Shown here one piece after another: positions 1 to 64,000 of a DNA stretch of 64,000 bases. Numbering within the stretch: position 1 is the stretch's first letter; each line of letters starts with the position of its first letter. Made by a program: the position numbers and the translations under genes. The DNA comes from Methanomassiliicoccaceae archaeon (GTDB lineage: Archaea; Thermoplasmatota; Thermoplasmata; Methanomassiliicoccales; UBA472): contig CAWBKY010000007.1 in assembly GCA_963789555.1 (NCBI GenBank), positions 101,999 through 165,998 on the forward strand, in the 5' to 3' direction. The notes below the pieces were generated by a model, which was not told the DNA's origin, made no database searches, and saw only the letters and a list, made by a program, of their open reading frames with translations.

Positions 1-594
1 ATGTAGTCGGACTCGCAATTCAGCGCCTCGGAGACCAGATGGGCGCGTTGCAAGGCGCCCTGGTCCGGGGCCAGCACCAGGTCGATGGCCGAGTCCTTGA
101 AGTAACGCCCTATCGCCGGTGCTGCGAAGGTGTTGACCACCTCCACCTCATCGAACCAGTCCATTATGTCGATGTTATGGATGTCGACCAGGACGACCTT
201 GTCGCAGTTCAAGCATTATATGGTCCACCATCACCTGGGCGCTCAACGGCTCCCCTTTGTTGAAGCGCTCGTCCTGGCGGGCGTAACCGAAGTAAGGGAT
301 GACGTTTATGATGCGCTTGGCCCCCAAGGCATAAGCCGCATCCTGGAGCAGGAATAGTTCCACCAGGTTGCCGTCGGGCGAGGAGTTCTGCACGATGACC
401 ACATCGTCGTCGATGCTCTCCTTCTCCAGGCGCAAAAAGCATTCCCCGTCAGGGAACCGCTTCGTGCCCGAGGGCAGGTATTCAGCGTTCAAGGTGACGG
501 CCAGGTCCTGGGCCAGCTTGGTCGAGGAGGAACCACCGATGACCAACATCGTCCGGGCATCACGCTGGTTGCTATTAAGGGATTCGATTCCCAT
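1..594 (-). CDS. prs: ribose-phosphate pyrophosphokinase (PRPP synthase); 3' end runs off the window; apparent 1-nt frame break near 205-215
   Basis: ORF 175..594 reads MLVIGGSS...VVIVQNSSPDGNLVELFLLQDAAYALGAKRIINVIPYFGYARQDERF (PRPP synthase N-domain). My translation of another minus-strand frame below ~210 gives NCDKVVLVDIHNIDIMDWF...LVLAPDQGALQRA, the expected continuation. Confidence 0.8.
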
Positions 595-675
595 GCCCCC
601 TTTCCCGATCTCTTCGGTCCATGATAATTATCGAACATGGCCTGGGGTCGGTCCGGAAACATTTTTATGTCCTCC

Positions 676-686
676 GTATTATATAG
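676..686 (+). promoter_or_regulatory. TATA-box-like element upstream of the herA-like gene
   Basis: GTATTATATAG lies 15-25 nt upstream of the ATG at 701 in the prs/herA divergent intergenic region, consistent with a leaderless or short-leader archaeal transcript. Position only, no experimental support. Confidence 0.3.
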
Positions 687-700
687 TGCCCGGGATTGGG

Positions 701-2359
701 ATGCAGCAGAGCGAATCAGAGATTTCGGCCAGCCTAGCCGATGAACGGTCGGATAGGGAAGAGGTCGCGGAGAACGAGCCCTTGTACGAGGATGCCGGGG
801 AGGACGACCCGAGCGAGCCTGAGCCAACGGTTCACCCCTCAGAACTGGCCAAGCCCAAACCGCGCGGCCCGCCCACACATATCGTCAAGGACCCGCAATA
901 CGGGGACCTGGACGGCGTCGGGGTGATCTTCGGCAATGTCGGCACTACCAACTTCCACTCCCGTCTCATCGGCGACATCGATAAGATGGAATATGTCATG
1001 GTCAAGCATCAGCACGACGGATGGACCCTGGGCCAGATCGTCGATGTGGAGCGCAAGACCGACCTCACCTTGGAAAAGGCCAAGCGCATCTCCGACGGAG
1101 GTTCCGTCGACATCGAAGAGATAGTCATCGCCAAGGTCGATATCCTCGGCTACCGCGATGACCGTAACCTGCTCCAGGTCAATCGCACTCCATTCAAGGC
1201 CGGAGATACGATATTCCGTGCCAAGGACGAGCTCATCAAGAACGTCATCGGCCTCAAGGAAGGCAGCCCCACCGGCGCCTACCTGGGACTCCTCTTCGGT
1301 CACAACATCCGCGTCGAGGTGGACATCAACTCCATGGTGCAGAAGCACGTCTGCATCCTCGCCAAGACCGGCGGCGGCAAGAGCTTCCTCTGCGGCGACC
1401 TCATCGAGGAGCTCATGAAGCATGAGGTAACGGTGCTGGTCATCGACCCTCATGGCGAGTATGGCGCCATGCGCGAGACCGGCTCCAAGCCCAAAGGGGC
1501 GAGGGATTTCAAGATCGAGCCTCGCGGCTTCGCCGACCAGATATTGGAGTTCGCCACCGACACCACCGCCAACCCGAAGGCGAAACCGCTCAAGTTCACC
1601 CTCGGGAACATAGAGGCCAGGGACCTGTTGGCCCTCACCCAGATCAAGAACGGAAAGACCTTCCTCACCTCTTTGCGCAAGGCCATCGACAGCGTGAAGT
1701 CGGTCAAGAAGGACTACGGGCTGAGGGACATAATTGCCATGCTGGAGTCCGAGGAGGACAGCAACAACAACTCCCTCATCGCTGAACTGGAATATCTGGA
1801 CGAGGTGAAGATATTCGCCCCACAGGGCACCAAGATCGACGAGCTGGTGGTCAAGGGCAAGATGACCATAATCAACCTTCGCGGCACGCCCCCGGACATC
1901 GCCGAGCTCATAGTCAACCGCATAGCCTCCGCGCTGTTCGAACTGCGCAAGCTAGGCAAGGTCCCGCCGATGATGCTCGTCTGCGAGGAGGCACACAACT
2001 GGTGCCCTCAACAGGGCCTTTCCGCCTCGAGCAAGATCCTGCGTACCATCGCCGCCGAGGGGCGCAAGTTCGGCCTCGGTCTCACCATCATCAGCCAGAG
2101 AGCGGCGAAGATAGACAAGAACGTGCTCAGCCAGTGCAACACCCAGATGATATTGAAGGTCACCAATCCCAACGACCTCAAGGCCATAACCAACTCGCTC
2201 GAGGGCATCGCCGAGGGCATGGACGATGAGATCCAACGCCTTCCCATCGGCGTGGCCTTGATAGTCGGAGGCAATATCCAGAACCCCCTCTTCATCGAGG
2301 TCAGGCCCAGGGAGTCGAGGCATGGCGGGGAGAGCGTGGAGATCATCCCCACGAGGTAG
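701..2359 (+). CDS. HerA-like / DUF87 P-loop ATPase with acidic N-terminal extension
   Basis: Walker A in HVCILAKTGGGKSFLCGDLIEEL. VLVIDPHGEYG and C-terminal GLGLTIISQRAAKIDKNVLSQCNTQMILKVTNPND are typical of HerA/FtsK-class ATPases. I chose the start at MQQSESE (701) because the longer ORF from 368 overlaps prs on the opposite strand. Confidence 0.75.
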   Translation: MQQSESEISASLADERSDREEVAENEPLYEDAGEDDPSEPEPTVHPSELAKPKPRGPPTHIVKDPQYGDLDGVGVIFGNVGTTNFHSRLIGDIDKMEYVMVKHQHDGWTLGQIVDVERKTDLTLEKAKRISDGGSVDIEEIVIAKVDILGYRDDRNLLQVNRTPFKAGDTIFRAKDELIKNVIGLKEGSPTGAYLGLLFGHNIRVEVDINSMVQKHVCILAKTGGGKSFLCGDLIEELMKHEVTVLVIDPHGEYGAMRETGSKPKGARDFKIEPRGFADQILEFATDTTANPKAKPLKFTLGNIEARDLLALTQIKNGKTFLTSLRKAIDSVKSVKKDYGLRDIIAMLESEEDSNNNSLIAELEYLDEVKIFAPQGTKIDELVVKGKMTIINLRGTPPDIAELIVNRIASALFELRKLGKVPPMMLVCEEAHNWCPQQGLSASSKILRTIAAEGRKFGLGLTIISQRAAKIDKNVLSQCNTQMILKVTNPNDLKAITNSLEGIAEGMDDEIQRLPIGVALIVGGNIQNPLFIEVRPRESRHGGESVEIIPTR

Positions 2360-2361
2360 AG

Positions 2362-2655
2362 ATGCGGGACCATCTCACCCCCGAGCATGTGCAGAGGTAC
2401 CTGGACATTACCAGAAGGGCCCTGGACAAGGTCAAGGTGGCCGCTCCGGAACGGTCCTTCAACAAAAAGCTCGCCGAAAGCTTCCTAGAGATGGCCAACA
2501 CCTATTACCACGACGCGATGCATTTCCGGGACCAAGGCGACCTGGTGAACGCCTTCGCCTGCGTCAACTACTCCCATGGATGGTTGGACTGTGGCGCCCG
2601 CATCGGGCTCTTTGACGTGGGCCAGGACGACCAGCTTTTCACGTTGTACGAGTGA
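2362..2655 (+). CDS. small helical protein, DUF357-like
   Basis: 97 aa. The motif AFACVNYSHGWLDCGARIGLFDV resembles my recollection of the archaeal DUF357 signature. ATG lies 2 nt after the herA-like TAG stop, suggesting co-translation. Confidence 0.5.
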   Translation: MRDHLTPEHVQRYLDITRRALDKVKVAAPERSFNKKLAESFLEMANTYYHDAMHFRDQGDLVNAFACVNYSHGWLDCGARIGLFDVGQDDQLFTLYE

Positions 2656-3519
2656 TCAGAGCAACCTCGCCCCTTCCAGGTCCACGCTCGTCCTGAAGGT
2701 CATTCCGAAACGGCGCAGCTGGCGTTCCAGACCGTCCAGGTCCGGTCCCGCTGCGAAGACCGAGTTCCCCACCATGCACATCGACCCCAGGCCCAACCCG
2801 TCGATGCTCACCAGCGCCTTCCTTACCCGTTCGGTCAACAAGCCAGAGCTGGCCGTGAAATCGACCGCGAGGTCCAATAGGTTGTAGAGGTCCCTCTTCT
2901 TGGCAAATCTTTCCAGGCATTCCTCCCCCGCTCGGTTGATGGCCGCCGCCTTATCGGGGTCCAGGATCACCGATGAGGTGTCGATGCTTGGGCCGACCCG
3001 GGCCAGGACCATATCGAAGTCGCCGGGGATGCGCTGCACCTCGCCGAAAGGCGGTAGGCCCTCCTTCCTCCGATAGGTGACACCGGTGCACTGCAGCGCT
3101 GCGACGTCGCCAAGGCCAGTGCCGCTCTCCACCTCCGCGATATGGGCGGCGGTGTAGGCCTCCTCCTCGCCCAGGCCGAGCAATTCAGTTAACGCCATCG
3201 CTGATGACAACGCCCCTGCCGCGCTCATGCCGAAGCCTTGGGACACTGGCAGTTGCAGGGTGGTGAACACGTCGACGTCCAGCTTTTCCTCCCCTAGCAG
3301 ATGCCGAATCGCCCTTTCGGTGACATGGGCCTTCGCCCTGGCGCCGTTTATCTTGACCTCGACCTTGCCCACACCCTCCTTGAGGACGACGCGAGACTGG
3401 GCCCCCAACCTGACACAGAATCCCGCTCCGCGCGAGCCCGTCTCCAGCACATTCTCGTGGCGACAGATCTGGAAGAACCCAGTGATGTGTCCGGGGCAGA
3501 AGGCGGTGGCCTGCCTCAT
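2656..3519 (-). CDS. pantoate kinase (GHMP-kinase family, archaeal CoA pathway)
   Basis: N-terminal CPGHITGFF motif plus GHMP-type PVSQGFGMSAAGALS loop. Overlaps the stop of the upstream coaBC by 4 nt, which supports a CoA-biosynthesis context. Confidence 0.7.
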   Translation of the reverse strand: MRQATAFCPGHITGFFQICRHENVLETGSRGAGFCVRLGAQSRVVLKEGVGKVEVKINGARAKAHVTERAIRHLLGEEKLDVDVFTTLQLPVSQGFGMSAAGALSSAMALTELLGLGEEEAYTAAHIAEVESGTGLGDVAALQCTGVTYRRKEGLPPFGEVQRIPGDFDMVLARVGPSIDTSSVILDPDKAAAINRAGEECLERFAKKRDLYNLLDLAVDFTASSGLLTERVRKALVSIDGLGLGSMCMVGNSVFAAGPDLDGLERQLRRFGMTFRTSVDLEGARLL

Positions 3520-4709
3520 AGCAGACCTCTCAGCTCGGCCATCAAGCTCCAGGCCACCTCTGCCTTATTGCCCTTGAGCTTGATAGGGTTGGAGCTCCTC
3601 TCCACCAGATAGACCTCGGTGGACCCCTTCTGCACATTGCGCAGGTCGTTGGCGACCATGGCGTCCAGGCCGTGCCTCTCCAATCTTTCCATCGCCTTGG
3701 AGACCAGCACATCATCTCGGACCCCAGACTCTGCCTTGAACCCGACCACCTTGGCCTTGCCCACGATCTTGGGCAGGACCTTCGGAACGGCCCTCAGCTC
3801 CAGTGTCATCCCTCCCTCGTCAGAGGATACCTTGCCTTTTTTCCTCATCGGTGCAAAATCGGACAGGGCGGCCGGGACCAGCACCAGGTCATGGTCCAAT
3901 TCCTCGGCCAGGCCCAAAAGGTCTTCTACCGTGACGAATCGTTTGGTCGGGACATAGTTGGGCAGAGGCATCTGGCAGCGCCCCATCCACAGCTCCACCT
4001 CCGCCCCTTGGTAGAACGCGGCCTTGGCCAGCTCGACGGCCGTCTCACCGGTCCCACGATTGGTGATGACCCGCATGTCGTCGATGGGCTCCTCGGAGGA
4101 GCCTCCTATGATCAGCACCTTCTTGCCCTCGTATGCGCGCCCGCTCAAAGCCCGTATGGCCTGGGCCACGATCTCCTCGTTGTCGGCGATCTTGGCCTTC
4201 TTCCCTTCCATCCTCGGGCCGATGAACCCGACCCCCACGTCCCTCAATCTCCCGATGTTCTCCTGCACGAAGGGATTCTGGAGCATGGACGCATGCATGG
4301 CCGGAGCGATGAGCATCGGAACGCCCGTGCCCAGGGCGATGGTGGCCATCGTCGTCACCGGCGTGTCATCGATTCCGACCGCGACCTTGGACAGCGTGTT
4401 GGCGGTGCAGGGCGCGATCAATAGGAGGTCGGCCCTGTCCGGTGAATCGCCCAGCAGGTCCACGTGCTGCACCCTCCCGTCCAGCTCGACGATGGCCGGA
4501 TGACCGGTGGCGAACTCCATGGCCCAGGGGGTGATGAGCTTGGCCCCCTCCTTGGAAAGCACGGCATGTACGTCTGCGCCATGGCGGATGAGCTCCCGAG
4601 CCAGTTCCAGGCATTCCACCGCGGCGATGGAACCTGTGATGGCCAGGACGATCCTCTTGTCCTTCAGCCGAGCGCTCTTCATGCCGCGTATGCTCTCCGA
4701 GGGGTGCAT
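3516..4709 (-). CDS. coaBC: phosphopantothenoylcysteine decarboxylase / phosphopantothenate-cysteine ligase
   Basis: Flavoprotein N-domain (KRIVLAITGSIAAVECLELARELIRHGADVHAVLS) and DFP C-domain (KVLIIGGSSEEPIDDMRVITNRGTGE...AALSDF). Confidence 0.9.
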   Translation of the reverse strand: MHPSESIRGMKSARLKDKRIVLAITGSIAAVECLELARELIRHGADVHAVLSKEGAKLITPWAMEFATGHPAIVELDGRVQHVDLLGDSPDRADLLLIAPCTANTLSKVAVGIDDTPVTTMATIALGTGVPMLIAPAMHASMLQNPFVQENIGRLRDVGVGFIGPRMEGKKAKIADNEEIVAQAIRALSGRAYEGKKVLIIGGSSEEPIDDMRVITNRGTGETAVELAKAAFYQGAEVELWMGRCQMPLPNYVPTKRFVTVEDLLGLAEELDHDLVLVPAALSDFAPMRKKGKVSSDEGGMTLELRAVPKVLPKIVGKAKVVGFKAESGVRDDVLVSKAMERLERHGLDAMVANDLRNVQKGSTEVYLVERSSNPIKLKGNKAEVAWSLMAELRGLL

Positions 4710-4733
4710 GTCCCTCGATACCTCGTTCCGGTT

Positions 4734-5348
4734 TTATAGCTTCTTCCGGAACACGTTGAAAATCTCCGCGGTCACATCTTCGATGGGCCGGTCAGCGTCC
4801 ACCAATATGATGTCGCGATCCCTCTCCGCCCATCCCCGATAAGCTCGGTCCACCTTTCGCAGGTAGTCCAGCTTCTCGAACTTGCTCCTTCCGGACCTGG
4901 AGCTCAATCGGTCCAGGGCTTTCTCAGGGGATATCGTAAGAAGGAAAATGGCATCAGGTTCGATGACGACAGGCCGGTTCAGCTCCCAGAGCCATCCCAC
5001 TGGGTCGGCCATGCGGTCCTGCAGCGCCGCGCTCTGATAGGCTATGGTGGAGGCATAGTAGCGGTCGCAAACGACCACCTTGCCCTCTGCCATCCAACCT
5101 TTGATCTGGCCGGTATGTAGGGCTCGGTCCGCCACGAAGAGCAGTGCCTCCGCCGCATCGTCTATGCCCTCTTGGTTGGCCCGCCGCACCGCATCCCCGG
5201 TCCAGAGGGTGGAAGGCTCGGCCGTGACCATGCATTCCCGTCCTAGCTCCTCCCGCACCAGTTCAGCCAATCGATTGGCCATGGTGCTCTTCCCCGAGCC
5301 GTCTATTCCCTCAAGGACGAAGAACGCTCCGCGTTTCATGCGCCTCAA
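4734..5348 (-). CDS. tmk: thymidylate kinase
   Basis: FFVLEGIDGSGKSTMANRL P-loop, DRYYASTIAYQ motif, ~200 aa. Confidence 0.9.
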   Translation of the reverse strand: MRRMKRGAFFVLEGIDGSGKSTMANRLAELVREELGRECMVTAEPSTLWTGDAVRRANQEGIDDAAEALLFVADRALHTGQIKGWMAEGKVVVCDRYYASTIAYQSAALQDRMADPVGWLWELNRPVVIEPDAIFLLTISPEKALDRLSSRSGRSKFEKLDYLRKVDRAYRGWAERDRDIILVDADRPIEDVTAEIFNVFRKKL

Positions 5349-5353
5349 TCTCT

Positions 5354-6822
5354 TCAGCTGAACTTATCCTTTTTCGCCAGGTAGGCATCATAGCTGAGGA
5401 TCAGTTCCTTGGCGGCGAACAGCTCGTCCACCCTCTGCCTCGAGGTGGAGTGCGGGGCGCCCTTTACCAGCTCTGGGTCCTCCTCGGCGATGGCGATCAT
5501 GGCGTCAGCGAAGAGGTCAAGCTCGAACTTGGTCTCCGTCTCGGTGGGCTCGATCATCAACGCCTCCGGGACCAGGGCAGGGAAGTAGATGGTAGGCGAC
5601 ATGAAGCCGTAGTCCAAAAGACGCTTGGCCACGTCCAGGGCGCGTACGTCCTTCTCCATCGTCAGACGTTTCGCGCTCACCACGAACTCATGCTTTCGCA
5701 GCTCGCCATAGGGCAGATCGTAGACACCTTGCAACCTCTGCCTCAGGTAGTTGGAGTTGAGCACGGCGCGTTGGGACACCTCCCTCAGACCGTCCCCTCC
5801 GTTGCGGAGGATGTAGGCGTAGGCCCGCACCAGAACGGCGAAGTTGCCATAGAAGGAGCGCACCTTCCCTATACTGTCCTGGCGATCGAATTCGAGCGCG
5901 TATCGGTCTCCCGTCTTGACCACCCTCGGCACGGGCAGGAACGGCTCCAGGTGGGCCTTGACCCCCACCGGTCCCGCGCCTGGCCCTCCGCCGCCATGCG
6001 GCGTGGCGAACGTCTTGTGCAGGTTGAAGTGCACGATGTCGAAGTCCATCAGGCCCGGCGAGGTGTGCCCCAGGATGGCGTTGAAGTTGGCGCCATCATA
6101 GTAGAGGAGGGCACCTGCGCCATGGACCAGCTTGGCCACCTCTCGGATGCGGCCCTCGAATATCCCTAGGGTGTTGGGGTTGGTGATCATGAAGGCGGCG
6201 GTGCGCGCCGAAAGGGCGGACCTGAGCGCCCCAAGGTCGACGCATCCGTCCGCGTCCGAGGGTATCTCAATGACATTGTAGCCAGCCATGGCCGCGCTGG
6301 CGGGATTGGTGCCATGGGCCGCGTCCGGGACGATGACCTCGATGCGCTTGTCCCCCCGTTTGGCGTGGTAGGCCTTGATGATCAGCATCCCGTGAACTCG
6401 CCTTGAGCCCCGGCGGCCGGTTGCAACGTGACCGCATCCATGCCGGAGATCTTGCACAACGCCCTGTTCCAGCTCGTACATCAGGCGCAGGGAGCCTTGC
6501 ACGGTTCCTCCTCCTGGTACGGGTGCACCGACGTGACCGAAGGTAGGGCGGCCAACTTGGTCGCAGTACTTTGGGATTGTACTTCATGGTGCACGAGCCC
6601 AGGGGGTAGAGGCCGTTGTCCACGCCGAAGTTCATCTGGGACAGGTTTGCGTAGTGCTTCACCACCGCCCTTTCGGGCAGGTTGGGCAGGCAGGCCCTGT
6701 GCGGGACATCCCTTCTGGAAGGTCCATGTTCGTGGTCCGGTGCTTCCGGTGAGGTAGAGGTCGTTCTCCCCGTTCAGTTCGAAGACCAACTGGTCATCAT
6801 AGCGGGCCTGGCGGTACATCAT
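5354..6822 (-). pseudogene. gcvPB: glycine dehydrogenase (decarboxylating) subunit 2, reading frame broken at least 5 times
   Basis: Long C-terminal ORF has [14 protein letters not shown]...HFNLHKTFATPHGGGGPGAGPVG (PLP-lysine region). N-terminal pieces [49 protein letters not shown] and [24 protein letters not shown] sit in different frames. Confidence 0.8.
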
Positions 6823-8141
6823 GTCACCTCCTGCAGCGCGGCGATCAGCCGGTCATGGTCCGAGGGGGTGTGCATCTCGGTGGTGCAAAGCAGCATCTGG
6901 TCCACCATGCGTGGCACGTGGGCTCTGCATCTGCATCCCCGCCGATCACCCCGTGCTTGAGCAGGACCTTGTTCAGTTTCTCGGGGCGGACCGGGGAGCT
7001 GATGACGAACTCATTGAAATGGGAGGCCTCGAAAAGGGGAGATCGAATCCGTGGATATCGTCGATGCGCTCCATCAACTCCTTGGCGTTCTGGATATTGA
7101 TGGCGGCGATCTCCCTGAGCCCCTTCCGCCTACAGGGGCAAGATAGACCACGCTGCCGCCGCCATCAAAGCCTCGTTCGTACAGATGTTGGACGTGGCCT
7201 TGCCACGACGGATGTGTTGTTCCCGGGTCTGCAGGGTCATGCAGAAGGCGCGACGGCCCGAGACGTCCTTGGTCATGCCGATGAGGCGTCCCGGCATCTT
7301 CCGCACATGCTCCATCCGGATGGCGAATATGCCCAGCAGCGGCCCCCCGAAGTTCATCGGGGAACCAAGCATCTGACCCTCCCCGATGACGATGTCAGCC
7401 CCGTACTCGCCGGAGGTGTCAGGATCCCAGGGATATGGGATTGACCCCGACCATCAGCACCGTATCTGGGAACATGCGAGCTTGAGCTTGGGTGCGACCG
7501 GGTCTATGACGCCGAACAGGTTGGGCACCTCCAAGTAGATCCCACAGACCGCATCGTCGTATTTGGCGCGCAGGTCGTCCAGGTCCGTCCCTCAGTGAAC
7601 GGGTCATAAGCGTATTCGACGATCTCCATGCCCAAGCCGCCGTGTAATTGCGGAGGACGCTCCGTTTCTCCCAGCTAATGGCCTCTGGCACCAGGAACTT
7701 GCCTTCGCGGCCGGATGCGGAAGGACATGGTGGCCGCCTCGCCCAAGGCGGTGGAGGCATCGTAGTTGGAGGAGTTGACCACATCCATCCCGGTGAGCTC
7801 CGGGACATCATGCTCTGGTACTCGAACATGGTCTGGAGCATGCCCTGGGAGATCTCCGACTGGTAGGGCGTGTAGGAGGTGAGGAGCTCGGACCTGGAGA
7901 CGATGTTGCGGACCGCGGCCGGAACGAAATGATTGTAGACCCCCGCGCCAAGGAAGCTGGCATGTCCTCGGTCGTGACATTGGGGCGTAGCATCTCCCTG
8001 ATCGTCCTGACCACCTCCGATCTCGCTCAGACCGTCTGGGAGGTCCAGTCCTCCCATCCTCACATCCTCCGGGATGTCGTCGAAAAGTTGCTCCACATCC
8101 TGTAATCCGAGGTAGTCCAGCATCCTGCGGTCCAAGGCCAT
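6819..8141 (-). pseudogene. gcvPA: glycine dehydrogenase (decarboxylating) subunit 1, reading frame broken many times (at least 8 by my reading)
   Basis: Conserved blocks are scattered over all three minus frames: LQDVEQLFDDIP, VRTIREMLRPNVTTEDMPAS, FLGAGVYNHFVPAAV...[60 protein letters not shown]...[23 protein letters not shown]. Stop TGA overlaps the gcvPB ATGATG start. The 5' boundary is approximate. Confidence 0.75.
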
Positions 8142-8199
8142 GTATATCTGCCTGGATTGACCATCGGCGGGATATATACCTTTTCGAGGCACCGATCGG

Positions 8200-8677
8200 C
8201 CAGGTGATCGAAGAGAGGCCAGTGAGTTCGAGGTTCAGACTGCGAAATCCTTCGGGGCCGGTCAACACCGGCCTCCCTGACCAACCGGGAGAAGTAGGAG
8301 GGAGCGATTCCACGTCCTTGATCTCGCCTTTGACGATGCGTCGCCAGCCTGACCCGTTTCTCCGCATCATATTGGCACGCCGTTGCATGAAAGGTAATGT
8401 TTGAGGAGACGACACGAGTTGGCCACCCTTCCGGTCCCAATCGGTGAGGATGATCGCGGTCTTGCCTTCTCGGGCCAACTGCTCCGCCACATGCAGGATG
8501 CCGTCCCGGCTCTGCACCTGGATCATCTCCCCATGCACGCCAGCAGGTTCAGGCCGCCCACGTCCCGACGCCCTTCGACCAGGATGACACATGGTCAGGA
8601 GGCCGTTCGGCCAGCTCGTCCAAAGGAGCAGGCCGAGCTGCCGCAACCGTTCCTCTGGCATCCCAGCGATCGCTCAT
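8200..8677 (-). pseudogene. small Toprim-domain protein (UPF0292-like), frame broken at least 3 times; 3' boundary uncertain
   Basis: Pieces VILVEGRRDVGGLNLL, VHGEMIQVQSRDGILHVAEQLAREGKTAIILTDWDRKGGQLV and IVKGEIKDVESL / SYFSRLVREAGV lie in different frames. GGAGG sits 7 nt upstream of the ATG at 8677. Confidence 0.45.
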
Positions 8678-8699
8678 CGCCATGCCTCCAATATCCCAT

Positions 8700-8975
8700 G
8701 ACATTGATCAAGGTCGACAATCGAGTGGACATCGTCTTGTCCCTGACGGTCTGACCACGCACTATCGCCGCCCTGCAACGGAACAGCGTCGCCCAACGAG
8801 CCTCTCCACCTCTCGATTGGCCCTTGCCGTCCTCTGGCGGTTCCTTTACCTTGACCTGGAAACGCCTCCTCCATTGGTCGTATGCCCCAACTCGCTGCGG
8901 CTAGCCCCCGGCACCACATGGACGTCCAACTCCGTCCCCTGGCCCTTGCTCTGAGCGCCTTGGAGCTATTCCACG
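8700..8975 (-). pseudogene. DUF167/YggU-like small protein, frame broken about 3 times; boundaries approximate
   Basis: Fragments in three frames: TELDVHVVPGASRSELG, FQVKVKEPPEDGK, ANREVERLVG, AIVRGQTVRDK. They match my recollection of the DUF167 pattern (V.P.A...lkv.v.apP.dGkAN..l...L......v.iv.G..sr.K). Confidence 0.4.
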
Positions 8976-9074
8976 GCTCAGCCTCAGGGCCCTGATTTAT
9001 ATAACATTAATCACCACGGCTGGACACATAAAGTCTACGCATAAGTCTCTTATATCGTCAACCGAATCTGTGCG

Positions 9075-9748
9075 ATGATGGCGCCGCCCCCCGGTAAGCT
9101 CGAGTTCAATGAGATCACCCTCATCTATCGGAACGAGAGCAAGGGAGGAGAGCCCACCGAGGTGAGGAGGGACTTCTATCCGGCCTTCAGGGAGTATCTA
9201 AGAGGCTCAAGACGGAGAGCGAGGACGAGGTGCGCAAGGACCCCACCTCCATGAAGGCCTCGAGCATGATGAGCGAGATCAAGAAGGTCACGCAGAAGGG
9301 CTCATCGATATTCCAGTACCGCATGTCGAAGATAATGAGCATGGCCCTGAGGGCGGGCATGGGCAGCAAGGTGGACACGACCAGGCTCACTCCGGAGGAG
9401 AGGGACTTCTTCGATGCCGTGGTGGAGGAGGTGGTGGCGTGCAGATCTTTTCGCTTGGAGGGGGAGAAGGTGGCGACGAGGCAGGTCGGTGCCTACATCG
9501 CCCTGTTCGGTACCGGTGAGGGAAAAGATGGAAGGCTGCCACACCCGTTCAATGCAAGGTCCTGTGGGGGCGAGGAGAGCGGGGGCGCCATCTGGTACTT
9601 GATCCGAGTGCTCGAGGACATCCCCCCTTTCACTAGCGGAAAGCGTCAATATCGTCTCTTGAGGGAGGATGTCGTTTATATGCCGGCAACGTTTGCTTGC
9701 GTCCTCGTTAAGAATGGCAAAGCAGTGGAGATAAGCGTCCCATCCTGA
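9075..9748 (+). CDS. GINS-complex subunit-like protein (Gins51/Gins15 type); apparent frame break near 9200
   Basis: Frame 1 gives MMAPPPGKLEFNEITLIYRNESKGGEPTEVRRDFYPAFREYL, then RLKTESEDEVRKDPTSMKA...IFQYRMSKIMSMALRAG...LTPEERDFFDAV in ORF 9230..9748. C-terminal IRVLEDIPPFTSGKRQYRLLREDVVYMPATFACVLVKNGKAVEI looks like a GINS B-domain. The break sits at an AA dinucleotide (9200-9201). Confidence 0.5.
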
Positions 9749-9847
9749 CATAATTTTCGTTCAATCCAGCATTCTCTCGTCGATAGTCATTTGATAATCC
9801 TGGTTGCAAAACCTTTATCTATCATTATTTAATATGGCGACCTGGCC

Positions 9848-9924
9848 GGGCCCGTAGCTCAGCTAGGTTGAGCGATCGGCTCTTAACCGATAGGCCGTGG
9901 GTTCGAATCCCACCGGGCCCGCCA
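9848..9924 (+). tRNA. tRNA-Lys (anticodon CUU), genomically encoded CCA
   Basis: Manual cloverleaf: acceptor GGGCCCG/CGGGCCC, D-arm GCTC..GAGC, anticodon stem ATCGG/CCGAT with loop CTCTTAA (anticodon CTT), T-arm GTGGG-TTCGAAT-CCCAC, discriminator G, then CCA. Confidence 0.9.
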
Positions 9925-9945
9925 CTATCCATAGCTAGTCGTCCG

Positions 9946-9969
9946 TTTTTAAATTCATTCGGGGTTTTT
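9946..9969 (+). terminator. two oligo-T tracts downstream of tRNA-Lys
   Basis: TTTTT at 9946-9950 and 9965-9969, 20-45 nt after the tRNA 3' end. Archaeal RNA polymerase commonly terminates at oligo-T. Confidence 0.35.
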
Positions 9970-10122
9970 ATGAACCGAGCCAAATGATCGAAAAAACACT
10001 TCATTCAGCTATTTCGCCATAACATAGTTATCACTGACCATCAACCCAATGGATGTGGTGTCACACCTCGATCCTCTTCTCGAGCACACCCTCAGTCGTT
10101 ATTACGGATAGGGGATCGAGGC

Positions 10123-12500
10123 CTATTGCCTCGCCATCGCGATGCGGATGGCATCCTCCGGATTGACCATATGGTCAGAGTTCTCTGCAGATTCGATGAT
10201 CGCTAGTTGGACACCCTTGACCTTCCCGTTGAAGGCGTTCCCCTTTGGGCCATAGTCAGGGGAGACCGGTGCGCCGCTATCCTCGCCAACGTCGCAACCG
10301 TCGTCAGCAGAGAAGATCATGGCGTGCGTCATGGGGATGGTCCCTTCGCCGGTCTTCTTACCGTCGACGAACAAGGTCACCTTGCCGCCCTTGCCCAGGC
10401 CACCGCCCGCGTAGGCGAACTCCATTCGCACCTGATGCTCGCCCGATGGCAAAGGCTCCTCGGACTCGACGAAGAAGTGATGCACGCCTGCCACATTGTA
10501 GCAGTACTTGAGCTTGCCATTCATGGCATAGAGGCTCCAACCTCCGATGTTGGCCCCCTGAGCGATGATCACACCTTCGGCCCCACCTTCTGGCACGATT
10601 ATCTGCGCGGTGACCGAGTGGGACTTGTTCTTGAGGCTGATGACACAGTTCTCCGCTAGGCGCCCCATGCCTCCGAAAAGGAGCTGCGTGTTCCCCTTGA
10701 CGAGGGTGGGACGACCGGCAGTGTCCGGGTTCAGCTTTTCGACGACACGGTCGTCGATGGGCAAGACCTTGTATCGCGTAGCCTCGATCAGCCAGAGGCG
10801 CTGAAGCTCGTGGAGCTTCTCTGGCATCTGTTTGGAGAGGTCGTTCGCTTGGCTCCAGTCCTTGGAACAGTCGTAGAGCTCCCATACGTCGTCATCGAGG
10901 GCAACGGTCTTCCGGCCCACCAGGATCCACGGGGTTCCGTGCTTGGTCACCGCCGCCCATCCTTTGTGGTATATGCCACGGTTTCCGAAAATCTCGAAGT
11001 ATTGGGTCTCATGCCGTTCCGCCGCCTTGGCGTCGTTGAAGGAGTAGAGCATGCTGACGCCCTCGATCGGGTCTTGCTGTATCCCGTTCACAGACACGGG
11101 CTCGGGCAAACTTGCGGCCTCAAGAACGGTCGGCGCGATGTCAATGATATGACTGAACTGCGAGCGTATCTCCCCCTTGGCCTTTATCCCGTTCGGCCAA
11201 TGGACGATGGTTCCATTACGGGTCCCGCCCCAGTGTGATGCGACCTGCTTGGTCCACTGGTAAGGGGTGTTCATGGCATGCGCCCAACCAACGGCATAAT
11301 GGTTATACGACTCCGGTCCTCCGAGCTTATCGATATGCTGCATCAGGAACTCGGGGGTCTCAAGGCCTGCCAGACCGTTGAAGTTGGCCATCTCGTTGTA
11401 GGCACCGTTGATCGTCCCCTCCGCTGATGCCCCATTGTCACCGATGATGTAGAAGATGAGAGTATCATTGAGGATCTGCATCTTCTCCAACGAATCGAAC
11501 AACCTTCCGACATGATGGTCGGTATATTCCATGAAGCCAGCGTAGACCTCCATCTGTCGGCGCAAGATGGGCTTGAGGTCCTCCGGCATGTCATCCCAGG
11601 CGGGGATCTCCTTGTGGCGGGCGGTGAGCTGACAGTCCTGCGGGACGACACCGAGCCGTTTCTGACGTGCCAGGGTCTCCTCGCGCAGCTTGTCCCACCC
11701 CTGGTCGAACTGACCTTTGTATTTGTCGGCCCACTCTTTCGGTACATGGTGGGGGGCATGTGTCGCCCCAGGCGCGAAGTAGACGAAAAAGGGCTTATCG
11801 GGTGCCAATGCCTTCTGCTGACCGATCCAGGCGATGGCCTTGTCGGTCATGTCCTCGATCAAGTGATAGCCTTCTTCCGGCGTCTTCGGCGGTTCCACCG
11901 AATTGGTCCCCTCATACAAGGTCGGATACCACTGGTTCGCCTCACCGCCAATGAATCCATAGAAATATTCGAAGCCGCCCCCACCAGTTGGCCATGCATC
12001 GAACGGTCCGACCGGGCTAGCCTCCCACACCGGCACCTCATGGCATTTACCGAACTGTGCCGTGTTATAGCCATTGAGCTTCAGGGTCCGGGCCAAGGGG
12101 GACATGGTGTTCGGAAGGACCGAACTGTAGCCTGGCGCACCGGTGGCGGTCTCGGTGATCCCACCCATGCCGCAGGAGTGATGGTTGCGTCCCGTCAGCA
12201 GGGCCTGGCGGGTCGGGGAGCAGAGGGCGGTGGTGTGGAAGCGGTTATACTTGAGACCATTCGAGGCCAGCTTCTCCATCCTCGGCGTATGGCAAGGGCC
12301 TCCGAACACGCTCGCAGACCCGAACCCGGCGTCATCGATCAAGCACAATCAGAGACATTGGGCGCGCCCTTGGGGGGACGCAGCTGCTCGATCGGCGGGA
12401 AACTGGTGTCTGGATCCTTCGCATCGTATGTGATCAGTTTTGGCTGAACGGTGTTCAGCATCGGGAGATGGGTACGGTGTTTTTTGTCTTCATTGGACAT
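10123..12500 (-). CDS. large cytoplasmic Cys-type arylsulfatase (~790 aa class); frame disrupted within 12335-12350
   Basis: Formylglycine signature HTTALCSPTRQALLTGRNHH, then GKCHEVP, FVYFAPGATHAPHH, IIGDNGAS. No signal peptide. My translation from the ATG at 12500 gives MSNEDKKHRTHLPMLNTVQPKLITYDAKDPDTSFPPIEQLRPPKGAPNV, then a stop. The expected SLIVL strand is in a second frame and IDDAGFGSASVFGG in a third. Confidence 0.85.
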
Positions 12501-12748
12501 GTCGATCCTAATCCTCTGAATTGAGCATTATTGGAATGTCGCATCTAATAAACCTTTCATGGCGACTCTCTTATCATATGTCAGCCTTACCAGGATGCAT
12601 AATTATATATTATTATTTTTAGATAAACATTTCAATTTATAGGTTTCAAAGAAGTTGCCAATCACATTTCAAAAGTAAAAAAAATCGCCCGCCCAGAGAT
12701 GGGGCCCAAGGCGTTGGCGATCATAAGAAAAATAGAGGAAAAGAATCT

Positions 12749-12823
12749 CTAGCCTTTCTTCTTCTCTTCCTTCTTTTCTCCATGTTTCTTTATTGCAGCG
12801 ACCTTACCGACTGTTCCTACCAT
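12749..12823 (-). CDS. candidate 24-aa lysine-rich micro-ORF
   Basis: GGAGG, a 7-nt spacer, then ATG GTA GGA ACA GTC GGT AAG ... GGC TAG, encoding MVGTVGKVAAIKKHGEKKEEKKKG. It lies in the AT-rich gap between the sulfatase and FN3 genes. No homology recognised. Confidence 0.25.
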   Translation of the reverse strand: MVGTVGKVAAIKKHGEKKEEKKKG

Positions 12824-13526
12824 TTTATTTCCTCCAGTCCTTTATTCGATCAGTGAGATCGGAATCCCATTGGTCGGATGTATGAACAATGAATGAACGA
12901 ATTATAAAATGGTATGGATATTACCCTGGATATGAAGGATACGTCTTTATTTCATGGCCGATCAAAGGCATCCGAAAAAGTTTCTATTAATCATGGCGAC
13001 TGCAACCCCGGTTCTTATCTTAATTTCGATCAATATCTGAGTACATCCTTGTCGAGATAGACCACCATAGTCAATGGATCGATGGAGGCATCGTAGATAC
13101 TATCCCAATCTCTAACCTGTACTTTGTCGAGGCTATCATCTTCCATCGGATTCTTCCGAGCTTAAATCCTTTGAACGATACTCAAAAACCGATGGGCATA
13201 GCCCTCTAGTCATTATCCGTTACAAAGATCAATGCTCAGAGGTCCAATCCTACAAATATATTCTCGGGGGATTTAATTATAATATCAAAATTGACAATAA
13301 TAATGGAGAGTAATGGCTTCTTGAGCATTATCATTAGTGACACGATTTTATCCATGCAATGTGAGAGCAGGACCCGAATGTTACAAGATGGAAATCATTA
13401 AATCGTTCCCTTACAAGTTGTAATACCAACAGACCCTCTTCTTACACCAGGTTCCATTCGATGTTACCAATGACGGATCCTATTAGGGGGATATAGGGGT
13501 GGAGAACTTGAATATTTGAAAAAAAG

Positions 13527-16500
13527 ATGCTAACAGTGATCATGATCGTGGCTGTCGCGGTCATGATGATCATACCGGGTTTGGCCACCATAACGGTCGA
13601 ACCGAGTACTTCTACGATCGAGAAAACAAAGATAGGCGCAAGCCTTAGTTGGGTAATCAACGCTCCGACGGAGCCACTCAACGTGTCGGCCGATCCAGGG
13701 AACGGGTTCATCTGGTTGTGGTGGGACCACCCCCTCAGTCAGGGGAGCGACCTGATCAAGAATTACACCATCTTTAGAGGCACGACGTCAGGGCGGCGAA
13801 GATATGGTGACACCGATCGCTGAAGTAACAGTAGGTGTCAACTATTACAACGACACGGATGTCACGAACGATGCCCCCTATTATTACATATTGAAGGCCC
13901 AGAGCGATGCAGGCGTCAGCATATCCTCTGCCGAGGTCTCTGCGACCCCGAACGACTCGGGATCACCGCCTAGTGGACCTCTGAACCTTGTCGCCACGAA
14001 CCTGTATTATTCCGCTCAACTGAACTGGTCAGCCCCATCAAATGCTGGGACCACACCGGTTAGGATGTTTGATATCTATCGTAATCCGTATCCACCAGGT
14101 ATGCCCCTGACCGATGAGGTCACATCCGGGGGATGGGTCACTGGGTATGAGGATTCCTATGTCCTTCCAGGTGAAGAATACAACTATACGGTAAGAGCCA
14201 TCAACAGCTTTGGGGCCGGCTCAACGAACGTCACTGTCCGTGTGGCTGGGACCGGGCTCTATCCCGAGGTACCAGAGAACCTGACTGCATCAGGCGGTAA
14301 TTGCTCCGTGGAGTTGAATTGGGACGATCCATCAAATCCATCTGAATCTGGAATCTCCCGATATGACATCTACCGTTCCTTGACCTCTAGTTCAGGTTTT
14401 GTTCTTATCGGTAATTCGTCGACCTATTTCGGAATGTTAATACCATTCTATACCGATTTCAACCTGATCAATGGTCAGACCTACTATTACAAGGTGAAAG
14501 CAGTCAACACGAAAGGCGAAAGCTCTTTTTCGAACGAGGCATCTGCGACACCAAATCTGCAGGCACCCCACGTTTTTGCCTACCCAGGGAATTCTCGGGT
14601 TCTCATCATGTGGAGTCCGGTCCAGAATGCCACAGGTTACGACATTTTTAAGATATGAGACGCCGGGTACAGAAACTTTAAAGGAAACAACTGGAAAATA
14701 TGTCAATTACTGGCTCGATAATTTGACGACCAATGGCGTCGCCTTACTTCTATAAAGTAAAGGCTAAATTTGACGCAACAGATGGACCATTTTCAAATGA
14801 GGCGACCGCCACCCCTTATGTTGGAAGCCCTCCAACGGCACCAACGAACATGATCGCCACGCCGGATGGTTCTAGTGTAGAAATGAATATCCCAAAAAGC
14901 AACGATACCAACATCTTGATAGGATATGAGATATACCGCGGTGACAGCTCAGGATCCGAAGTTCTCATCGAGAACGTGACATTCTACAACTCGTTATACT
15001 GGTACATGTCTCCTTATTATACGGTATCAGTATCAAGGACATTACAATGGTGTGGATAGTGTCACATACCATTATACTGTGAAGCTCCGTCAATCTATTC
15101 GGGACTAGCGGGTTCTCGAACGAGGTCTCTTCCTTCGCCAGTCCCACCGGGGATGTACCTTTGGGCGATATCACCCTGAGCGCCACGGCAGGTACTGCCA
15201 ACGTAACGTTGTCCTGGAGCAACCCATCGTACATGGGTACGGCCAACCTGCTGGATTATACCATTATGCGGGATAACGGGTCAGGCTGGAACTATGTCAA
15301 CTTCATGTTTGCCCCGGCAGGAACTCAGACATGGGTGGACACATATGTCACATCTGGTGTGACTTATCATTACATGGTCATTGTTGGGAATAATTATGGC
15401 GATGCTGTGAAAGGTTCCAATGTGGCCACCGCCTCAATCTCTGGGTCTGCGGTGGAACCAAGCAAACCATTGAACCTCCATGCCGAGCCAGGTAACAATC
15501 ATGTGCAGCTTAGCTGGGACCCTCCAGCGAACAATGGTGGTTCAGCAGTAACCAGTTACACGGTGCTCAGGGGTACTCCTCCGGATCCATAACCACTGTG
15601 ATCACAACCACTACCGGGGCAGGTACGACCTTTGATGATACGACCGCATTGAACGGTCAAACATACTGGTACGCGGTCAAGGCCACCAACGCTCAGGGCA
15701 CAGGACCAGCCTCTGACGCGACCTCGGCGGTACCTGCGGCCCCATCCGGACCACCAGGCAAGCCCGAAGGACTGGTGGCGACCCCAGGCAACGCCCTGGT
15801 GGTGTTGGGATGGAACGCGCCGAGCAGTAGTGGCAGTTCAGCCATCACCAGGTATGACATATTCCGTGGGAACAGCTCGGCGAACATAAGCACGACCGTA
15901 CTGGGAAGCGTCAACGCCGCCTCGGCCTTGACATACACCGATAGTTCCCTCATAAATGGACAAGAATACTGGTACGCGGTGAAGGCGGTCAACACCCAGG
16001 GTTCTGGCCTTGCCTCTGACCCGGCCCATGCGGTCCCGAGCGCCACCGGGACGGTGCCTGGTGCTCCCACCTCGGTCACCGCCGTCGGCGGTCCAGGCTA
16101 CATATTGGTCTCCTGGGCGGCACCATCGAATGTCGGCTCAGGAGTGAGCAACTACCTGGTGTTCCGCGCCACCACATCGGGCGGTCAGGGGAGCACAGCG
16201 CTCGCCAACTTGACCGGGAGCTTGCTCCAGTACAACGATACCTCAGCCGTTCCGGGTACGCCCTACTTCTATAAGGTGATGGCATGGAACTCATATGGTG
16301 ATGGTGCGTCCTCAGCCGAGGTAAATGCCACCGCTGCAGCCACTGGGCTACCTTCGAACCCGACCAGCCTCACGGCGACGCCAGATAAGGGCAAGGTCAT
16401 CATCACCTGGGGCGCGCCGACATCTGACGGAGGGTCAGCCATAACTGGTTACAATGTGTTGCGTGGGTCCAGCGCTTCAACGTTGGTAGTGATCGGCAAC

Positions 16501-16743
16501 ACCACCGCGAGCATCCGCAGCTTCACCGATGAGGACGTCGAGGCAGGGACGACCTATTTCTACAGTGTCGTGGCGGTGAACGCCAATGGGAACAGCGCCC
16601 AACCGACACCGGTTAGCGCTGTCCCGGAATCGTCGGATGGCGGTAACGGAACCGACAACACCTGGCTCTACGTAGGTGCTGGCATTGCCGCCGTGGCGGT
16701 CATCGGAGGGGCGGCCTACTTCCTCATGAGGAAGAAGAAGTGA
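13527..16743 (+). CDS. giant cell-surface protein: signal peptide, 10-11 tandem fibronectin type III domains, C-terminal TM anchor; 6 apparent frame breaks
   Basis: N-terminus MLTVIMIVAVAVMMIIPGLA. Recurring ~95-aa unit P..P.nL.a..G...v.LsW..P...G.s.It.Y.i.R......................D....nG..YyY.V.A.N..G.g..S. C-terminus WLYVGAGIAAVAVIGGAAYFLMRKKK. Pieces are ORFs 13527, 13804, 14733, 15161 and 15598. Breaks at ~13792, ~14650, ~14742, ~15030, ~15084 and ~15571. Confidence 0.8.
13650..16620 (+). repeat. tandem array of divergent FN3-domain coding repeats (protein-level repeat, ~285 nt period)
   Basis: The repeat is visible in translation (for example NGQTYWYAVKATNAQG, NGQEYWYAVKAVNTQG, GTPYFYKVMAWNSYG, GTTYFYSVVAVNANG). 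The DNA copies are diverged and I saw no long identical stretches. Confidence 0.7.
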
Positions 16744-17047
16744 GCCGATCTGTCAAACCATTTCCCAAAATCTCTTCTCCCCCCGGGGGCGGTCTTTTAA
16801 CCGTCCGAACCCGGGCATCCTTTTCTTCTGACCCGACCTTGAGGATGGTCAATCAGGTTTAGGACCAACGAAACCGCTTTCAAGAGGTTGATGGACCAGC
16901 CCTCGCTCGCCATCCCATGATACAACCAGAAGTCCAACTGATGATGAAGGACGACGCATGAAAATGATGGTTAAGAGATTCATTGAGACCAAATATGCTC
17001 TCGATCTAAGCAGCAATCCTGATTATGGTCCAGGGCATACAGGCATC

Positions 17048-18223
17048 ATGGCCCGAAAGGAACAAGATGCGAATTGCCCTGACGCGTTCCACATCCTCGC
17101 CAAACCAAGAGGGGCGGTCTGCAACCTGGCCTGTACATATTGTTTCTACACCTGCAAGTCCGACCTTTATCCAGAGGGAACGTTCCGGATGACGGATGAG
17201 GTGCTGGAAAGCTATGTTCGACAGGTCATCCAAGGCCATCGGTCCCCCGAGGTCACCATCGCCTGGCAAGGAGGGGAACCGACCTTGATGGGTCTTGATT
17301 TCTTTAAAAGGGCGATCGAGCTCGAGAGGAAATATCTTAGACCAGGCCAGAGGGTCCTTAACACCATCCAGACCAATGGGACCCTTCTTGATGATGATTG
17401 GTGCTCGTTCTTCCACGAGCATGGTTTTCTGGTGGGGATATCCATCGATGGTCCAAAGGACATGCACGACCATTATCGTGTGGACAAAGGTGGAAGGCCG
17501 ACATTCGACAAGGTGATGAACGGCCTTCGATTGTTGCAGAGGTTCAAGGTGGAACATAACGCCCTGGTCACGATCAACGCCATCAACTCGGACAGACCCC
17601 GAGATGTCTACCGATTCCTTCGGGACGAGGCCGGCCTACAATATATCCAGTTCATCCCCATCGTCGAAAAGGTTCAGGATAAAGATGCCGGGTCTGGCCT
17701 TAAGGTCACGAGGGAGTCGGTCAGCCCCGGCAAATATGGTCGGTTCATGATAGGGGTGTTCGACGAATGGGTGAAGAGGGACGTCGGCCACATCTTCGTA
17801 CAGTCCTTCGATGTGGCCTTGGCGAATTGGTATGGTGAGCCTCCCAGCGTTTGCACCAACGCCATAACTTGTGGCACAGCCCTCGCCCTGGAGCATAATG
17901 GAGACCTGTATTCCTGCGACCACTTCGTCGATGAGGACCATCTCCTGGGGAATATCCTGGAAACACCGATGGTCGAATTGGTGGGCAGTGAGAGACAATC
18001 AAGGTTCGGAGCGAGCAAAGCGGCACTACCACGCTATTGCCTGGAATGTGATGTACGATTTGCTTGTCATGGTGGTTGTCCCAAGGACCGTTTCATCCGC
18101 TCCCCGCATGGGGAGACGGGACTGAACTTCCTTTGCTCTGGATACAAATCCTTCTATCACCACATCGACCGACCGATGAAAGTGATGTGCGGATCTGTTG
18201 AATCAGGGTCGACCACCCTCTGA
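17048..18223 (+). CDS. anaerobic sulfatase-maturating enzyme (radical SAM with SPASM domain)
   Basis: HILAKPRGAVCNLACTYCFY (CX3CX2C), GGEPTL, C-terminal Cys clusters CGTALALEHNGDLYSCDHF and CLECDVRFACHGGCPKDR. The ORF opens at 16958. I prefer Met-31 (17048) because it places the radical-SAM cluster at the usual distance from the N-terminus. Confidence 0.85.
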   Translation: MARKEQDANCPDAFHILAKPRGAVCNLACTYCFYTCKSDLYPEGTFRMTDEVLESYVRQVIQGHRSPEVTIAWQGGEPTLMGLDFFKRAIELERKYLRPGQRVLNTIQTNGTLLDDDWCSFFHEHGFLVGISIDGPKDMHDHYRVDKGGRPTFDKVMNGLRLLQRFKVEHNALVTINAINSDRPRDVYRFLRDEAGLQYIQFIPIVEKVQDKDAGSGLKVTRESVSPGKYGRFMIGVFDEWVKRDVGHIFVQSFDVALANWYGEPPSVCTNAITCGTALALEHNGDLYSCDHFVDEDHLLGNILETPMVELVGSERQSRFGASKAALPRYCLECDVRFACHGGCPKDRFIRSPHGETGLNFLCSGYKSFYHHIDRPMKVMCGSVESGSTTL

Positions 18224-18414
18224 TATTATGACAATGAACGATGCTTAGAACGATCTCCGATGGGCGAAGGCCATGAGCGCCCTGGGTCATCCATTAGTCC
18301 TTACGGGCGATAGCGGGAACTCCCGACACGGGTCATCTTTTTGAGGTTTTAGCATCTGGCGTTTCAAAGGCCCCCTCAAAACATTTAATCCCATAAGCTA
18401 CAATGTTAACATAG

Positions 18415-18810
18415 GTGTGGACATTGGAAATCGATTTCGACGAGGCCATCAGCCTCTGCCGCAAGGTGAGGGGCGATCTCGATGAGCTGTTCGATGCGAT
18501 CAGGGGCAGGGCTTTCTTCGACATCGGATATGAGATAGGGAACGTGGCCAGGAGCGGATTGGGGTTCGAGAGGATGATGCCGGAGCTGGAGGAGCTGGAG
18601 AAGTGTCTCCACGAGCGTTGCCTCAATACCTTTAACGACACCTATGCTCGAATATTCGACCTGGTAAATTTCTATGACCACCTCATCGACCTCATCCAAG
18701 CCAATAAGGTGCATTATAGCAAGGGGGAACGGATGCATGCGAAGCTCATGGAATGGAGGAGCACCGCCGGACGCTTTGCGCAGTTCGTCTGCCATATGGA
18801 TGGCGATTGA
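18415..18810 (+). CDS. hypothetical protein (131 aa)
   Basis: GTG-initiated ORF with genome-typical GC3 codons. CATTTAATCC lies ~25-30 nt upstream as a possible TATA box. No family recognised. Confidence 0.45.
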   Translation: MWTLEIDFDEAISLCRKVRGDLDELFDAIRGRAFFDIGYEIGNVARSGLGFERMMPELEELEKCLHERCLNTFNDTYARIFDLVNFYDHLIDLIQANKVHYSKGERMHAKLMEWRSTAGRFAQFVCHMDGD

Positions 18811-18821
18811 GCATCAACGGT

Positions 18822-19419
18822 TCAAGCCCACTTGACGCTTCCTAGCTCCAAGGTCATCATGGTGAGGTAACGGAGCGCCTTGCTACCCCTCTCCGTCAGG
18901 CTGTAATCCCCTCGGTCCTGGTTCTGCGCAATGAACCCAGCCGCCAGTAATTTTTGGATATGGAACAGCAGGTTCCCACCCTTCAGTCCGGTCCTCTGCG
19001 ACAACATCGAATAGGTCATCGGCTGGGAGTTGAGCAATTTCATCATCTCCAAGACGCTGAGGGTTCGACAAAGGGTCAACCACATTTCGGACCACCGATT
19101 CCTCGTCCATCTTATCGATGAGAGCTCGGAGGTTCGCCTCCGAGACATACGAGTTCTGAGTCCTGGCCAAACGGATGTGGCGTTCGAAAAGCGTCCCGAC
19201 GCCGTCGAAGCATATGGAGCACTTCTTGTAGGGGGAATTGGCCCGAGCCTTATCCAGCTCCCTCCTCATCTCCGCGATGTGGCTTTCCTCCACCTTCTCC
19301 TCCCCCGCCAGAGCCGCGCTCCTATCGAGGAAGTCCGTGAAGAACCCCCTGCTTTTGACATAGCCCTCGCAGTTCCTCACCATGCATCGGTCCAGTTCCT
19401 CGGTCGATCTCCGCAGCAA
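18822..19419 (-). CDS. transcription regulator with C-terminal ArsR-like winged helix; apparent frame break near 19070-19085
   Basis: ORF 18883..19419 supplies an unknown N-domain (MLRRSTEELDRCMVRNCEGY...). ORF 18822..19148 supplies LSVLEMMKLLNSQPMTYSMLSQRTGLKGGNLLFHIQKLLAAGFIAQNQDRGDYSLTERG, a wHTH. The two overlap in different frames. Confidence 0.6.
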
Positions 19420-19561
19420 GCCTGCCCGTCACCATGGAAGGGTCGATGTCCGAGCTTCTGGATGACATATTTCTTGAGGATAGGAGCTGGTCCATCTTCC
19501 TATCCCGAGGTCCTGGATCGCTCTGAGCAGCTCTTCGTTCGACCTCGATCCCTCTCCTTCT

Positions 19562-19633
19562 TCCTGACGGCCATACCTATGTCCCTCTGGGCGAGTTATA
19601 ATAGTTGTAGCTGCTACACAATCCTGACGGCCA
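19562..19633 (+). promoter_or_regulatory. two perfect copies of TCCTGACGGCCA plus a palindrome, upstream of the MT2 gene
   Basis: TCCTGACGGCCA at 19562-19573 and 19622-19633 (60 nt apart). GTAGC-T-GCTAC palindrome at 19607-19617. The second copy abuts an ATTATATATTTTT TATA-like run (19634-19646), about 55 nt before the ATG at 19702. Confidence 0.4.
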
Positions 19634-19701
19634 ATTATATATTTTTGACCCGTCGCTAAGAGCCTAAGGAGCATATTCATCCCCAATACAAGGTGAGGAC
19701 A

Positions 19702-20802
19702 ATGGCAGACACAATGAACCACATCGAGAGGGCAATGGCCTCGATCATGAACCAGCCGGTCGACAGGCTGTCCACCTACCCCATCGCCTGCGGCGTCAAC
19801 CGCAGGCTGGTGGGCGACGGCAAGATGTCCTATCCCGACTGGGCCAACGACCCTAAGAAGTTCGCCGAGGCCGCCATCGCCGGCTACAGGTACTTCGACT
19901 GGGACTGGTACTTCGGCCTCATGGACCTGTCCGTCATGGCCGGCGACATCGGTTGCCACGTGCGCATGGACGACCAGAACACCCCGTTCGTGGACAAGAC
20001 CATCATCCACAACCCGGAGGACTATGAGAAGCTGCACGTCCCGGACGTGCACAAGGGCCGCTGCGGCGTCATCATCGAGGGCACCAAGATCTTCTCGGAG
20101 AAGCTGAAGAACGACATCATCACCTCCGGCTTCATCGAGGGCCCGCTGCTCGCGCTGACGCAGACCGCCGGCGCGGAGAAGGTGTTCATGGACATGATCA
20201 ACAACCGGTCCGCCGTGCACAAGGGCCTGGAGACCATGACCCAGTTCGACGTCGACTTCACCAACGCCTTCGCCACCACCACCGCCCCCGGCCTGTGCTG
20301 GGACTACCTGTGGGGCAACTACTCCTGCCTGGGCGACAAGGAGTACGACGAGTTCGAGGGCCAGCACAAGTACGCCGGCAAGCTGAACGAGCTGACCACC
20401 AAGGTAGGCAAGGCCTTCTGCATACACAACTGCGCCGACCTGCCCCACCTGGACAGCCAGATCAAGGCCTTCAAGCCAGTGATCTACAGCATGGCCTACT
20501 ACCCGCTCATCCCCGGAAGCCCATCGCCCAAGGAGGCCATCGGCAAGGGCTACGCGGACAGCTGCCTGCTCGCCGGGCAGATCGACCCCCAGCTCTTCGT
20601 GCGCGGCACCGTGGAGAAGATGGAGGCCACCACCATGAAGCTGATCCAGGAAGTGAAGACGGCGCTGTGCCAGCGCGGCCTGCACTCCCGGTACGTGATC
20701 GCTTCCGGTTGCGAGGTCCCGCCCGCCGTCAGCACCAAGATCGAGAACATCAAGGCCTGCGTCGACACCGTGAAGAAGTACGGCCAGATCCAGTGCGCTT
20801 AA
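19702..20802 (+). CDS. methylcobamide:CoM methyltransferase family (MT2; MtaA/MtbA-like, URO-D fold)
   Basis: URO-D-family length and layout. Candidate zinc ligands in CIHNCADL (H-x-C) and IASGCEVP. GGTGAGG lies just upstream of the ATG at 19702 (the ORF track opens at GTG 19693). Confidence 0.7.
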   Translation: MADTMNHIERAMASIMNQPVDRLSTYPIACGVNRRLVGDGKMSYPDWANDPKKFAEAAIAGYRYFDWDWYFGLMDLSVMAGDIGCHVRMDDQNTPFVDKTIIHNPEDYEKLHVPDVHKGRCGVIIEGTKIFSEKLKNDIITSGFIEGPLLALTQTAGAEKVFMDMINNRSAVHKGLETMTQFDVDFTNAFATTTAPGLCWDYLWGNYSCLGDKEYDEFEGQHKYAGKLNELTTKVGKAFCIHNCADLPHLDSQIKAFKPVIYSMAYYPLIPGSPSPKEAIGKGYADSCLLAGQIDPQLFVRGTVEKMEATTMKLIQEVKTALCQRGLHSRYVIASGCEVPPAVSTKIENIKACVDTVKKYGQIQCA

Positions 20803-20809
20803 ACCCTTT

Positions 20810-20840
20810 AAGGGGCGCAAGGCCCCTTCTATCCATTTTT
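20810..20840. terminator. GC hairpin plus T5 between convergent genes
   Basis: AAGGGGC (20810-20816), 5-nt loop, GCCCCTT (20822-20828), followed by TTTTT at 20836-20840. It lies between the MT2 stop (20802) and the stop of the convergent hydrolase (20839-20841). Confidence 0.5.
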
Positions 20841-21742
20841 ACACGGACCTATCGACATTAGGATCTTCTATCTTGGCGAGGAACGAACGAATGATGTCCA
20901 GATAATCGCTGGGGTTCTCCAATTGAGGATTGTGCGACGCATCCTTCACAATCTCCAGCTCAGAGCCAGGCACGAGCCGGTGATAGTACCTGGTGCTCTC
21001 CGGGCAGGCATCGTCATACTCGCCGCAGATGAAAAGGGTGGGAACGTCGATCCTGAGCCAACTGATCGGTGCAATCGAAGTTTTGCATATAACCGGTTAT
21101 CTTGAAGTCCCTCCAACCCAGGAAATGGTCCGCGATCTCCCGAGAGCTCTTCGAATGCGCTCTTTTCATGCACTCAGGAGGCGGCTCCACCCGGCAAAGG
21201 TGCCGTCGGTTGTACGCTCGGACCGCGCGTTTGAACTCAGGCCTGGAGGTATCGCCTGACACCTCGCCCATGCGTACCGCCTCCCTGAGCTCTAAAGGCA
21301 TCTGTTCCAGATATCTTCGCATGTCATCGTAGGAGCGCGGTATGCTCATGGAAGGGCTGGAAAGGACCATGCTCTTTACCCCTTGAGGCCTCAAGGACGC
21401 ATAATAGTTCACCACCAGGATGCTCCCCCAGGAATGTCCGAACAGATGGACCTCTTCCAGGCCGAGGTGTTCCCGGATCAACACCACCTCTTCCACGAAT
21501 CTCTCCAGCGTCCATAGGGATAGGTCGCTTGACCGGTCCGAGTTGCCGCAACCGAGCTGGTCGTAGAAGATGATCGGCCTCTCCTCGCCGAGCACCTGCA
21601 TCGGCTCAAGGTAATCGTGGGGGAAACCGGGGCCGCCATGAACGACCAGCAGGGGAGCGCCCGGTCCATTTCCGACCACCTTGTACCAAACGCTCCCTCC
21701 GGTGACCTGAACGCGACCCTCACCCGATCTCGGTCCACTCAT
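20839..21742 (-). CDS. alpha/beta hydrolase, proline iminopeptidase family; apparent 1-nt frame break near 21050
   Basis: VVHGGPGFPHDY, nucleophile elbow GHSWGS. After LAQ the frame fails. My translation one frame over gives IDVPTLFICGEYDDACPESTRYYHRLVPGSELEIVKDASHNPQLENP, the expected Asp/His C-terminal part. Confidence 0.75.
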
Positions 21743-21878
21743 CGCGACAGCATCTGATTAGGTCACGATAAGATGTTCGGACGGTCCCAATTTCCTGCGA
21801 ACATCAAACGGTCTTTGGTCCGACCGCTCCAACCTATATATCAGGCGTTACTATTGCCATCATAACGAAGGCAGGCCC

Positions 21879-22643
21879 ATGATCAACGTCTATTTCGTCG
21901 GCACAGCGGGAAGCGGGAAGAGCACCCTGGTATACGCGTTCCAACAGTGGATGACGCTGCAGGGCCTGGACACGATAACGGTGAACCTCGACCCCGGGGC
22001 GGAGCAGATACCATACGAGCCAGACGTCGATATCAGGGACTGGGTCAAGGTCGAGGAGGTCATGAGGGATTACGGGCTGGGCCCGAACGGGGCGCAGATC
22101 GTGTGCGCGGACCTCATGGCCTTGAACTCCAAGGAGCTGGTCGAGACAGTGGAGAAGTTCCGCACCAACTACGTTCTCATCGATACCCCGGGCCAGATCG
22201 AGCTCTTCGCCTTCAGGCAGTCCAGCCAGGTGATCATAGACGCCTTGGGCAGGGACCAATCCTTCTTGGCATTCCTCTCCGACCCAGCATTGGCCAGGAC
22301 CGCTTCGGGATATGTCTCGATGCTCATGCTCTGCGCCACCGTGCACTTCCGTTTCAACATCCCCTTCATCAACCTGCTCTCCAAGTCCGACACCTTGGCC
22401 GAGAAGGACCTGCTCCGCGTGCTCGACTGGTCGCAGGAGCCTGACGCATTATACGATGGCCTGATGCAGGAGCAGGCATCCAGCCGGAGCGTGCTCTCCA
22501 ACGAGCTTTTCTATGCCCTGCAGAACATCGGGGTGTACCGGGAGTTGACCCCGGTATCGAGCGAGATCCCCTTTGGTCTGGAGGAATTGTACAACATCAT
22601 CCAACAGTCATATGAGGGAGGAGAGGACCTCAGCAGGGATTGA
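21879..22643 (+). CDS. GPN-loop GTPase
   Basis: VGTAGSGKST P-loop, GLGPNGA (GPN motif), LIDTPGQIELF. Size and layout match the archaeal GPN-loop GTPases. CCTATATATC lies ~40 nt upstream. Confidence 0.85.
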   Translation: MINVYFVGTAGSGKSTLVYAFQQWMTLQGLDTITVNLDPGAEQIPYEPDVDIRDWVKVEEVMRDYGLGPNGAQIVCADLMALNSKELVETVEKFRTNYVLIDTPGQIELFAFRQSSQVIIDALGRDQSFLAFLSDPALARTASGYVSMLMLCATVHFRFNIPFINLLSKSDTLAEKDLLRVLDWSQEPDALYDGLMQEQASSRSVLSNELFYALQNIGVYRELTPVSSEIPFGLEELYNIIQQSYEGGEDLSRD

Positions 22644-22685
22644 GGCGCCAACGAGCGATATGACCGTTCGTCAACAGGTGAGCAT

Positions 22686-22856
22686 ATGTGGCCTTGGAAG
22701 AAGGAGGGTAAGGTGGAGAGGAGGAAGGTGGGGACATACCACTGCCCCAAATGCAACTCCACGAACATCGAACAGGAGGTGGCCCTGACCGGATACATCA
22801 TCATCGGTCGTTCCCTGGTCTACCACTGTCACGATTGCGAGTATCGAGGGATGATC
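22686..22856 (+). pseudogene. small zinc-ribbon protein gene lacking its 3' end and stop codon
   Basis: AGGTGAG SD-like sequence then [60 protein letters not shown] has two CxxC pairs. Beyond ~22856 the open frame is simply antisense to PAN with no plausible protein sequence. Confidence 0.45.
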
Positions 22857-23588
22857 GATGCTGGGGGACTTATCCTTGGCCATCTCGAACAGCTCGCGCA
22901 CCAGGCGGGCACCCTCTCCGATGTACTTCTGCACCAGCTCGGACCCGACCATGCGGATGAAGGTGGCGTTGGTCTGGTGGGCCACCGCTTTGGCGAGCAG
23001 GGTCTTCCCCGTTCCCGGGGGTCCGACCAGCAGCACCCCTTTCGGAGGCTCGATCCCCACGCGCTTGTACAGCTCAGGCCGGAGCAGTGGGTCCTCCACC
23101 GCCTCCCGGATCTCTCGTATCTGCTCCTCCAGGCCGCCGATGTCGTTATAGCTGATGGCGGGCTTCTCCACGATCTCCGCCCCGATGACGATGGGGTCCA
23201 AGGAGGCCGGCAGCACCGACATCACTGCCAAGGTCTGCTTGTTGAGAGCGACGCGCGCGCCGACGGTTATGTCCTCTGTAGGCACGTACTCCGAGGTGGA
23301 AACGATGAAGTCCGGGCCGGTCGAGCTCTTGACGATGACCCGGCCATCCACAAGGACGTCCTTTATGGAACCGATGATGAGCGGCGGGGACTTGAGGCGC
23401 TCCATCTCCGAGCGCATCCTCTTGATCTCCTTCTGCAGGCGGAATAGCTCGCTCTCGACATAGCGCTTCTCGCCTTCCACCCGCCTTACCTCTTCCAATA
23501 GCTCGGCGTTCTGTCTTTCCAGATGCTCCAGTTTCTGTTTCATCTCTTTGTAAAGATAATCGTCGAGCTGCTCATCGGTCACTATCAC
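22857..23588 (-). pseudogene. pan: proteasome-activating nucleotidase, truncated after ~244 aa (no Walker B, sensor or C-terminal motif)
   Basis: Coiled coil, OB region and [61 protein letters not shown] are intact. The expected IFIDEIDA... does not follow in any of the three minus frames. GTG start, with TTTAATAAAG ~20 nt upstream. Confidence 0.8.
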
Positions 23589-23803
23589 ACCTCGTCAATT
23601 CCACTTTATTAAAGGGTTTGCTATTTTATCCTTTCGTGTTATTTCACAAACGATAGCATCCTTTCTGGACCCGGGTCAGGTCCAGCCGCATCGCTCGTTC
23701 ATTTCTCCGAATGGAAAATTAACGTTCACAAGCCCTCCCTGCGTCCCGGCCCGGCTAGAAATTGAAAAAGATTATTAAAGTCGGGCCCGTTAGATGCGAC
23801 CGG

Positions 23804-24304
23804 GTGAACGACTTGATCTGCGAGCTCTGTGGAAAGGAAACGACCAGGACCGACCCAGTGCAAATCGAGGGAACGACCTTGCGCGTTTGCAAGGATTGCT
23901 CCAAGTTCGGGGACCAGGCCAAGCAAGGGGCGAAGGAGCAACCGAGCAAGATCATCATCCAGTCGCGCCTGGAGAACCGGGAGCGGCGTATGAAGTCGAA
24001 GGACGTGTACGAGTCGGAGACGGTGAACGAACTGGCCGACGACTATCCTGAGCGCATCCGCCACGCCAGGGAGCAACATGGGTGGAACCAGGAAGAGCTG
24101 GCCCAGAAGATGAGCGAGAAGCACAGCCTGGTGCAGAAGGTGGAGCGGGGCGACATCAAGCCCGACGACGTCCTGGTGAAGAAGTTCGAGAAGACCTTGG
24201 GGGTCAGCCTGATGGAGAAGGTCTCCCTCGTCAAGCCGGAGAAGAAGGCGGTGGCGGGAAAGGGCATGACGCTGGAGGACTTCATCAAGACCAGCAAGAA
24301 GTGA
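23804..24304 (+). CDS. mbf1: archaeal MBF1 (zinc ribbon plus XRE-type HTH)
   Basis: ICELCGKE...LRVCKDCSKFG zinc ribbon, then IRHAREQHGWNQEELAQKMSEKHSLVQKVERGDIKP HTH. The ORF opens at 23762. I prefer GTG 23804 or TTG 23813 because ATTATTAAAG (23771-23780) would then be a TATA box for a leaderless mRNA. Confidence 0.8.
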   Translation: MNDLICELCGKETTRTDPVQIEGTTLRVCKDCSKFGDQAKQGAKEQPSKIIIQSRLENRERRMKSKDVYESETVNELADDYPERIRHAREQHGWNQEELAQKMSEKHSLVQKVERGDIKPDDVLVKKFEKTLGVSLMEKVSLVKPEKKAVAGKGMTLEDFIKTSKK

Positions 24305-24310
24305 TGCCCC

Positions 24311-24881
24311 TCACTTCTTGAGAATTTCCTCTCTAGTGATGTCATAATACTTGGAGACGTCCATCCCCAGGTCCCTCGCCACGATCAGCGCGGCCACTTC
24401 GGGCACCACCCCAAAGCGCTCCTGCAGCTTGTTGATGCGGGAGACCACGTCCTTCTTCTTGATCTGGGTCTTCTGTGAGATGTCCTCGATGAGAACGGTA
24501 AAAAGTGGTACGTCAGCGACGGGGGCGGTACGCGTCTCTTGAGTCGGTCAAGGGCTGGGGCTCCTTGACCCCCTCGTTCTTCGAGGTCGGAGCGGCCCCG
24601 ATCTCCTTGAGCACTTCGCTGGAGGGCTGGTAGTTCAGAGGTATGTCGATGGAGCGGTAATCGAAAGCGGGCTGGAGCATCCCCTCCTTGGTGATGAGCA
24701 GTCCGCTGGACTTGGCCGCGTCCAGGATCCTCTGGGCATCCTTGGCCTCGATCTTCGGGGCCTTCCCGGGGTCGCTCCAGCGCATATTGAAGAGCAAGGT
24801 GTTCAGGAACTCCTTCTCGGAGACCAGGTTCTTGCCCTTGCGCTTATAGACGATGGCGACCGTCCTCTCTAGCTCACCCAT
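24311..24881 (-). CDS. DUF2240-like protein; apparent frame break near 24540
   Basis: ORF 24513..24881 (ELERTVAIVYKRKGKNLVSEKEFLNTLLFNMRWSDPGKAPKIEAKDAQRILDAAKSSGLL) stops early. My translation one frame over continues VPLFTVLIEDISQKTQIKKKDVVSRINKLQERFGVVPEVAALIVARDLGMDV...EEILKK to a stop at 24311. The family call is from memory. Confidence 0.45.
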
Positions 24882-25152
24882 GGAAAACCCTCCGACAAGT
24901 CAGGCTCAGTGATGTCGCCACGCAATTTATTGATTGCCCTCGTCACCTCTTCCGGGCCTCCTTTGGACAAGCACCCAAAATTTGACCGGTGGAAAAGGAC
25001 GGTAGCCAGAGGGTCATCTGATAGCCCAGCTCCATCATGATATAATCGTGGGCCGACGGGATATTATTATATAGAAGAACAAACATTCCAAGGCCGCATC
25101 TAGCGTTCAGGCTAGGATTTGTCTGTTAGATATGATTTAGGAGGTAAGTGAA

Positions 25153-26793
25153 ATGGCAATGGGAAACACACCGATACTGATCCTCAGGGAGGGCACAAAG
25201 CGCGACAGGGGCAAGGACGCCCAGTTCAACAACATCCAGGCGGCCAGGGCCATCGCTGACGCGGTTCGCAGCACCCTCGGACCCCGGGGCATGGACAAAA
25301 TGCTCGTGGATTCCATGGGGGACGTAACGATCACCAACGATGGGGTAACCATCCTGAAGGAGATCGATGTCGACCACCCCGCCGCCAAGATGCTGGTGGA
25401 GGTCGCCAAGACCCAGGATGAGCAGTGCGGAGATGGGACCACCACCGCCGTCGTTCTGGCCGGCGAGCTGTTGAAGAAGTCCGTCGACCTGGTCGACGCC
25501 AACGTACACCCCACCATAATCACCAACGGTTACAGATTGGCCGCCATCAAGGCCCTGGAGGTAATGGACTCTGTGGCCATGGACGTCGGGCCCAACGACA
25601 GGGAGACCCTGGTCAAGATCGCCCAGACCGCCATGATGAGCAAGCAGGTGGTCGGCTCCAAGGAGCTGATGGGCGACATATCCGTCGACGCGGTCCGCCG
25701 CGTCGCCGAGAAGGTCAGCGGCAAGTACGTCGTTGACATGGACAACATCCAGGTGGTCAAGAAGACCGGCGGTTCCATGGACGACACCACCCTCATCGAG
25801 GGCATCATCGTCGACAAGGAACCGGTACACCCGGCCATGCCCCGCCGCATCGAGAAGGCCAAGATCGCCCTGCTCGACGCCGCTCTGGAGATCAAGAAGA
25901 CCGAGACCGACGCCAAGATCGAGATAACCGACCCCATGCAGATGCAGGCATTCCTCGACGAGGAGGAGAAGTATCTGCGCAAGATCGTGGAGACCATCAA
26001 GGCCTCGGGCGCCAACGCCGTCTTCTGCCAGAAGGGCATCGACGACCTGGTGCAGCACTTCCTCGCCAAGGAGAAGATCTATGCCGCTCGCCGCGTCAAG
26101 AAGAGCGACATGGAGAAGCTGGCCAAGGCCACCGGAGCCCAACTGATCACCAAGATCGACGAGCTCAACGCCGACGACCTGGGCAAGGCCGCCCTGTTGG
26201 AGGTCAAGAAGATCCAGGACGAGGAGATGACCTTCGTCACCGGTTGCAAGAACCCCAAGGCCCTGAGCATCCTGATCCGGGCCGGGACCCAGCACGTGGT
26301 CGATGAGATCGAGCGCTCCCTTGACGACGCCATGTCCGTGGTCGCCGTGGCCATCGAGGAAGGCCGCATGCTGACCGGCGGCGGTTCCACCGCTGTCGAG
26401 CTGGCCATGAGGCTTCGCGAGTACTCCGCCACCGTCGGCGGGCGCGAGCAGATCGCCATCGACGCCTTCGCATCCGCCATGGAGGTCATCCCGACCGCCC
26501 TGGCCGAGAACGCTGGCCTCGACCCGATCGACATCCTCATCGAGCTGCGCAAGGCCCACAAGACCGGCAAGACCCACTTCGGCCTGAACGTGTACTCCGG
26601 AAAGGTGGAGGACATGCTCAAGCTGAACGTCCTTGAGCCCATCTGCGTCGGAAGGCAGGCCATCATGTCCGCCACCGACGCTGCCGTCATGATCCTCAGG
26701 ATCGATGACGTGATCGCCTCCAAGGGCGGTCCTGGCATGGGCGGAATGGGCGGAATGGGCGGCGGAATGCCTGGCGCGGGCGAAGACGACTAA
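25153..26793 (+). CDS. ths: thermosome subunit (group II chaperonin)
   Basis: [66 protein letters not shown]-terminal [10 protein letters not shown] tail encoded by ATGGGCGGA repeats. GGAGGT lies 8 nt upstream of the ATG. Confidence 0.95.
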
Positions 26794-26805
26794 ACACATT
26801 CCATA

Positions 26806-26827
26806 GGGAGGGGCAAAGGCCCCTCCC
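26806..26827 (+). terminator. perfect 9-bp GC hairpin after the thermosome gene
   Basis: GGGAGGGGC (26806-26814), 4-nt loop, GCCCCTCCC (26819-26827), 13 nt after the stop codon. Confidence 0.5.
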
Positions 26828-26873
26828 ATCACAAACCTATTAACCCAGGATTCCCCAATAAGATTTTAAAAAA

Positions 26874-27430
26874 ATGGTCAGGATGGGCAATAAAATGGTC
26901 GAGGACGCTGACGAGAGCGGCGAAGAGGCCATCACCAGCGAGGGGAACGAGCTGGAGGAGTTGCGCAAGGAGCTGGACGACACCCGACAGGTCTCTGGCG
27001 ACAGAGAACGCCAGGAGCCGGGAGGTGCTGGACATGGCCAAGCGCATCCAGGCCGACTTCGACAATTACAAGAAGAGGGTCGGTCCGGGAGAGGGAGGAC
27101 ATCGTCCGGGCGGCCAACGACAAGCTCGTCCTGGAGCTCCTCAGCACGCTCGACGACCTGGACCGGGCCACCGAGACCGATTGGGACGAGGCCGAGCTGC
27201 GCGCCGGCATCGGGCAGATAAGAAGCAACTTCCTATCATTACTGAAAGGACATGGCCTCAGGGAGATCCCCAACGAAATGTTCGACCCCCAGTACCACGA
27301 GGCATTCTCGGTGGGCGAGGGAGAGGACGGGGCCGTCATAGAGGTCTATCAGAAGGGCTATTGCCTCGGCCCGAGGGTATTGAGGCATTCTAAAGTCAAA
27401 GTGGGAAAGAGCAAGGAGAAAGGTGAGTAA
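26874..27430 (+). CDS. grpE: nucleotide exchange factor GrpE; two apparent +1 frame breaks (~26988 and ~27084)
   Basis: Frame 1: ...[11 protein letters not shown]. Frame 2: [30 protein letters not shown]. Frame 3: [28 protein letters not shown]...[41 protein letters not shown], stop at 27430. A TTTTAAAAAAA run at 26862-26874 could make ATG 26895 the real start. Confidence 0.8.
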
Positions 27431-27431
27431 A

Positions 27432-29292
27432 ATGGCTAAGATCATCGGAATAGATCTGGGCACGAGCAACTCAGCCGCAGCCGTCATGGAGGGCGGTCGA
27501 CCGAGCATCATCCCCAGCGCCGAGGGCACCAGCATCGGTGGCAAGGCTTTCCCGTCCTACGTGGCGTTCACGAAGGACGGTCAGTTGTTGGTGGGCGAAC
27601 CGGCCCGCCGTCAGGCCGTCTCCAACCCGGAGGGGACCATCGCCGCGATCAAACGCAAGATGGGGACCGACTACAAGGTCTCCGCGGTCGGCAAAGAGTA
27701 CACCCCCCAGCAGATATCGGCCTTCATCCTGCAGAAGATAAAGCGCGATGCCGAGGCCTATCTGGGCGAGACCGTCACCAAAGCGGTCATCACCGTGCCG
27801 GCCTACTTCAACGACAACCAGCGCACCGCCACCAAGGACGCCGGCGCCATCGCCGGACTGGAAGTGGTGCGCATCATCAACGAACCCACCGCGGCGGCCT
27901 TGGCATACGGTCTGGACAAGACGGGCAAGGCCCAGAAGATCATGGTCTTCGACCTTGGCGGCGGTACGTTGGACGTGACCATCATGGACTTCAGCGAGGG
28001 CGTCTTCGAGGTCATCTCCACCAGCGGCGACACGCAGCTGGGCGGGACGGACATGGACGAGACGCTCATCCGTTACGTAGCATCCACCTTCCGCAAGGAG
28101 AGCGGCATCGACCTCACCGCCGACAAGATGGCCATGTGGCGCGTGCGCGAGGCCTGCGAGAAGGCCAAGATCGAGCTCAGCACCACCATGCAGACCGAGA
28201 TCAACCTGCCGTTCATCTCCGCCGACGCCACAGGGCCGAAGCACCTCTCCATGAACCTGAGCCGAGCCACCCTGGAGGAGCTCATCCGCCCCATTGTGGA
28301 ACGCTGCCGGGGTCCAATGATGAACGCCCTGAACGACGCCAAGCTCACCGCGGACAAGGTGGACTCGGTCATCCTCGTGGGCGGTCCGACCCGCATGCCC
28401 ATGGTGCAGAAGTTCGTGGAAGGTTTAGTGGGCAGCAAGATCCAGCGCGGCGTGGACCCGATGGAGTGCGTGGCCATGGGCGCGGCCATCCAGGCCGCCG
28501 TCCTATCTGGCGAGGTGAAGGACGTCCTCCTGCTCGATGTGACGCCCCTCTCGCTGAGCATCGAGACCTTGGGCGGCGTGGCGACGAGGCTCATCGAGCG
28601 CAACACCACCATCCCTACCCGCAAGTCGCAGGTCTTCAGCACCGCGGCGGACGGGCAGTCCAGCGTGGAGATCCACGTCATGCAGGGGGAGAGGCCCATG
28701 TCCCATGACAACACCTCGCTGGGCCGTTTCATTCTCTCCGGCATCCCTCCCGCGCCGCGGGGCATGCCTCAGATAGAGGTCACCTTCGACATCGACGCCA
28801 ACGGCATAATCAACGTCACCGCCAAGGACCTAGGCACGGGGAAGCAGGCCGCCATCACCATCACCGCCAGCACCAAGCTCTCCAAGGAGGAGATCGAGCG
28901 CATGGTCAAGAACGCGGAGCAGTTCGCCGATCAGGACAAGACGCAGAGGGAGAAGGTGGAGACCACCAACCAGGCGGAGCAGCTCGTCTACACCACCGAG
29001 AAGGCGCTTGCAGGAACTGGGCGCCCAGGTCACCAACGAGGAGCGGGTCAAGGTGGAACAGGCGGTCAGCGCTCTCAAGGACGAGATAAAGAAGGGCGAC
29101 ACCGCATCCATCAAAGCGAAGATGGACGCCCTCTCCAAGGAGTTCTATGCCATCTCCACCCGCATCTATCAGAACGTGCAGCACCAGCAGCAGCAACAAC
29201 AGCAACAGCAGCAGGCCCCGGGCGGCCAGCAGAACCCGGACGGCTCGGTGGACGCCGAGTACAAGATCATCGACGACGATGACAAGAAGTAG
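27432..29292 (+). CDS. dnaK: Hsp70 chaperone DnaK; one apparent frame break at ~29005-29010
   Basis: [36 protein letters not shown] and [11 protein letters not shown] are all present. After TTEKAL the frame fails. ORF 29008..29292 supplies the true C-terminus [19 protein letters not shown]...[12 protein letters not shown]. Confidence 0.9.
29185..29214 (+). repeat. 10-codon CAG/CAA (poly-Gln) run in the DnaK C-terminal tail
   Basis: cag cag cag caa caa cag caa cag cag cag, encoding Q10, preceded by QH and followed by [10 protein letters not shown]. Confidence 0.9.
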
Positions 29293-29307
29293 GAAAGCTG
29301 AGACCTG

Positions 29308-30445
29308 ATGGCCGACAAGCGCGATTACTATGAGGTCCTGGGGGTCCCCAAGGACGCCAACGCGGAGGACATAAAGAAGGCCTACCGCCAGTTGGCCCGC
29401 CAGTACCACCCGGACGTGACCAAGGAGGACCCCAAGATGGCGGAGGAGCGCTTCAAGGAGATCTCCGAGGCCTACGAGGTGCTGGTGGACACGGAGAAGC
29501 GCGCCTTTGTACGACAAGTACGGCCATGCCGGGGTGCAGCCCCAGTTCCGCGAGGGGAACTTCACCTGGAACGATTTCAGCCACGCCTCCGACCTAGGGG
29601 ACATATTTGGGGACATGGGCTTCGGCTTCGGCGGGGACCTGTTCGACATGTTCTTCGGCGGGGGAAGGCGCCGGGGTCCGAGGCAGGGCAACAATCTCCG
29701 TTACGATATCGAGATCACGCTGGAGGAGGCCTCGTTAGGGATGGAGAAAGAGGTCACGGTGCCCATCTCCTCCAAGTGCGAGGATTGCGACGGCACCGGG
29801 TCCAAGAGCAAGCGCTCCACTCGATGCCAAGCTTGCGGCGGTCAAGGCCAGGTGCAACGCGTGGAGCGTCGCGGGCCGGTGCAGTATGCCAACATCGTCA
29901 CCTGCCCGACCTGCCGGGGACTGGGGAAGGTGGTGTCGGACCCCTGTCCCAAGTGCAATGCCATCGGGTATGTCCGAAAAAGCAGGACCATATCCCTCAC
30001 CGTCCCCAAAGGGGTCGACACGGGCATGACCTTCCGCGTGCCAGGCGCAGGCGAGCCCAGTCAGAACGGCGGCCCGCCCGGCGACCTGTTGGTCGTGGTG
30101 CATGTGAAGGAGCACGAGCTCTTCAAGCGGGACGGGGCCAACATCTACATGAACTGGCCCATAGGTTTCGCCGAAGCAGCCCTCGGTGCCAAGCTCGAGG
30201 TGCCCACCCTCCATGGCCAGGCCGAGCTCTCCGTTCCGGCCGGCACCCAGACCGACACGGTGTTCCGTCTCAAGGGCTCCGGGCTGGAGGTCTTCGGGGG
30301 CCGGGGCAAGGGCGATCAGTTCGTCCAGGTCAAGGTCCAGGTGCCCAAGAAGCTCACGACGGAGCAGAAGGAGCTGTTGCGCAAGTTCGCCGAGCTCGAC
30401 GAGACGAAGAAGGGATTCTTCTCCCGTTTCGCCCACAGCAAGTAG
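29308..30445 (+). CDS. dnaJ: Hsp40 co-chaperone DnaJ (type I, zinc-finger domain); one apparent frame break at the TTT run 29506-29508
   Basis: J-domain [31 protein letters not shown]...EKRA in frame 1. LYDKYGHAG, a G/F-rich region and CEDCDGTGS...CQACGGQG...CPTCRGLG...CPKCNAIG in ORF 29507..30445. Confidence 0.9.
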
Positions 30446-30515
30446 GCTGACCATGTCTTAGCACGGCATCGAAAAGGATTATGAATCGCTGAAACCTGGG
30501 GCTCTCTGCTTCGAG

Positions 30516-31764
30516 GTGTCAGTCCACGGTAGGTTTTCCTGGGACCAAAGGGTCGCTACAAGGCTTCGACCGCCGCATCTGGATCCTGTTCTACGGCAGG
30601 ATAGCGACAGCGGCGGGCTTCTGCCTGGCCATCCCCTTCCTGTCGCTCTACCTGCACAACGAGCTGGGCATCACCATGTCGGTGGTGGGCCTGGTGCTGT
30701 TGGTGGCGACGTTGATCGGTTCCATGGGCCAGATAGTCGGTGGCGAGCTCGCTGACCGCTACGGGCGGCGAAAGGTCATGCTGCTCGGTCTGGCATGGCG
30801 GGCGGTGGCGTTCCTGCTCATCAGCTTCGCCATCGGTGCCGGGGCGGACTATCTGCTCCTGGCCGGACTGATAACTCTCAGCTCCTTCGGTGGTTCCATG
30901 TTCGACCCCGCCTCGAACGCGATGATAGCGGACGTGGTGGAGCCCTCCAAGCGGTTGGAGGCGTACAGCTTCCTGCGCATCGCCCAGAACATCGGCTGGG
31001 CCCTGGGCCCGATGATCGGCGGCATTCTGACCATATGGGTGTCGTTCAGCACGCTCTTCCTCCTCGGTTCCATCGCCACCATGTGCGTGACGGTCTTCCT
31101 TTACCTGTACATCGAGGAATCGCTGCGCCCTGGACAGGCCACGCAGCGCTTCAGTCTGAGGGACATCGGGCACGTGACCTCGGACCGCACCTTCATGACC
31201 TATTGCATGGTCTCGATCCTGCTGTTCATCATGTTCGGGCAGATGTCGTCCACCTATGCGGTGTTCAGCACGGACACGCTGGGCCTGAGCACGCCAGAGG
31301 TGGGCTACCTCTGGGCCTGGAACGGCCTGTTGGTGATCGTCCTGCAGTTCCCCATCGCCCGTTGGGTGTCGCCCTACAAGATGTCCAGCGTGATGGCGCT
31401 GGGGGCGCTGCTCTATGCCGTGGGCTATGGCATCACGGGCTTCGCCACTGGCTTCCTGTTCCTGCTCATGAACATGTCCATCATCACCTTCGGGGAGATG
31501 GTGGTGTCGCCGGCGGCGATGAACCTCACCGCCAACATGTCCCCGGAGAACGAGCGCGGTCGCTATATGGGGGTGTTCGGCCTCTTCTCCTCCATCGGCT
31601 TCAGCATGGGCCCCTTCGCCGGGGGCGTGATCATGGACACGGTGACGCAGAACGATGTCCTGATGTGGGCCGCCATCGGTTCCTTCGGCGTCCTCGCCGC
31701 GCTGGGCTATTTGTTCCTGGGGCGGCGCCTCAGCGCCCAGAAGAACTCCGCCGTCGGTGCGTGA
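30516..31764 (+). CDS. MFS transporter, paralog 1; apparent 1-nt insertion in the TTTT run 30534-30537
   Basis: GTG 30516 gives MSVHGR. One T fewer would continue FPGTKGSLQGFDRRIWILFYGRIATAAGF... into ORF 30676..31764, which parallels the N-terminus of paralog 2 (FPKGYDRRIWILFYSRLIDGVGF). Contains ELADRYGRRKV. Confidence 0.75.
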
Positions 31765-31773
31765 GGTGGGGAA

Positions 31774-32979
31774 ATGACCAAATTGTTCCCCAAGGGCTAT
31801 GACCGGCGCATCTGGATACTGTTCTATTCCCGCCTCATCGACGGGGTGGGCTTCAGCATCATCGGGCCGTTCCTGGCCCTGTTCATGTACCAGAGCCTGG
31901 GGGTCTCCATGGCCATGGTGGGCCTGGTGCTGCTGATGGCCGGTCTGGCCGGTGCAGGCGGAAGCCTCGTCGGCGGCCTGATGGCCGATCGTTACGGTCG
32001 ATGGGGGGTCATGACCTGGTCCATGCTGTTGCGCTGCGTCACCTTCCTGGTGCTGGCGTTCCAGGTGTCCCTCTGGCCCGACGTGCTGGGGGTATCGATC
32101 ACCCTCACGTTGAGCTACTTCTTCGGTGGCGTCTTCGACCCGGCGAACAATGCCATGGTGGCGGACCTGGTGGAGCCGGCGAAACGGCTGGAGGCGTACG
32201 GCCTGATGCGAGTGGCCTGGAACCTGGGCTTTGCCATCGGTCCCATGATCGGCGGCATATTGGTGGCCTGGTCGTTCCTATGGACCTTCGTCATCAGCGC
32301 CGTGATATCCCTGCTCGCCGCCTTAGTGGTGGCTTTCTTCCTGAGCGAGACCTACGTGCCCAAACCGAGGGAGAAAGGACCGGGACTGCTGAAGAGCATC
32401 GGTTCGGTGAACAAGCTCTTCCTGGTCTTCTGCTTCGTGCTCATGCCCATGTTCATCATGTCCGGCCAGTTCGGAGTGATCTACGTGGTCTTCGCCAACG
32501 AGAGGGTGGGCATCGACACCGTCACCATCGGGGCGATCTTCGCCTTGAACGGCCTGATGGTGGTGCTGCTGCAGTTCCCGATCGCACGCTGGCTGGAGGG
32601 GCGTAACTACTATCTGGCCATGGCCGGCGGGTCGCTGCTCTACGCGGTCGGCTACCTGGCCATAGCCCCCATCTCCAACGGTCTGGGCCTGGCCCTCACC
32701 ATGGTCATCATCACCTTCGGGGAGATGGTGGTGGTCCCGGTCGCCACCAACCTCACGGTGGAGATGTCCCCGGAGGACCAAAGGGGCAAGTACCTGGGCA
32801 TCTTCGGCCTGTTCGCTTCGGTGGGCTGGTTCGCCTCCTCGCTGGTGGGCGGCATCATGTATGACAACATCTCCTCGGGCTGGGTGCTGTGGGGGGTCGT
32901 GGCCTTCCTCGGGGTGGTGACGGCGGTGGGCCTGCTGCCATTGGCTTTGAGGGCCAAGCGCATGTCGGCAAAGAATTAA
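31774..32979 (+). CDS. MFS transporter, paralog 2
   Basis: About 12 predicted hydrophobic segments and the LMADRYGRWGV loop motif. Alignable by eye with the upstream gene along its full length. Confidence 0.8.
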   Translation: MTKLFPKGYDRRIWILFYSRLIDGVGFSIIGPFLALFMYQSLGVSMAMVGLVLLMAGLAGAGGSLVGGLMADRYGRWGVMTWSMLLRCVTFLVLAFQVSLWPDVLGVSITLTLSYFFGGVFDPANNAMVADLVEPAKRLEAYGLMRVAWNLGFAIGPMIGGILVAWSFLWTFVISAVISLLAALVVAFFLSETYVPKPREKGPGLLKSIGSVNKLFLVFCFVLMPMFIMSGQFGVIYVVFANERVGIDTVTIGAIFALNGLMVVLLQFPIARWLEGRNYYLAMAGGSLLYAVGYLAIAPISNGLGLALTMVIITFGEMVVVPVATNLTVEMSPEDQRGKYLGIFGLFASVGWFASSLVGGIMYDNISSGWVLWGVVAFLGVVTAVGLLPLALRAKRMSAKN

Positions 32980-33006
32980 GTGGGATCGGGGGCCAGTTAA
33001 GAGCAG

Positions 33007-33759
33007 ATGCGCATCATCGGCGTCATGACCGAGGACTTCCAGTTCTACTATCGCTTGGTCCGCAGGCTCAAGGAGAGGGACGAGCCGTTCGTTTCGCTGG
33101 GCTTCGAGGACGCCCTGCCCTACAACATCGGGGCGATAATCACCACGCCCAACGAGGTGGCCCGGGCGCCCCCCATCCTGGTGGTCGCCTCCGAAGACCC
33201 GGAGGCGGCCATAAACCAGGCCAAGGTGATGATGCAGGGGAGAAGCTTCAAGGTCTTGGTGGTCGGCATCGACCCGGGTCGGACCACGGGCATCGCGGTG
33301 GTGGGCAACGGAAAGGTGCTTTTGACCGATACGGTAGGATGGCCGGAAAAGGCGGTGGCGGCGGTGGAGCGGATGATCGCCGGTCTGGAATACGAGGAGC
33401 TGCTGGTGCGGATCGGGCATGGCGACCGCACGGTGCGCAACCGCATCATCCAGTCGCTATGGGGCCTGGCGGACCGAGTGGAGATAGTGGACGAGACGAA
33501 CACCACCCGACGCACCCTGGTCCCCGACATCGATGCCGCCATCCTCATATCCCGGACCATGGGGGAGGAGCTGGAATCCGCCCCCGCCATCGACCCGACG
33601 CCCGGAGAGGTCCGCGAGGTGAAGAGACAGTCCCGGCTGGCAAGCGATGGCTCCTTCACCATAACCACCGAGCTGGCAAGGCGAGTGGCCAAGGGCGAGC
33701 TGACCATGGACGAGGCCCTGGCCTGGCATGCCTCTCGGAAGGACCGACGTAATAAGTGA
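33007..33759 (+). CDS. conserved-looking hypothetical protein with possible RNase H-like (RuvC/YqgF-type) core
   Basis: The only recognisable cue is VLVVGIDPGRTTGIAVVGNG, which resembles the first strand and acidic residue of RuvC/YqgF-fold nucleases. The rest is unassigned. Confidence 0.35.
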   Translation: MRIIGVMTEDFQFYYRLVRRLKERDEPFVSLGFEDALPYNIGAIITTPNEVARAPPILVVASEDPEAAINQAKVMMQGRSFKVLVVGIDPGRTTGIAVVGNGKVLLTDTVGWPEKAVAAVERMIAGLEYEELLVRIGHGDRTVRNRIIQSLWGLADRVEIVDETNTTRRTLVPDIDAAILISRTMGEELESAPAIDPTPGEVREVKRQSRLASDGSFTITTELARRVAKGELTMDEALAWHASRKDRRNK

Positions 33760-33768
33760 TGCCAGGGC

Positions 33769-35292
33769 CTAGAACGCCACCCGGGTGAAAGCCGGCACCT
33801 TGGCCAGGACCATCCCCTCGATGATCATCGGGTTGATCTTCTGGGCCACCGTCAGGGCCTGCTGCAGCTTGGCATCGTTATCGGCATAGAGCGTCAGGAT
33901 CTTTTCCCCGGCGTCGACCTTGTGGCCCACCTTCTTGTGGATCTCCAGTCCCGCTCCCTTGTCCCGGGGCGAGCCCGCTGCCCTGGCCACCTTCACTATG
34001 TCCCTGTTCTTCACCTTGTTCACATAGCCAGATTTGGTGGCCAGGACATCCACGGAATACTTTCCCACCGGGATGTCATCGGCCTTGATGTCCGCGTTCC
34101 CGCCTTGGGCGGCCACGATCTCACGGAACTTGGCCAGGGCCTTTCCGTTCTCCAGCAGCTCCCTGGCCCTGACCTCCCCATGGTTGTAGCCTTGGCCCAT
34201 GTCGAAGAGCATGCCTGCCAATGCCACCGCTTTCTCGATGACGCTGTTGGGTTCCTTCGCCCCTTCCAATATGGAGATGGCCTCGCGGGCCTCCAGGGCC
34301 GCCCCTATGGCCCGGCCCACCGGCTGACCGCCATAGGTGATGGCGCACTCCACCCGGATGCCCAGCAATTCGCCGAGCTCGATGAAGTCCTTGGCATAGG
34401 TCTTGGCCTTCTCCATGTCCGGTACCTTGGTCCCCTCTCCCATCGGTATGTCCATGAGCAGGTAGTCCGCCCCCACGGCCTTCTTCTTCGACATGACCGA
34501 GGCCAGGAGCTGGGCGTGCGGGTCGATGCCCAACGGGTATTCGGCGCGGATGATGACGTCGTCGGCCGGTGCGAGGTTCAGCGAACCCCCCCAGGCCAGT
34601 ACGCCTCCCACGCTCTCGGTGATGTTCTTCAGCTGCGTGGCGCTCAGGTCCACGTCACAGAAGGTCTCCACGATGTCCGCCGTGCCAGCGGCGCTGCTGA
34701 TGGCCCGGGAGGAGGTCTTGGGGATCAGATAGCCCCCCGCGGCGATGATCGGTACTATGATGAGGCTCACCTTGTTCCCTGGGCAACCACCGATGCTGTG
34801 GTGGTCGAAGATGGGGCCTCGGTCGAACTTGATGACGTCCCCGGTCTCCACCATGGCACGGGTGAGGTCAGCGGTCTCCCGGATGTTCATCCCTCGGATG
34901 TGCAGCGAGGTCACGTAAGCGGAGAGCTCCACCGGGGAGAGGATGTGCTGGGCTATGTCCCCCACCAACGTATAGATCTCGTCCTTGGACAGCTCCAGGC
35001 CGTCCATCTTGCGGCGGATGATGTCCACGCTCTCTGGCTTGGACGCCGCCACCACCTCCAATGGCTCCATGTGCTCCGGCCCGAAGTTCTTGAACGTCGC
35101 CCCCATGAGGCCGATCTCCCCTCTCTGGATGACGGTGTCCGAGGTGTTCACGATGGCCACTGCGCTATTCCCCTCATGGGTTATGCGCACCCGGTCCATC
35201 TCCCTGAGGCCGAGCTCCGCCGCATCATCGTCGTTCAACAGGGCGGTCAGCTCGCCAGTGTCGACGTCCACATACTTGGCCTTCAGCTTCAT
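33769..35292 (-). CDS. deoA: AMP phosphorylase (thymidine-phosphorylase family with N-terminal extension)
   Basis: MKLKAKYVDVDTGELTALLNDDDAAELGL N-domain, then HSIGGCPGNKVSLIIVPIIAAGG, TSSRAISSAAGTADI and LMDIPMGEGTKV. I chose the start at Met-55 of the ORF (35292). The longer ORF overlaps rbcL. Confidence 0.85.
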   Translation of the reverse strand: MKLKAKYVDVDTGELTALLNDDDAAELGLREMDRVRITHEGNSAVAIVNTSDTVIQRGEIGLMGATFKNFGPEHMEPLEVVAASKPESVDIIRRKMDGLELSKDEIYTLVGDIAQHILSPVELSAYVTSLHIRGMNIRETADLTRAMVETGDVIKFDRGPIFDHHSIGGCPGNKVSLIIVPIIAAGGYLIPKTSSRAISSAAGTADIVETFCDVDLSATQLKNITESVGGVLAWGGSLNLAPADDVIIRAEYPLGIDPHAQLLASVMSKKKAVGADYLLMDIPMGEGTKVPDMEKAKTYAKDFIELGELLGIRVECAITYGGQPVGRAIGAALEAREAISILEGAKEPNSVIEKAVALAGMLFDMGQGYNHGEVRARELLENGKALAKFREIVAAQGGNADIKADDIPVGKYSVDVLATKSGYVNKVKNRDIVKVARAAGSPRDKGAGLEIHKKVGHKVDAGEKILTLYADNDAKLQQALTVAQKINPMIIEGMVLAKVPAFTRVAF

Positions 35293-36557
35293 GCCGAACC
35301 CCACCTTTCCAACGCCATGCGGAGCTCCCGATGGTCCTTGGCGTACTCCTCCGCCGTCAGGCCGAGGTAGCCCGCCTCCACCGCTTGGGCCATGGCCATG
35401 GCCCCGCCCCGCACGCCCAGAGGATGACCGGAGACGCCACCGCCGGCCTGGCATTGCAGGTCCTTGCCGGCGATCCTGATGAGGGCAGGGATCATGCCCG
35501 GCTGCAGCCCTCCCGAGGCCACTGGCATCATCGGCCTGTAAGGAACCTCCGAGTTAAGGCACATGTCGCGGTACACGAGGTCGTGGCTGGCCTCGCCCTT
35601 CATCTTGCCCACTCCGAAGGTGCCGATGTGCAAAGCGTCACCACCGCACATGCGGGTCAGCTTGGCGAAGACCTTCATGGAGATGCCGTGGTCCTTGTTC
35701 CGGGTCATGGCCCCATGCATGGTGCGGTGCACGTGGATGGGCAGCTTGATGGACGGGTCCTCCGCCAGGACCTGCACCGCCCCGAAGCCGCAGGTTAGGA
35801 CGTCCACCATGATCTGCGAGGCGCCCAATTCCTGGGCCCGCTCCGCCACCTCCAGGATCTGGTGGCCGTTGGTGCTGACGTTGATGGCATGGATCATGAT
35901 ATGGCCGGACTCGCTCCTCACCCGGTCCAGGGCGTCGGCGATGGCCACCACCCGCTCCTCCAGCGGGCAGAACCTCTGGTTGGAGAGCGTCTCATCGTCC
36001 TTGCCGTTGGTCAGCCCGCCCATCCCCGCCTCGTACACATAGGCCGCGGTCTCCTCCGGGCTCAGGCCGATCTTCGGTTTGACTATGGTCCCCACCAACG
36101 GCCTCTCCGGCCGCTTCAATATCTTCCGTAGGCCTTCCACCCCGAACTTGGGCCCTTTGAACTCCCTCAGCATCGATCTCGGGAAGATGACGTCCTCCAA
36201 ACGGACGCCCTCGATGGAATCCAGGCCGAAGAGGTTGCCGGCCACTATGCTCAGCACTTGCGGGACGCCTCCGATGTCCAGGCTGAAATCCTCCTCCGGG
36301 AACGCGATCTTGGCGACGTTGCCCTCGATCTCGATGACCTTGCCGCTGCGCTTGAGGAAGTTCTCCTCCTTGAGCGTGCTGATCTCGGTCCAGGTCCCGG
36401 TGGATTGTTCGGTGGCGATGGCCGCCGCCGCCTCCCTCATGGTCATCTGGGTGCTCTTGATCTTATAGACGCACACGACATGCGCGTCCAGGTCGATCTT
36501 CTCGCCGAGGTGCAAGTACTTGTCCGAATAGCTCTGAGGCGTTGTCATTTCGTTCAC
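35289..36557 (-). CDS. rbcL: ribulose-1,5-bisphosphate carboxylase, archaeal form III type
   Basis: Catalytic signatures are present: GTIVKPKIGL, GKDDETLSNQ (carbamylated Lys/Asp/Glu), HVHRTMHGA, PVASGGL, QAGGGVSGHP. The stop overlaps the AMP phosphorylase ATG (ATGA). Confidence 0.85.
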   Translation of the reverse strand: MNEMTTPQSYSDKYLHLGEKIDLDAHVVCVYKIKSTQMTMREAAAAIATEQSTGTWTEISTLKEENFLKRSGKVIEIEGNVAKIAFPEEDFSLDIGGVPQVLSIVAGNLFGLDSIEGVRLEDVIFPRSMLREFKGPKFGVEGLRKILKRPERPLVGTIVKPKIGLSPEETAAYVYEAGMGGLTNGKDDETLSNQRFCPLEERVVAIADALDRVRSESGHIMIHAINVSTNGHQILEVAERAQELGASQIMVDVLTCGFGAVQVLAEDPSIKLPIHVHRTMHGAMTRNKDHGISMKVFAKLTRMCGGDALHIGTFGVGKMKGEASHDLVYRDMCLNSEVPYRPMMPVASGGLQPGMIPALIRIAGKDLQCQAGGGVSGHPLGVRGGAMAMAQAVEAGYLGLTAEEYAKDHRELRMALERWGSA

Positions 36558-37478
36558 TCTGTGAAAATGGATTCCTGACCGAACTCACGCACGATGATCT
36601 CGTAGGCGGCGTATGGGGGCACCACGCCTATCTCGGTTATGATGGAGTCGATGTACTCCGGCGGGGTGGCGTCGAACACCGGGTTGAAGACGCGCACTGA
36701 GGACGGCACCTCGCCAGGCTTGACCACCTCCAGCGAATCGCGCTCCTCTATCTCCACCATCTCCCCCATCATGGTGCGCGGCGAGAACTTGAACGTCTCG
36801 GCGCAGACATAGAACGGGACGCGGGCCTCATGGGCCGCCAGCGCCAGCTGGGAGGTGCCGATCTTGTTGATGACCGCACCGTTGGAGGCGATGGTGTCGG
36901 CCCCGACCACGACCGCGTCCATGTCCTTCATGACGTGCCGCACCGCCGAATCGATGATGAGGGTCACGTCCACCCCGGCCTTGCTCAACTGGTTGGCGGT
37001 CAGTATGCCCTGCCTCCACGGCCTGGACTCGGTGGCGAAGGCCTTGATGTGCTTTCCCTGCCGCTGGGCGGTGGTGATGACGCTGAGGGCCGCCTGGCTG
37101 TTGCAGTGCGTCATCACACGGTCCCCTTCCTTCAATCGGTTGGCGCCGTTCCTCCCGATGAGGGCGACCGCCTCCTCGGAGCGCTTGATGAAGACCGTGG
37201 CGTTCCTGACCACCATCTGGCGCAGTTCTTCGCCATCCTTCTGGTGGTTCATGCCCTTGAGGACGAACTGAACGCCGTTCCACAGGGATATGGCGGTCGG
37301 TCTGGAGGCCAGGAGCACCTCGCGGGCGGCCAATAGACTTTGGCGCATGCCTTCGGCATCATCACCATCATAGTCCTCTCGCCTCCTCGCACAGGGCCCG
37401 GGCCGCCTGGCGCGCTATCTCCGCGGCTCCGCGCACCTCCATGGACCTGATCCTTTCGGCCGTCTCCTTGGCGTTCAT
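36554..37478 (-). CDS. ribose-1,5-bisphosphate isomerase (eIF-2B alpha/beta/delta-like); apparent frame break near 37375
   Basis: My translation from ATG 37478 gives MNAKETAERIRSMEVRGAAEIARQAARALCEEAR, then a stop. One frame over continues EDYDGDDAEGMRQSLLAAREVLLASRPTAISLWN...VVGADTIASNGAVINKIGT (ORF 36554..37348). The stop overlaps the GTG start of rbcL. Confidence 0.8.
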
Positions 37479-37516
37479 TTCCTCGCCGCCCTATTGGAGG
37501 GAGGGAGTCATAAACA

Positions 37517-39266
37517 TTACCTTGCCAGATGTTGCCTTGGATAACCATGGTTCAGTCGCCGCAACGCCCTTTCCAGCCCTGCCAATGGGAGCGTGTTCAA
37601 TACCTGGTCCGGACCGACCCACCCCCGCCTCGCCTGCGCCACGCCATACACCATGTTGTCCAGATGGGAGGGGTGATGGGAATCGGTGTTCACCACCAGC
37701 ATGTTGCCGTTGTCCCGGGCCATACGACAATGCCTGTCGTTCAGGTCCAGGCGCTCCGGGAACGAGTTGACCTCGAGGAAGACCTGCTTGGCCTTGGCCT
37801 CGTCCAGCAGCTTCTCCATGTCCACCGGGTAGGCCTCCCGTTGGCCGATGGCCCGGCCGGTGGGATGGGCCAGGATGTTGAGATGGTCATTGGAGAGCGC
37901 GGTCAGCAAGCGTGCCGTCATCTCCGTCTCGCTCATCTTGAAACGGGTATGCACCGCGCCGATGACATAGTCCAGCTCCGCCAGGACCTGAGAGGGGTAG
38001 TCCAGCTTGCCCCGTTCGTCGATCTCCACCTCCGCCCCTATGAGGACATGGATCCCTCCCAAGGAGGCGGTCAGGGCGCGGGCCTTCTCCACATTCTGCC
38101 GCAGACGCCCCACATCCAAACCGTTGGCGATGCGCAGCGATTCCGAATGGTCGGTGATGCCTACGTAATGATAGCCCTTCGCCATCGCCGCCCTGGCCAT
38201 ATCCTCCATGGACATGGCCCCGTCGGATGCCTCGGTGTGCATGTGCAGGTCGCCCTTGATATCGCTCATCGAGACCAGTTCGGGCAGGGCGTGCCGCTCG
38301 GACAGCTCTATCTCTCCCTGGTCCTCCCGCATCTCCGGGGGCATGATGTCCATGCCTAAGGCCAGGTAGACCTCCTCCTCGGTCGCCGACGCCACCAACT
38401 GGTCCGTGTCCTTGAGGAAGAGCCCGTACTCGTTCAGCTTGTAACCTCGATCGATGGCGCGGGAGCGGAGCTTGACGTTGTGCTCCTTGGAGCCGGTGAA
38501 GTAGAGGAGCGCGGCCCCATAGCTGCCCGCCTCGACCACCCGAAGGTCCACCTGGGTGCCGTTGGCGAGCCTCACCGCCGATTTCGTCGGTCCCTTGGCC
38601 AACACCTCTTCTACCTCGGGATAGGATACGAAGACATCACTGGCCCGCTCCGGCCTGTCCGTCCCCACCAGGATGTCGATGTCGCCGATGGTCTCCTTCA
38701 TGCGACGCAGGCTGCCCGCCACGCTCACCATGTCCAGGCCCCCCTTCTCCCTCAAGTAGGAAACGATGCCCGCCGCCACAGGGTGGGCGTAGCCCAGCAA
38801 CATCCGCCCCTGGTTCCGCTCCAAGAACTCGACCCCCTTGAGGATGTTCTCCTCGGTCCGGTCCCCGAAGCCCTTCAGTCGGCGGATGCGATGCTGCTCC
38901 GCCGCCACCTTGAGGTCCTGGACATTGGTCACCCGCAGCTCGGTGTACAGGCGCATGGCGGTCTTCGGGCCGATCTCCGGGACATCCATGACCTGCATCA
39001 GGCCGGCAGGGAACTCGTCGTGCAGCTCCTTCAGATAACGCAGCTCCCCGGTCTCTATGATCTCCTTCACCTTGGCCTCTATGGCCTCGCCGACGCCCGG
39101 AATGTCCTTGAGCTGGCCCCTTTTGTAGACTTCCACTATGTCCTCTTGTGAGGGACTCGATGTTGCGAGCGGCCTTGCGGTAGGCCTGGGGCTTGAAGCG
39201 CTCTTCCTTCAGCTCTAGAAGGTCCGCTATCTCGTAAAGGATGCCCGCCACCTTCTCGTTCATCAT
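37517..39266 (-). CDS. polX: family X DNA polymerase with C-terminal PHP domain; apparent frame break near 39143-39150
   Basis: N-terminus MMNEKVAGILYEIADLLELKEERFKPQAYRKAARNIESLT is in one frame, then EDIVEVYKRGQLKDIPGVGEAIEAKV (HhH), GSLRRMKETIGDIDILV (catalytic Asp pair) and the PHP motif GDLHMHTEASDG...ITDHS in ORF 37517..39136. Confidence 0.85.
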
Positions 39267-39362
39267 CGCATTGCTATCATTGGCCCGACATCATCATATC
39301 GGTTTCGGGCAAAGTTACTTGTTCCAGCGCCTCCCAATCCCCGGGTCGAGGGAGAACCGATC

Positions 39363-40103
39363 ATGAAACTCACCTTCCTGGGGACCAACGGGTGGTTCGA
39401 TTCCGATACTGGCAACACCGTATGCGCCATGATAGAGACCAAGGAGCGGTACATCGTGTTGGACGCGGGCATGGGCATCCATCGTCTGGACCAGTACATG
39501 ATGGGATGCAAGCCGGTGGACCTCTTCCTGAGCCACTTCCACCTGGACCACATCGCGGGGCTTCATTGCATCATGAAGTTCGTATTCCTGCCCAAGATGC
39601 GCATCATCGGCCAACCTGGGACCAGGGCCATCTTGGACCGGGTCATGGGGCAGCCGTTCACGGTGGCCTTGGACCAGATGCCCTTCCCCGTGGAGGTGAT
39701 GGAGCTGGAAGAGGGCTGGCACGACATCGGGTACAAGGTGGAATGCCGTCTGCTGGACCACGTCTCACCCTGCTTCGGTTATCGCATCGAGGTGGACGGA
39801 AGGAAGATAGCCTATTGCACCGACACCGGGGAGACGGAGAACATCGTGAGGTTGGCCCAGGATGTGGACCTGCTCATCTCAGAATGCGCCTTCAAGCGGG
39901 GCCAGACCAATCCCAGGTGGCCCCACCTCAACCCTGACCTCGCCATCTCCCTGGCGCGGAAGGCGGGGTGCCAACGCCTGGCGCTGACCCATTTCGACGC
40001 CCAGCGCTACCAGACCCTGGAGGAGAGGAAGGAGATAGAATCGCTCAAGGACGGGTTCCCCGGCCTCATCGTGGCCTACGACCGCCTGCAGGTCGAGCTC
40101 TGA
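39363..40103 (+). CDS. MBL-fold metallo-hydrolase (RNase Z/BN-like)
   Basis: LFLSHFHLDHIAGL (HxHxDH) and a late ALTHF motif, 246 aa. Confidence 0.7.
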   Translation: MKLTFLGTNGWFDSDTGNTVCAMIETKERYIVLDAGMGIHRLDQYMMGCKPVDLFLSHFHLDHIAGLHCIMKFVFLPKMRIIGQPGTRAILDRVMGQPFTVALDQMPFPVEVMELEEGWHDIGYKVECRLLDHVSPCFGYRIEVDGRKIAYCTDTGETENIVRLAQDVDLLISECAFKRGQTNPRWPHLNPDLAISLARKAGCQRLALTHFDAQRYQTLEERKEIESLKDGFPGLIVAYDRLQVEL

Positions 40104-40156
40104 GCCATATCTAGGCTTTATATCTGGGCAGCTGCAATTTCTTCCTGGGAGAGGCA

Positions 40157-41407
40157 ATGAGCGAGCAGAACCCTTACGATAATGCGGTCAAACACGTGGA
40201 CCGGGTGGGCCACATGCTGGGCCTCAACGAGTGCATGATCGAGATCCTCAAGAGGCCCAAGCGCGAGCTGACCGTGAATTTCCCTGTACGCATGGACGAT
40301 GGCCGGGTGAAGAACTATGTGGGCTACCGGGTGCAGCACAACTCGGCGCGCGGGCCTTGCAAGGGAGGGATCCGCTACCATCCCAACGTCAGCTTGGACG
40401 AGATGCGGGCCTTGGCCATGTGGATGACCTGGAAGTGCGCGGTGGTCGGGATACCCTTCGGTGGCTCGAAAGGGGGCGTTATCTGCAACCCCAAGGAGAT
40501 GAGCCGATCCGAGCTGGAACGGTTGACGCGCCGTTTCGCCTCGGAGATACAGATCATCATCGGGCCGAAGGCGGACATACCCGCCCCCGACGTCTACACG
40601 GACGCGCAGACCATGGCCTGGATGATGGACACCTATAGCACCAACGTAGGATACTCCGTACCAGGGGTGGTGACGGGGAAACCCATCGAGATCGGCGGTT
40701 CCCGAGGTCGGGACGAGGCCACCTCCCGAGGCATCATGTATGTGGCCCATCAGGCGGCCCGAAAGCGCGGCCTGGACATCAAGGGGGCCAAGGTGGTGGT
40801 GCAAGGCTTCGGGAACGTGGGATGGAACGCGGCTCGCCTGCTCGCCACCGAGGCTGGCTGTAAGGTCGTGGCGGTGAGCGATTCCAACGGCGGGATCCAT
40901 GACCCGCAAGGTTTGGACCCGGTCCTGGTGATGGAGCACAAGAAGCGCACAGGCTCGGTGGAGGGTTATGGCCGCTCGGAGAGCATCAGCAACGAGGGGC
41001 TTCTGGAGCTGGAGTGCGACATCCTGGTCCCGGCGGCCCTGGAGAGTCAGATAACCAAGGCCAACGTCGAAAGGATCAAGGCCTCCATCGTGGTGGAGGG
41101 GGCCAACGGGCCGACGACCCCCGAGGCCGACGAGGTCCTTTGGCAGAGGGGGGTCATGCTGGTGCCGGACATCCTCGCCAACGCTGGTGGCGTCACCGCC
41201 TCCTACTTCGAGTGGGTGCAGGACCTCCAATACTTCTTCTGGACCACGGAGGAGGTCAAGCAGCGCCTCAAGACGATCATGGACGATTCGTTCGAGAGGG
41301 TGCATACGGCGGCACAGAAGGCGAAGGTGGACATGCGCACCGGCGCCAACATGCTGGCGATAAAAGAGGTGGCCCGCGCCATCGAACTGAGGGGGCTCTT
41401 CCCTTAG
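40157..41407 (+). CDS. gdhA: glutamate dehydrogenase
   Basis: GPCKGGIRYHP, GIPFGGSKGG, VVVQGFGNVGWNAARLL Rossmann motif, 416 aa. Confidence 0.95.
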   Translation: MSEQNPYDNAVKHVDRVGHMLGLNECMIEILKRPKRELTVNFPVRMDDGRVKNYVGYRVQHNSARGPCKGGIRYHPNVSLDEMRALAMWMTWKCAVVGIPFGGSKGGVICNPKEMSRSELERLTRRFASEIQIIIGPKADIPAPDVYTDAQTMAWMMDTYSTNVGYSVPGVVTGKPIEIGGSRGRDEATSRGIMYVAHQAARKRGLDIKGAKVVVQGFGNVGWNAARLLATEAGCKVVAVSDSNGGIHDPQGLDPVLVMEHKKRTGSVEGYGRSESISNEGLLELECDILVPAALESQITKANVERIKASIVVEGANGPTTPEADEVLWQRGVMLVPDILANAGGVTASYFEWVQDLQYFFWTTEEVKQRLKTIMDDSFERVHTAAQKAKVDMRTGANMLAIKEVARAIELRGLFP

Positions 41408-41408
41408 A

Positions 41409-42167
41409 TCATTCCATGACCTGCAGCTCGCTCTCCAGCTGCCTCATCTCGTTCGACTGTAGGCTGGCAGGGTCCACCGGGATGATGAGGACGGCCCGGA
41501 ACATGTAGACGTCGTCCTTGAGCTTCTGCAGCCATTTGAGCACGGTGAGGAAGTCGCTGTTGGTGACAAGGTAGTTGAAACCGTCCAGCAGCACCACCGC
41601 CCCCTTGCCGTTGTTGGCCATGAGGAACCTCTTGATCCCGGTGTACAATGGGCTGGTGTCATTGGGCGCGAAGCAGCGCTCCTTGTCCGCCTCGGGGAGA
41701 TTGTCCAACTTGGTGAGCCAGAAAATATTGCAGCCCTGGGGCACCTTGCGGGCGGTCTGTTCCGGGGGACTGCGACTGACGCAAAGGCCCGGCGCGCCGC
41801 AGTCCATGACCTGCTTGAAGGCCATGTAACCCTTGGTGGCGCCACGTTCCTTGATGACCACGGTCATGGAGGGGGAGACGCCCACCGTCGACTCAGCGCA
41901 CTGGGCCACGTCCTCCTCCATCAGGTCGATCCCAGTGCTCTTCAAGATGGCCTTCTTCTTGGCCCGCACCTTGTCCGGGACATTCCCCCGCTCGCTGCGC
42001 ACCAGGAGCATCAGTTCCGCCACCGAGTAGCCGCGTTTGGTGGCGAGCGATACGACCTCGTCATAGGTCTGTCTCATGCCGTCCTCGTACCCCTTGATGT
42101 AACCTTTGGCGTACGTCTCCTCGTCGGTCATTTTCCCTGTCCCCGTATGGGCCAGGCCCATCATCAA
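41409..42167 (-). CDS. DUF835 domain protein
   Basis: C-terminal part GAPGLCVSRSPPEQ...IFWLTKL...AVVLLDGFNYLVTNSDFLTVLKWLQKLKDDVYMFRAVLIIPVDPASL matches my recollection of the DUF835 pattern. Convergent with gdhA with a 1-nt gap. Confidence 0.6.
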   Translation of the reverse strand: MMMGLAHTGTGKMTDEETYAKGYIKGYEDGMRQTYDEVVSLATKRGYSVAELMLLVRSERGNVPDKVRAKKKAILKSTGIDLMEEDVAQCAESTVGVSPSMTVVIKERGATKGYMAFKQVMDCGAPGLCVSRSPPEQTARKVPQGCNIFWLTKLDNLPEADKERCFAPNDTSPLYTGIKRFLMANNGKGAVVLLDGFNYLVTNSDFLTVLKWLQKLKDDVYMFRAVLIIPVDPASLQSNEMRQLESELQVME

Positions 42168-42231
42168 TCTATTTGCCTGCGGTCTCGGCCCCTTAAAGGT
42201 TATCTAGCTTTGGGCCCATCATGCCGGACAT

Positions 42232-43746
42232 ATGGGCAAACGCTTCCGATTGCGGGGGGTAAAGTCCACCCCCAAGACCCTGGAGAAGGACCTTCTGGAC
42301 AACGCGAGGAGGTTGGCCGAGAATCCCTCCCAGCTCATCCCCAAGCAGGTGGGCGAGGAGTGCCGCCGTTGCAAATGGCCCAAGCTGGAGAAGAAATTGG
42401 CCAAGGTGCAGCGCTTCAAGGACGACCAGGACAAGCTGGTCAAGCTGGCATCGAAGGGCGACCAACTGGTGCGCGCCTATGCCGCCACCATATCCCTGGC
42501 CGCGGCCGGCAAGGTCCCCTACCTATCCTCAGCGCAATTGCCCGTGGGCGAGGTGTCCTATGCGACAAGGGGCGTGGTGGACAAAGAGAAGCTCATCGCC
42601 CTGCAGCACTTCGATGACCCGGACCTGCGCCTATTGGCCTACTGGGAGATGGCCCGGGACAAGGACCTTCACATCTATTCCACCGAGAAGGGACTGTACT
42701 GCTCGGCCACCGGGCCCAACGCCCCGGAAGAGTATGTTAACGAGCTCATGTCCAACCTGGATTACGACCTCAAGGAGGGTTCCTGCCCGCACCCGAACAA
42801 CACTATGCTGGTCATCGGATGGGTCTCCCCCAAGAGACAGGTGAGGGTATGCCGCGAGTGCGCTGGGAAAGGGAACATCATCACGGACCTCTCCGCCCGC
42901 ATCGCCGCGCCGGACCACACTGACGATTTCAACGTCTCCGTCCAGGTGCGCTTCCATTGCAACGAGCCGGACCCTGGCAACTGTCAATCGGAGAAGGACA
43001 TCACGTTGAGCAAGGACCTGACCTCCCGTTATATGAAAGGGGAGCTGAGCGACCAAGAGTTCCTGGTCCAGGCCGTGGAGGAGCACCTGGCCAACCTTAA
43101 GGCGGCCGGGCGGGTGTACGTGGCGGGCCAGGAATGCTTCGGAAAGGACATGGAAGGGTTCTTGGACAACATCAAGGGGAGCGACCTGGAGCGATCGGCC
43201 TTGGCCGGCATAGTGCGCAAGAAGGGACTGGTGGTGGTCTCGGAGAGCAACCAGGCAGGCAAGATCCTGACCGACCTTTGGGACCAGCACAAGACCGACA
43301 TATTGACCCAGGTATCCTGTCCCGAGGTGGCGGCCCAGTTCGCCGAGCGCACTGACCTGACCCCTCCGGCGCTCATCGCGGAGGCCAGCCGCACGGAGCT
43401 GTGCAAGTGCGTGAGCAGCGCATTGCCCTGCTATACCAAGCTGGGAGAGATCGGTAAAATGGCGGATTCCCTGGCCCGGACCTACAAGACCGAGGGCAAG
43501 GAGGCCATGGCCCGCTCGGTGGACAAGGCAAAAAAGTCCAACCATCGGGTCAAGGCCGTATGCTACGCCTTCCTCATGGCCACGGGGGAGAGCTCCAAGT
43601 CATGGCAGTTCAACAAGGAGGAGACCGAGTTCGGGCACTATCTGCTCCCGTTCGCCAAGACCATGCTCAGCGCCACTGGCCAGGAGTATGACGAGGCGTT
43701 GCGGAACCTGCTCACCGCCTCCGGCTCGAACGAGGACGCGGCCTGA
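42232..43746 (+). CDS. uncharacterised 504-aa protein with Cys motifs
   Basis: Long uninterrupted ORF with genome-typical codon bias. Contains CRRC near the N-terminus and CPHP...CRECAG mid-protein. I recognise no family. Confidence 0.55.
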   Translation: MGKRFRLRGVKSTPKTLEKDLLDNARRLAENPSQLIPKQVGEECRRCKWPKLEKKLAKVQRFKDDQDKLVKLASKGDQLVRAYAATISLAAAGKVPYLSSAQLPVGEVSYATRGVVDKEKLIALQHFDDPDLRLLAYWEMARDKDLHIYSTEKGLYCSATGPNAPEEYVNELMSNLDYDLKEGSCPHPNNTMLVIGWVSPKRQVRVCRECAGKGNIITDLSARIAAPDHTDDFNVSVQVRFHCNEPDPGNCQSEKDITLSKDLTSRYMKGELSDQEFLVQAVEEHLANLKAAGRVYVAGQECFGKDMEGFLDNIKGSDLERSALAGIVRKKGLVVVSESNQAGKILTDLWDQHKTDILTQVSCPEVAAQFAERTDLTPPALIAEASRTELCKCVSSALPCYTKLGEIGKMADSLARTYKTEGKEAMARSVDKAKKSNHRVKAVCYAFLMATGESSKSWQFNKEETEFGHYLLPFAKTMLSATGQEYDEALRNLLTASGSNEDAA

Positions 43747-44787
43747 TCACTCCATCAGACGGAAATCGACCACCATATGGGACTTGCATGGCCCATAGGA
43801 TTTCGCCTCGCGCACTAGGAGGACCTCGTACCTTCGTCCATCGCAGGCCTCATCTATGGCCTGGATCAACTTGCCTGGGGTTTCGTCCACCCGGGCAAGG
43901 TCGTGATAGTGCACCACTCCACCGGGCTTTACGATGCGCAATGCCGTGGGCAGATATGGCTCAGTGTCAAAATAGCCCATGACCACCCGGTCCGCGAAAC
44001 TCTCCCCCTCCAGGTCCCGGTTGTCGCCAAGCACTGGTTCCACCACCCCCTCCACCCGGTTCAACGCGATGTTCTCCTTCAGGTAGTGGTAAGCGTCAGG
44101 GTTGATCTCGCAGGCGATCACCTTCGTCGCCCTCGCCCTCACCGCCAAAGGCATGGTGAAGTAACCGATGCCAGCGAACATGTCCACTACCGTCTCTCCC
44201 CGGCAATCGAGGTGGGCCATCCGTTGTTTCTCGTCCACATTGCCGGAGGAGAACATGACCTTCAATGGGTCCAGCTTATAGAGCACCCCACCCTCCCGGT
44301 GCACCGTCTCCGTGTCCGAGCCATAGAGCAGCTCCATCTGTGGCCGGCGCGTCTGACCTTGGACACGGCCGACCTCGTTCAGCACCGCCTTGGCGCCCAG
44401 TTCCTGCGCGTAAGCTCGGGCCAACTCGGTGCGGTAAGGCAGCAGGTCATGGGGCAATCTCAGGACCAGCACGTCCCCCAGCAGCTCCCATTTGCGTGGC
44501 AGCGAGCTTTTCAATCGGTCCGGCACCGCCACAGAGCGTGCGATCTCCCTCCAATGGTCCCGGAAGCAGGAACGGCCTCTCCCGGTCATCTGCACCACCT
44601 CTAACCCCAGACCCAAGGCCATGTCGTCGGTGAGGGCGTCCCGGACCGGTATGAGCACCATGCCCTGGGTCACCTCGATCCTGACCTCCTTAACCACCAG
44701 TCCCTTCCGGTTCAACTGGTAGCGCACCTCCTCCGCCCGGTCCTTGCGGACCTTGACCGCCCTTACCCTTGCGCGATCCGGGTCCAC
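43747..44787 (-). CDS. trm5: tRNA (guanine37-N1)-methyltransferase Trm5/Taw22 family (Met-10+ like)
   Basis: LKVMFSSGNVDEKQRM, SAM-binding VVDMFAGIGYFTMPLA, ACEINPDAYHYLKENIALN. GTG start 4 nt after the upstream gene's stop. Confidence 0.8.
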   Translation of the reverse strand: MDPDRARVRAVKVRKDRAEEVRYQLNRKGLVVKEVRIEVTQGMVLIPVRDALTDDMALGLGLEVVQMTGRGRSCFRDHWREIARSVAVPDRLKSSLPRKWELLGDVLVLRLPHDLLPYRTELARAYAQELGAKAVLNEVGRVQGQTRRPQMELLYGSDTETVHREGGVLYKLDPLKVMFSSGNVDEKQRMAHLDCRGETVVDMFAGIGYFTMPLAVRARATKVIACEINPDAYHYLKENIALNRVEGVVEPVLGDNRDLEGESFADRVVMGYFDTEPYLPTALRIVKPGGVVHYHDLARVDETPGKLIQAIDEACDGRRYEVLLVREAKSYGPCKSHMVVDFRLME

Positions 44788-44791
44788 GGCA

Positions 44792-45963
44792 TCACCCCAA
44801 CAGCAAGGAGCTGAGCACCTGGGGCGAGAAGCGCAGCAGGCCAGGCGCCCGACGCAGCACGGATGGGGCCAGCTCTGTCGGGTGGTCGATGTCGCCAGTG
44901 CTCAGGATCGCCCGCACCTCCTCCTTGTCGAGCAGCCTTCCCACCTCGTTCAGGTCGTCATCGTCGAGCTTGAGGAAGGCCTTGCGCACCCGGTAGCCCC
45001 TCTCGATCTCCCGGCCCAATCCGGAACGCCATTCCCTCTCGTAACGTCTCAGCGACCTCAGGTCCAGCTCCGCGGTGGCGAACGCGGATGATATGGTCTT
45101 CGCCGCCAATCGTGCCCCCTCAAGGCCGGTGAAAAGCCCCCCACCGCTCAACGGTTTCACCTGGCCGGCCGCATCGCCGACCAGAAGCACTCCGTCCTCG
45201 ACGAAGCGTCCTCGGAGGGCCCAAGGGCACGGCCCCGGAATAGATGGCCCTTCTTTTTCTCGTGTCCAGTTTCATTTTGCTCAAGAACGCTTGCAGGTAA
45301 TGGTTCGGGTTCTCGCCCCTGTCCGGAACGCAAAGCCCCACCCGGACGAAGTCCCCGCAGGGTATGGTCCAAGCGAAGAAGCCCGGGGCCGTTCCATGGC
45401 CGAGATGCACGCCGACTGAGCTCGCCTCCTCCCATTCGCCCTCCAGGTCCACCTGGATGCCGCGCAGCAATTCCTTGGGCCCCGGCAGTCCGCACGCCCT
45501 CCCCACATCGGAGCGAAAGCCGTCCGCGCCGACCACAAGCTTGGATCGGCAGGTCAGTTCCAGATGCCCGTGCCCCACCTTCAACCGCGATACCGTTCGT
45601 TCCCCTTTCCAGTCCGGTGAAATGATGGTTGTTTAGATATTCCGCCCCCGCCTTCACCGCCAGGTCCCGGCATCGCTCGTCGAAAAGCCTGCGGTCCACC
45701 ACCACCGCCTTGGTGGCGTCCGCCTTGAGACGGAGCACCCTCCCGTCAGGGAAATGGATGCATGCCCCATCGATCCGGTTGAGCACAGTGCCTTCCGCCC
45801 CGACCGAACGGACCACCCGCTCCGTCACCAGTCCAGCGCACTGGGTGGGCACCCCCGTCTGCTCATGCTCCTCGAATATCAGGGTCCGAAGGGAGCGGGG
45901 CAGGTTCGCGGCGGTCAGGCATCCGGCCGGGCCACCGCCCACAATGGCCACATCGCAATCCAT
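44792..45963 (-). CDS. geranylgeranyl reductase family flavoprotein; two apparent frame breaks (~45588, ~45206)
   Basis: MDCDVAIVGGGPAGCLTA (FAD fold) in ORF 45157..45963. LVVGADGFRSDVG...FFAWTIPCGDFVRVG in ORF 45120..45584. LLVGDAAGQVKPLSGGGL in ORF 44792..45190. Confidence 0.75.
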
Positions 45964-45991
45964 CGGCCCAGGGAGATACGCTCCCGATAAT

Positions 45992-46546
45992 CTAACTTTC
46001 TGACCGGTCCAACGCCCGCAATGCGATGAACAGTGAAATGACGACGATCACTATCAGAACTACCACCAGCAGCAACGGGGCGCTGCCTAGGCTGAACAGC
46101 AGGGAGATCGCTATCAACATCAAAGCCATAAGGAACGCCGCACCCACCCGCAGACCGTGGTCCAGGGCCATGCGCCACATGCCGTCAACCACCTCCCCAT
46201 CCACCTCTGGCCAAACATCCCCCTCCGGCACCAGGTACCGTTTTGTGCGGACCAAGCGAGCTCCCAGCAATGTGCCGAGGATGCAGCTCAGGAAAACCAA
46301 CTGGAGGGCCATCAACCCGAAGCCACCATCTATGGCCAGCACCACCACCGTGAGCACCGTCACCATCCCTGCCCCGAGGAGGAAGAAGCGATGCCGCGAC
46401 CCGATGACCCCGATGCCTGCCAACACGAGGGACCCCGCCAGGGCGACCTGCAGGGCCCACCGGTAACCATCCTCCTCGATGGTCACCATAAGGACGATGC
46501 TGGCAGGCACAAGGAGCATGGCCAAGCTCAGTCCGATCAATGCCAT
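45992..46546 (-). CDS. polytopic membrane protein, unknown function
   Basis: 184 aa, about 5-6 hydrophobic segments. Overlaps the stop of the upstream DUF58 gene by 10 nt, so probably the last gene of the MoxR operon. Confidence 0.5.
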   Translation of the reverse strand: MALIGLSLAMLLVPASIVLMVTIEEDGYRWALQVALAGSLVLAGIGVIGSRHRFFLLGAGMVTVLTVVVLAIDGGFGLMALQLVFLSCILGTLLGARLVRTKRYLVPEGDVWPEVDGEVVDGMWRMALDHGLRVGAAFLMALMLIAISLLFSLGSAPLLLVVVLIVIVVISLFIALRALDRSES

Positions 46547-47824
46547 GGTAGGCTGTCCTTAGGGGTCATCCTGCGTAGGTGCCACCCCCTAACCCTCACT
46601 ACATATCGTGACAATGGCTGCGAGGTATCCCAATCCACCACATGGCAGAAGCGGCGAAGGTCGAAGACCCTGTCCTCCCGGTTCAAACGCCTAAGGCGGA
46701 AATCCAGTTCGTCCGCCAGATCATCACCCTTCGTCGATGAGTCGGGCGAGACCACCACGACCTGGAAGCCCCTCACCGATAGCTCCTTGATGACCTGGAT
46801 GGTCGACTCGTCGTCCAATGGTGTGATGTATAGGATCAAGGACTGAGGGGAGAAGAAGCGTTGCATGGCCAATCTGATGCTTATGCTCGACCGCTCCCCG
46901 GCCGGCCTCACTTCGGTCAAGGTCTCGACGATGCGGTAGAACTGGCGGCGACCGAAGGATGGTTTGATCAATTCAACATGGTCGGATAGGACCATGAGCC
47001 CGACCCGGTCGCGTTGCCGGAGATAGAACTCCGAGAAGCTAGCAGCGGCGCTCACCTCATGGTCCACCAAGTCCATGCTCCTTACCCTTCCGCTCGATTC
47101 CTTCCGAGCGTCGAGCACCACCACCACATCCCCGCTGCGTTCGCTCTCATGCTCATTGACGATCAATGGACCGGAGCGGGCCGAGGCCTTCCAGTTGATG
47201 GTCCGCCATGGGTCTCCGGAGAAATAGTCCCTCAGGCCGAAGAACTCGGAACCGGCACCGAGCATGCGGGAGCGTACGTTCCCAGAATGCTGCCGGACCT
47301 TCGATGGCATCAGGTCGCATCGCCTCAGATCGTAAATGATGGGCATGACCTTCAGGCTGATGACCTTGTCCAGGGTCATCTCTTCCATCCTCAGGTGGAG
47401 AAGGTCCAGACGCCGGACATGCACAGGGCCGATGCGATAGTTGCCCCGGCGGGGAAGGGAGAGACGGTATTTGAGCATCCTCTCCTCACCTGGACGCAAC
47501 CATAGCGAAAAGCTGCCTCTCCCCTCCTCCGCCACTACATCTGAGCGGCAGCGAAACATCGACCAACACTGAACCGTTGAAACCCTGGCTAGCGATCTTG
47601 AGGAAAAGGTCCACTTCGTCCCCTTCCATGAACTTCCCCTCCTCCAGGGGCACCCATTCCACCTCCACCGAACCCTTGGGGCCGATCACTATGGCCCTCT
47701 CCAGGATCAGGAGGAGAAGGAGAGGGAGGAGCAAGCTCAGCAACGCACCGTCGCGCAAGGCCGCCCCGATCATCAGAATGCAGCAGGCCAGTCCAAGCAG
47801 GCCCACGCTTGCCAGGGAGCGCAA
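46537..47824 (-). CDS. DUF58 (vWA-like) protein with N-terminal TM segments; apparent frame break near 47540
   Basis: DYFSGDPWRTINWKASARSGPLIVNEHESERSGDVVVVLDA is the DUF58 signature (ORF 46537..47559). The membrane N-terminus MRSLASVGLLGLACCILMIGA... is in ORF 47486..47824. Confidence 0.75.
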
Positions 47825-47825
47825 C

Positions 47826-48782
47826 TCATCCTACCTTTGGGACCGGGGTCTCTTTCAGGACCGACTCCACCACCTGTTCTGGCCTGACCCCGCGGACCCA
47901 TGGGTCCGCGGCCAGCACCAGACGGTGCGCCAGGGCCGGCACCGCCACGCGCTTCACGTCGTCCGGAATCACGAAGTCCCTTCCAGCCATGGCAGCGTTG
48001 GCTGAGGCCAATTTCATCAAGGCCAGCGAACCGCGGGGACTTGCCCCCACCTCAACCTGGGAATGGGAGCGGGTGGCGCTCACGATCCCCACGATGTAAT
48101 CGTTGACGACATCCTCCATATGGACGGACTCCACCGCCTTCTGCAACTCCAGTACCATCTCCGTCCCGATGACCCGTTGCACGGTCGGCTCCTCCCTGCC
48201 CCGTGCCTTCCTCCTCATCAGGATCAACGACTCCTCCTCCTTGGTCGGATAGCCAACGGCGGTGCGGATGAGGAAACGGTCGATCTGGGCCTCGGGCAGA
48301 GGGTACGTCCCCTCATATTCTATAGGGTTCTGGGTGGCCAAGACCAGGAATGGCTTCGTAAGTCGATGCGTCTCTCCCTCCAGTGTGACCTGGCGCTCCT
48401 GCATCGCCTCCAACAGAGCCGCCTGCGTCTTCGGAGGGGCACGGTTGATCTCATCCGCCAAAAGTACATTGGTGAACACAGGCCCCTTGCGCAGGGCGAA
48501 GCTTGAGTCCCTGCGGTCCATTATGTAGCCTCCAGTGATGTCGGCTGGCAATAGGTCCGGAGTGAACTGCACACGCTTGAACTCGCAACCCAAGGCCTGG
48601 GCGAAGCAGTTGGCCATCATCGTCTTGGCCAGTCCTGGGTAGTCCTCGAAGAGCACGTGACCATCGGCGAGCACGCACAGCATCACCCGTTCCATGACCT
48701 CACGCTTTCCCACGATGGTCTTCCCCACCTCATCGATGACTGCGGCGCAGACCTTGCTGACCTCGCTGATGCTCATGACCAT
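47826..48782 (-). CDS. moxR: MoxR-family AAA+ ATPase
   Basis: GHVLFEDYPGLAKTMMA Walker A variant, FKRVQFTPDLLPADITG, VLLADEINRAPPKTQAALLEAMQE. Confidence 0.9.
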   Translation of the reverse strand: MVMSISEVSKVCAAVIDEVGKTIVGKREVMERVMLCVLADGHVLFEDYPGLAKTMMANCFAQALGCEFKRVQFTPDLLPADITGGYIMDRRDSSFALRKGPVFTNVLLADEINRAPPKTQAALLEAMQERQVTLEGETHRLTKPFLVLATQNPIEYEGTYPLPEAQIDRFLIRTAVGYPTKEEESLILMRRKARGREEPTVQRVIGTEMVLELQKAVESVHMEDVVNDYIVGIVSATRSHSQVEVGASPRGSLALMKLASANAAMAGRDFVIPDDVKRVAVPALAHRLVLAADPWVRGVRPEQVVESVLKETPVPKVG

Positions 48783-49326
48783 TGTTCCACCTTCCTCAAT
48801 AGCTCCTCATAGCGTTCACAAAAACCATCCCCTATGACCACACCCAATCCTCTGGTACTGGGCCAGGTTGACAGTGCCTCTGTCTTCCAACATCGTCAGG
48901 CGGTAGAGGTCGTGGTCGTTGACCAACTCTCTGCAGCACGTTGGGATTGGACAGGACATAGACCCACCTATCCTCGCTCAGGTTCCTGCGCACCCGCACA
49001 CGGTTCATGAGGGCGTGCTTCAGTTCAATGTAAACGTTCAATTGGCTGTATGGCTGTCCTAAGATTGCTAGCTCCATGAACGTCTCCACCTCCTCCGCTC
49101 GGGTCTCGATTTCGTTCGCCTCGCTGATCGCCATCTCATCCTTCCTAGGCATGGCGAGGCGCACCAGCACAAGTAGCAATGCCCCAAGGACCACTAGGAA
49201 CATCAGGTAGCGACCCCAGGGGTCGGACCAGCTATCCGAAACCAACGGGAGGAAGAGGACGATAGCTAGTACGACTAGGGTAATGACCAAAAGCAAGGGC
49301 CCCAAGGTCCTTCCAAGGCCGGCCAA
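48773..49326 (-). CDS. membrane protein of the MoxR operon; two apparent frame breaks near its 3' end (~48920, ~48830)
   Basis: TTG start with GGAGG 5 nt upstream. Two TM helices, then AISEANEIETRAEEVETFMELAI... My stitched C-terminus is ...LVNDHDLYRLTMLEDRGTVNLAQYQRIG... then DGFCERYEELLRKVEQWS, whose TGA overlaps the moxR start region. Confidence 0.45.
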
Positions 49327-49336
49327 TGCGCCCTCC

Positions 49337-50238
49337 TCATCCGTCGATGGGTTCGGCAGCTCCGACAGGGTTCGTCACCTCCGACGCAACTTTCATCCTT
49401 TATCTCGGCCAGGCAACGCAACGCCTTGGCCCTGTCCTCGTCTCCCAGGTCGTGGTGGCTATAACGGGCCACCTCGAAGACCTCTGTCAAGCCTTGAACG
49501 GCCTTTTCGGGCCATCCCAGATCTCTAATGGAAAGCTCGGCGAATTCTCTGGGGGTAAGGGCCTCATGGTCCACTGCGATGGGGATCAATCGGCACATCT
49601 CGAAATAGGCCCGTAATACCGTTTCTCGGAGATCCCCTGTGCCGGAGCCGATGTCCAATATCGCCTGGTCAAGGACCTCGACCTGTTCAAGATGGCCGGA
49701 CGGTGCTTTGTCCATGATGAACGAACCCTGCCCCCTAAGGTAACGAATTAGGGGGATCATGATGATGATCACGAAGGCCAGTATTCCGATGATCGTGAAC
49801 ATGTTATACGTGATGCCACCTCCGTCGCCATCCCCGCCATCACCCGAGGGACTTTCAGTCCCGTCGTTGTTGTTCCCCGTATCGATGTTAAGGTTCCCCC
49901 CGAGCGGTCCGGCGTAAAGTAGCACCAACCCACAGATCGCTATCCCGGCCATCATTATGATAAGGGGCAGGATGGAGCTTGCCACGGTCCTTCTGGCCAG
50001 CCCCCCTCATCCGGGTACGCTTACTGAACACCGTAATGACGATGTAGACGAACAGGACACTAGCCAACACCAGAGCGATCGGCAGGAGGCCATTGACGAT
50101 ATCGTCCACCATTTCCTGGTTGGGACCATTGCTCCCTCCTAGGTCGGTGTCATCCAGGTTCGCCACCAAAATTACGACGGCAAGCACGCTGACCAACATC
50201 AGGACCAATGCCGACCTCTCCAGCTTCCGCCTCTCCAT
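49337..50238 (-). CDS. DUF4129-like membrane protein; two apparent frame breaks (~50000, ~49385)
   Basis: N-terminal TM region in ORF 49888..50238. ORF 49275..49985 carries LRAYFEMCRLIPIAVDHEALTPREFAE...LTEVFEVARYSHHDLGDEDRAKAL, which I recall as DUF4129-like. A shifted frame ends VASEVTNPVGAAEPIDG with a stop at 49337. Confidence 0.5.
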
Positions 50239-50305
50239 GGTCGGACAAAAAAGAGGGCCCTCAAGCTAGATAATCATTGCCTGGGCCGGAGAACGAGACC
50301 GGACC

Positions 50306-50953
50306 TCACCGCTTGCAGACCTTCTCCCAGTCCTTGAGGAACCGCTCGATCCCAGCGTCGGTGAGCGGGTGGCGGAACATCTTCTTCAGTACGTCAAAGG
50401 GTATGGTGGCCACGTCCGCCCCCATGCGCGCCGCTTCCGTGACATGTATGGGGTCCCTGACACTTGCCACGATGACCTCGGTGTCGAAATCATAGTTCTC
50501 GTAGATGTCCATGATCTCGCCAATGAGGTCCATGCCGTTCTGGCCGACATCATCGAGCCGACCCACGAAGGGCGAGACATAGGCGGCGCCGGCCTTGGCG
50601 GCGAGCAGGGCCTGGTTGGCGCTGAAAATGAGCGTGACGTTGACCCGGACGCCTTCCTGGGCCAGGACCTTGGTGGCCTTCAGGCCGTCCTCGTTCATGG
50701 GGATCTTGACCACGATGTTCTTGTGGATGCGCGCCAACTTGCGGGCCTCCGGCACGATGTCCTCCGCTTTGCACGAGACGGCCTCGACGCTTATTGGTCC
50801 GTCGACCACCTGGCATATCTCTTCCACCAGGGTGGCGAAGTCCTTGCTCTCCTTGGCCACCAACGATGGGTTGGTGGTGACCCCGTCCAGGATGCCCCAG
50901 CTGTTCACTTCCTTGATCTGCTCGATGTTCGCGGTGTCTATGAAGATCTTCAT
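50306..50953 (-). CDS. tal: transaldolase / fructose-6-phosphate aldolase (short TalC/FSA type)
   Basis: [31 protein letters not shown], Schiff-base Lys context NIVVKIP, 215 aa. Confidence 0.9.
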
Positions 50954-51897
50954 CTCGTTCGCCTCCTAATGGCTAAACGGGCGGACTCAACCACGCTTTC
51001 CGCCGTCAGCCCATATTTCATCAACAGCTCGTCGCTCTCCCCCGACTCGCCGAAGACATCGTCCATTCCCACTATTTGGATGGGTACATTGACCCTCTCC
51101 ACCAGACAGGTGGCCACGGCCGCCCCGAGCCCACTGAGCCGGTTGTGCTCCTCGGCGGTGACGATGCAGCCGGTCTCCTTGGCGGCCTTGACCAGCAGGG
51201 CCTCGTCCAGCGGTTTGATGGTACTGATGTTGATGACCCGGGCGGAGACCCCCTCGGCCTTGAGTACCTCGGCGGCCTCCAGGCAGGCGGCCACCATCTG
51301 GCCGGTGCCGACCAGGGCGACGTCGTCACCGTCGCGGAGCAGCTGCCCCTTGCCAATCTGGAAGGGGGTATCTTTGTCGGTGATCACAGGCACGTCGGAA
51401 CGACCCATCCGCATGTAGCATGGCCCCTCTGTTTCTGCCAAGGCGAAGGTGGCCTTGTAGGTCTCCGGGCCGTCCGCCGGGCATACCACCGTCATGTTGG
51501 GGATGGTACGCATCAGGGCCAGGTCCTCCATGGTCTGGTGGGAGGCACCGTCCGGTCCGACGCTTATCCCAGCGTGGGTGGCCACGATCTTCACGTTCAG
51601 GTCCGGGTAGGCCACCGACTGCCTTATCTGGTCCCAGCAGCGGCCAGTGGCGAAGACCGCGAAGGTGGATGCGAACGCCACCTTTCCCGAGGCGGCCAGA
51701 CCGGCGGCGGTGCCGATCATGTTGGCCTCTGCGATGCCACAATTGAAGAATCGATGCGGATAGGCCTTTGCGAAATCGGCGGTTCGGGTGGAACCGGAAA
51801 GGTCGGCGTCCAGGACCACGACGTCCTCGCGCACCTTGCCCAGGTCGACCAGGGCCCTTCCGTACTCCTTCCTTTGCTGCATGACCGGCCGCTTCAA
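50950..51897 (-). CDS. transketolase, C-terminal (pyrimidine-binding) subunit
   Basis: [45 protein letters not shown]. 4-nt overlaps with both neighbouring genes. Confidence 0.9.
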
Positions 51898-52700
51898 TCT
51901 ATCTCCCCCAGCTCTCTCAAGGCCTTCTCGGTCTCCTCCCGACTGGTGGACTTGCCGTGGAAGGCCACATTGTTCTCCATGAACGAGACGCCCTTTCCCT
52001 TGACGGTGCGGGCGATTATGACCGAAGGTCCGCCCTTATGGACCTTGGCGTGGGCCAGGGCCTTGAGCACATCCTTGATGTCATTGCCTTCGCAATGGAT
52101 GACGTTCCAACCGAACCCCCTCCATTTGTCGGCCAGTGGTTCGAGCGACATCACCTTCTCGGTCGGACCGTCGATCTGCAGACCGTTCCGGTCCACGATG
52201 CATGTGACGTTGTCCAATCTATAATGGGCCGCCAGCATGGCCGCCTCCCATATCTGCCCCTCTTGCATCTCCCCGTCCCCGCAGAGGCAGTAGACATGAT
52301 AATCGAGTTTGTCAAGGCGCGCCGCCAAGGCCATGCCGTTTGCGATGCTGAGGCCCTGACCGAGCGAGCCGGTGGACATCTCCACCCCTGGCGTCTTGGT
52401 GCGACAGGGATGTCCCTGCAGGCGGCAGCTGATCTTGCGCAGGGTGAGCAGCTCCTCTGGCGGGAGGTATCCGCTCTCTGCCAAGGCGGCATATAGCACC
52501 GGGGCGCAGTGTCCCTTGGAAAGCACGAAACGGTCCCGGTCTGGCCATTGGGGGTCCTCAGGCCGGTGCCGCATGAAGTTGAAGAACAGGGCGGTGACTA
52601 TGTCCGCCGATGACAGGGAACCGCCGGGATGTCCCGACCCAGCCTCGAAGGTCATCTTGATGACATGCCTCCGCAGCCGGTTGGCCTTGGTCTCTAACAT
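51894..52700 (-). CDS. transketolase, N-terminal (TPP-binding) subunit
   Basis: SGHPGGSLSSADIV, LSKGHCAPVLYA, GSLGQGLSIANGMA, CGDGEMQEGQIWEA. I prefer the start at MLETKANRL (52700) or TTG 52730. The ORF-track start at 52856 would run into the divergent HD gene. Confidence 0.85.
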   Translation of the reverse strand: MLETKANRLRRHVIKMTFEAGSGHPGGSLSSADIVTALFFNFMRHRPEDPQWPDRDRFVLSKGHCAPVLYAALAESGYLPPEELLTLRKISCRLQGHPCRTKTPGVEMSTGSLGQGLSIANGMALAARLDKLDYHVYCLCGDGEMQEGQIWEAAMLAAHYRLDNVTCIVDRNGLQIDGPTEKVMSLEPLADKWRGFGWNVIHCEGNDIKDVLKALAHAKVHKGGPSVIIARTVKGKGVSFMENNVAFHGKSTSREETEKALRELGEID

Positions 52701-52854
52701 CCTGATGGTCTCATCATTGACAGCGTCCAATAAATAACACCTCGAAAGGATGGGATGGGGTGACAAGATAATCGGGTTGCTGTTAAAAAGATTTTGGACC
52801 AACCCCCAGAACCCAGGGGCATGGTTAAGAGGCTCAACGAGGATATCTCCCTCC

Positions 52855-53631
52855 ATGGCCTTGTCCCTCGATCCATCCCACCGTAGCTACGAGAGGTTGT
52901 CCCAGGTGCTGGACAGATTGAACGCCGACGTCGAGGTGAGGACGCTCTGGAAGGCATCCAACATAACCGCCATCGATCGTCTCGGCTTCAATGACCACGG
53001 CCCGGTGCACATCCGCATCGTCACCAAGATGGCACTGCGCATGCTGGACATCCTGGTCAAGGAAGGGATGCAGCCCAGCATCGTCAAGGATTACAAGCTG
53101 ACCGTGGAGGAAGCGTACGTGGTGGTCCTCCTAGCCTCCGCCCTGCACGACATCGGCCATGCCATCCATCGCGACCGCCACGAGGAGTTCTCCCTCATCC
53201 TCGCCCCGCCCATTATAAAGCGCCTGCTGGATGGACTTTACGAGGGGGAGGTGGCCACCATCATCATGGCCGAGGTCCTCCATTGCATCATCGCTCATCG
53301 CGAGGATGTGCTGCCGCTCACCCTGGAGGGAGGCATCGTGAGAGTGGCCGATTCCCTCGACATGGAGAAGGGAAGGGCGCGCATCCCATTCCAGGCGGGG
53401 AGGGTGAACATACACTCCGTCTCGGCCTTGGCCATCGACAAGGTGCGGGTGTCCCAGGGCACCACCACGCCCATCCTCATCGAGATAGAGATGAACAACT
53501 CCGCTGGTATCTATCAGATAGATGAGCTGTTCAAGGACAAGATAGAAAAATCGGGGATCAGGGACAAGATCACGGTGGTGACCCGTGTCCCCAAGGAAGA
53601 GAAAAGGATCGTGGAGTGCATCCAGTTCTAA
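52855..53631 (+). CDS. HD-domain phosphohydrolase family protein
   Basis: HGPVHIRIV...LLASALHDIGHAIHRDRHEEFS (H..HD..H). I chose the start at MALSLDPSH (Met-36 of the ORF). Confidence 0.65.
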   Translation: MALSLDPSHRSYERLSQVLDRLNADVEVRTLWKASNITAIDRLGFNDHGPVHIRIVTKMALRMLDILVKEGMQPSIVKDYKLTVEEAYVVVLLASALHDIGHAIHRDRHEEFSLILAPPIIKRLLDGLYEGEVATIIMAEVLHCIIAHREDVLPLTLEGGIVRVADSLDMEKGRARIPFQAGRVNIHSVSALAIDKVRVSQGTTTPILIEIEMNNSAGIYQIDELFKDKIEKSGIRDKITVVTRVPKEEKRIVECIQF

Positions 53632-54365
53632 TCGTTCTCGATCCTCGGCGCCAGGAGGTACTTGGTCCTTCCCTTGCCCCCGGCTATCTCGAAGTCCAGT
53701 TTGAGGGGCAGGTCGTTTCCCAGGTTGATCTGCACCACGGTCCCAGATGGGATGGCCCGGATCATGTTGGAGAAGTAGTCCATGGGGAACAGGCTGCGGA
53801 TGGGCTCCTTGCAGTCCAAGGCCACCAATATGTCCCGGGGCAGCTTCAGGCTGACCAGGTCGGTGTCGCCCTCGGAGATGAGCTCGAACCCATCCGGGTT
53901 GGCGTTCAAGGCGATATGGTCGGATATCGATTCGGCCGCCTTTATGCCCCTCTGCAGCTCCTCGACGTTCACTGACACCTTGGCGGGCAGGGTGAGGTTG
54001 GGCACCTTGGGGTCCGACATACCCTCGGTCGAGACCAGGTTCATGCGCCTGGTGACGTTGCCCACGGCGATGACCAGCCGATTGCGCTCCTCGTCCTGGC
54101 GCATCTCGATGAGGTCCCCCGATTTGGCCAAACGTATGACGTCACGCAGTTTGTCCAGGTCGATGCCCAGCTCGGTATCGTTGGCCGAGAATTGTTCGAA
54201 GGCCGCCTTGTCGAGGTGCAGGTCGATCATCGCCACGTGGGCCGGGTCCACCGCCTTCAACGAGATGCCGTTGGCGTCGATCTTGAACTTAGCTTCATCG
54301 ATGAGAGTTGAAACGACGTCCACGACGCCCTTGAGCGTCTCGGACTTCAGCTTGGCTTGGAACAT
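53628..54365 (-). CDS. pcn: DNA polymerase sliding clamp PCNA
   Basis: 245 aa. MFQAKLKSETLKGVVDVVSTLIDEAKFKIDANGISLKAVDPAHVAMIDL and a duplicated-domain layout typical of archaeal PCNA. Confidence 0.85.
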   Translation of the reverse strand: MFQAKLKSETLKGVVDVVSTLIDEAKFKIDANGISLKAVDPAHVAMIDLHLDKAAFEQFSANDTELGIDLDKLRDVIRLAKSGDLIEMRQDEERNRLVIAVGNVTRRMNLVSTEGMSDPKVPNLTLPAKVSVNVEELQRGIKAAESISDHIALNANPDGFELISEGDTDLVSLKLPRDILVALDCKEPIRSLFPMDYFSNMIRAIPSGTVVQINLGNDLPLKLDFEIAGGKGRTKYLLAPRIEND

Positions 54366-54445
54366 CTATCTCCCCTTTCCATGCAGTAATGGAATGATGT
54401 ATTATAATCCTTCTTTTAAGGGTAATGGACGATGAAATAACGGGA

Positions 54446-54761
54446 TCAGCCGTACTCGCGCCAGGAATGCTGACACTTGACGCAACGATAGATCTTGGTC
54501 TCGGGTTCATCGGCGGCGCGGGTCTGTCTCAGAACCCAGAACGCCTCATTATGAAGACATTTGGGGCACTCCACCTTGGCCTTGGGCAAAGTTGCCGCGT
54601 TGCTCATCCACCACCAGCATCTCCTTATCTCTTTTCTTGCTGGCGACATAGCATTCATCCTTCTCGAAGGCCAGATGTTTCTGGCATTTCTTGCAAAAGA
54701 GAAGGTTCTTGCCATCCACCTTCTGGGGGAACATCAAGGATTTGCATTCGGGGCAGAACAT
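54446..54761 (-). CDS. tfs: transcription factor S (RPB9/TFIIS-like); apparent frame break near 54600
   Basis: N-terminal Zn ribbon MFCPECKSLMFPQ...LFCKKCQ (ORF 54549..54761). C-terminal ribbon ATLPKAKVECPKCLHNEAFWVLRQTRAADEPETKIYRCVKCQHSWREYG (ORF 54446..54715), including the acidic-loop RAADEP motif. Confidence 0.85.
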
Positions 54762-54802
54762 GTGAACGCTCGAAAATTAGAACTCCCTATTAATACTATT
54801 GC

Positions 54803-55765
54803 CTATGCACCATCGTCGAGCGCAAGCATCAGATGAAGCGCCAATCCCCTTGTCCAGCATCCTCGTCCAGGTCCTTCGTCCTCGCTGCCCTGGTCCTTGG
54901 AAGGGCGGGAGTGGGACTGGCGGTGGCTGGCCGATGAGGCGGCGGCACGGCGCATGGCCTTCACGTTGCGCTTGGCACGCGATGGCGAGGATACAAAGTC
55001 GATCTCGGCCCGGTCCACTCCGCGGTCCACTGGGCTGGTGATGTCCTCCCCGTCCTCATCATCGGAAACGGAGTGCATCTGGGAAAACCCCTTGGACGAT
55101 TTTGTCTTCTTACCGGAGGCGGACTTCGCCGGACGGGCGGGGCTTGAAGAACCCCCCATCGGGCCGGGTCTTGGTCTTTCGGGAACCGTTGTTGAACATC
55201 ACGGTCATGCCCTGGCCGCCATTATCGGACAGGTAGTCCATCTCCCTCCAGGCCTGGAGGGCCAGGGCGCCACCGATGTACGCGAAGGCTAGGGTGAGGA
55301 TGTAGACGTCCAGGTGGACACCGGTGCCCACTTGTATCGCCCCGATGTACATCTCGGAGTACTGCTCGGCAAAGATCACGTAAGGTCCGAAGGACGGTGA
55401 TAGCGAGACCACGAAGGCGTAGATGTTGTCCGTGGTCATCTCCCAACCGACATACTCGGATTGGAGGATCCAAGAGACCACCGCGAGGACCACTAGCGGC
55501 ACCAGGGCGGCGGCGACGCCTATCAATGGGCGGCCGGCCCGCGGCCGCACACATAGCCGCTCACCATCGGACCGATGATGGGCAGCCACCAGAGGAGGAA
55601 CGTTAGAATGGAGGCGTACTTCACCGCCCCCCAGAAACTGTATGGGCTGACGGCATCGTGGCGCTTTCGCTTCTTCTTGTGCGATTCACCAATCTTGTAC
55701 ACCCCATTGTCCAATAGGGTGCTGGTGATGTCATCATCATCAGCCTTACGTCTGAGCACTCCCAT
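54803..55765 (-). CDS. membrane protein with long disordered Ser/Asp/Lys-rich C-terminal tail; at least two frame breaks (~55530, ~55150)
   Basis: Three overlapping minus-strand ORFs (55523..55765, 55110..55589, 54803..55159) join into one product: cytoplasmic N-terminus, about 4 TM helices, then a low-complexity tail. No family recognised. Confidence 0.4.
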
Positions 55766-55772
55766 CCCTCAG

Positions 55773-55790
55773 GTCGGACGAATGTCCGAC
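55773..55790. promoter_or_regulatory. 7-bp inverted repeat GTCGGAC-GAAT-GTCCGAC, with a degenerate second copy at 55865-55879
   Basis: The perfect stem-loop/palindrome lies 8-25 nt upstream of the start codon at 55765. GTCAGACATTCGTCC at 55865-55879 matches its reverse complement at 14 of 15 positions. About 75 nt of AT-rich sequence separates them. Confidence 0.35.
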
Positions 55791-55881
55791 ATAATATATC
55801 GATACTGCATATTAATGCTTTTGGTAATTCTAAATTTCCACTATCCAGATATCAGAAAGAAATCGTCAGACATTCGTCCCA

Positions 55882-56245
55882 TCACTTGGGGACGTAGCAC
55901 CACAGGTTGGCCCTTATCAACGCGTCCCTAGTGTTCTCCGGCGTGATCCTGCGCGGGTTGGTCTGATTCTGAAGCATGTCCGAGTACGGGTACTCGATGT
56001 ACTCAGCCAAACGCTTCAATTTCTCAGCGGGAAATGCCTGGTTACCTAGCAGTATCTGCAGGACGCTCCATCCTGGATGGATGCGGGACCTGTAACCCAG
56101 CTCCCTTCCCAGCCCGTTCAGGCTTCCTGCCTTGTCCAGGCCCTTCTTTGATGATCTCGGCCCGGTATGCTGATTTCAACCAGACCTTGTCCAGCTCTGC
56201 CTGTGATCGCGTCTTATTGCGGAATGATGCCGCGAATTCGGACAC
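55882..56245 (-). CDS. hypothetical ~120-aa protein, possibly HTH-containing; apparent 1-nt insertion at ~56139-56140
   Basis: GTG start gives MSEFAASFRNKTRSQAELDKVWLKSAYRAEIIKEG. With one base removed it continues LDKAGSLNGLGRELGYRSRIHPGWSVLQILLGNQAFPAEKLKRLAEYIEYPYSDM...LWCYVPK to a stop at 55882. The HTH idea rests only on the SLNGLGRELGY...W..L segment. Confidence 0.35.
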
Positions 56246-56284
56246 ATCCCTGTTATTTTCCGTTGATATTATTTAATGCATTCG

Positions 56285-56296
56285 CTCATTAATGAG
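56285..56296. promoter_or_regulatory. perfect 12-nt palindrome CTCATTAATGAG in a divergent promoter region
   Basis: It lies 40 nt upstream of the GTG start at 56245 and ~185 nt upstream of yjbQ, next to a TTAAATAATAT TATA-like run (minus-strand sense). Confidence 0.3.
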
Positions 56297-56479
56297 GGAA
56301 ATAACGTAGAATAAGAGCACTTTTCGCGTAATTACTATTTAAACATGCCAAAGTGACATCTTAAAGAACATTATGAACGCCTGGTTCTGGGAAAATGAGC
56401 TCAATGCTCACCCCATTCCCATGTGGTTGCCGAACCACAAATGAGATATAGGTACCGCTAAGTAGCCCCGCTCGATAAG

Positions 56480-56899
56480 ATGGCCACCTTCCGAGCGGAG
56501 AAGAGGGTCAGGACCGAGGCGGAGGGCGACATGGTCGACCTCACAGCCTGGGTGAGAGAGCGTGTAAGCGCCTCCAATCTCAAGGAGGGCATCGCCTGCG
56601 CCTTCGCCTCCCACTCCACCGCCGCCATGGTCCTCATCGAGGACGAGGCGGGGCTGAGGCAAGACCTCAAAAACTCCATGGAGAGACAGTTCCCCAAAGG
56701 CATCGAGTACGATCACAATTCGGCCTGGGGGGATGGCAACGGACATTCGCACATCCGGGCCACGTCCCTGGGGCAGTCCGTCACGTTCCCCTTCAGCAAT
56801 CGGGCTCCGGACCTTGGCACTTGGCAGCAGGTGGTGCTGGTGGAGCTTGACAATCGAGGCCGGGACAGGCACGTCGTGCTACAACTGGTAGGTGACTAG
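56480..56899 (+). CDS. YjbQ/UPF0047 family protein (secondary thiamine-phosphate synthase family)
   Basis: GIACAFASHSTAAMVLIEDEAGLRQDL...WGDGNGHSHIRATSLGQSVTFPF...LGTWQQVVLVELD is a typical UPF0047 pattern. Confidence 0.8.
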   Translation: MATFRAEKRVRTEAEGDMVDLTAWVRERVSASNLKEGIACAFASHSTAAMVLIEDEAGLRQDLKNSMERQFPKGIEYDHNSAWGDGNGHSHIRATSLGQSVTFPFSNRAPDLGTWQQVVLVELDNRGRDRHVVLQLVGD

Positions 56900-56936
56900 A
56901 ACTGATCGCATTCACATTCGCAAGAGGTAGAGAGAA

Positions 56937-58211
56937 ATGAAGATCCAATTCCTAGGAGGCGCCGAGGAGGTTGGCCGGTTGGGCATGTTAATGAAACACA
57001 AGGACACCAGCATTTTGTTGGAGTACGGTTTCAAGATCAATGCCAAGGACCACCTCGACCCAACGAAAAAAAAGGCACCCGAATATCCCATGCCTTGCCC
57101 ACCAGTGGACCACGCGCTGCTGACTCATTGTCACATCGACCATAGTGGGATGCTGCCAAAAATTTGTAGTGAGTACAACACCAGACTATATGCTACTCCG
57201 CTGACGATCAATGTATCAGAGCTGCTGTTCTATGATGGTCTGAAGGTGGCTGAACGGGAAGGCTATGAGCCCGCCTATCAAGAGGAGGACATCGAGGTGG
57301 CCATGCGCAACTTCGAGCCCATCCACTTCGGTCAGACGATCGACCTGGCCGGTTTCGAGGTTAAGGCCCACTCCGCAGGGCATGTGCCTGGAGCGGCGAT
57401 GTATGAGATACGCGGACAGAAGACCACCTTGTTCACCGGTGACCTCAACACCGAGACAACCAAATTGGTATATGGCGCCCACCCTGTAAAGTGCGACAAC
57501 CTCATCATCGAGTCCACCTATGCCGGCCGGAAGCAGCGCGACCGCCTCAAAGAAGAGGCGCGCTTCGTTCAAAAGGTCAAGGAAGTGGTGGAACGGGGAG
57601 GAAAGGCCATCATTCCCTGCTTCGCCGTGGGGCGAATGCAGGAGGTCATGCTGATACTGAGGAACCTAAAGTACGATATGTGGGTGGACGGCATGGGAAA
57701 GACGGTGAACCGCATGTACCTGGACATGCCAGAGTACCTTCGCAACGAGAAGGACCTGAAGTATGCCAAGCGCGTCTTCAACGAGGTCCGCACCGCGTCC
57801 ACTCGGGAGCGTTCCATGAAGGGCGAGGTCATCGTCACCACCAGCGGCATGCTGGATGGGGGCCCGGTGCTGCGCTACCTAATGAAGGAGAAGGAGAACC
57901 GGAAGAGCGCCGTGCTCATTCCCGGCTACCAGGCCGAAGGTTCGAACGGCAGGATGCTGCTCGATAAGGGCAAGATCGCCGTGGAGACGGAGGTCATCGG
58001 GGAGAAGGAGCTGGTGGACGTGAAGTGCGAGACCCAGGTTTTCGACCTGTCCGCCCATGCCGATCATAACGAGCTGCTCGCTTTCATCCGCGCCTGCGAC
58101 CCGGAGAAGGTCATCTTCATGCATGGGGACAACCGTCAGCTCCTCGCTGACGAGCTGAAGGGCGAGATGGAGATCTTCATGCCCATGACCGGTGAGGAGC
58201 TAGAGCTCTGA
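56937..58211 (+). CDS. beta-CASP metallo-beta-lactamase RNase (aCPSF2-like)
   Basis: LLTHCHIDHSGMLP (HxHxDH), STYAGR, later IPGYQAEGSNG and LSAHADHNELL, 424 aa. Confidence 0.8.
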   Translation: MKIQFLGGAEEVGRLGMLMKHKDTSILLEYGFKINAKDHLDPTKKKAPEYPMPCPPVDHALLTHCHIDHSGMLPKICSEYNTRLYATPLTINVSELLFYDGLKVAEREGYEPAYQEEDIEVAMRNFEPIHFGQTIDLAGFEVKAHSAGHVPGAAMYEIRGQKTTLFTGDLNTETTKLVYGAHPVKCDNLIIESTYAGRKQRDRLKEEARFVQKVKEVVERGGKAIIPCFAVGRMQEVMLILRNLKYDMWVDGMGKTVNRMYLDMPEYLRNEKDLKYAKRVFNEVRTASTRERSMKGEVIVTTSGMLDGGPVLRYLMKEKENRKSAVLIPGYQAEGSNGRMLLDKGKIAVETEVIGEKELVDVKCETQVFDLSAHADHNELLAFIRACDPEKVIFMHGDNRQLLADELKGEMEIFMPMTGEELEL

Positions 58212-58220
58212 GGTGAGGTC

Positions 58221-59042
58221 TTGAAGCTAGCCGACCTTCTCGCGGAGGATGTGGGCGATGGGGACATCACCACCGAGCTCTTGATCGGCGAAGAGAGGGG
58301 GGAGGCGTCCATCACCACTGGCGAGGACTGTGTGCTAGCGGGATTGCAGGAGGCGACGGACCTGTTCCGCCACCTCGGCCTGGAGACCAGGACCGATGTG
58401 AAGGACGGACAGCGCCTGGTCAAAGGCCAAGAGGTCCTGGTCATCTCTGGCCCGCTGCGCCTCATCCTTCGCGCCGAACGAGTGGCATTGAACTTCCTGA
58501 TGCGTATGAGCGGCATCGCCTCCTTGACCCGCTCCTTGGTGGACCAATGCCAGAGGGTCAATTCCTCGGTTCGCATCGCCGCCACCCGGAAGACCACCCC
58601 CGGTTTCCGCCTTTACGAGAAGAAAGCCGTACGTCTGGGCGGAGGTGACCCACACCGGTCCCGACTGGACGACGGGATACTCATCAAGGACAACCATTTA
58701 GCGGTGGTGGGTTCGATCACCCAAGCGGTGCAAAGGGCCAAATCGCTCTCATTTTCGAAGAAGGTCGAGGTGGAGGTGGAGACGCTGGGAGGGGCCGAGG
58801 AGGCTGCCAACTCCGGTGCCGACATCATCATGCTCGACAACATGGGCGTTTCCGAAGCGGAAAGGGCCTACCGGGCCATCAAGGCCATCGACAAACGTAT
58901 CGTGGTCGAGGTATCTGGAGGGATGACCCCGCAGAACGTCGCCTCCTATGCCAGGTATGCGGACGTAATCTCCATGGGATACATAACCCATTCAGCCCCG
59001 GCCATCCAGTTCAGTCTGCACATCGTCAAGGTGAGCCGCTGA
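58221..59042 (+). CDS. nadC: nicotinate-nucleotide pyrophosphorylase (quinolinate phosphoribosyltransferase)
   Basis: DVGDGDITT, ERVALNFLMRMSGIAS, TRKTTPGFR, GGGDPHR, IMLDNM. TTG start. Confidence 0.9.
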   Translation: MKLADLLAEDVGDGDITTELLIGEERGEASITTGEDCVLAGLQEATDLFRHLGLETRTDVKDGQRLVKGQEVLVISGPLRLILRAERVALNFLMRMSGIASLTRSLVDQCQRVNSSVRIAATRKTTPGFRLYEKKAVRLGGGDPHRSRLDDGILIKDNHLAVVGSITQAVQRAKSLSFSKKVEVEVETLGGAEEAANSGADIIMLDNMGVSEAERAYRAIKAIDKRIVVEVSGGMTPQNVASYARYADVISMGYITHSAPAIQFSLHIVKVSR

Positions 59043-59871
59043 TCGGCCCCAGCTTGATGCGATGGTAGCGCAGCCCGATCTCCTCCGGAGTCGCCCCGAA
59101 GGCCAACGCCATGAGCTCGGAGAGGTGCAGGACCGGCAGACCCTCTTTCTGTCGTAGGTCGAACTGGCTGAAGCAGAACGGACATGGCGTCAATATGCAA
59201 TTCGCTCCGGAACGGCGGTAACTCGAGCACACGTCCTCCAATATGCCGGTGGAGACGACATCGTCCACGCTGGCCACTCCGCCCCCGCAGCATTCCGGCC
59301 AAACCTCATCGTTCACTACCTTCGACCCTAGCCAGCGGGCGATGTCCCCCAACATCTTCGGGGCATAGGCCCTCTCGCGCAGGTCCGCCTTGCTTGGTCT
59401 GAGCACATGACAACCTGAGTGCGGGGCAAGCTTCAAGGCGGACAGGTCCCTCCTAACATGGCTCTTTAGACTCTCTTCCCCCTTTTCGTGGGCCAGGTCC
59501 AAAAGGTGGCGTACCTTGACCCCGCCCCGGTACTCCCGACCCAGGTCAGAAAGGATGAGGTTCACCTTATCGCGCAGCGCAGGCTCCTGCAGCGCGTGCC
59601 TTGCCTCCTGGAACGAGAGGTAGCACCCATTGCACAGGGTCAGCACGTCCCTTCCTTCCATCTCTGCGATGGCCAGCATGCGGGCCACCGTCACCAGCCA
59701 GGTGTCCGCCGCCATGGAGCGCAGACCTATCGGTTCGACGCAGCAGGTGGCCCCCGGCAAGGGCACGTGGTCGACCCCCATCGAGTCCAGCGCGATCAAG
59801 GACGCCTTCTCCAGATGGGGCACCCTGGTGGGGATGAGGCACCCTTTGAATAGGTAGTACCTACCGCTCAA
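59026..59871 (-). CDS. hdrB: heterodisulfide reductase subunit B
   Basis: YLFKGCLIPTRVPHLE, CCG-domain cysteines GATCCVEPIG and WPECCGGG, PCPFC. 11-nt overlap with hdrC. Confidence 0.85.
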   Translation of the reverse strand: MSGRYYLFKGCLIPTRVPHLEKASLIALDSMGVDHVPLPGATCCVEPIGLRSMAADTWLVTVARMLAIAEMEGRDVLTLCNGCYLSFQEARHALQEPALRDKVNLILSDLGREYRGGVKVRHLLDLAHEKGEESLKSHVRRDLSALKLAPHSGCHVLRPSKADLRERAYAPKMLGDIARWLGSKVVNDEVWPECCGGGVASVDDVVSTGILEDVCSSYRRSGANCILTPCPFCFSQFDLRQKEGLPVLHLSELMALAFGATPEEIGLRYHRIKLGPISGSP

Positions 59872-60430
59872 GAGGGGCCCTCCCCAAAGTGGTAGCTTTG
59901 ACCAGCGCGGCCAGCTCCTCGAGGGTCTTGGGGTCGGAGGTCAATTCTGTCAGGCCCAGCTCCTTGCGCAACTTCTTGGTGAGGCCACTGTTGGGGAAGG
60001 CCAGCCCGGTCCTCATGAACAGCTTGGCCTCCTCCTGGAACGACTTGGGGCAGTGACCGGCCAAGGTCGCCCGGCCCCTCATCTCCTGGATGCGGTCGGA
60101 CGGTGAGACCCCCAGTTGGCACCTTTCCGTGCAGGAGTTGCACATGGCGCAGAGCCAGAGCTCCGGGGCATCGGGCCTGAGGAGTGAGAGGTGCAGCTTG
60201 ACCATGGTGTCCGCAGGCTTGATCCCACCATGCCTCTGACTGGGGCATACCCCGGCGCACTGCCCGCATTGATGGCATCGAGCCAGCTCCCCGAACGGAT
60301 CGGGTCCTTCCGACTCTGTCCCAATTGCCTCTATGCGCACGCCCCCAGTAAGGCGCTGCCACATTAAGCCGTTTATTGTCCCTCCGTCGGTAGGTCCGAT
60401 GTGCTTCGCCCGCCTGATGTGGCTCGTCAA
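59861..60430 (-). CDS. hdrC: heterodisulfide reductase subunit C
   Basis: Two ferredoxin-like clusters CHQCGQCAGVCP and CAMCNSCTERCQ. About 190 aa, immediately upstream of hdrB. Confidence 0.8.
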   Translation of the reverse strand: MTSHIRRAKHIGPTDGGTINGLMWQRLTGGVRIEAIGTESEGPDPFGELARCHQCGQCAGVCPSQRHGGIKPADTMVKLHLSLLRPDAPELWLCAMCNSCTERCQLGVSPSDRIQEMRGRATLAGHCPKSFQEEAKLFMRTGLAFPNSGLTKKLRKELGLTELTSDPKTLEELAALVKATTLGRAPLER

Positions 60431-60464
60431 AAGAATGATATCCGGGCCCGACCTACGCTAACGC

Positions 60465-60653
60465 ATGAGCATCAGGATCGAGGACAACGACTGCCAGTTC
60501 TGTGGCAAGAAGGCCAAACAGTTCTGCTTCGCCGCCTTCATCTGCGAGAGCCAAGAATGCGTGGACAAGGCCCGCGAAGAGCGAGGTGGTCCCGGCGGCC
60601 ACATGAAGAAGAAGGCGCATCCGGAGCCCATCGTGTTCGACGAAGACGGATGA
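60465..60653 (+). CDS. small Cys-rich (putative zinc-binding) protein, 62 aa
   Basis: MSIRIEDNDCQFCGKKAKQFCFAAFICESQECVDKAREERGG... has 5 Cys in 23 residues and strongly GC3-biased codons like bona fide genes. It is antisense to the gap between hdrD-like and hdrC. No family recognised. Confidence 0.45.
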   Translation: MSIRIEDNDCQFCGKKAKQFCFAAFICESQECVDKAREERGGPGGHMKKKAHPEPIVFDEDG

Positions 60654-60656
60654 GCA

Positions 60657-61784
60657 TCATTTCTGGAGACGGGAGGCGGCGAGCGAGAAGAGGTCCACCA
60701 GCTCGATCCTCGGCCGGCCCACATACGTACCCATCTCCTTCTGTGCGCAGCTCAGGTGGATGAGGCATTTCGGACAGGCGGTCACCAGCCTTTCAGCCCC
60801 GGTGGACCGCGCCTCCTCCAACCTGGTGAGCTGCCATGACTTGGTGACGCGGTCGCATTGGGCGAAGCAGGTGCTGCCGCAACAGGCGGAGCTTGCCCCG
60901 CTCCGCCCCATCTCCACGAGCTCACCCATGCCCTCGATGAGCGTCCTCGGCGCCGAATAGATGCCTGAACCCCTGCCCAGGCGGCATGGGTCCTGGTAGG
61001 TGAGCCTCTCCGTCGAACTAGAAAGTTCCAGGCGTCCTTCCCGCAGCGCCGCCTCCAACAATTGGCTCAGGTGCACCACCTCGAAGCCCAGGTCGCCGAA
61101 CCTTTCCTGGTACACCCGGCCGATGGTATGATGGCATTCCGGGCAATAGGTGACGATGGTACGCACCCCGCTCTTTCGGATGGCACAGAGGTTCTGCTGG
61201 GCCAATCGATCGAAGGTCTCCATCTCTCCCAGCCAATAGGCGTCGTGGCCACAGCAGCGCTCCTCAGGGATCAACCTGGGCTTGATGCCGATGGCGTTGA
61301 GCAGTCTCACCGCCGACCGTGGCATGTCCGGAAGGTCGGGTTGGAAATCACGGAAAACGACGTCCAGCACAGGAACGCACCCTACGAACAACGCCACCTC
61401 GGACCGTTCGTCGAACTGAAGGTCCGGAGCGGTCCAGCTGTGCCTATGCCCATGGCCTTTGCCGGCGGCGTCCAGGTCTCGGATGGCGGACACGATACCA
61501 GCATGGGTGCGTATCGGCGCGTCTATGCCATTGCGCTCCACCCGCACCTCGCGCATGAAGCGGTGGAAGTCCACCCCCTGCGGGCATATCGTTGTGCATG
61601 CGGCGCAACCCATGCAGGACCAGAGGTCCAGACCCTCCGACCCACCTCGATCGGCGAACTCCTCCATGAACTTGCGCGGCGAGAAACGCCTCGCACCATG
61701 CGCCGCCGGACAGGAATAGGTGCAATGGCCACAGGAGATGCAGTCATAGGCCCGGTAGCGTCTGGCCGCCTCAAGGCTGGTCAC
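60657..61784 (-). CDS. hdrD: HdrD-like Fe-S protein (2x[4Fe-4S] ferredoxin domain fused to two CCG domains; GlpC/LutA relatives)
   Basis: CISCGHCTYSCP and CMGCAACTTICP, then VGCVP...EERCCGHD and YQDPCRLGR...SACCGS...ACPKC. Confidence 0.75.
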   Translation of the reverse strand: MTSLEAARRYRAYDCISCGHCTYSCPAAHGARRFSPRKFMEEFADRGGSEGLDLWSCMGCAACTTICPQGVDFHRFMREVRVERNGIDAPIRTHAGIVSAIRDLDAAGKGHGHRHSWTAPDLQFDERSEVALFVGCVPVLDVVFRDFQPDLPDMPRSAVRLLNAIGIKPRLIPEERCCGHDAYWLGEMETFDRLAQQNLCAIRKSGVRTIVTYCPECHHTIGRVYQERFGDLGFEVVHLSQLLEAALREGRLELSSSTERLTYQDPCRLGRGSGIYSAPRTLIEGMGELVEMGRSGASSACCGSTCFAQCDRVTKSWQLTRLEEARSTGAERLVTACPKCLIHLSCAQKEMGTYVGRPRIELVDLFSLAASRLQK

Positions 61785-62190
61785 AGCCCACCTCCGGCAG
61801 CGGCCCTAGGGAACGGACGAGCTCGACGAACTCCCGGCAGGTGCTGGCGAAGAGGGCACCCTCGCCGGCCGAGATCCAACGCAACAACAACCTCTCCCTG
61901 CCAATGCCCAAGCGTTCCAGGATGTCTCCGGTGTCGGCGATCCGCTGCCTGGCGCGCTCGTTGCCTTTGAAGTAATGACAGTCGCCGATGTGGCAGCCCA
62001 GGACCATGACGCCGTCTGCCCCGTTGCGGAAGCAGCGCAGGACATAGCTGGGCTCGACCCGCCCGGAGCACATCACACGCACCACCTTGACATTGGGCGG
62101 GTACTGGAAACGGCTCACCCCGGCCAGGTCGGCCCCGGCGTAGGCGCACCAGTTGCAACAGAAGGCCACCACGCTCGGCTCCCAGGTCAT
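61771..62190 (-). CDS. mvhD: methyl-viologen-reducing hydrogenase delta subunit family protein (MvhD)
   Basis: VVAFCCNWCAYAGADLAG...VRVMCSGRVEPSYVLRCFRNGADGVMVLGCHIGDCHY. I chose ATG 62190 (GGAGG 9 nt upstream). The ORF opens at 62298. 14-nt overlap with the hdrD-like gene. Confidence 0.8.
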   Translation of the reverse strand: MTWEPSVVAFCCNWCAYAGADLAGVSRFQYPPNVKVVRVMCSGRVEPSYVLRCFRNGADGVMVLGCHIGDCHYFKGNERARQRIADTGDILERLGIGRERLLLRWISAGEGALFASTCREFVELVRSLGPLPEVGCDQP

Positions 62191-62331
62191 CACCGTTTCC
62201 TCCAGCCCAGCGCTTGGATGGGCCTCCACCTCCCCACCGGGCCGCCTTGACATAGACTTTTCGATGACGCTCGGACCGGACGCTGCGTTCGGGGGCAAGT
62301 ATTATTTCCCGCCTGCTAGACTACCTCTCCG

Positions 62332-63039
62332 ATGCCCCTGCGAATCGTCGGGTTCAATCGCACCTCCTTATTGGATTGGGATGGGAAGGTGGTCGCCACC
62401 GTCTACCTCCAGGGCTGCAACTGGCGCTGCGGTTTCTGTCACAACGTCGAGCTGGTGCAGCCCACTTCCAGCCTGGAGGAGGTGCCGTTCCCTGTCATCG
62501 AGGAATACGTGCACAGCAACAGTGAGTTCCTGGACGGGGTGGTGATCACCGGGGGTGAGCCTACCTTGCATGAGGAACTTCCCGATCTGATCCGCAGGTT
62601 CCGGAAGATGGGGATGAAGGTCAAGCTGGATACCAATGGCTCCCGACCAGAGATGCTCTCCGACCTGATCGGCTCGGGTTCCCTGGACTTCGTGGCCATG
62701 GACATCAAGGCCCCCTTGAACGAGAAGTACTCCGAGCTCGCCAGGGTCGATGTGGACCTGGCTGCGGTCAAGCGCTCGATAGCCCTGATCATGGACCATA
62801 TGCGCGATTACGAGTTCAGGACCACCGTGGTGCCTTTCTACCTCGATACGAAGGACATCGAGGCCATCGCCTCGTTCATAGGCGGGGCGAAGAAGTATGC
62901 CCTGCACCAGTTCGGGAACAGGAGCACCCTGGACCCGCGACTCGGCGTGATGGAACCTTATCCGGACGCCAAGGTGATGGAGATGGCGGAGCGGGCCAAA
63001 CCGTACGTTCGTAAGGTGGTCGTGAGGGGGACCAGCTGA
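62332..63039 (+). CDS. radical SAM activating enzyme (NrdG/PflA-activase family)
   Basis: SLLDWDGKVVATVYLQGCNWRCGFCHN (CX3CX2C), ITGGEPTL, KLDTNGS. No glycyl-radical enzyme partner in the window. Confidence 0.75.
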   Translation: MPLRIVGFNRTSLLDWDGKVVATVYLQGCNWRCGFCHNVELVQPTSSLEEVPFPVIEEYVHSNSEFLDGVVITGGEPTLHEELPDLIRRFRKMGMKVKLDTNGSRPEMLSDLIGSGSLDFVAMDIKAPLNEKYSELARVDVDLAAVKRSIALIMDHMRDYEFRTTVVPFYLDTKDIEAIASFIGGAKKYALHQFGNRSTLDPRLGVMEPYPDAKVMEMAERAKPYVRKVVVRGTS

Positions 63040-63138
63040 CCTGATTCCGTTTTTGGGTAATGTGGTGGACATGCTTTAATACCCTGCAACCGCTCCGAAG
63101 AGTGTCAATCTACCCAAGGTCCTGAGCACTGGACAGGA

Positions 63139-63861
63139 GTGGGGGCAATGACCAACGGCCAAAGACAAAAGACATACATCGAAGGCTTCGACAGGATCAT
63201 GGAAGGGGGCGTGCCAGAAGGCCATCTGGTATTGGTGGCAGGGACGCCAGGCACTATGAAGTCCTCGCTTTGCTATTATATGCTCTACAACCACGCCCTG
63301 GAGTCCGGCATGACCTCGGTCTATGTCACCCTGGAGCAGTCCCGGGACAGCCTGCTCAAGCAGATGGAGAAGATGGGCATGCACACCGATCAGGTGAAGG
63401 ACAAGGTCCACGTGCTTGACATGGGCATCATCCGTCGCAAGCTGAAGGAGGTGCAGGGAGGTTCGTCCTGGTTGCACGTCTTCAAGTCCTACATGGCCAA
63501 CCTCAAGGACAACCTTGCATACAAGGTGTTGGTGATCGACTCCCTCGAGGTCCTGGAGACCATGGCCGAGGTGACGAACCGCCGCACCGAGCTCTTCTAC
63601 CTTTTCGAGTGGCTCCGGGACCTAGGGGCGACGGTGCTATTGATATCCGAATCGTCCACGGACCGCATCATGGACGGGCGGTTCGATGAGGGCTACCTCT
63701 CCGATGGCATCATAACGCTGAAGATGCAGGTCATCAGAGATGTGGAGACCCAGAGGCGCATCCGATGCGTCAAGATGAGGGAGACCAACCACGACCCCTC
63801 CTACTATTCATTGCTATACAACAATGGCAAGTTCCAAGTGACGCGCGTGATAAGCGAGTGA
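63139..63861 (+). CDS. KaiC/RAD55-like RecA-superfamily ATPase with atypical Walker A
   Basis: TYIEGFDRIMEGGVPEGHLVLVAGTPGTMKSSLC. The P-loop reads GTPGTMKS, with Met where GxxxxGK[ST] needs Gly. Also VLVIDSLE (Walker B-like) and LLISE. Confidence 0.65.
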   Translation: MGAMTNGQRQKTYIEGFDRIMEGGVPEGHLVLVAGTPGTMKSSLCYYMLYNHALESGMTSVYVTLEQSRDSLLKQMEKMGMHTDQVKDKVHVLDMGIIRRKLKEVQGGSSWLHVFKSYMANLKDNLAYKVLVIDSLEVLETMAEVTNRRTELFYLFEWLRDLGATVLLISESSTDRIMDGRFDEGYLSDGIITLKMQVIRDVETQRRIRCVKMRETNHDPSYYSLLYNNGKFQVTRVISE

Positions 63862-64000
63862 TGCCCATGGCATGGAAGTACGAGTGCCCCAGGTGCGGTT
63901 CCGCCATCAAACCCGGCGACGAGCAGTGCGACCGATGCGGCGAGGAGATGGTCCGCCAGGACGTAAAGACAGTGGACCGTACCAAGGTCAAACCGTTCAC
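63861..64000 (+). CDS. zinc-ribbon protein, 5' part only (runs off the window)
   Basis: My translation: MPMAWKYECPRCGSAIKPGDEQCDRCGEEMVRQDVKTVDRTKVKPF. The ATG overlaps the TGA of the KaiC-like gene by 1 nt (TGATG). Confidence 0.4.
   Translation, partial: MPMAWKYECPRCGSAIKPGDEQCDRCGEEMVRQDVKTVDRTKVKPF

Follow-up and report, generated by a model that had tools for sequence, protein, structure and literature searches.

Gene content of the tRNA-Lys locus

The window analysed here is a 64,000-nucleotide stretch of a contig from a Methanomassiliicoccaceae archaeon. Within it, a tRNA-Lys(CUU) gene is followed by cargo genes that extend as far as a gene for a GPN-loop GTPase. The features of this region are given below by position in the window.

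9848-9924, + strand: tRNA-Lys(CUU) (ARAGORN; Rfam tRNA, 70.6 bits), the left border of the variable interval
9925-21878: variable cargo interval of 11.95 kb, from tRNA-Lys to the GPN-loop GTPase gene
10123-12500, - strand: Cys-type S1 sulfatase, 791 aa if repaired (Pfam Sulfatase, 6.9e-65)
12749-12823, - strand: small ORF of 24 codons, MVGTVGKVAAIKKHGEKKEEKKKG, with a GGAGG ribosome-binding site
12930-16999: strain-specific insertion of 4.07 kb (AT-rich 597 bp, FN3 gene, 256 bp)
13527-16743, + strand: multi-FN3 surface-protein gene, ~1073 aa if repaired (Pfam fn3; three-frame reading)
17048-18223, + strand: anSME, radical SAM/SPASM (TIGR03942; 4K36)
18424-18810, + strand: conserved hypothetical protein of 128 aa, after anSME in the window and in relatives L001 and L002
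18822-19575, - strand: HTH (ArsR-like) regulator gene, frameshifted in this assembly
19702-20802, + strand: URO-D family protein, weakly MtaA/CmuA-like, a divergent allele (Pfam URO-D, 2.8e-40)
20839-21742, - strand: alpha/beta hydrolase gene, with a frameshift at 21055
21879-22643, + strand: GPN-loop GTPase (ATP_bind_1), 99% identical to that of L001, the right border of the interval

The small ORF is preceded by a TTTATAAT box and followed by a hairpin and a T-run; its protein is identical in the window, L001, and L002, and all of the L001 DNA substitutions (6/6) are synonymous. The 128-aa protein has no Pfam or NCBIfam match and is absent from L084 and L085, two loci that are considered below. 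The URO-D gene carries 20-26% window-specific substitutions without frameshifts, and its product scores far below the cut-offs of the NCBIfam MtaA-type models. No sulfate-ester or sulfate transporter is encoded inside the variable interval.

The sulfatase and its maturase

The original prediction described a ~790-aa arylsulfatase with a C-x-P-x-R formylglycine motif directly beside tRNA-Lys(CUU), and both the neighbourhood and the motif were borne out. The gene lies 199 bp downstream of the tRNA, which is recognised by ARAGORN and Rfam alike, and is convergent with it. HMM searches with Sulfatase, anSME, and fn3 models gave matches for all three genes, and the sulfatase belongs to the S1 sulfatase family, as it scores 219.8 bits against PF00884 (gathering cut-off, 25). 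The motif LCSPTRQALLTGR can be read directly in the ORF, with the catalytic Cys in LCSPTR (Cys93 in L001), and the C/S-x-P-x-R core and the extended signature CSPTRQALLTGR align with the FGly51 site of the Pseudomonas aeruginosa arylsulfatase PAS. A check for degenerate catalytic residues against PDB 1HDH revealed that the equivalents of PAS D13/D14, C51, R55, K113, H115, H211, D317/N318, and K375 all align; the metal-binding Asp/Asp/Asp/Asn and the catalytic Arg, Lys, and His are also present in the window ORF. The enzyme has no signal peptide and is probably cytoplasmic. Its substrates would be imported small sulfate esters, e.g., aryl sulfates, rather than polymeric glycans.

The radical-SAM/SPASM anSME expected ~4.5 kb away was likewise recovered, the start codons of the two genes being 4.55 kb apart in the window. 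Against the equivalog model TIGR03942, it scores 469.3 bits (trusted cut-off, 349.45), and PDB 4K36 matches it at 8e-63. The CX3CX2C motif is present as CNLACTYC, and the auxiliary-cluster cysteines C255, C261, C276, C317, C320, C326, C330, and C348 align to 4K36. The ORF runs upstream to 16958, into inserted DNA, but translation likely begins at 17048. The last ~15 residues are altered by a 1-nt insertion at 18191.

The genomic association of the two genes extends beyond the window. In L001 and L002, they are divergent neighbours 660 bp apart, and at unrelated loci in the Methanomassiliicoccales MAG L084 and in L085, they stand in tandem. The exception is L003, in which anSME (85% identical) has been kept and no sulfatase lies within 7.4 kb; the maturase may thus serve another client. 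Taken together, the sequence comparisons support the assignment of these genes as a standard two-component formylglycine sulfatase pair.

Integrity of the reading frames

The claim that the sulfatase is intact stands for its length once repaired (791 aa, as in the intact L001 orthologue) but not for the frame found in this assembly. Single-base insertions of C at 12344 and G at 12354 (+ strand) produce a +2 frameshift at codon ~50 that leads to an in-frame TGA, which leaves a 741-aa ORF and 49 N-terminal codons in another frame. As assembled, the gene is interrupted before the metal-binding Asp pair. The giant FN3 protein and the ~1 kb AT-rich gap that had been placed between the two enzymes are both present; the FN3 gene, however, is distributed over five ORFs, with at least seven frameshifts between 13790 and 15600.

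One reading of these observations, which we regard as unlikely but worth weighing, is that the sulfatase and FN3 genes are genuine pseudogenes in a decaying, dispensable islet, with anSME kept for another substrate or also decaying. The early stop in the sulfatase would fit such decay, as would the frameshifts in the FN3 gene, the altered C-terminus of anSME, the L002 sulfatase, which is also split, by a different and independent indel, and L003, in which the sulfatase would have been lost and anSME kept. However, the same type of indel occurs in the neighbouring GcvPA, GcvPB, Toprim, PF1765, and GINS-like genes, and these housekeeping genes are syntenic across the order and intact in L001/L002 (GcvPA, GcvPB, Toprim, and PF1765 in both genomes). 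The 65 window-specific indels comprise 38 insertions and 27 deletions, and only 5 of the 65 lie in homopolymers, an insertion-biased pattern unlike natural prokaryotic decay. In GcvPA, GcvPB, Toprim, and PF1765, the indels cluster with 8-11% window-specific substitutions, whereas the sulfatase body carries few (2-8 per 300 bp). Housekeeping genes are split in L002, too. The contig names of the relatives and the MFD label of L003 suggest Nanopore assemblies from soil or sediment. Because the contig carries 65 indels, predominantly outside homopolymers and many of them in housekeeping genes, long-read metagenome assembly most likely introduced the sulfatase and FN3 frameshifts as consensus errors.

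Composition and history of the interval

The variable interval has a GC content of 0.543, compared with 0.607 outside it. The block had been described as less GC-rich than its flanks by eye; on GC and tetranucleotide calculation, the deviation is real but narrow, with deviant 2-kb windows only at 11.5-16 kb. It peaks at 12501-14500 (GC 0.448 vs. 0.595), where the tetranucleotide distance reaches a z of 5.1, a value not exceeded elsewhere in the window. The sulfatase gene cannot be told from host DNA by its composition (GC 0.587, z -0.5 to -0.7), and for anSME the reduction is only slight (GC 0.537, with a z of -1.6 for GC and 0.7 for tetranucleotides). The low-GC signal comes instead from a separate insertion, 12930-16999, in place of which the close relatives L001 and L002 have 164 and 132 bp, respectively. 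The insertion has a GC content of 0.515 as a whole (AT-rich part, 0.394; 5' part of the FN3 gene, 0.499); the gap at 12501-13526 has a GC content of 0.38-0.39. No terminal repeats of the insertion were found. The FN3 protein possesses an N-terminal hydrophobic signal/TM segment and a C-terminal TM anchor. Its best-matching homologues share 39-45% identity with it along the entire length, and every named one belongs to Methanomassiliicoccales, to which this surface-protein family is native.

The same tRNA-Lys follows the same gene in at least 13 Methanomassiliicoccales loci. A comparison of the orthologous sites indicated that the block is not lineage-wide: in four distant relatives (L019, L020, L024, and L028), the site is empty, with 20-120 bp between the tRNA and the GTPase gene, and other cargo is found at the site in L003, L013, and L014, that of other genera being unrelated. 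The interval is 8.1 kb in L001 and 5.9 kb, with unrelated genes, in L014. L003, the closest GTDB species, carries different genes and no sulfatase. Horizontal acquisition is thus supported for this variable DNA, although not for the block as one unit, and the strongest evidence is provided by protein identity rather than by composition. The sulfatase is 81-86% identical at the amino acid level to proteins of Variovorax, Mesorhizobium, Acetobacterium bakii, and Anaerolineales, and full-length matches on Mycobacterium plasmids reach 76.5%. Because GcvPA shows only 64-68% identity between genera within the order, these values point to a foreign origin, and a horizontal origin of the sulfatase is well supported by the comparison. 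We infer that the gene moved from bacteria to the archaeon; the NJ tree, which is rough and poorly labelled, leaves the direction and number of transfers undecided.

The earlier model of positions 9848-18223 as a single, recently integrated genomic island targeting tRNA-Lys now appears very improbable. It would account for the tRNA adjacency, the lower GC content of the interval, and the cargo that varies among relatives, with L003 homology ending exactly at the tRNA 3' end. However, at least two histories can be distinguished within the block, as the sulfatase and anSME are common to L001 and L002 at 87-94% nucleotide identity and adjacent there, whereas only this strain has the FN3 segment. 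In addition, the variable interval runs to 21878, past the end of the proposed island, the sulfatase is host-like in composition, the tRNA 3' end does not recur as a direct repeat in 9700-23000, and no integrase domain was detected among the ORFs scanned. The interval behaves like a recombination-prone variable stretch rather than a recognisable mobile element. The least probable reading, that the radical-SAM/SPASM enzyme is a RiPP maturase whose target is the 24-aa product of the adjoining small ORF or some other peptide, could draw on the conserved neighbouring ORF, the weaker matches to SPASM RiPP maturases, and the L003 enzyme kept without a neighbouring sulfatase, but is opposed by the anSME equivalog score (469 vs. 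349 bits, with every RiPP-maturase model far below its cut-off), the pairing with sulfatases in four independent contexts, the lack of a Cys or Ser target motif in the small peptide, and the absence of the small ORF from L084 and L085.

It is reasonable to assume, and we consider it likely, that the locus holds a standard sulfatase/anSME pair from bacteria in a variable interval, which was later split by an FN3 insertion, and that its frameshifts are probably consensus errors. The first component would be a cytoplasmic ~791-aa Cys-type S1 arylsulfatase, with Pseudomonas PAS as its nearest solved structure; the second, the radical-SAM/SPASM anSME, would convert the CSPTR cysteine into formylglycine by an oxygen-independent oxidation. 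The sulfatase would have arrived by inter-domain transfer and be common to the closest relatives. Later, and in this strain only, the 4.07 kb segment would have landed between the two genes, bringing an order-typical multi-FN3 surface-protein gene of lower GC content and, with it, the compositional anomaly.

Possible physiological role

The suggestion that the system serves the use of sulfated host glycans is unsupported, given that the closest named relative, a Nanopore MAG, comes from soil or sediment in Denmark, that the sulfatase has no signal peptide, and that the scanned ORFs yielded no glycoside hydrolase genes. The description of the organism as methanogen-like is based on its Methanomassiliicoccaceae taxonomy and an HdrD-like gene; the 64-kb window contains no mcr genes. 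Copies of the ~791-aa arylsulfatase from Proteobacteria, Firmicutes, Chloroflexi, and Methanomassiliicoccales are >80% identical, and plasmids carry the gene as well. A speculative and rather doubtful extension is that it constitutes a recently and widely mobilised trait for one abundant sulfated small molecule of anoxic soils and sediments, feeding energy or carbon metabolism in this lineage of H2-dependent methylotrophic methanogens, and not sulfur scavenging. The neighbouring URO-D/MtaA-like protein might then draw on a methyl or phenolic donor that is sulfated and that the sulfatase unmasks; if this is true, organosulfate turnover would be linked directly to methanogenesis.

Comparison with known systems

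As in tRNA-linked genomic islands, the cargo starts at the tRNA 3' end and varies among close relatives, and empty sites are known; unlike such islands, the interval has no integrase, att duplication, or uniform foreign composition. The sulfatase resembles the S1_4-type arylsulfatase PAS (AtsA), which matches it better than any other solved structure (8e-63, residues 46-570). Both are of the Cys type and lack a signal peptide, and they have in common the metal-binding and catalytic residues and C-x-P-x-R. PAS is matured aerobically. The enzyme described here is ~255 aa longer, with a 45-aa N-terminal extension and a C-terminal domain of ~220 aa that gives a weak ConA/LamG-like match (E 0.008). 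In length and architecture, it corresponds to a ~790-aa bacterial 'arylsulfatase' family, to which it belongs (81-86% identity to chromosomal copies and 76.5% to plasmid copies), although its host is archaeal. Presumably, this family is linked to mycobacterial AtsA/AtsD; no biochemical characterisation of it was found in the literature searched.

The maturase has the CX3CX2C motif, two auxiliary 4Fe-4S clusters, and the SPASM domain of Clostridium perfringens anSMEcpe (PDB 4K36-4K39) and Bacteroides thetaiotaomicron anSME (ChuR), and it is likewise encoded beside its sulfatase. In Bacteroides, many secreted glycan sulfatases are served by the anSME system; the present locus encodes a single, probably cytoplasmic enzyme. 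In contrast to both bacterial examples, the host is an archaeon, and in this strain, a 4 kb insertion parts the maturase from the sulfatase. Thus, the locus presents a known sulfatase system in an unusual host.

Sulfatase and maturase beside tRNA-Lys(CUU)

The sulfatase gene adjacent to tRNA-Lys(CUU) appears, on sequence comparison, to be a clear example of a recent transfer of a very highly conserved enzyme from bacteria to archaea, a direction that we infer. The features of the region are listed below.

Features of the region downstream of tRNA-Lys(CUU)
9848-9924, plus strand: tRNA-Lys(CUU) (ARAGORN, Rfam)
10123-12348, minus strand: sulfatase gene, longest ORF 741 aa (Pfam Sulfatase, 6.9e-65); GC 0.587, GC3 0.76, tetranucleotide z -0.5 to -0.7
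12749-12823, minus strand: 24-codon ORF in the conserved part of the gap (12501-12934)
16958-18223: ORF of the radical-SAM/SPASM anaerobic sulfatase-maturating enzyme (anSME), real start 17048 by comparison with relatives; GC 0.537, GC3 0.64, GC z -1.6, tetranucleotide z 0.7

The 3' end of the sulfatase gene lies 199 bp downstream of the tRNA, and its ORF contains the motif LCSPTRQALLTGR. When the intact orthologue (791 aa) from L001, one of two close relatives compared throughout (L001 and L002), is aligned with the Pseudomonas arylsulfatase PAS (PDB 1HDH; 8e-63), all catalytic and metal-binding positions are conserved, none being degenerate, and the equivalent residues are also seen in the window ORF. 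Examination of the sequence revealed neither a signal peptide nor a transmembrane (TM) segment, and an extra C-terminal domain gives only a weak ConA/LamG-like signal. The predicted maturase was borne out as well: it passes the TIGR03942 equivalog (NCBIfam, anaerobic sulfatase maturase) with 469 bits against a cut-off of 349 and matches Clostridium perfringens anSME (4K36) at 8e-63, with CX3CX2C and every auxiliary-cluster cysteine aligned. Exact-sequence look-ups of both window proteins matched no record; NCBI already labels homologues from Methanomassiliicoccales MAGs 'arylsulfatase', and among the papers searched, none dealt with either enzyme in this order and none characterised the 790-aa sulfatase family.

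Sulfatase and anSME genes also stand in tandem at two unrelated loci, namely, in the Methanomassiliicoccales MAG L084, beside an IF-2-type translation factor gene, and in L085, together with a 40%-identical paralogous sulfatase. This recurrence supports functional coupling of the two enzymes. The 24-codon ORF has a GGAGG site, a TATA-like box TTTATAAT and a terminator-like hairpin with a T-run; its Lys/Glu-rich peptide MVGTVGKVAAIKKHGEKKEEKKKG is identical in the window, L001, and L002, all six substitutions in L001 being synonymous. Both this ORF and the 128-aa protein encoded farther along are missing from L084 and L085 and were rejected as members of the sulfatase module.

A variable site and a composite block

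Throughout the order, the genes leading up to the tRNA keep the arrangement CoaBC-dNK-GcvPB-GcvPA-Toprim-PF1765-hyp231-tRNA-Lys(CUU), and the DNA beyond the tRNA is not conserved. A scan of GTDB species representatives with GcvPA gave 93% identity for the closest species (L003, Methanomassiliicoccaceae MAG MFD00905.bin.2.116) and 63-68% for other Methanomassiliicoccales. In four more distant relatives (L019, L020, L024, and L028), the site is 'empty', i.e., a GPN-loop GTPase gene begins 20-120 bp past the tRNA and is followed by the gene for the proteasome-activating nucleotidase (PAN). Two others, L013 and L014, carry unrelated genes past the tRNA (5TMR-LYT, DUF4386, HTH_10, and Zn-ADH), which in L014 fill 5.9 kb before the GTPase gene. 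The homology of L003 (1-8225) to the window ends exactly at the tRNA 3' end; its next 7.4 kb encodes DUF998, a B12-binding radical-SAM protein, CbiX, and a GT87 glycosyltransferase, with no sulfatase, and an 85%-identical anSME then follows, either an orphan or the partner of a distant client. L002 has an additional 2.8 kb (DUF3243, DUF998) between tRNA and sulfatase. Comparison of the tRNA-to-GTPase DNA among relatives thus delimits a variable interval at 9925-21878, with the sulfatase, the small ORF, the FN3 insert, anSME, the 128-aa protein, an HTH regulator, a URO-D protein, and an alpha/beta hydrolase as cargo. The ORFs scanned include no integrase, and a search for copies of the tRNA 3' end across 9700-23000 gave chance matches only. 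The orthologous sites agree in part with acquisition beside the tRNA: relatives have empty or other-cargo sites, and sulfatase and anSME are shared with L001 and L002.

The tRNA-Lys(CUU) genes at the four empty sites contain introns, of ~21 nt in the T-loop (L019, 2402-2461; L020, 1929-2004), of 26 nt at 37/38 (L024, 5715-5815), or apparently of both types (L028, ~6420-6536); run without intron mode, ARAGORN overlooked or mis-called these genes. No RNA family other than tRNA was detected in the window by Rfam, either at E ≤ 1 within 9-19 kb or at gathering scores along its entire length. The URO-D gene (19702-20802; GC3 0.95, unusually high) has 20-26% window-specific nucleotide differences without frameshifts and 73% amino acid identity to L001, between flanks that are ~90-95% identical; the allele looks as if recombination with a diverged lineage had replaced it. 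At 22856-22857, ~2.1 kb of L001 (15808-17927), also found in L002, is missing, and with it a squalene-hopene-cyclase-like gene and the C-terminal 161 codons of PAN; this gap reflects either genuine loss or a mis-join.

Outside 12930-16999, the window aligns collinearly with L002 and with the 1.42 Mb contig of L001, at 87-96% nucleotide identity. In place of these 4,070 bp, L001 has 164 bp and L002 has 132 bp; in both relatives, sulfatase and anSME are divergent neighbours ~660 bp apart. By this comparison, the block is a composite, with a strain-specific 4,070-bp insert between genes that are adjacent in relatives. No terminal direct or inverted repeats surround the insertion beyond FN3-internal repeats and chance matches. 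The sulfatase-anSME spacer comprises 1,026 bp at GC 0.38-0.39 and an FN3-repeat gene (13527-16743), matching the AT-rich gap of ~1 kb and the FN3 surface protein that had been described. On three-frame reading, this gene, spread across five ORFs, has at least seven frame changes in 13790-15600 and none in 15600-16743. After repair, the protein (~1073 aa) begins with a signal/TM segment, carries a TM anchor at its C-terminus, and contains many N-x-S/T sequons. The best matches to it span the full length at only 39-45% identity, and those with names all belong to Methanomassiliicoccales, which makes it a fast-evolving surface protein typical of the order, not a cross-domain import. The L013 FN3 match, considered as a possible same-site orthologue, was rejected as a different protein (SBBP/FN3/CarboxypepD_reg).

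Deviating 2-kb windows are confined to 11.5-16 kb (overall GC 0.595), with the extreme at 12501-14500 (GC 0.448; tetranucleotide distance z 5.1, the window maximum). According to sliding GC and tetranucleotide calculations, the lower-GC block of the original prediction is thus real for the intergenic stretch and for the FN3 gene over its 5' two-thirds but not for the sulfatase. A compositional 'island' signal can arise from a neighbouring insertion rather than from a truly foreign gene.

Origin of the sulfatase

Arylsulfatases of Variovorax, Mesorhizobium, Acetobacterium bakii, and Anaerolineales share 81-85% identity with the sulfatase along its whole length; for the copies of other Methanomassiliicoccales MAGs and of a 435 kb contig, the figure is 83-86%, and Mycobacterium plasmids carry full-length homologues (76.5%). 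Because GcvPA identity between genera of the order is only 64-68%, such inter-domain identity requires horizontal transfer; it supports the predicted acquisition more strongly than composition does. A rough neighbour-joining tree with poor labels groups the proteins of the window and L001 with two metagenomic ones in one clade, beside a clade holding the NCBI Methanomassiliicoccales proteins, with labelled bacteria apart, which would be compatible with a single entry into the order. Outside its own lineage, anSME is 69-77% identical to unlabelled metagenomic proteins (72-76% for those of L084 and L085) and 60-67% identical to bacterial-labelled ones.

Frameshifts: error or decay

The sulfatase, described at first as a ~790-aa protein, is not intact in the assembly. 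Codons 1-49 (ATG near 12500, ending ...PPKGAPNV) occupy one frame and the remaining codons another, and three-way alignment reveals two window-specific 1-base insertions, a C at 12344 and, ten bases on, a G at 12354, deletion of which restores PNVLIVLIDD. Translated comparison with L001 shows further broken genes: GcvPB, GcvPA, Toprim, PF1765-like, GINS-like, the HTH regulator, the alpha/beta hydrolase, DUF2240, and the anSME C-terminus. With L002 used for polarisation, 65 window-specific indel events were counted (38 insertions, 27 deletions), five of them homopolymer-associated. Two-thirds (44/65; 1-3 nt) lie within 6392-9789, a patch that breaks the GcvPB N-terminus and the genes for GcvPA and for the Toprim, PF1765-like, and GINS-like proteins; between 6.6 and 9.0 kb, window-specific substitutions amount to 8-11%. 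Its left edge is sharp, at ~6390 inside GcvPB, and no indel relative to L001 occurs in the neighbouring 3143-6390. A second patch of broken genes (54.4-56.9 kb) contains only small ORFs, one of the UPF0047 family. The broken genes are intact and syntenic across the order. This pattern looks like a poorly polished consensus rather than biological decay, and 6392-9789 like a part of a long-read assembly that was left unpolished or had low coverage. The relatives' sequences are 'contig_N'-style metagenome assemblies, and the closest GTDB genome is a MAG from Microflora Danica (MFD), a Nanopore-only project on soil and sediment (PMC12313526). Given this indel signature and provenance, the sulfatase frameshift is quite probably artefactual; real inactivation, in favour of which the L002 copy is also split, by another indel, is the less probable reading. 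Error-rich patches of long-read MAGs can pass for pseudogenes.

Proposed activity and implications

Formylglycine would be generated by the cytoplasmic anSME, during or after translation, from the residue that is Cys93 in L001 and Cys43 in the window ORF, a route that fits a strict anaerobe, which cannot use the O2-dependent FGE. Because the sulfatase has no export or membrane signal, it would be expected to act on imported small sulfate esters, yielding sulfate and an alcohol or phenol. The suggested use of host glycans is unsupported, since the ORFs scanned yielded no gene for a glycoside hydrolase or for polysaccharide utilisation and the MAG that stands as closest named relative comes from soil or sediment. 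Sulfur, carbon, or an unmasked methanogenic substrate are all candidate benefits. The neighbouring URO-D protein scores far under the MtaA/MtbA cut-offs, and its gene is not linked to the sulfatase-anSME pair in L084 or L085.

A cluster on the 435 kb contig (L083, 2309-13007) encodes the 86%-identical sulfatase, a second one (~784 aa, 41% identical), an SBF-family transporter, and a SulP/STAS sulfate permease, with no anSME within 7 kb; it is possibly a fuller sulfate-ester utilisation set. Elsewhere in the window, 33769-36557 and 60657-61784 encode an AMP phosphorylase (DeoA-like) and type III RuBisCO, the archaeal AMP salvage pair, and an HdrD-like CCG/4Fe-4S protein; mcr and methyltransferase-corrinoid genes are absent from the 64 kb.

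Much of the organic sulfur in soils and sediments is present as sulfate esters, and bacteria are customarily credited with the sulfatases. If the enzyme is functional and anaerobically matured in Methanomassiliicoccaceae, archaea of the methanogen guild would join organosulfate cycling. The inter-domain transfer and this ecological implication are of moderate interest; the mechanism is ordinary. Sulfatase and anSME both belong to textbook families, and the closest characterised relative of the window sulfatase, PAS, is itself an arylsulfatase.

Follow-up and report, generated by a model that had tools for sequence, protein, structure and literature searches.

The proteasomal ATPase PAN (TIGR01242/PRK03992; Rpt1–6 orthologous group) is absent from the Thermoplasmata, where the 20S proteasome is activated by Cdc48/VAT (Forouzan et al. 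2012, PMC3493965). CDC48 is present in all of the 81 archaeal genomes surveyed, and Haloferax volcanii tolerates the deletion of both of its PAN genes under normal growth conditions (PMC3493965). For the C terminus, an HbYX-type pattern has been defined as [LVIMGAPFYW][FY]x (PMC3493965). The locus described here was found in a contig of a Methanomassiliicoccaceae archaeon and lies in a stretch of 64 kb that was analyzed as a whole (the window). It shares with the PAN family an N-terminal portion of 244 residues, in which it is 99–100% identical to full-length PAN proteins from sister Methanomassiliicoccaceae MAGs, and differs from that family in lacking Walker B, the remainder of the AAA core, the lid (PF17862), and the HbYX-type VMFA at the C terminus. 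Should the allele be real, this locus would be without a functional PAN, as in the PAN-less, Cdc48/VAT-using Thermoplasma acidophilum of the same phylum. The absence of PAN in the Thermoplasmatales is, however, ancient and lineage-wide, whereas the loss observed here is found in one assembly, the relatives of which keep PAN under purifying selection; a Thermoplasma-like, PAN-less reading would be limited to one strain because every relative examined keeps PAN. The panA panB knock-outs of H. volcanii offer a second parallel, likewise a tolerated null of the proteasomal ATPase, from which the window allele would differ in being spontaneous and environmental, with three accessory genes lost alongside.

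The PAN-like open reading frame (ORF) occupies positions 22671..23588 of the minus strand and encodes 305 aa, of which the first 244 codons (23588..22857, with the GTG at 23588 taken as the first; gene callers begin two codons later) are PAN-like and the following 61 (22671..22856) form an out-of-frame tail of junk codons, without PAN similarity and antisense to a zinc-ribbon gene, that ends with the stop codon at 22671. BLAST identity, Pfam, and TIGR01242 identified the first part as a PAN remnant comprising the coiled coil, the OB domain, and AAA positions 1–60, including Walker A (GPPGTGKT). Aligned with the intact 403-aa PAN of a relative (P0002), the window ORF exhibited 100% amino-acid identity over residues 1–242, and this identity ends at ...SPSI (window 22857), just before Walker B, where the relatives go on with VFIDELD and the window reads DHPSILAIV. 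The first-pass annotation had described PAN as reading perfectly for 244 aa up to ...AKDKSPSI at about 22857, and the comparison confirmed this, since the ORF matches the full-length PAN of relatives up to that point and is unrelated to it afterwards. A public protein of 303 aa (P0001), a singleton known from one contig of 264,277 bp, is identical to the window ORF with the junk tail included, and the junction therefore belongs to the deposited assembly.

The domain profiles delimited the truncation in the same way. Prot_ATP_ID_OB_C (PF16450) was matched at residues 72–127 of the remnant (E=1e-13), and the N-terminal coiled coil and OB fold are thus in place. The Pfam AAA profile (PF00004) was covered only at positions 1–60 of 131, leaving the AAA module incomplete, and the AAA lid (PF17862), which spans residues 339–381 in P0002, was detected neither in the window ORF by Pfam nor in the 64-kb window by tblastn. 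Against TIGR01242 (NCBIfam), the window ORF covered profile positions 1–210 of 362 with 324.8 bits, below the 500-bit cut-off, which the intact P0002 exceeded with 588.2 bits. The C terminus of the window ORF (...PHMLTC) belongs to the junk tail and does not conform to the HbYX-type 20S-docking pattern, into which the ...GVMFA of the relatives fits. Because the product has lost Walker B (VFIDELD), sensor-1, the arginine fingers, the lid, and the HbYX-type motif at its C terminus (...VMFA in the relatives), the truncated PAN is predicted to be a null allele, unable to hydrolyse ATP or to open the 20S gate. Judged from these features, the PAN of the window is a truncated allele and not a working member of TIGR01242, a new kind of PAN, or a conserved short form.

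A second truncation was observed on the plus strand, where an ORF of 253 aa (22686..23447) lies behind a Shine-Dalgarno-like GGTGA motif. Its codons 1–57 (22686..22856) are those of an 82-aa zinc-ribbon protein, here called ZnR1, the L002 copy of which (from one of the relatives introduced below) matched the window over residues 1–57 with 91% in tblastn; from 22857 to 23447, the ORF list has this frame reading through antisense to PAN for 196 junk codons before a stop. That a zinc-ribbon ORF preceded by such a motif starts at 22686 and runs antisense to PAN had been noticed beforehand, and the match to the 82-aa protein of the relatives up to 22856 corroborates it. Both CxxC pairs (CPKC and CHDC) are retained in the remnant, and the last 25 codons, encoding an acidic tail, are gone together with the stop codon. 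Provided that the allele is real, the ZnR1 product would keep both CxxC pairs and have its acidic tail exchanged for 196 antisense-derived residues. Full-length ZnR1 ORFs of 82–87 aa were found in L002 and L008. In L002 (6483–7017), ZnR1 and its tandem paralog ZnR2 (82 and 77 aa) each display a basic N-terminus (MWPWKKEGK and MWFRKGRKKEEK, respectively), a CPxC...CxxC arrangement, and an acidic tail. The Pfam matches of both paralogs to DUF7838 were weak and below the cut-off, and the fused 253-aa ORF produced no match to an NCBIfam family at E<=1e-5.

Related Methanomassiliicoccaceae contigs are collinear with the window at ~84–98% nucleotide identity (~90–98% without L007), and six of them span the interval between the two breakpoints. 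These relatives comprise the Nanopore MAG MFD05674.bin.2.86, a GTDB species representative (L001, the same as L005); Nanopore assembly contigs of 1.42 Mb (L002, the same as L022), 410 kb (L003, the same as L023), and 40 kb (L004); the more divergent MFD02979.bin.2.96 (L007; about 83–89%); MFD00905.bin.2.116, a GTDB species representative with a deletion of its own at the locus (L008); and a short-read MAG (L006) with a full PAN, whose contig ends inside the 381-aa gene described below and does not span the interval. A full-length PAN of 403 aa was found in every close relative, four GTDB species representatives and the short-read MAG included, with the exception of L008, in which a 1-nt insertion (CT[G]CAG at L008 ~5909) shifts the frame at about codon 303. 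The same short PAN-like gene in relatives, which the first-pass annotation had put forward as an observation that would speak against its reading, was not encountered in any of them, and a conserved short PAN isoform is ruled out, as all close PAN homologs measure 390–423 aa if fragments truncated at contig ends are left aside.

Both truncations meet at window 22856/22857, where the BLAST blocks of L001–L005, L022, and L023 abut or overlap at a deletion junction (22856..22857, no strand assigned) with a 2-bp microhomology (CG); the left block of L008 stops at 22852. Relative to these orthologs and L008, the window displays a single collinear pair of breakpoints, as anticipated for a deletion pseudogene. 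The comparison of the syntenic locus, recommended at the outset for sizing the missing segment, yielded an interval of 2,118–2,127 bp in L001/L005, L002/L022, L003/L023, and L004. In L008 the interval is only ~1.3 kb because this contig bears its own independent deletion of ~1.0 kb there (6220–6660), internal to the 381-aa gene, of which only residues 346–381 are left. L007 has every gene of the interval, its left junction being unaligned by BLAST. The lost segment contains PAN codons 245–405 (GTG numbering), a 381-aa gene (p381), ZnR2, and the final 25 codons of ZnR1. The p381 product combines a squalene-hopene-cyclase-C-like (SQHop_cyclase_C) alpha/alpha-toroid domain (PF13243, 41 bits) with a membrane helix at its C terminus, and ZnR2, the 77-aa zinc-ribbon paralog of ZnR1, lies entirely within the segment. 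With these two genes between them, PAN and ZnR1 were therefore not immediate neighbors before the loss. The proposal of the first-pass annotation that one deletion cut both convergent genes stands insofar as both ends of the deletion are the two truncation points; its size estimate does not, the loss amounting to 2.12 kb rather than ~0.5 kb and including two complete genes besides.

Searches of the 64-kb window with tblastn and blastn recovered no copy of the missing segment, no C-terminal half of PAN, as had been stated earlier for the minus frames, and no other AAA ATPase. An intein, a split gene, and a programmed rearrangement are ruled out, with the PAN C-terminal half, p381, and ZnR2 nowhere in the window and the sequence past the break being plain ZnR1 antisense. 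At the breakpoints themselves, the left flank of the relatives reads ...GGGATGRTC/GTCTATAAC and the right flank ...GATGAAMA/CGATGCTGGGG (the slash marking the break), and the window reads ...GGGATGATCGATGCTGGGG, so that the dinucleotide CG alone is common to both ends. No direct or inverted repeats of at least 9 nt bracket the breakpoints in L002 or L003. The structure of the junction thus appears to be that of an illegitimate, microhomology-level end-join. Repeat-mediated assembly collapse and homologous recombination are disfavored by the 2 bp in common and the lack of a bracketing repeat of at least 9 nt; the assembly collapse contemplated in the first-pass annotation is accordingly unlikely as far as it would proceed through repeats, and survives in the form of a read- or graph-level artefact, which is weighed below.

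The genes on either side of the junction anchor the synteny. To the left, an intact GPN-loop GTPase gene (gpn; PF03029, Pfam, 209 bits) occupies 21879..22643 of the plus strand as a conserved neighbor, and its protein is identical to that encoded on L003 and L004, both of which have intact loci. To the right, an intact gene for an MBF1-like HTH regulator (mbf1; HVO_2718/HTH_3 by Pfam; 23813..24304, plus strand) is divergent from PAN, and the synteny around it is kept in all relatives, out to the Methanomicrobiales. In L012, a locus from the Methanomethylophilaceae, only 10 nt separate the tails of gpn and pan, no gene lies between them, and mbf1 is again divergent from pan; ZnR1-ZnR2-p381 therefore represents an accessory cassette inserted, in the genus of the window, between the conserved convergent gpn and pan. 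Strain-variable content was also seen ~6 kb to the left of the junction, where a window island of ~4.07 kb (12930–16998), replaced by 125–163 bp in L022 and L023, encodes two proteins with fibronectin-type-III/Ig-like domains (13804–14658 and 15598–16743). The p381 deletion of L008 and this island show that structural microdiversity is normal in the region, and a deletion that began in the cassette and overran into pan is plausible as a biological accident. In this respect the window resembles the strain-specific cassette deletions of MAG populations, such as the partial loss in L008, the cassette-free Methanomethylophilaceae, and the nearby island, and differs from them in that its deletion overran into a conserved housekeeping gene. 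The strain-variable island itself, the products of which are putative surface proteins, adjoins a sulfatase gene and a radical-SAM/SPASM gene.

Similarity to the relatives was mosaic over window 20900–24800. To the left of the junction L003 is nearest (98.3%, compared with 89.7% for L008), and to the right L008 is nearest (98.0%, compared with 96.2% for L003), the switch being situated near the junction and not demonstrably at it. This pattern suggests either that co-occurring lineages recombine often or that strains are mixed in the assembly. A recombination breakpoint as the cause of the junction was also considered, and no causal link is claimed, the similarity being mosaic throughout the region and L008 being divergent from every contig on the left.

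The coding constraint on PAN was assessed over its first 242 codons, in which pairs of sequences from the group differ by 14–36 synonymous and 0–2 non-synonymous codon differences, a ratio that indicates strong purifying selection on PAN in this group. The remnant in the window has three private substitutions, all synonymous and too few to carry statistical weight, and its 726 nt are free of indels and stops. The relaxed selection or decay that would mark a deletion pseudogene was not observed in it, which leaves an extremely recent event or a non-biological one, and there is no sign of a lineage evolving without PAN.

Taking these observations together, we lean toward a genuine and very recent deletion allele, carried by some or all of the sampled population, as the somewhat probable explanation. 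One stretch of 2.12 kb would have been lost by illegitimate end-joining at the 2-bp microhomology (CG), within the strain-variable ZnR1-ZnR2-p381 cassette between the conserved convergent gpn and pan. The deletion would have overrun the cassette in both directions, leaving 57 codons of ZnR1 and removing PAN from just before Walker B, in a very recent event confined to one strain or to a subpopulation of it, in which proteasome activation would pass to Cdc48/VAT, as in Thermoplasma. The 64-kb window itself contains no Cdc48 gene.

The explanation that competes most seriously with this one is an artefact, in which the organism has an intact gpn-ZnR1-ZnR2-p381-pan locus and the gap arose from an aberrant Nanopore read or a wrong metaFlye graph path that small-scale polishing left unrepaired; we regard it as a substantial possibility, if short of probable. 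Its strength lies in the origin of the data. The related contigs are Nanopore MAGs of the Microflora Danica long-read project, which were produced from Nanopore reads with Flye (--meta --nano-hq) and one Medaka round, with read coverage required to be at least 8 in large datasets (PMC12313526), and the source contig of the window is very probably part of the same set. In a three-way alignment of 16.6 kb, we counted ~20 private small indels in the window (~1 per 0.8 kb), 16 in L022, and 24 in L023, all at different sites. In the window, private 1-nt indels at 21055, ~24545, 26987, and 27080 break, close to the junction, the genes for an alpha/beta-hydrolase (21055), a DUF2240 protein (~24545), and GrpE (split over three frames), and others are located at 20523, 24895, and 27415, among further positions; those of L022 and L023 split DnaK, the thermosome, and DnaJ in the respective contigs. 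These small frameshifts look like Nanopore consensus errors rather than pseudogenes, and with consensus indels this frequent, disrupted genes in the window contig are not to be taken at face value. The rate of private indels also suggests low coverage, at which one read can set the structure of a contig, and the junction falls where the nearest relative switches from L003 to L008 and strains differ structurally, in a bubble-prone region. Several of the insertions in the window lie outside homopolymers (CCT[G]AGC, TTGA[G]TCG, CCG[A]CAAG, and CCG[A]CAGG), possibly as a result of modification-related basecalling errors.

An artefact would also agree with the lack of independent sightings of the allele and with a remnant free of decay. 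The junction had no match in JGI metagenome contigs, whether queried with a 45-nt or, subsequently, with a 25-nt degenerate pattern, and the protein cluster of P0001 has one member from one contig. Among 5.8 billion protein clusters, the junction peptide retrieved one candidate that had words in common with the query and none that scored, a negative of little weight because even P0001 itself did not score. The allele is thus known from one assembly. The form of the lesion nevertheless weighs against an artefact. It is a base-precise deletion of 2.1 kb at the same locus and in the same orientation, between non-repeated sequences, whereas the documented errors of the contig are indels of 1–6 nt and hence of another class, and the other 23 kb compared are collinear apart from the one ordinary accessory island. 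Ligation chimeras join unrelated fragments, and a same-locus, orientation-keeping, clean junction without repeats argues against random chimeric ligation as it does against repeat collapse. To our knowledge, no common artefact mechanism readily generates a base-precise, same-locus deletion of 2.1 kb between non-repeated sequences.

Far less probable is a rearrangement by which the 2.1-kb segment, or a complete pan, would reside elsewhere in the same genome, so that a functional PAN is kept. The portion of the genome examined is 64 kb, and some archaea possess two PAN genes, as exemplified by the additional PAN-like match close by in the Methanomicrobiales loci L010 and L011; these points leave this reading some room. 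We consider it very unlikely, given that the window bears no trace of the segment or of a second AAA ATPase, that no close relative has a second PAN within 10 kb, and that PAN function would not be regained from a relocated 3' half lacking the 5' half. That the short PAN-like product has been retained for a function of its own, such as that of an ATP-independent chaperone ring, is barely credible: the ORF of the remnant is unbroken, its start region is preserved, and its private substitutions are synonymous, and both hexamer formation and chaperone-like activity have been reported for isolated PAN N-domains, but no relative has such a form, the same short allele was not found in JGI contigs or protein clusters, and the truncation point lies midway through the AAA alpha/beta core (Pfam position 60 of 131), with 61 antisense-derived junk residues added.

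Returning to the recent deletion allele, a PAN-null Methanomassiliicoccaceae strain would, by analogy, probably be viable on Cdc48 alone, because CDC48 occurs in all 81 genomes surveyed, Thermoplasma uses Cdc48, and Haloferax tolerates the loss of PAN. The stronger claim, that the deletion is real and also the dominant allele in a strain of free-living Methanomassiliicoccaceae, caught as a natural PAN knock-out just after its origin, we hold to be rather unlikely. Were it to apply, the locus would show in situ that Cdc48 alone sustains proteasome function, in a PAN-retaining sister order of the Thermoplasmatales, and it would illustrate how the loss in the Thermoplasmatales might have started, as collateral damage from the deletion of a neighboring cassette. 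A deletion that is simply real would add one more strain-level loss of function, the dispensability of PAN in the presence of Cdc48 being already known from the Haloferax knock-outs and the PAN-less lineages. As an artefact, the locus would call for caution, since long-read MAGs at roughly Q30 consensus can mimic housekeeping pseudogenes through frameshifts and perhaps through kilobase-scale gaps; the absence of a pathway inferred from a single long-read MAG of such quality is unsafe. The PAN locus of this draft MAG bears either an ordinary deletion allele or an artefact mimicking one, with little meaning beyond annotation.

Concerning the wider surroundings, the locus is flanked by a gene for a URO-D-family (MtaA/MtbA-like) methyltransferase (19693–20802) and by an intact thermosome gene encoding 546 aa (25153–26793), and the sole tRNA gene of the window is a tRNA-Lys(CTT) at 9848–9924.

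Follow-up and report, generated by a model that had tools for sequence, protein, structure and literature searches.

The mvhD gene and the overlapping hdrD-like gene of a Methanomassiliicoccaceae archaeon belong to a known enzyme system, and their usual hdrA neighbour has been lost here. The pair is conserved, is under purifying selection, carries HdrB-like ligands and is part of a family linked to hdrA. Conserved adjacency, natural gene fusions, the score of the predicted complex, the HdrB-like cysteines and low dN/dS values together indicate that it is a real MvhD-HdrD unit. We see about an even chance that this unit is a cartridge that reduces disulfides for HdrA-type flavoproteins, orphaned in this organism and served in trans by a single long HdrA. 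The pair was studied in a 64-kb stretch of DNA (hereafter, the window) from a MAG that is only 80% complete.

The original prediction placed mvhD, the hdrD-like gene, a spacer, hdrC and hdrB in this order on one strand (here the minus strand), and both the order and the coordinates held when re-checked. The mvhD paralog (of the 'mvhD3' type; 61771–62190, minus strand) codes for a [2Fe-2S] protein of 139 residues, of the MvhD/FlpD family (PF02662), and overlaps by 14 nt the hdrD-like gene (60657–61784, minus strand), which has a GTG start and codes for 375 residues with Fer4 and two CCG domains as defined by Pfam. Beyond a spacer of 226 nt (60431–60656) lie an hdrC paralog ('hdrC2'; 59861–60430, minus strand) and an hdrB paralog ('hdrB2'; 59026–59871, minus strand; 281 residues with two complete CCG motifs), which overlap by 11 nt. 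The spacer has the length originally given but is not empty, being nearly filled by a Cys-rich ORF of 62 codons on the plus strand (60465–60653), in a conserved position between the two hdr units. A divergent gene for an NrdG2-type radical-SAM activase (62332–63039, plus strand; TIGR02495, 196.8 bits, above the cut-off) is found upstream and a convergent nadC, for quinolinate phosphoribosyltransferase (58221–59042, plus strand; PF01729 and PF02749), downstream; these are the conserved neighbours on the two sides in Methanomassiliicoccales loci, and we used nadC only as a synteny marker, as we did the activase gene, which is outside the system. As predicted, hdrA, hdrE and mvhAG are absent from the window; no hdrA adjoins the pair, which is bordered by nrdG upstream and by the small ORF and hdrCB downstream.

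The 62-residue product had no match in Pfam or NCBIfam. It was found by tblastn at the same position in eight Methanomassiliicoccales loci (54–65% identity), and comparison with a congeneric genome gave 85% identity and a dN/dS of 0.09; to judge from its sequence, it is a conserved gene under selection. Because this gene lies on the opposite strand, mvhD-hdrD and hdrC-hdrB form two separate transcription units. The start of hdrC2 is uncertain: homology begins near residue 20 of the ORF that starts with TTG at 60430, and the ATG at about 60364 (M23), with a product of about 167 residues, is a possible true start. HdrC2 scored 92.8 bits against TIGR03290 (equivalog cut-off 160) and HdrB2 215 bits against TIGR03288 (cut-off 345), whereas the canonical HdrC and HdrB1 encoded on contig C10 of the same genome reached 202 and 399 bits, respectively; since both fall below the cut-offs, we rejected their assignment as canonical CoB-CoM heterodisulfide reductase subunits. 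HdrB2 and HdrB1 share 37.5% identity; HdrB2 falls in a separate Methanomassiliicoccales clade of its own (support 100) and has a dN/dS of 0.12.

MvhD3 matches PF02662 over its full length (profile positions 1–123 of 123; 177.8 bits, E 1e-52) and, in a profile search, chain D of the solved MvhAGD-HdrABC complex (5odc_D; E 1e-58), and is thus a clear member of the family. Its Cys12, Cys41, Cys66 and Cys71 are invariant in 23 pair-linked homologs and are candidate ligands of the [2Fe-2S] cluster. The gene has a dN/dS of 0.09. Although the protein is 58% identical to MvhD1, the mvhGA-linked MvhD of the same genome, a role as the hydrogenase subunit of MvhAGD was rejected, as mvhA and mvhG are absent from the window and from all 80 related loci; the mvhGA genes of this genome adjoin the other mvhD, on contig C9.

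The HdrD-like protein (dN/dS 0.12; AF2 model with pLDDT 89.8) consists of an N-terminal HdrC-like 2x[4Fe-4S] domain (Fer4, residues 12–71) and, fused to it, a double CCG domain that resembles HdrB. All eight ferredoxin cysteines (C15/18/21/25 and C57/60/63/67) and all ten CCG cysteines (C136, C177, C178, C214 and C217; C267, C301, C302, C337 and C340) are present, the latter in two motifs of the form C-X31-40-CC-X34-36-CXXC, both of which keep the 'CC' and the terminal Cys of the CxxC (C217, C340); on this sequence evidence the ligand set is HdrB-like, with cysteines of the catalytic type. In MvhAGD-HdrABC of hydrogenotrophic methanogens (PDB 5ODC and relatives), the counterpart of the N-terminal domain is HdrC (E 9e-20) and that of the CCG half is HdrB, whose full cysteine set is present in both motifs of the window protein. 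Unlike that system, HdrC and HdrB are here fused in one chain, the locus is devoid of hdrA and mvhAG, the prediction places MvhD in direct contact with the HdrB-like part, and a canonical hdrA-mvhDGA cluster and hdrC1B1 are present elsewhere in the genome.

The best PDB matches were, in order, mycobacterial EtfD (9OJN; profile E 2.7e-53, Foldseek E 4e-16, TMq 0.78), LutA, which was compared by fold alone and matches only the CCG half, and HdrB. Features of EtfD are five transmembrane helices with heme, a first CCG motif with CT and a coordinating His in CxHC, and its clusters, a linear [3Fe-4S] and a noncubane one, are shielded and non-catalytic (PMC13083937). The window protein, in contrast, lacks a membrane domain, carries CC in its two motifs and shows Glu where EtfD has the His; with 375 residues, no extra domain, and CC and CPEC in place, it was rejected as a membrane CCG protein of the EtfD/HdrF type. 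With the HdrD of membrane-bound HdrDE in Methanosarcinales and the 'HdrD' of the Fpo-like/HdrD model for Methanomassiliicoccales (WP_019178460; PMC7374477, PMC4153887) it shares its architecture, a soluble protein of about 370–410 residues with a 2x[4Fe-4S] ferredoxin domain and two CCG domains, but it lies in a different clade and its partner is MvhD, not HdrE or Fpo. Identity is 25–26% to the 411-residue HdrD of M. luminyensis-like genomes, to the LarA-linked HdrD of this genome and to Methanoperedens HdrD, and, by accession spacing, the protein is not among hdrD1-3 of Borrel et al. (2014). Its clade (SH-aLRT 100) stands apart from HdrE-linked HdrD, from other Methanomassiliicoccales HdrD paralogs and from GlpC/GlcF. 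An HdrE-linked identity was rejected, as a branch with SH-aLRT 100 separates the protein from the one HdrE-linked reference in the tree, Methanoperedens HdrD, whose neighbour is a multi-pass membrane protein lacking a Pfam match and taken for HdrE. There is no membrane HdrE gene beside the hdrD-like gene, its neighbours being mvhD and the small soluble ORF, and the order Methanomassiliicoccales lacks hdrE (PMC4153887). A grouping with GlpC, GlcF or, as compared by fold, LutA was likewise rejected: in the tree the E. coli proteins GlpC and GlcF lie outside this clade, NCBIfam scores to these families were 59–63 bits against cut-offs of 278–333, and no glpAB, glcDE or lutBC genes are neighbours.

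In the 80 related loci, mvhD was scored when present within 350 nt upstream on the same strand. It directly precedes hdrD in 69 of the 73 loci with room upstream, so that the pair is well conserved elsewhere, and pair-bearing loci span at least ten bacterial and three archaeal phyla. Of 63 complete pairs, 61 have a distance from the mvhD stop to the hdrD start of between -20 and +61 nt, most often -4; the other two have 141 and 170 nt. In three Methanomassiliicoccales genomes, from three families, the two genes are fused in single ORFs of 533–545 codons with FlpD, Fer4 and two CCG domains, each preceded by an hdrA-like gene. Together with the complex prediction described below, these observations support the original view of a coupled MvhD/HdrD-like module. 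Its extension, that no bifurcating HdrA is involved, is disfavoured: hdrA lies directly upstream of mvhD in 54/64 related loci and downstream of hdrD in 52/68. It is further weakened by two Methanomassiliicoccales relatives that keep an hdrA of about 1000 codons in front of the pair. In one of them, L043, the order nrdG / hdrA-mvhD-hdrD / 62-codon ORF / hdrCB / nadC reproduces the synteny of the window, and its HdrD falls in the same clade as the window protein. Over its full length, the long HdrA of our genome shares 63% identity with the pair-linked HdrA of another locus, L078; with the pair-linked HdrA/HdrL of bacteria it shares 42–47%.

Clusters of the hdrA/hdrL-mvhD-hdrD kind have been described in the sulfate reducer Desulfobacterium autotrophicum (PMC2702500), in Syntrophobacter, as Hdr/Flox with HdrD (PMC5947623), and in ANME, with 'HdrD-like' proteins (PMC9012536; PMC12054007), and are assumed to encode bifurcating or confurcating Hdr complexes (PMC2702500; PMC5947623; PMC9012536; PMC12054007). 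The window HdrD is in the same protein clade and follows mvhD in the same order; unlike those clusters, the window pair has no flanking hdrA, stands alone amid unrelated housekeeping genes and is found in a methanogen, with CoM and CoB.

Structure prediction of MvhD3 with the HdrD-like protein gave an ipSAE of 0.89 (best control, 0.10), a mark that 58 of 80 solved complexes and 2 of 110 mismatched pairs also attained; these counts apply only roughly because the alignments were our own. At least 87% of contacts recur between the runs, with partner pLDDT of at least 79. The predicted interface on HdrD (residues 95–116, 138–143, 174 and 196–201) adjoins ligands of the first CCG cluster, C136 and C177/178. 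In solved Mvh-Hdr complexes, MvhD touches HdrA and MvhG; we know of no description of a direct contact between MvhD and HdrB or HdrC in them, and the predicted interface is thus without experimental precedent.

Elsewhere in the genome, mcrA is present, an hdrA (1012 residues)-mvhD-mvhG-mvhA cluster is found on contig C9 (156878–162931), the canonical hdrC1B1 lies on contig C10, and an Fpo-like nuoD lies about 27 kb past the end of the window. The HdrA on contig C9 is the only long one, and complete M. luminyensis-like genomes also carry a single copy. In the reading we favour, MvhD, with one [2Fe-2S] cluster, and the HdrD-like protein, with [4Fe-4S] sites of two kinds (two cubane, and two noncubane of the HdrB type), would form one soluble heterodimer. 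In HdrA-type complexes of flavin-based electron bifurcation, this heterodimer would be the high-potential end, at which disulfide is reduced. From a presumably ancestral, and usual, order hdrA-mvhD-hdrD(-hdrA-hdrA-mvhD), the dedicated hdrA would have been lost in this Methanomassiliicoccaceae lineage, leaving an orphaned but selected pair. We infer that the pair most probably docks in trans onto the single long, double-flavin HdrA encoded with mvhDGA, as a catalytic cartridge that replaces or supplements HdrB1C1, and would then reduce CoM-S-S-CoB or a related disulfide with electrons ultimately from H2. Several points speak against this: the operon of the pair in this genome has no hdrA, the long HdrA already has canonical HdrB1C1 available, the predicted MvhD interface is one not known from the solved complexes, the pair is absent from the 114 genomes of one methanogenic family considered below, and the genome is only 80% complete.

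It is rather unlikely, but worth weighing, that the pair reduces or oxidises, with or without HdrA, a thiol/disulfide other than CoM-S-S-CoB, as its bacterial hosts would require and as the original prediction also allowed. Candidate substrates would be a DsrC/TusE-type di- or trisulfide bound to protein, or some other disulfide of low molecular weight, and the role would lie in sulfur metabolism or redox homeostasis, not in methanogenesis. Bacteria make up most of the clade (Thermodesulfobacteriota, Chloroflexota, Zixibacteria, Ignavibacteriota, Calditrichota and others), which to our knowledge are without CoM and CoB, no bacterium being known to us to make either; this also speaks against the heterodisulfide as substrate. 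In addition, the adjoining HdrB2 and HdrC2 score below the heterodisulfide reductase cut-offs, and the pair is accessory in the order (57/201 genomes, compared with 182/201 for mcrA). The Methanomassiliicoccales copies, however, form an old clade of their own (support 99), with time to adapt to the abundant heterodisulfide of their hosts; no dsrC, tusE or lbpA-like gene lies beside the pair in the window; and the catalytic cysteines are the same set as in HdrB.

That MvhD3 wires the HdrD-like protein directly to a donor other than HdrA, be it MvhAG (from which a soluble H2:heterodisulfide oxidoreductase that does not bifurcate would result), or ferredoxin, or else the Fpo-like complex, appears unlikely. 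The pair is conserved and selected without an hdrA neighbour here and in M. luminyensis-like genomes, the predicted MvhD site beside the first CCG cluster could be an electron entry that bypasses HdrA, and MvhD3, given its identity to MvhD1, may still bind MvhG. Yet the related loci lack mvhA and mvhG and mostly have hdrA directly upstream, each fusion gene follows an hdrA-like gene, and the non-bifurcating reaction would waste energy that the organism is thought to conserve. Moreover, in one methanogenic family that belongs to the order and likewise depends on Fpo-like plus HdrD, the pair was found in 0 of 114 genomes, and it is thus dispensable for methyl-reducing methanogenesis; the Fpo partner that has been studied is a different HdrD paralog, WP_019178460 (PMC7374477). 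That the pair is a decaying or functionless remnant of an operon whose hdrA, kept by relatives, is missing here is hardly credible and effectively refuted by dN/dS values of 0.09–0.12 for mvhD, hdrD and hdrB2, by the retention of 18/18 cluster-binding cysteines in HdrD and 4/4 invariant ones in MvhD, and by the synteny of the orphan arrangement across several genera of the family.

A bolder reading, possible though doubtful, is that MvhD, instead of being a hydrogenase subunit, serves as a dedicated [2Fe-2S] adaptor bound directly to the CCG domain of an HdrD-type reductase, where electrons would gain a second point of entry beside the catalytic noncubane cluster. The two proteins would make up a portable cartridge that is fused in some relatives and has no HdrA of its own in Methanomassiliicoccus-type methanogens. 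Such a cartridge could swap with HdrBC on the long HdrA, or draw electrons from MvhAG or another donor. If true, this would be an unrecognised third heterodisulfide-reducing route in Methanomassiliicoccales energy metabolism.

The window locus is an orphaned methanogen variant of a known, uncharacterised type of Hdr cluster. On the reverse strand, mvhD (62190..61771; 139 aa; PF02662, E 1e-52 in Pfam) overlaps by 14 nt the gene for an HdrD-like protein (61784..60657; 375 aa, GTG start), in which a dicluster ferredoxin domain (residues 12-71) is followed by two CCG domains, the cysteine-motif domains of HdrB/HdrD-type proteins (Pfam/NCBIfam). In NCBIfam the HdrD-like protein matches best, at 123 bits, the C-terminal part of TfrB and, at 114 bits, LdhH, in both cases far under the cut-offs. 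On the same strand lie a divergent hdrC paralog, hdrC2 (60430..59861), and a divergent hdrB paralog, hdrB2 (59871..59026), which overlap by 11 nt and score below the equivalog cut-offs (93 bits vs 160 for TIGR03290, and 215 bits vs 345 for TIGR03288, respectively). A gene for an NrdG2-type radical-SAM activase is found upstream of mvhD, in divergent orientation, and nadC downstream of hdrB2, in convergent orientation. The coordinates and the Pfam/NCBIfam searches bear out the gene order, both overlaps and the 226-nt gap of the original prediction; the gap between the HdrD-like gene and hdrC2 has that length, but it is not an empty spacer, as most of it is filled by an ORF for a Cys-rich protein of 62 aa on the opposite strand (60465..60653, + strand). 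This ORF is kept at the same place in Methanomassiliicoccales relatives (dN/dS of 0.09 and 85% identity relative to a congeneric genome) and shows a CxxC...C...C...C pattern before a tail rich in Gly and Lys; neither Pfam nor NCBIfam places it in a family. Because of its conservation in the spacer, we regard mvhD-hdrD and hdrC-hdrB as separate transcription units. Judging from dN/dS against the congeneric genome, mvhD (0.09), the hdrD-like gene (0.12) and hdrB2 (0.12) are functional. The window copies of hdrC and hdrB are intact; hdrC and hdrB of the nearest public locus, in a Methanomassiliicoccaceae MAG with 98% identity (L041:7362-8759), and hdrB of the congeneric genome (L156:3816-4659), are each in two frames, likely as a result of long-read assembly indels.

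A scan for the HdrD-like protein, with one genome per species, gave at least 597 matches, of which the best 80 loci were analysed. These belong to Thermoplasmatota, Methanoperedens, other archaea and at least 10 bacterial phyla (Thermodesulfobacteriota, Chloroflexota, Zixibacteria, Ignavibacteriota, Calditrichota, Eisenbacteria, Gemmatimonadota and others). Within this set of 80, the pair is kept across many phyla, with mvhD no more than 350 nt upstream of hdrD on the same strand in 69 of the 73 loci with room for it; the distance from the mvhD stop to the hdrD start is -20 to +61 nt in 61/63 complete pairs, most commonly -4, and 141 and 170 nt in the remaining two. An hdrA-type gene directly precedes mvhD in 54/64 of these loci and follows hdrD in 52/68; hdrC-hdrB are additionally present in 16/80, and mvhA or mvhG in 0/80. 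In Methanoperedens, for example, the order is hdrC-hdrB-hdrA-mvhD-hdrD-hdrA-hdrA. Published but uncharacterised examples of mvhD-hdrD clusters with hdrA come from D. autotrophicum (PMC2702500), S. fumaroxidans (PMC5947623) and ANME (PMC9012536, PMC12054007). Seven of the 10 loci lacking an upstream hdrA are Methanomassiliicoccaceae loci with the synteny of the window, and two Methanomassiliicoccales loci retain an hdrA of about 1000 codons before the pair, in the orders nrdG / hdrA-mvhD-hdrD / small ORF / hdrC-hdrB / nadC (L043) and hdrA-mvhD-hdrD-hdrA (L078). In Desulfobacterota, the mvhD upstream of hdrD carries an in-frame TGA at codon 68 (L053:5585-6004, L066:4360-4779, L071:5550-5966 and L092:5576-6004), a position corresponding by offset to the invariant Cys66 of the window MvhD and probably read as selenocysteine, which is consistent with the selenoprotein MvhDs reported in D. 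autotrophicum (PMC2702500); these rows were excluded from two of the alignments (A3 and A4).

That MvhD and the HdrD-like protein form one module, as originally predicted, is upheld by the conserved adjacency, by natural fusions and by complex prediction. Three Methanomassiliicoccales genomes, from three families, encode MvhD::HdrD-like fusions of 533, 535 and 545 aa with FlpD, ferredoxin and two CCG domains (L153:9398-10999, L154:9179-10786 and L155:1928-3565), each following an hdrA-like gene of 581-588 codons; in L153 and L154 the fusion has next to it, in divergent orientation, another hdrA-mvhD-hdrD-hdrA cluster whose genes are unfused. At least 13 further open frames of 530-630 aa were found in the survey of the order. 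With alignments built from the same 23 loci, the predicted complex of MvhD with the HdrD-like protein has an ipSAE of 0.89, vs 0.10 for the best of three controls; the ipSAE mark is reached by 58/80 solved complexes and 2/110 mismatched pairs, counts that apply roughly here since the alignments are our own. The prediction runs share at least 87% of contacts, with a partner pLDDT of at least 79. We know of no solved complex in which MvhD contacts HdrB or HdrC, so the high score is unlikely to be carried over from a structure already solved. The modelling supports, short of proof, direct binding of the two proteins. The predicted interface on HdrD comprises the linker 95-116 and residues 138-143, 174 and 196-201, on either side of C136 and C177/C178 in the first CCG motif.

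In a tree of 93 rows, obtained by a quick IQ-TREE search with several long-branched outgroups and one HdrE-linked reference, the mvhD-linked HdrD-like proteins form a single clade (SH-aLRT 100). This clade stands apart from E. coli GlpC and GlcF, from HdrC+HdrB concatenates, from the other Methanomassiliicoccales paralogs (411-aa, LarA-linked and GlpC-like; see below) and from the Methanoperedens HdrD that adjoins a membrane protein. The latter, encoded upstream of that HdrD, gave no match in a Pfam scan and is taken for HdrE-like from its visibly multi-pass, hydrophobic sequence. Within the clade, the copies from syntenic Methanomassiliicoccales loci group as a subclade (support 99) with L043 inside, and the simplest reading is that hdrA was lost from the locus within this subclade. 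When compared with HdrB1, the canonical copy, and with HdrB of the bacterial and Methanoperedens hdrA-mvhD-hdrD clusters, the Methanomassiliicoccales HdrB2 proteins form a long-stemmed clade of their own, whose deeper placement is weak (support 77). The MvhD tree, based on 130 columns, has poor resolution: the MvhDs linked to HdrD separate only in part from the downstream ones (4 changes), and no clear orthologous group emerges.

The genome (1.88 Mb in 10 contigs, 80% complete), of which the window is C7:101999-165998, carries mcrA, an Ech-like hydrogenase and, about 27 kb beyond the end of the window, an Fpo-like nuoD. As originally noted, neither hdrA nor mvhAG is near the pair. No hdrA lies just outside the window in the same operon. 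A single long hdrA (1012 aa; C9:159893-162931), followed by mvhD-mvhG-mvhA, is found at C9:156878-162931, the canonical hdrC1-hdrB1 at C10:37402-38845 (202 and 399 bits, above the equivalog cut-offs), and an hdrC-hdrB-hdrA2::mvhD cluster on contig C8. The long HdrA shares 63% full-length identity with the HdrA that precedes mvhD-hdrD in L078, and 42-47% identity with the bacterial HdrA/HdrL encoded upstream of the pair; it is therefore of the type usually encoded with the pair. Environmental Methanomassiliicoccales (G002-G004; loci L078, L043 and L045) have 3-5 long, double-flavin HdrA paralogs, several on one contig, one with mvhDGA and the others with mvhD-hdrD, and M. luminyensis-like genomes have one long HdrA only, linked to mvhDGA. 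Because the long HdrA is of the pair type and no second one occurs here or in M. luminyensis-like genomes, we favour a reading in which the pair would use the single long HdrA in trans. The suggestion of a module that works without a bifurcating HdrA draws on the absence of hdrA at this locus; it is not favoured, given the hdrA directly upstream in most related loci, although it may still hold for this genome. A divergent, split HdrA-like cluster, with ORFs of 472, 274 and 156 aa followed by mvhD, lies 60 kb from the pair on the same contig (C7:222805-226073, L127) and has a counterpart in the M. luminyensis-like genome; at about 30% identity to the long HdrA, and likewise to the pair-linked HdrAs, it is not favoured as the partner.

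The AF2 model of the HdrD-like protein (pLDDT 89.8) has as its best PDB matches, in order, mycobacterial EtfD (9OJN), LutA and HdrB, with profile matches to EtfD (E 2.7e-53), HdrC (9e-20) and HdrB (1.6e-8). EtfD is non-catalytic because Thr stands in for the second Cys of its first CC pair, with the coordination completed by the His of CxHC; the displaceable bridging ligand of HdrB is the Cys that ends each CxxC (Cys81 and Cys234) (PMC13083937). Unlike EtfD, the window protein keeps the CC pair in each motif and carries Glu216 in place of the His, and its bridging positions, as in HdrB, are occupied by cysteines, C217 and C340; position 217 is Gly in 7/23 relatives. The ligand set is therefore HdrB-like and, as read from these residues, compatible with disulfide reduction.

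For M. luminyensis, hdrB2 (WP_019176125), hdrC2 (WP_019176126) and mvhD3 (WP_019176130) are listed in Table 6 of Borrel et al., 2014 (PMC4153887), the only source we found to give these accessions, and the neighbouring HdrD-like gene is unmentioned there. The order in the syntenic M. luminyensis-like chromosome (L042), hdrB, hdrC, one gene, small ORF, hdrD-like and mvhD, matches the accession spacing, from which we infer that the HdrD-like gene is about WP_019176129; as such, it is absent from the hdrD1-3 of those authors (PMC4153887). The HdrD of the Fpo-like/HdrD model, assayed by Kroeninger et al. (WP_019178460, Table 1; PMC7374477), is a different paralog. We found no discussion of the mvhD-linked copy in the literature on Methanomassiliicoccales, and in the comparative-genomics papers that we read the unit is given in part (mvhD3, hdrB2 and hdrC2) or is absent. 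The M. luminyensis-like genome has four HdrD-type genes: the mvhD-linked one, a 411-aa stand-alone one, for which no ortholog was found in the 80%-complete window MAG, a LarA-linked one and a GlpC-like one with FAD-protein genes. In the window genome, a second HdrD paralog (C10:84359-87801, equal to L121:2360-5802; 368 aa) resembles TfrB (245 bits) and shares only 26% identity with the window protein. Its neighbours are a LarA-family nickel-pincer racemase-like gene and a dihydropteroate-synthase-like gene, and HdrD is again paired with LarA in the M. luminyensis-like genome (L148); instead of a heterodisulfide reductase, this paralog may be a CCG oxidoreductase linked to 2-hydroxyacids. A GlpC-like CCG paralog (C9:225437-226457) is broken across two reading frames, by a frameshift or an assembly error; the M. 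luminyensis-like genome has the ortholog together with glpA/glpB-like FAD genes.

Across 201 Methanomassiliicoccales genomes, the window-type HdrD-like protein (E <= 1e-60) was detected in 57, with 29/46, 1/1, 4/4, 0/1, 10/10, 12/24 and 0/114 by family; mcrA is present in 182/201, including 103/114 of the family without the pair. The pair is therefore an accessory of the larger-genome families and dispensable for methyl-reducing methanogenesis itself. To explain how the order conserves energy, models invoke HdrABC-MvhAGD and a single 'HdrD' that is coupled to the Fpo-like complex, and nothing else; this locus adds one more reductase unit under selection, found in the environmental families (Methanomassiliicoccus among them) and equipped with an MvhD of its own and a divergent HdrCB pair. 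More widely, hundreds of uncharacterised hdrA clusters, in sulfate reducers, syntrophs, Chloroflexota and ANME, share MvhD-HdrD as their conserved core. Of the new findings, the most useful are the natural fusions and the direct contact predicted between MvhD and HdrD, which together give a concrete, testable picture of the wiring of hdrA-cluster complexes, and a cultured methanogen with an orphan pair offers a simple system in which to test it.
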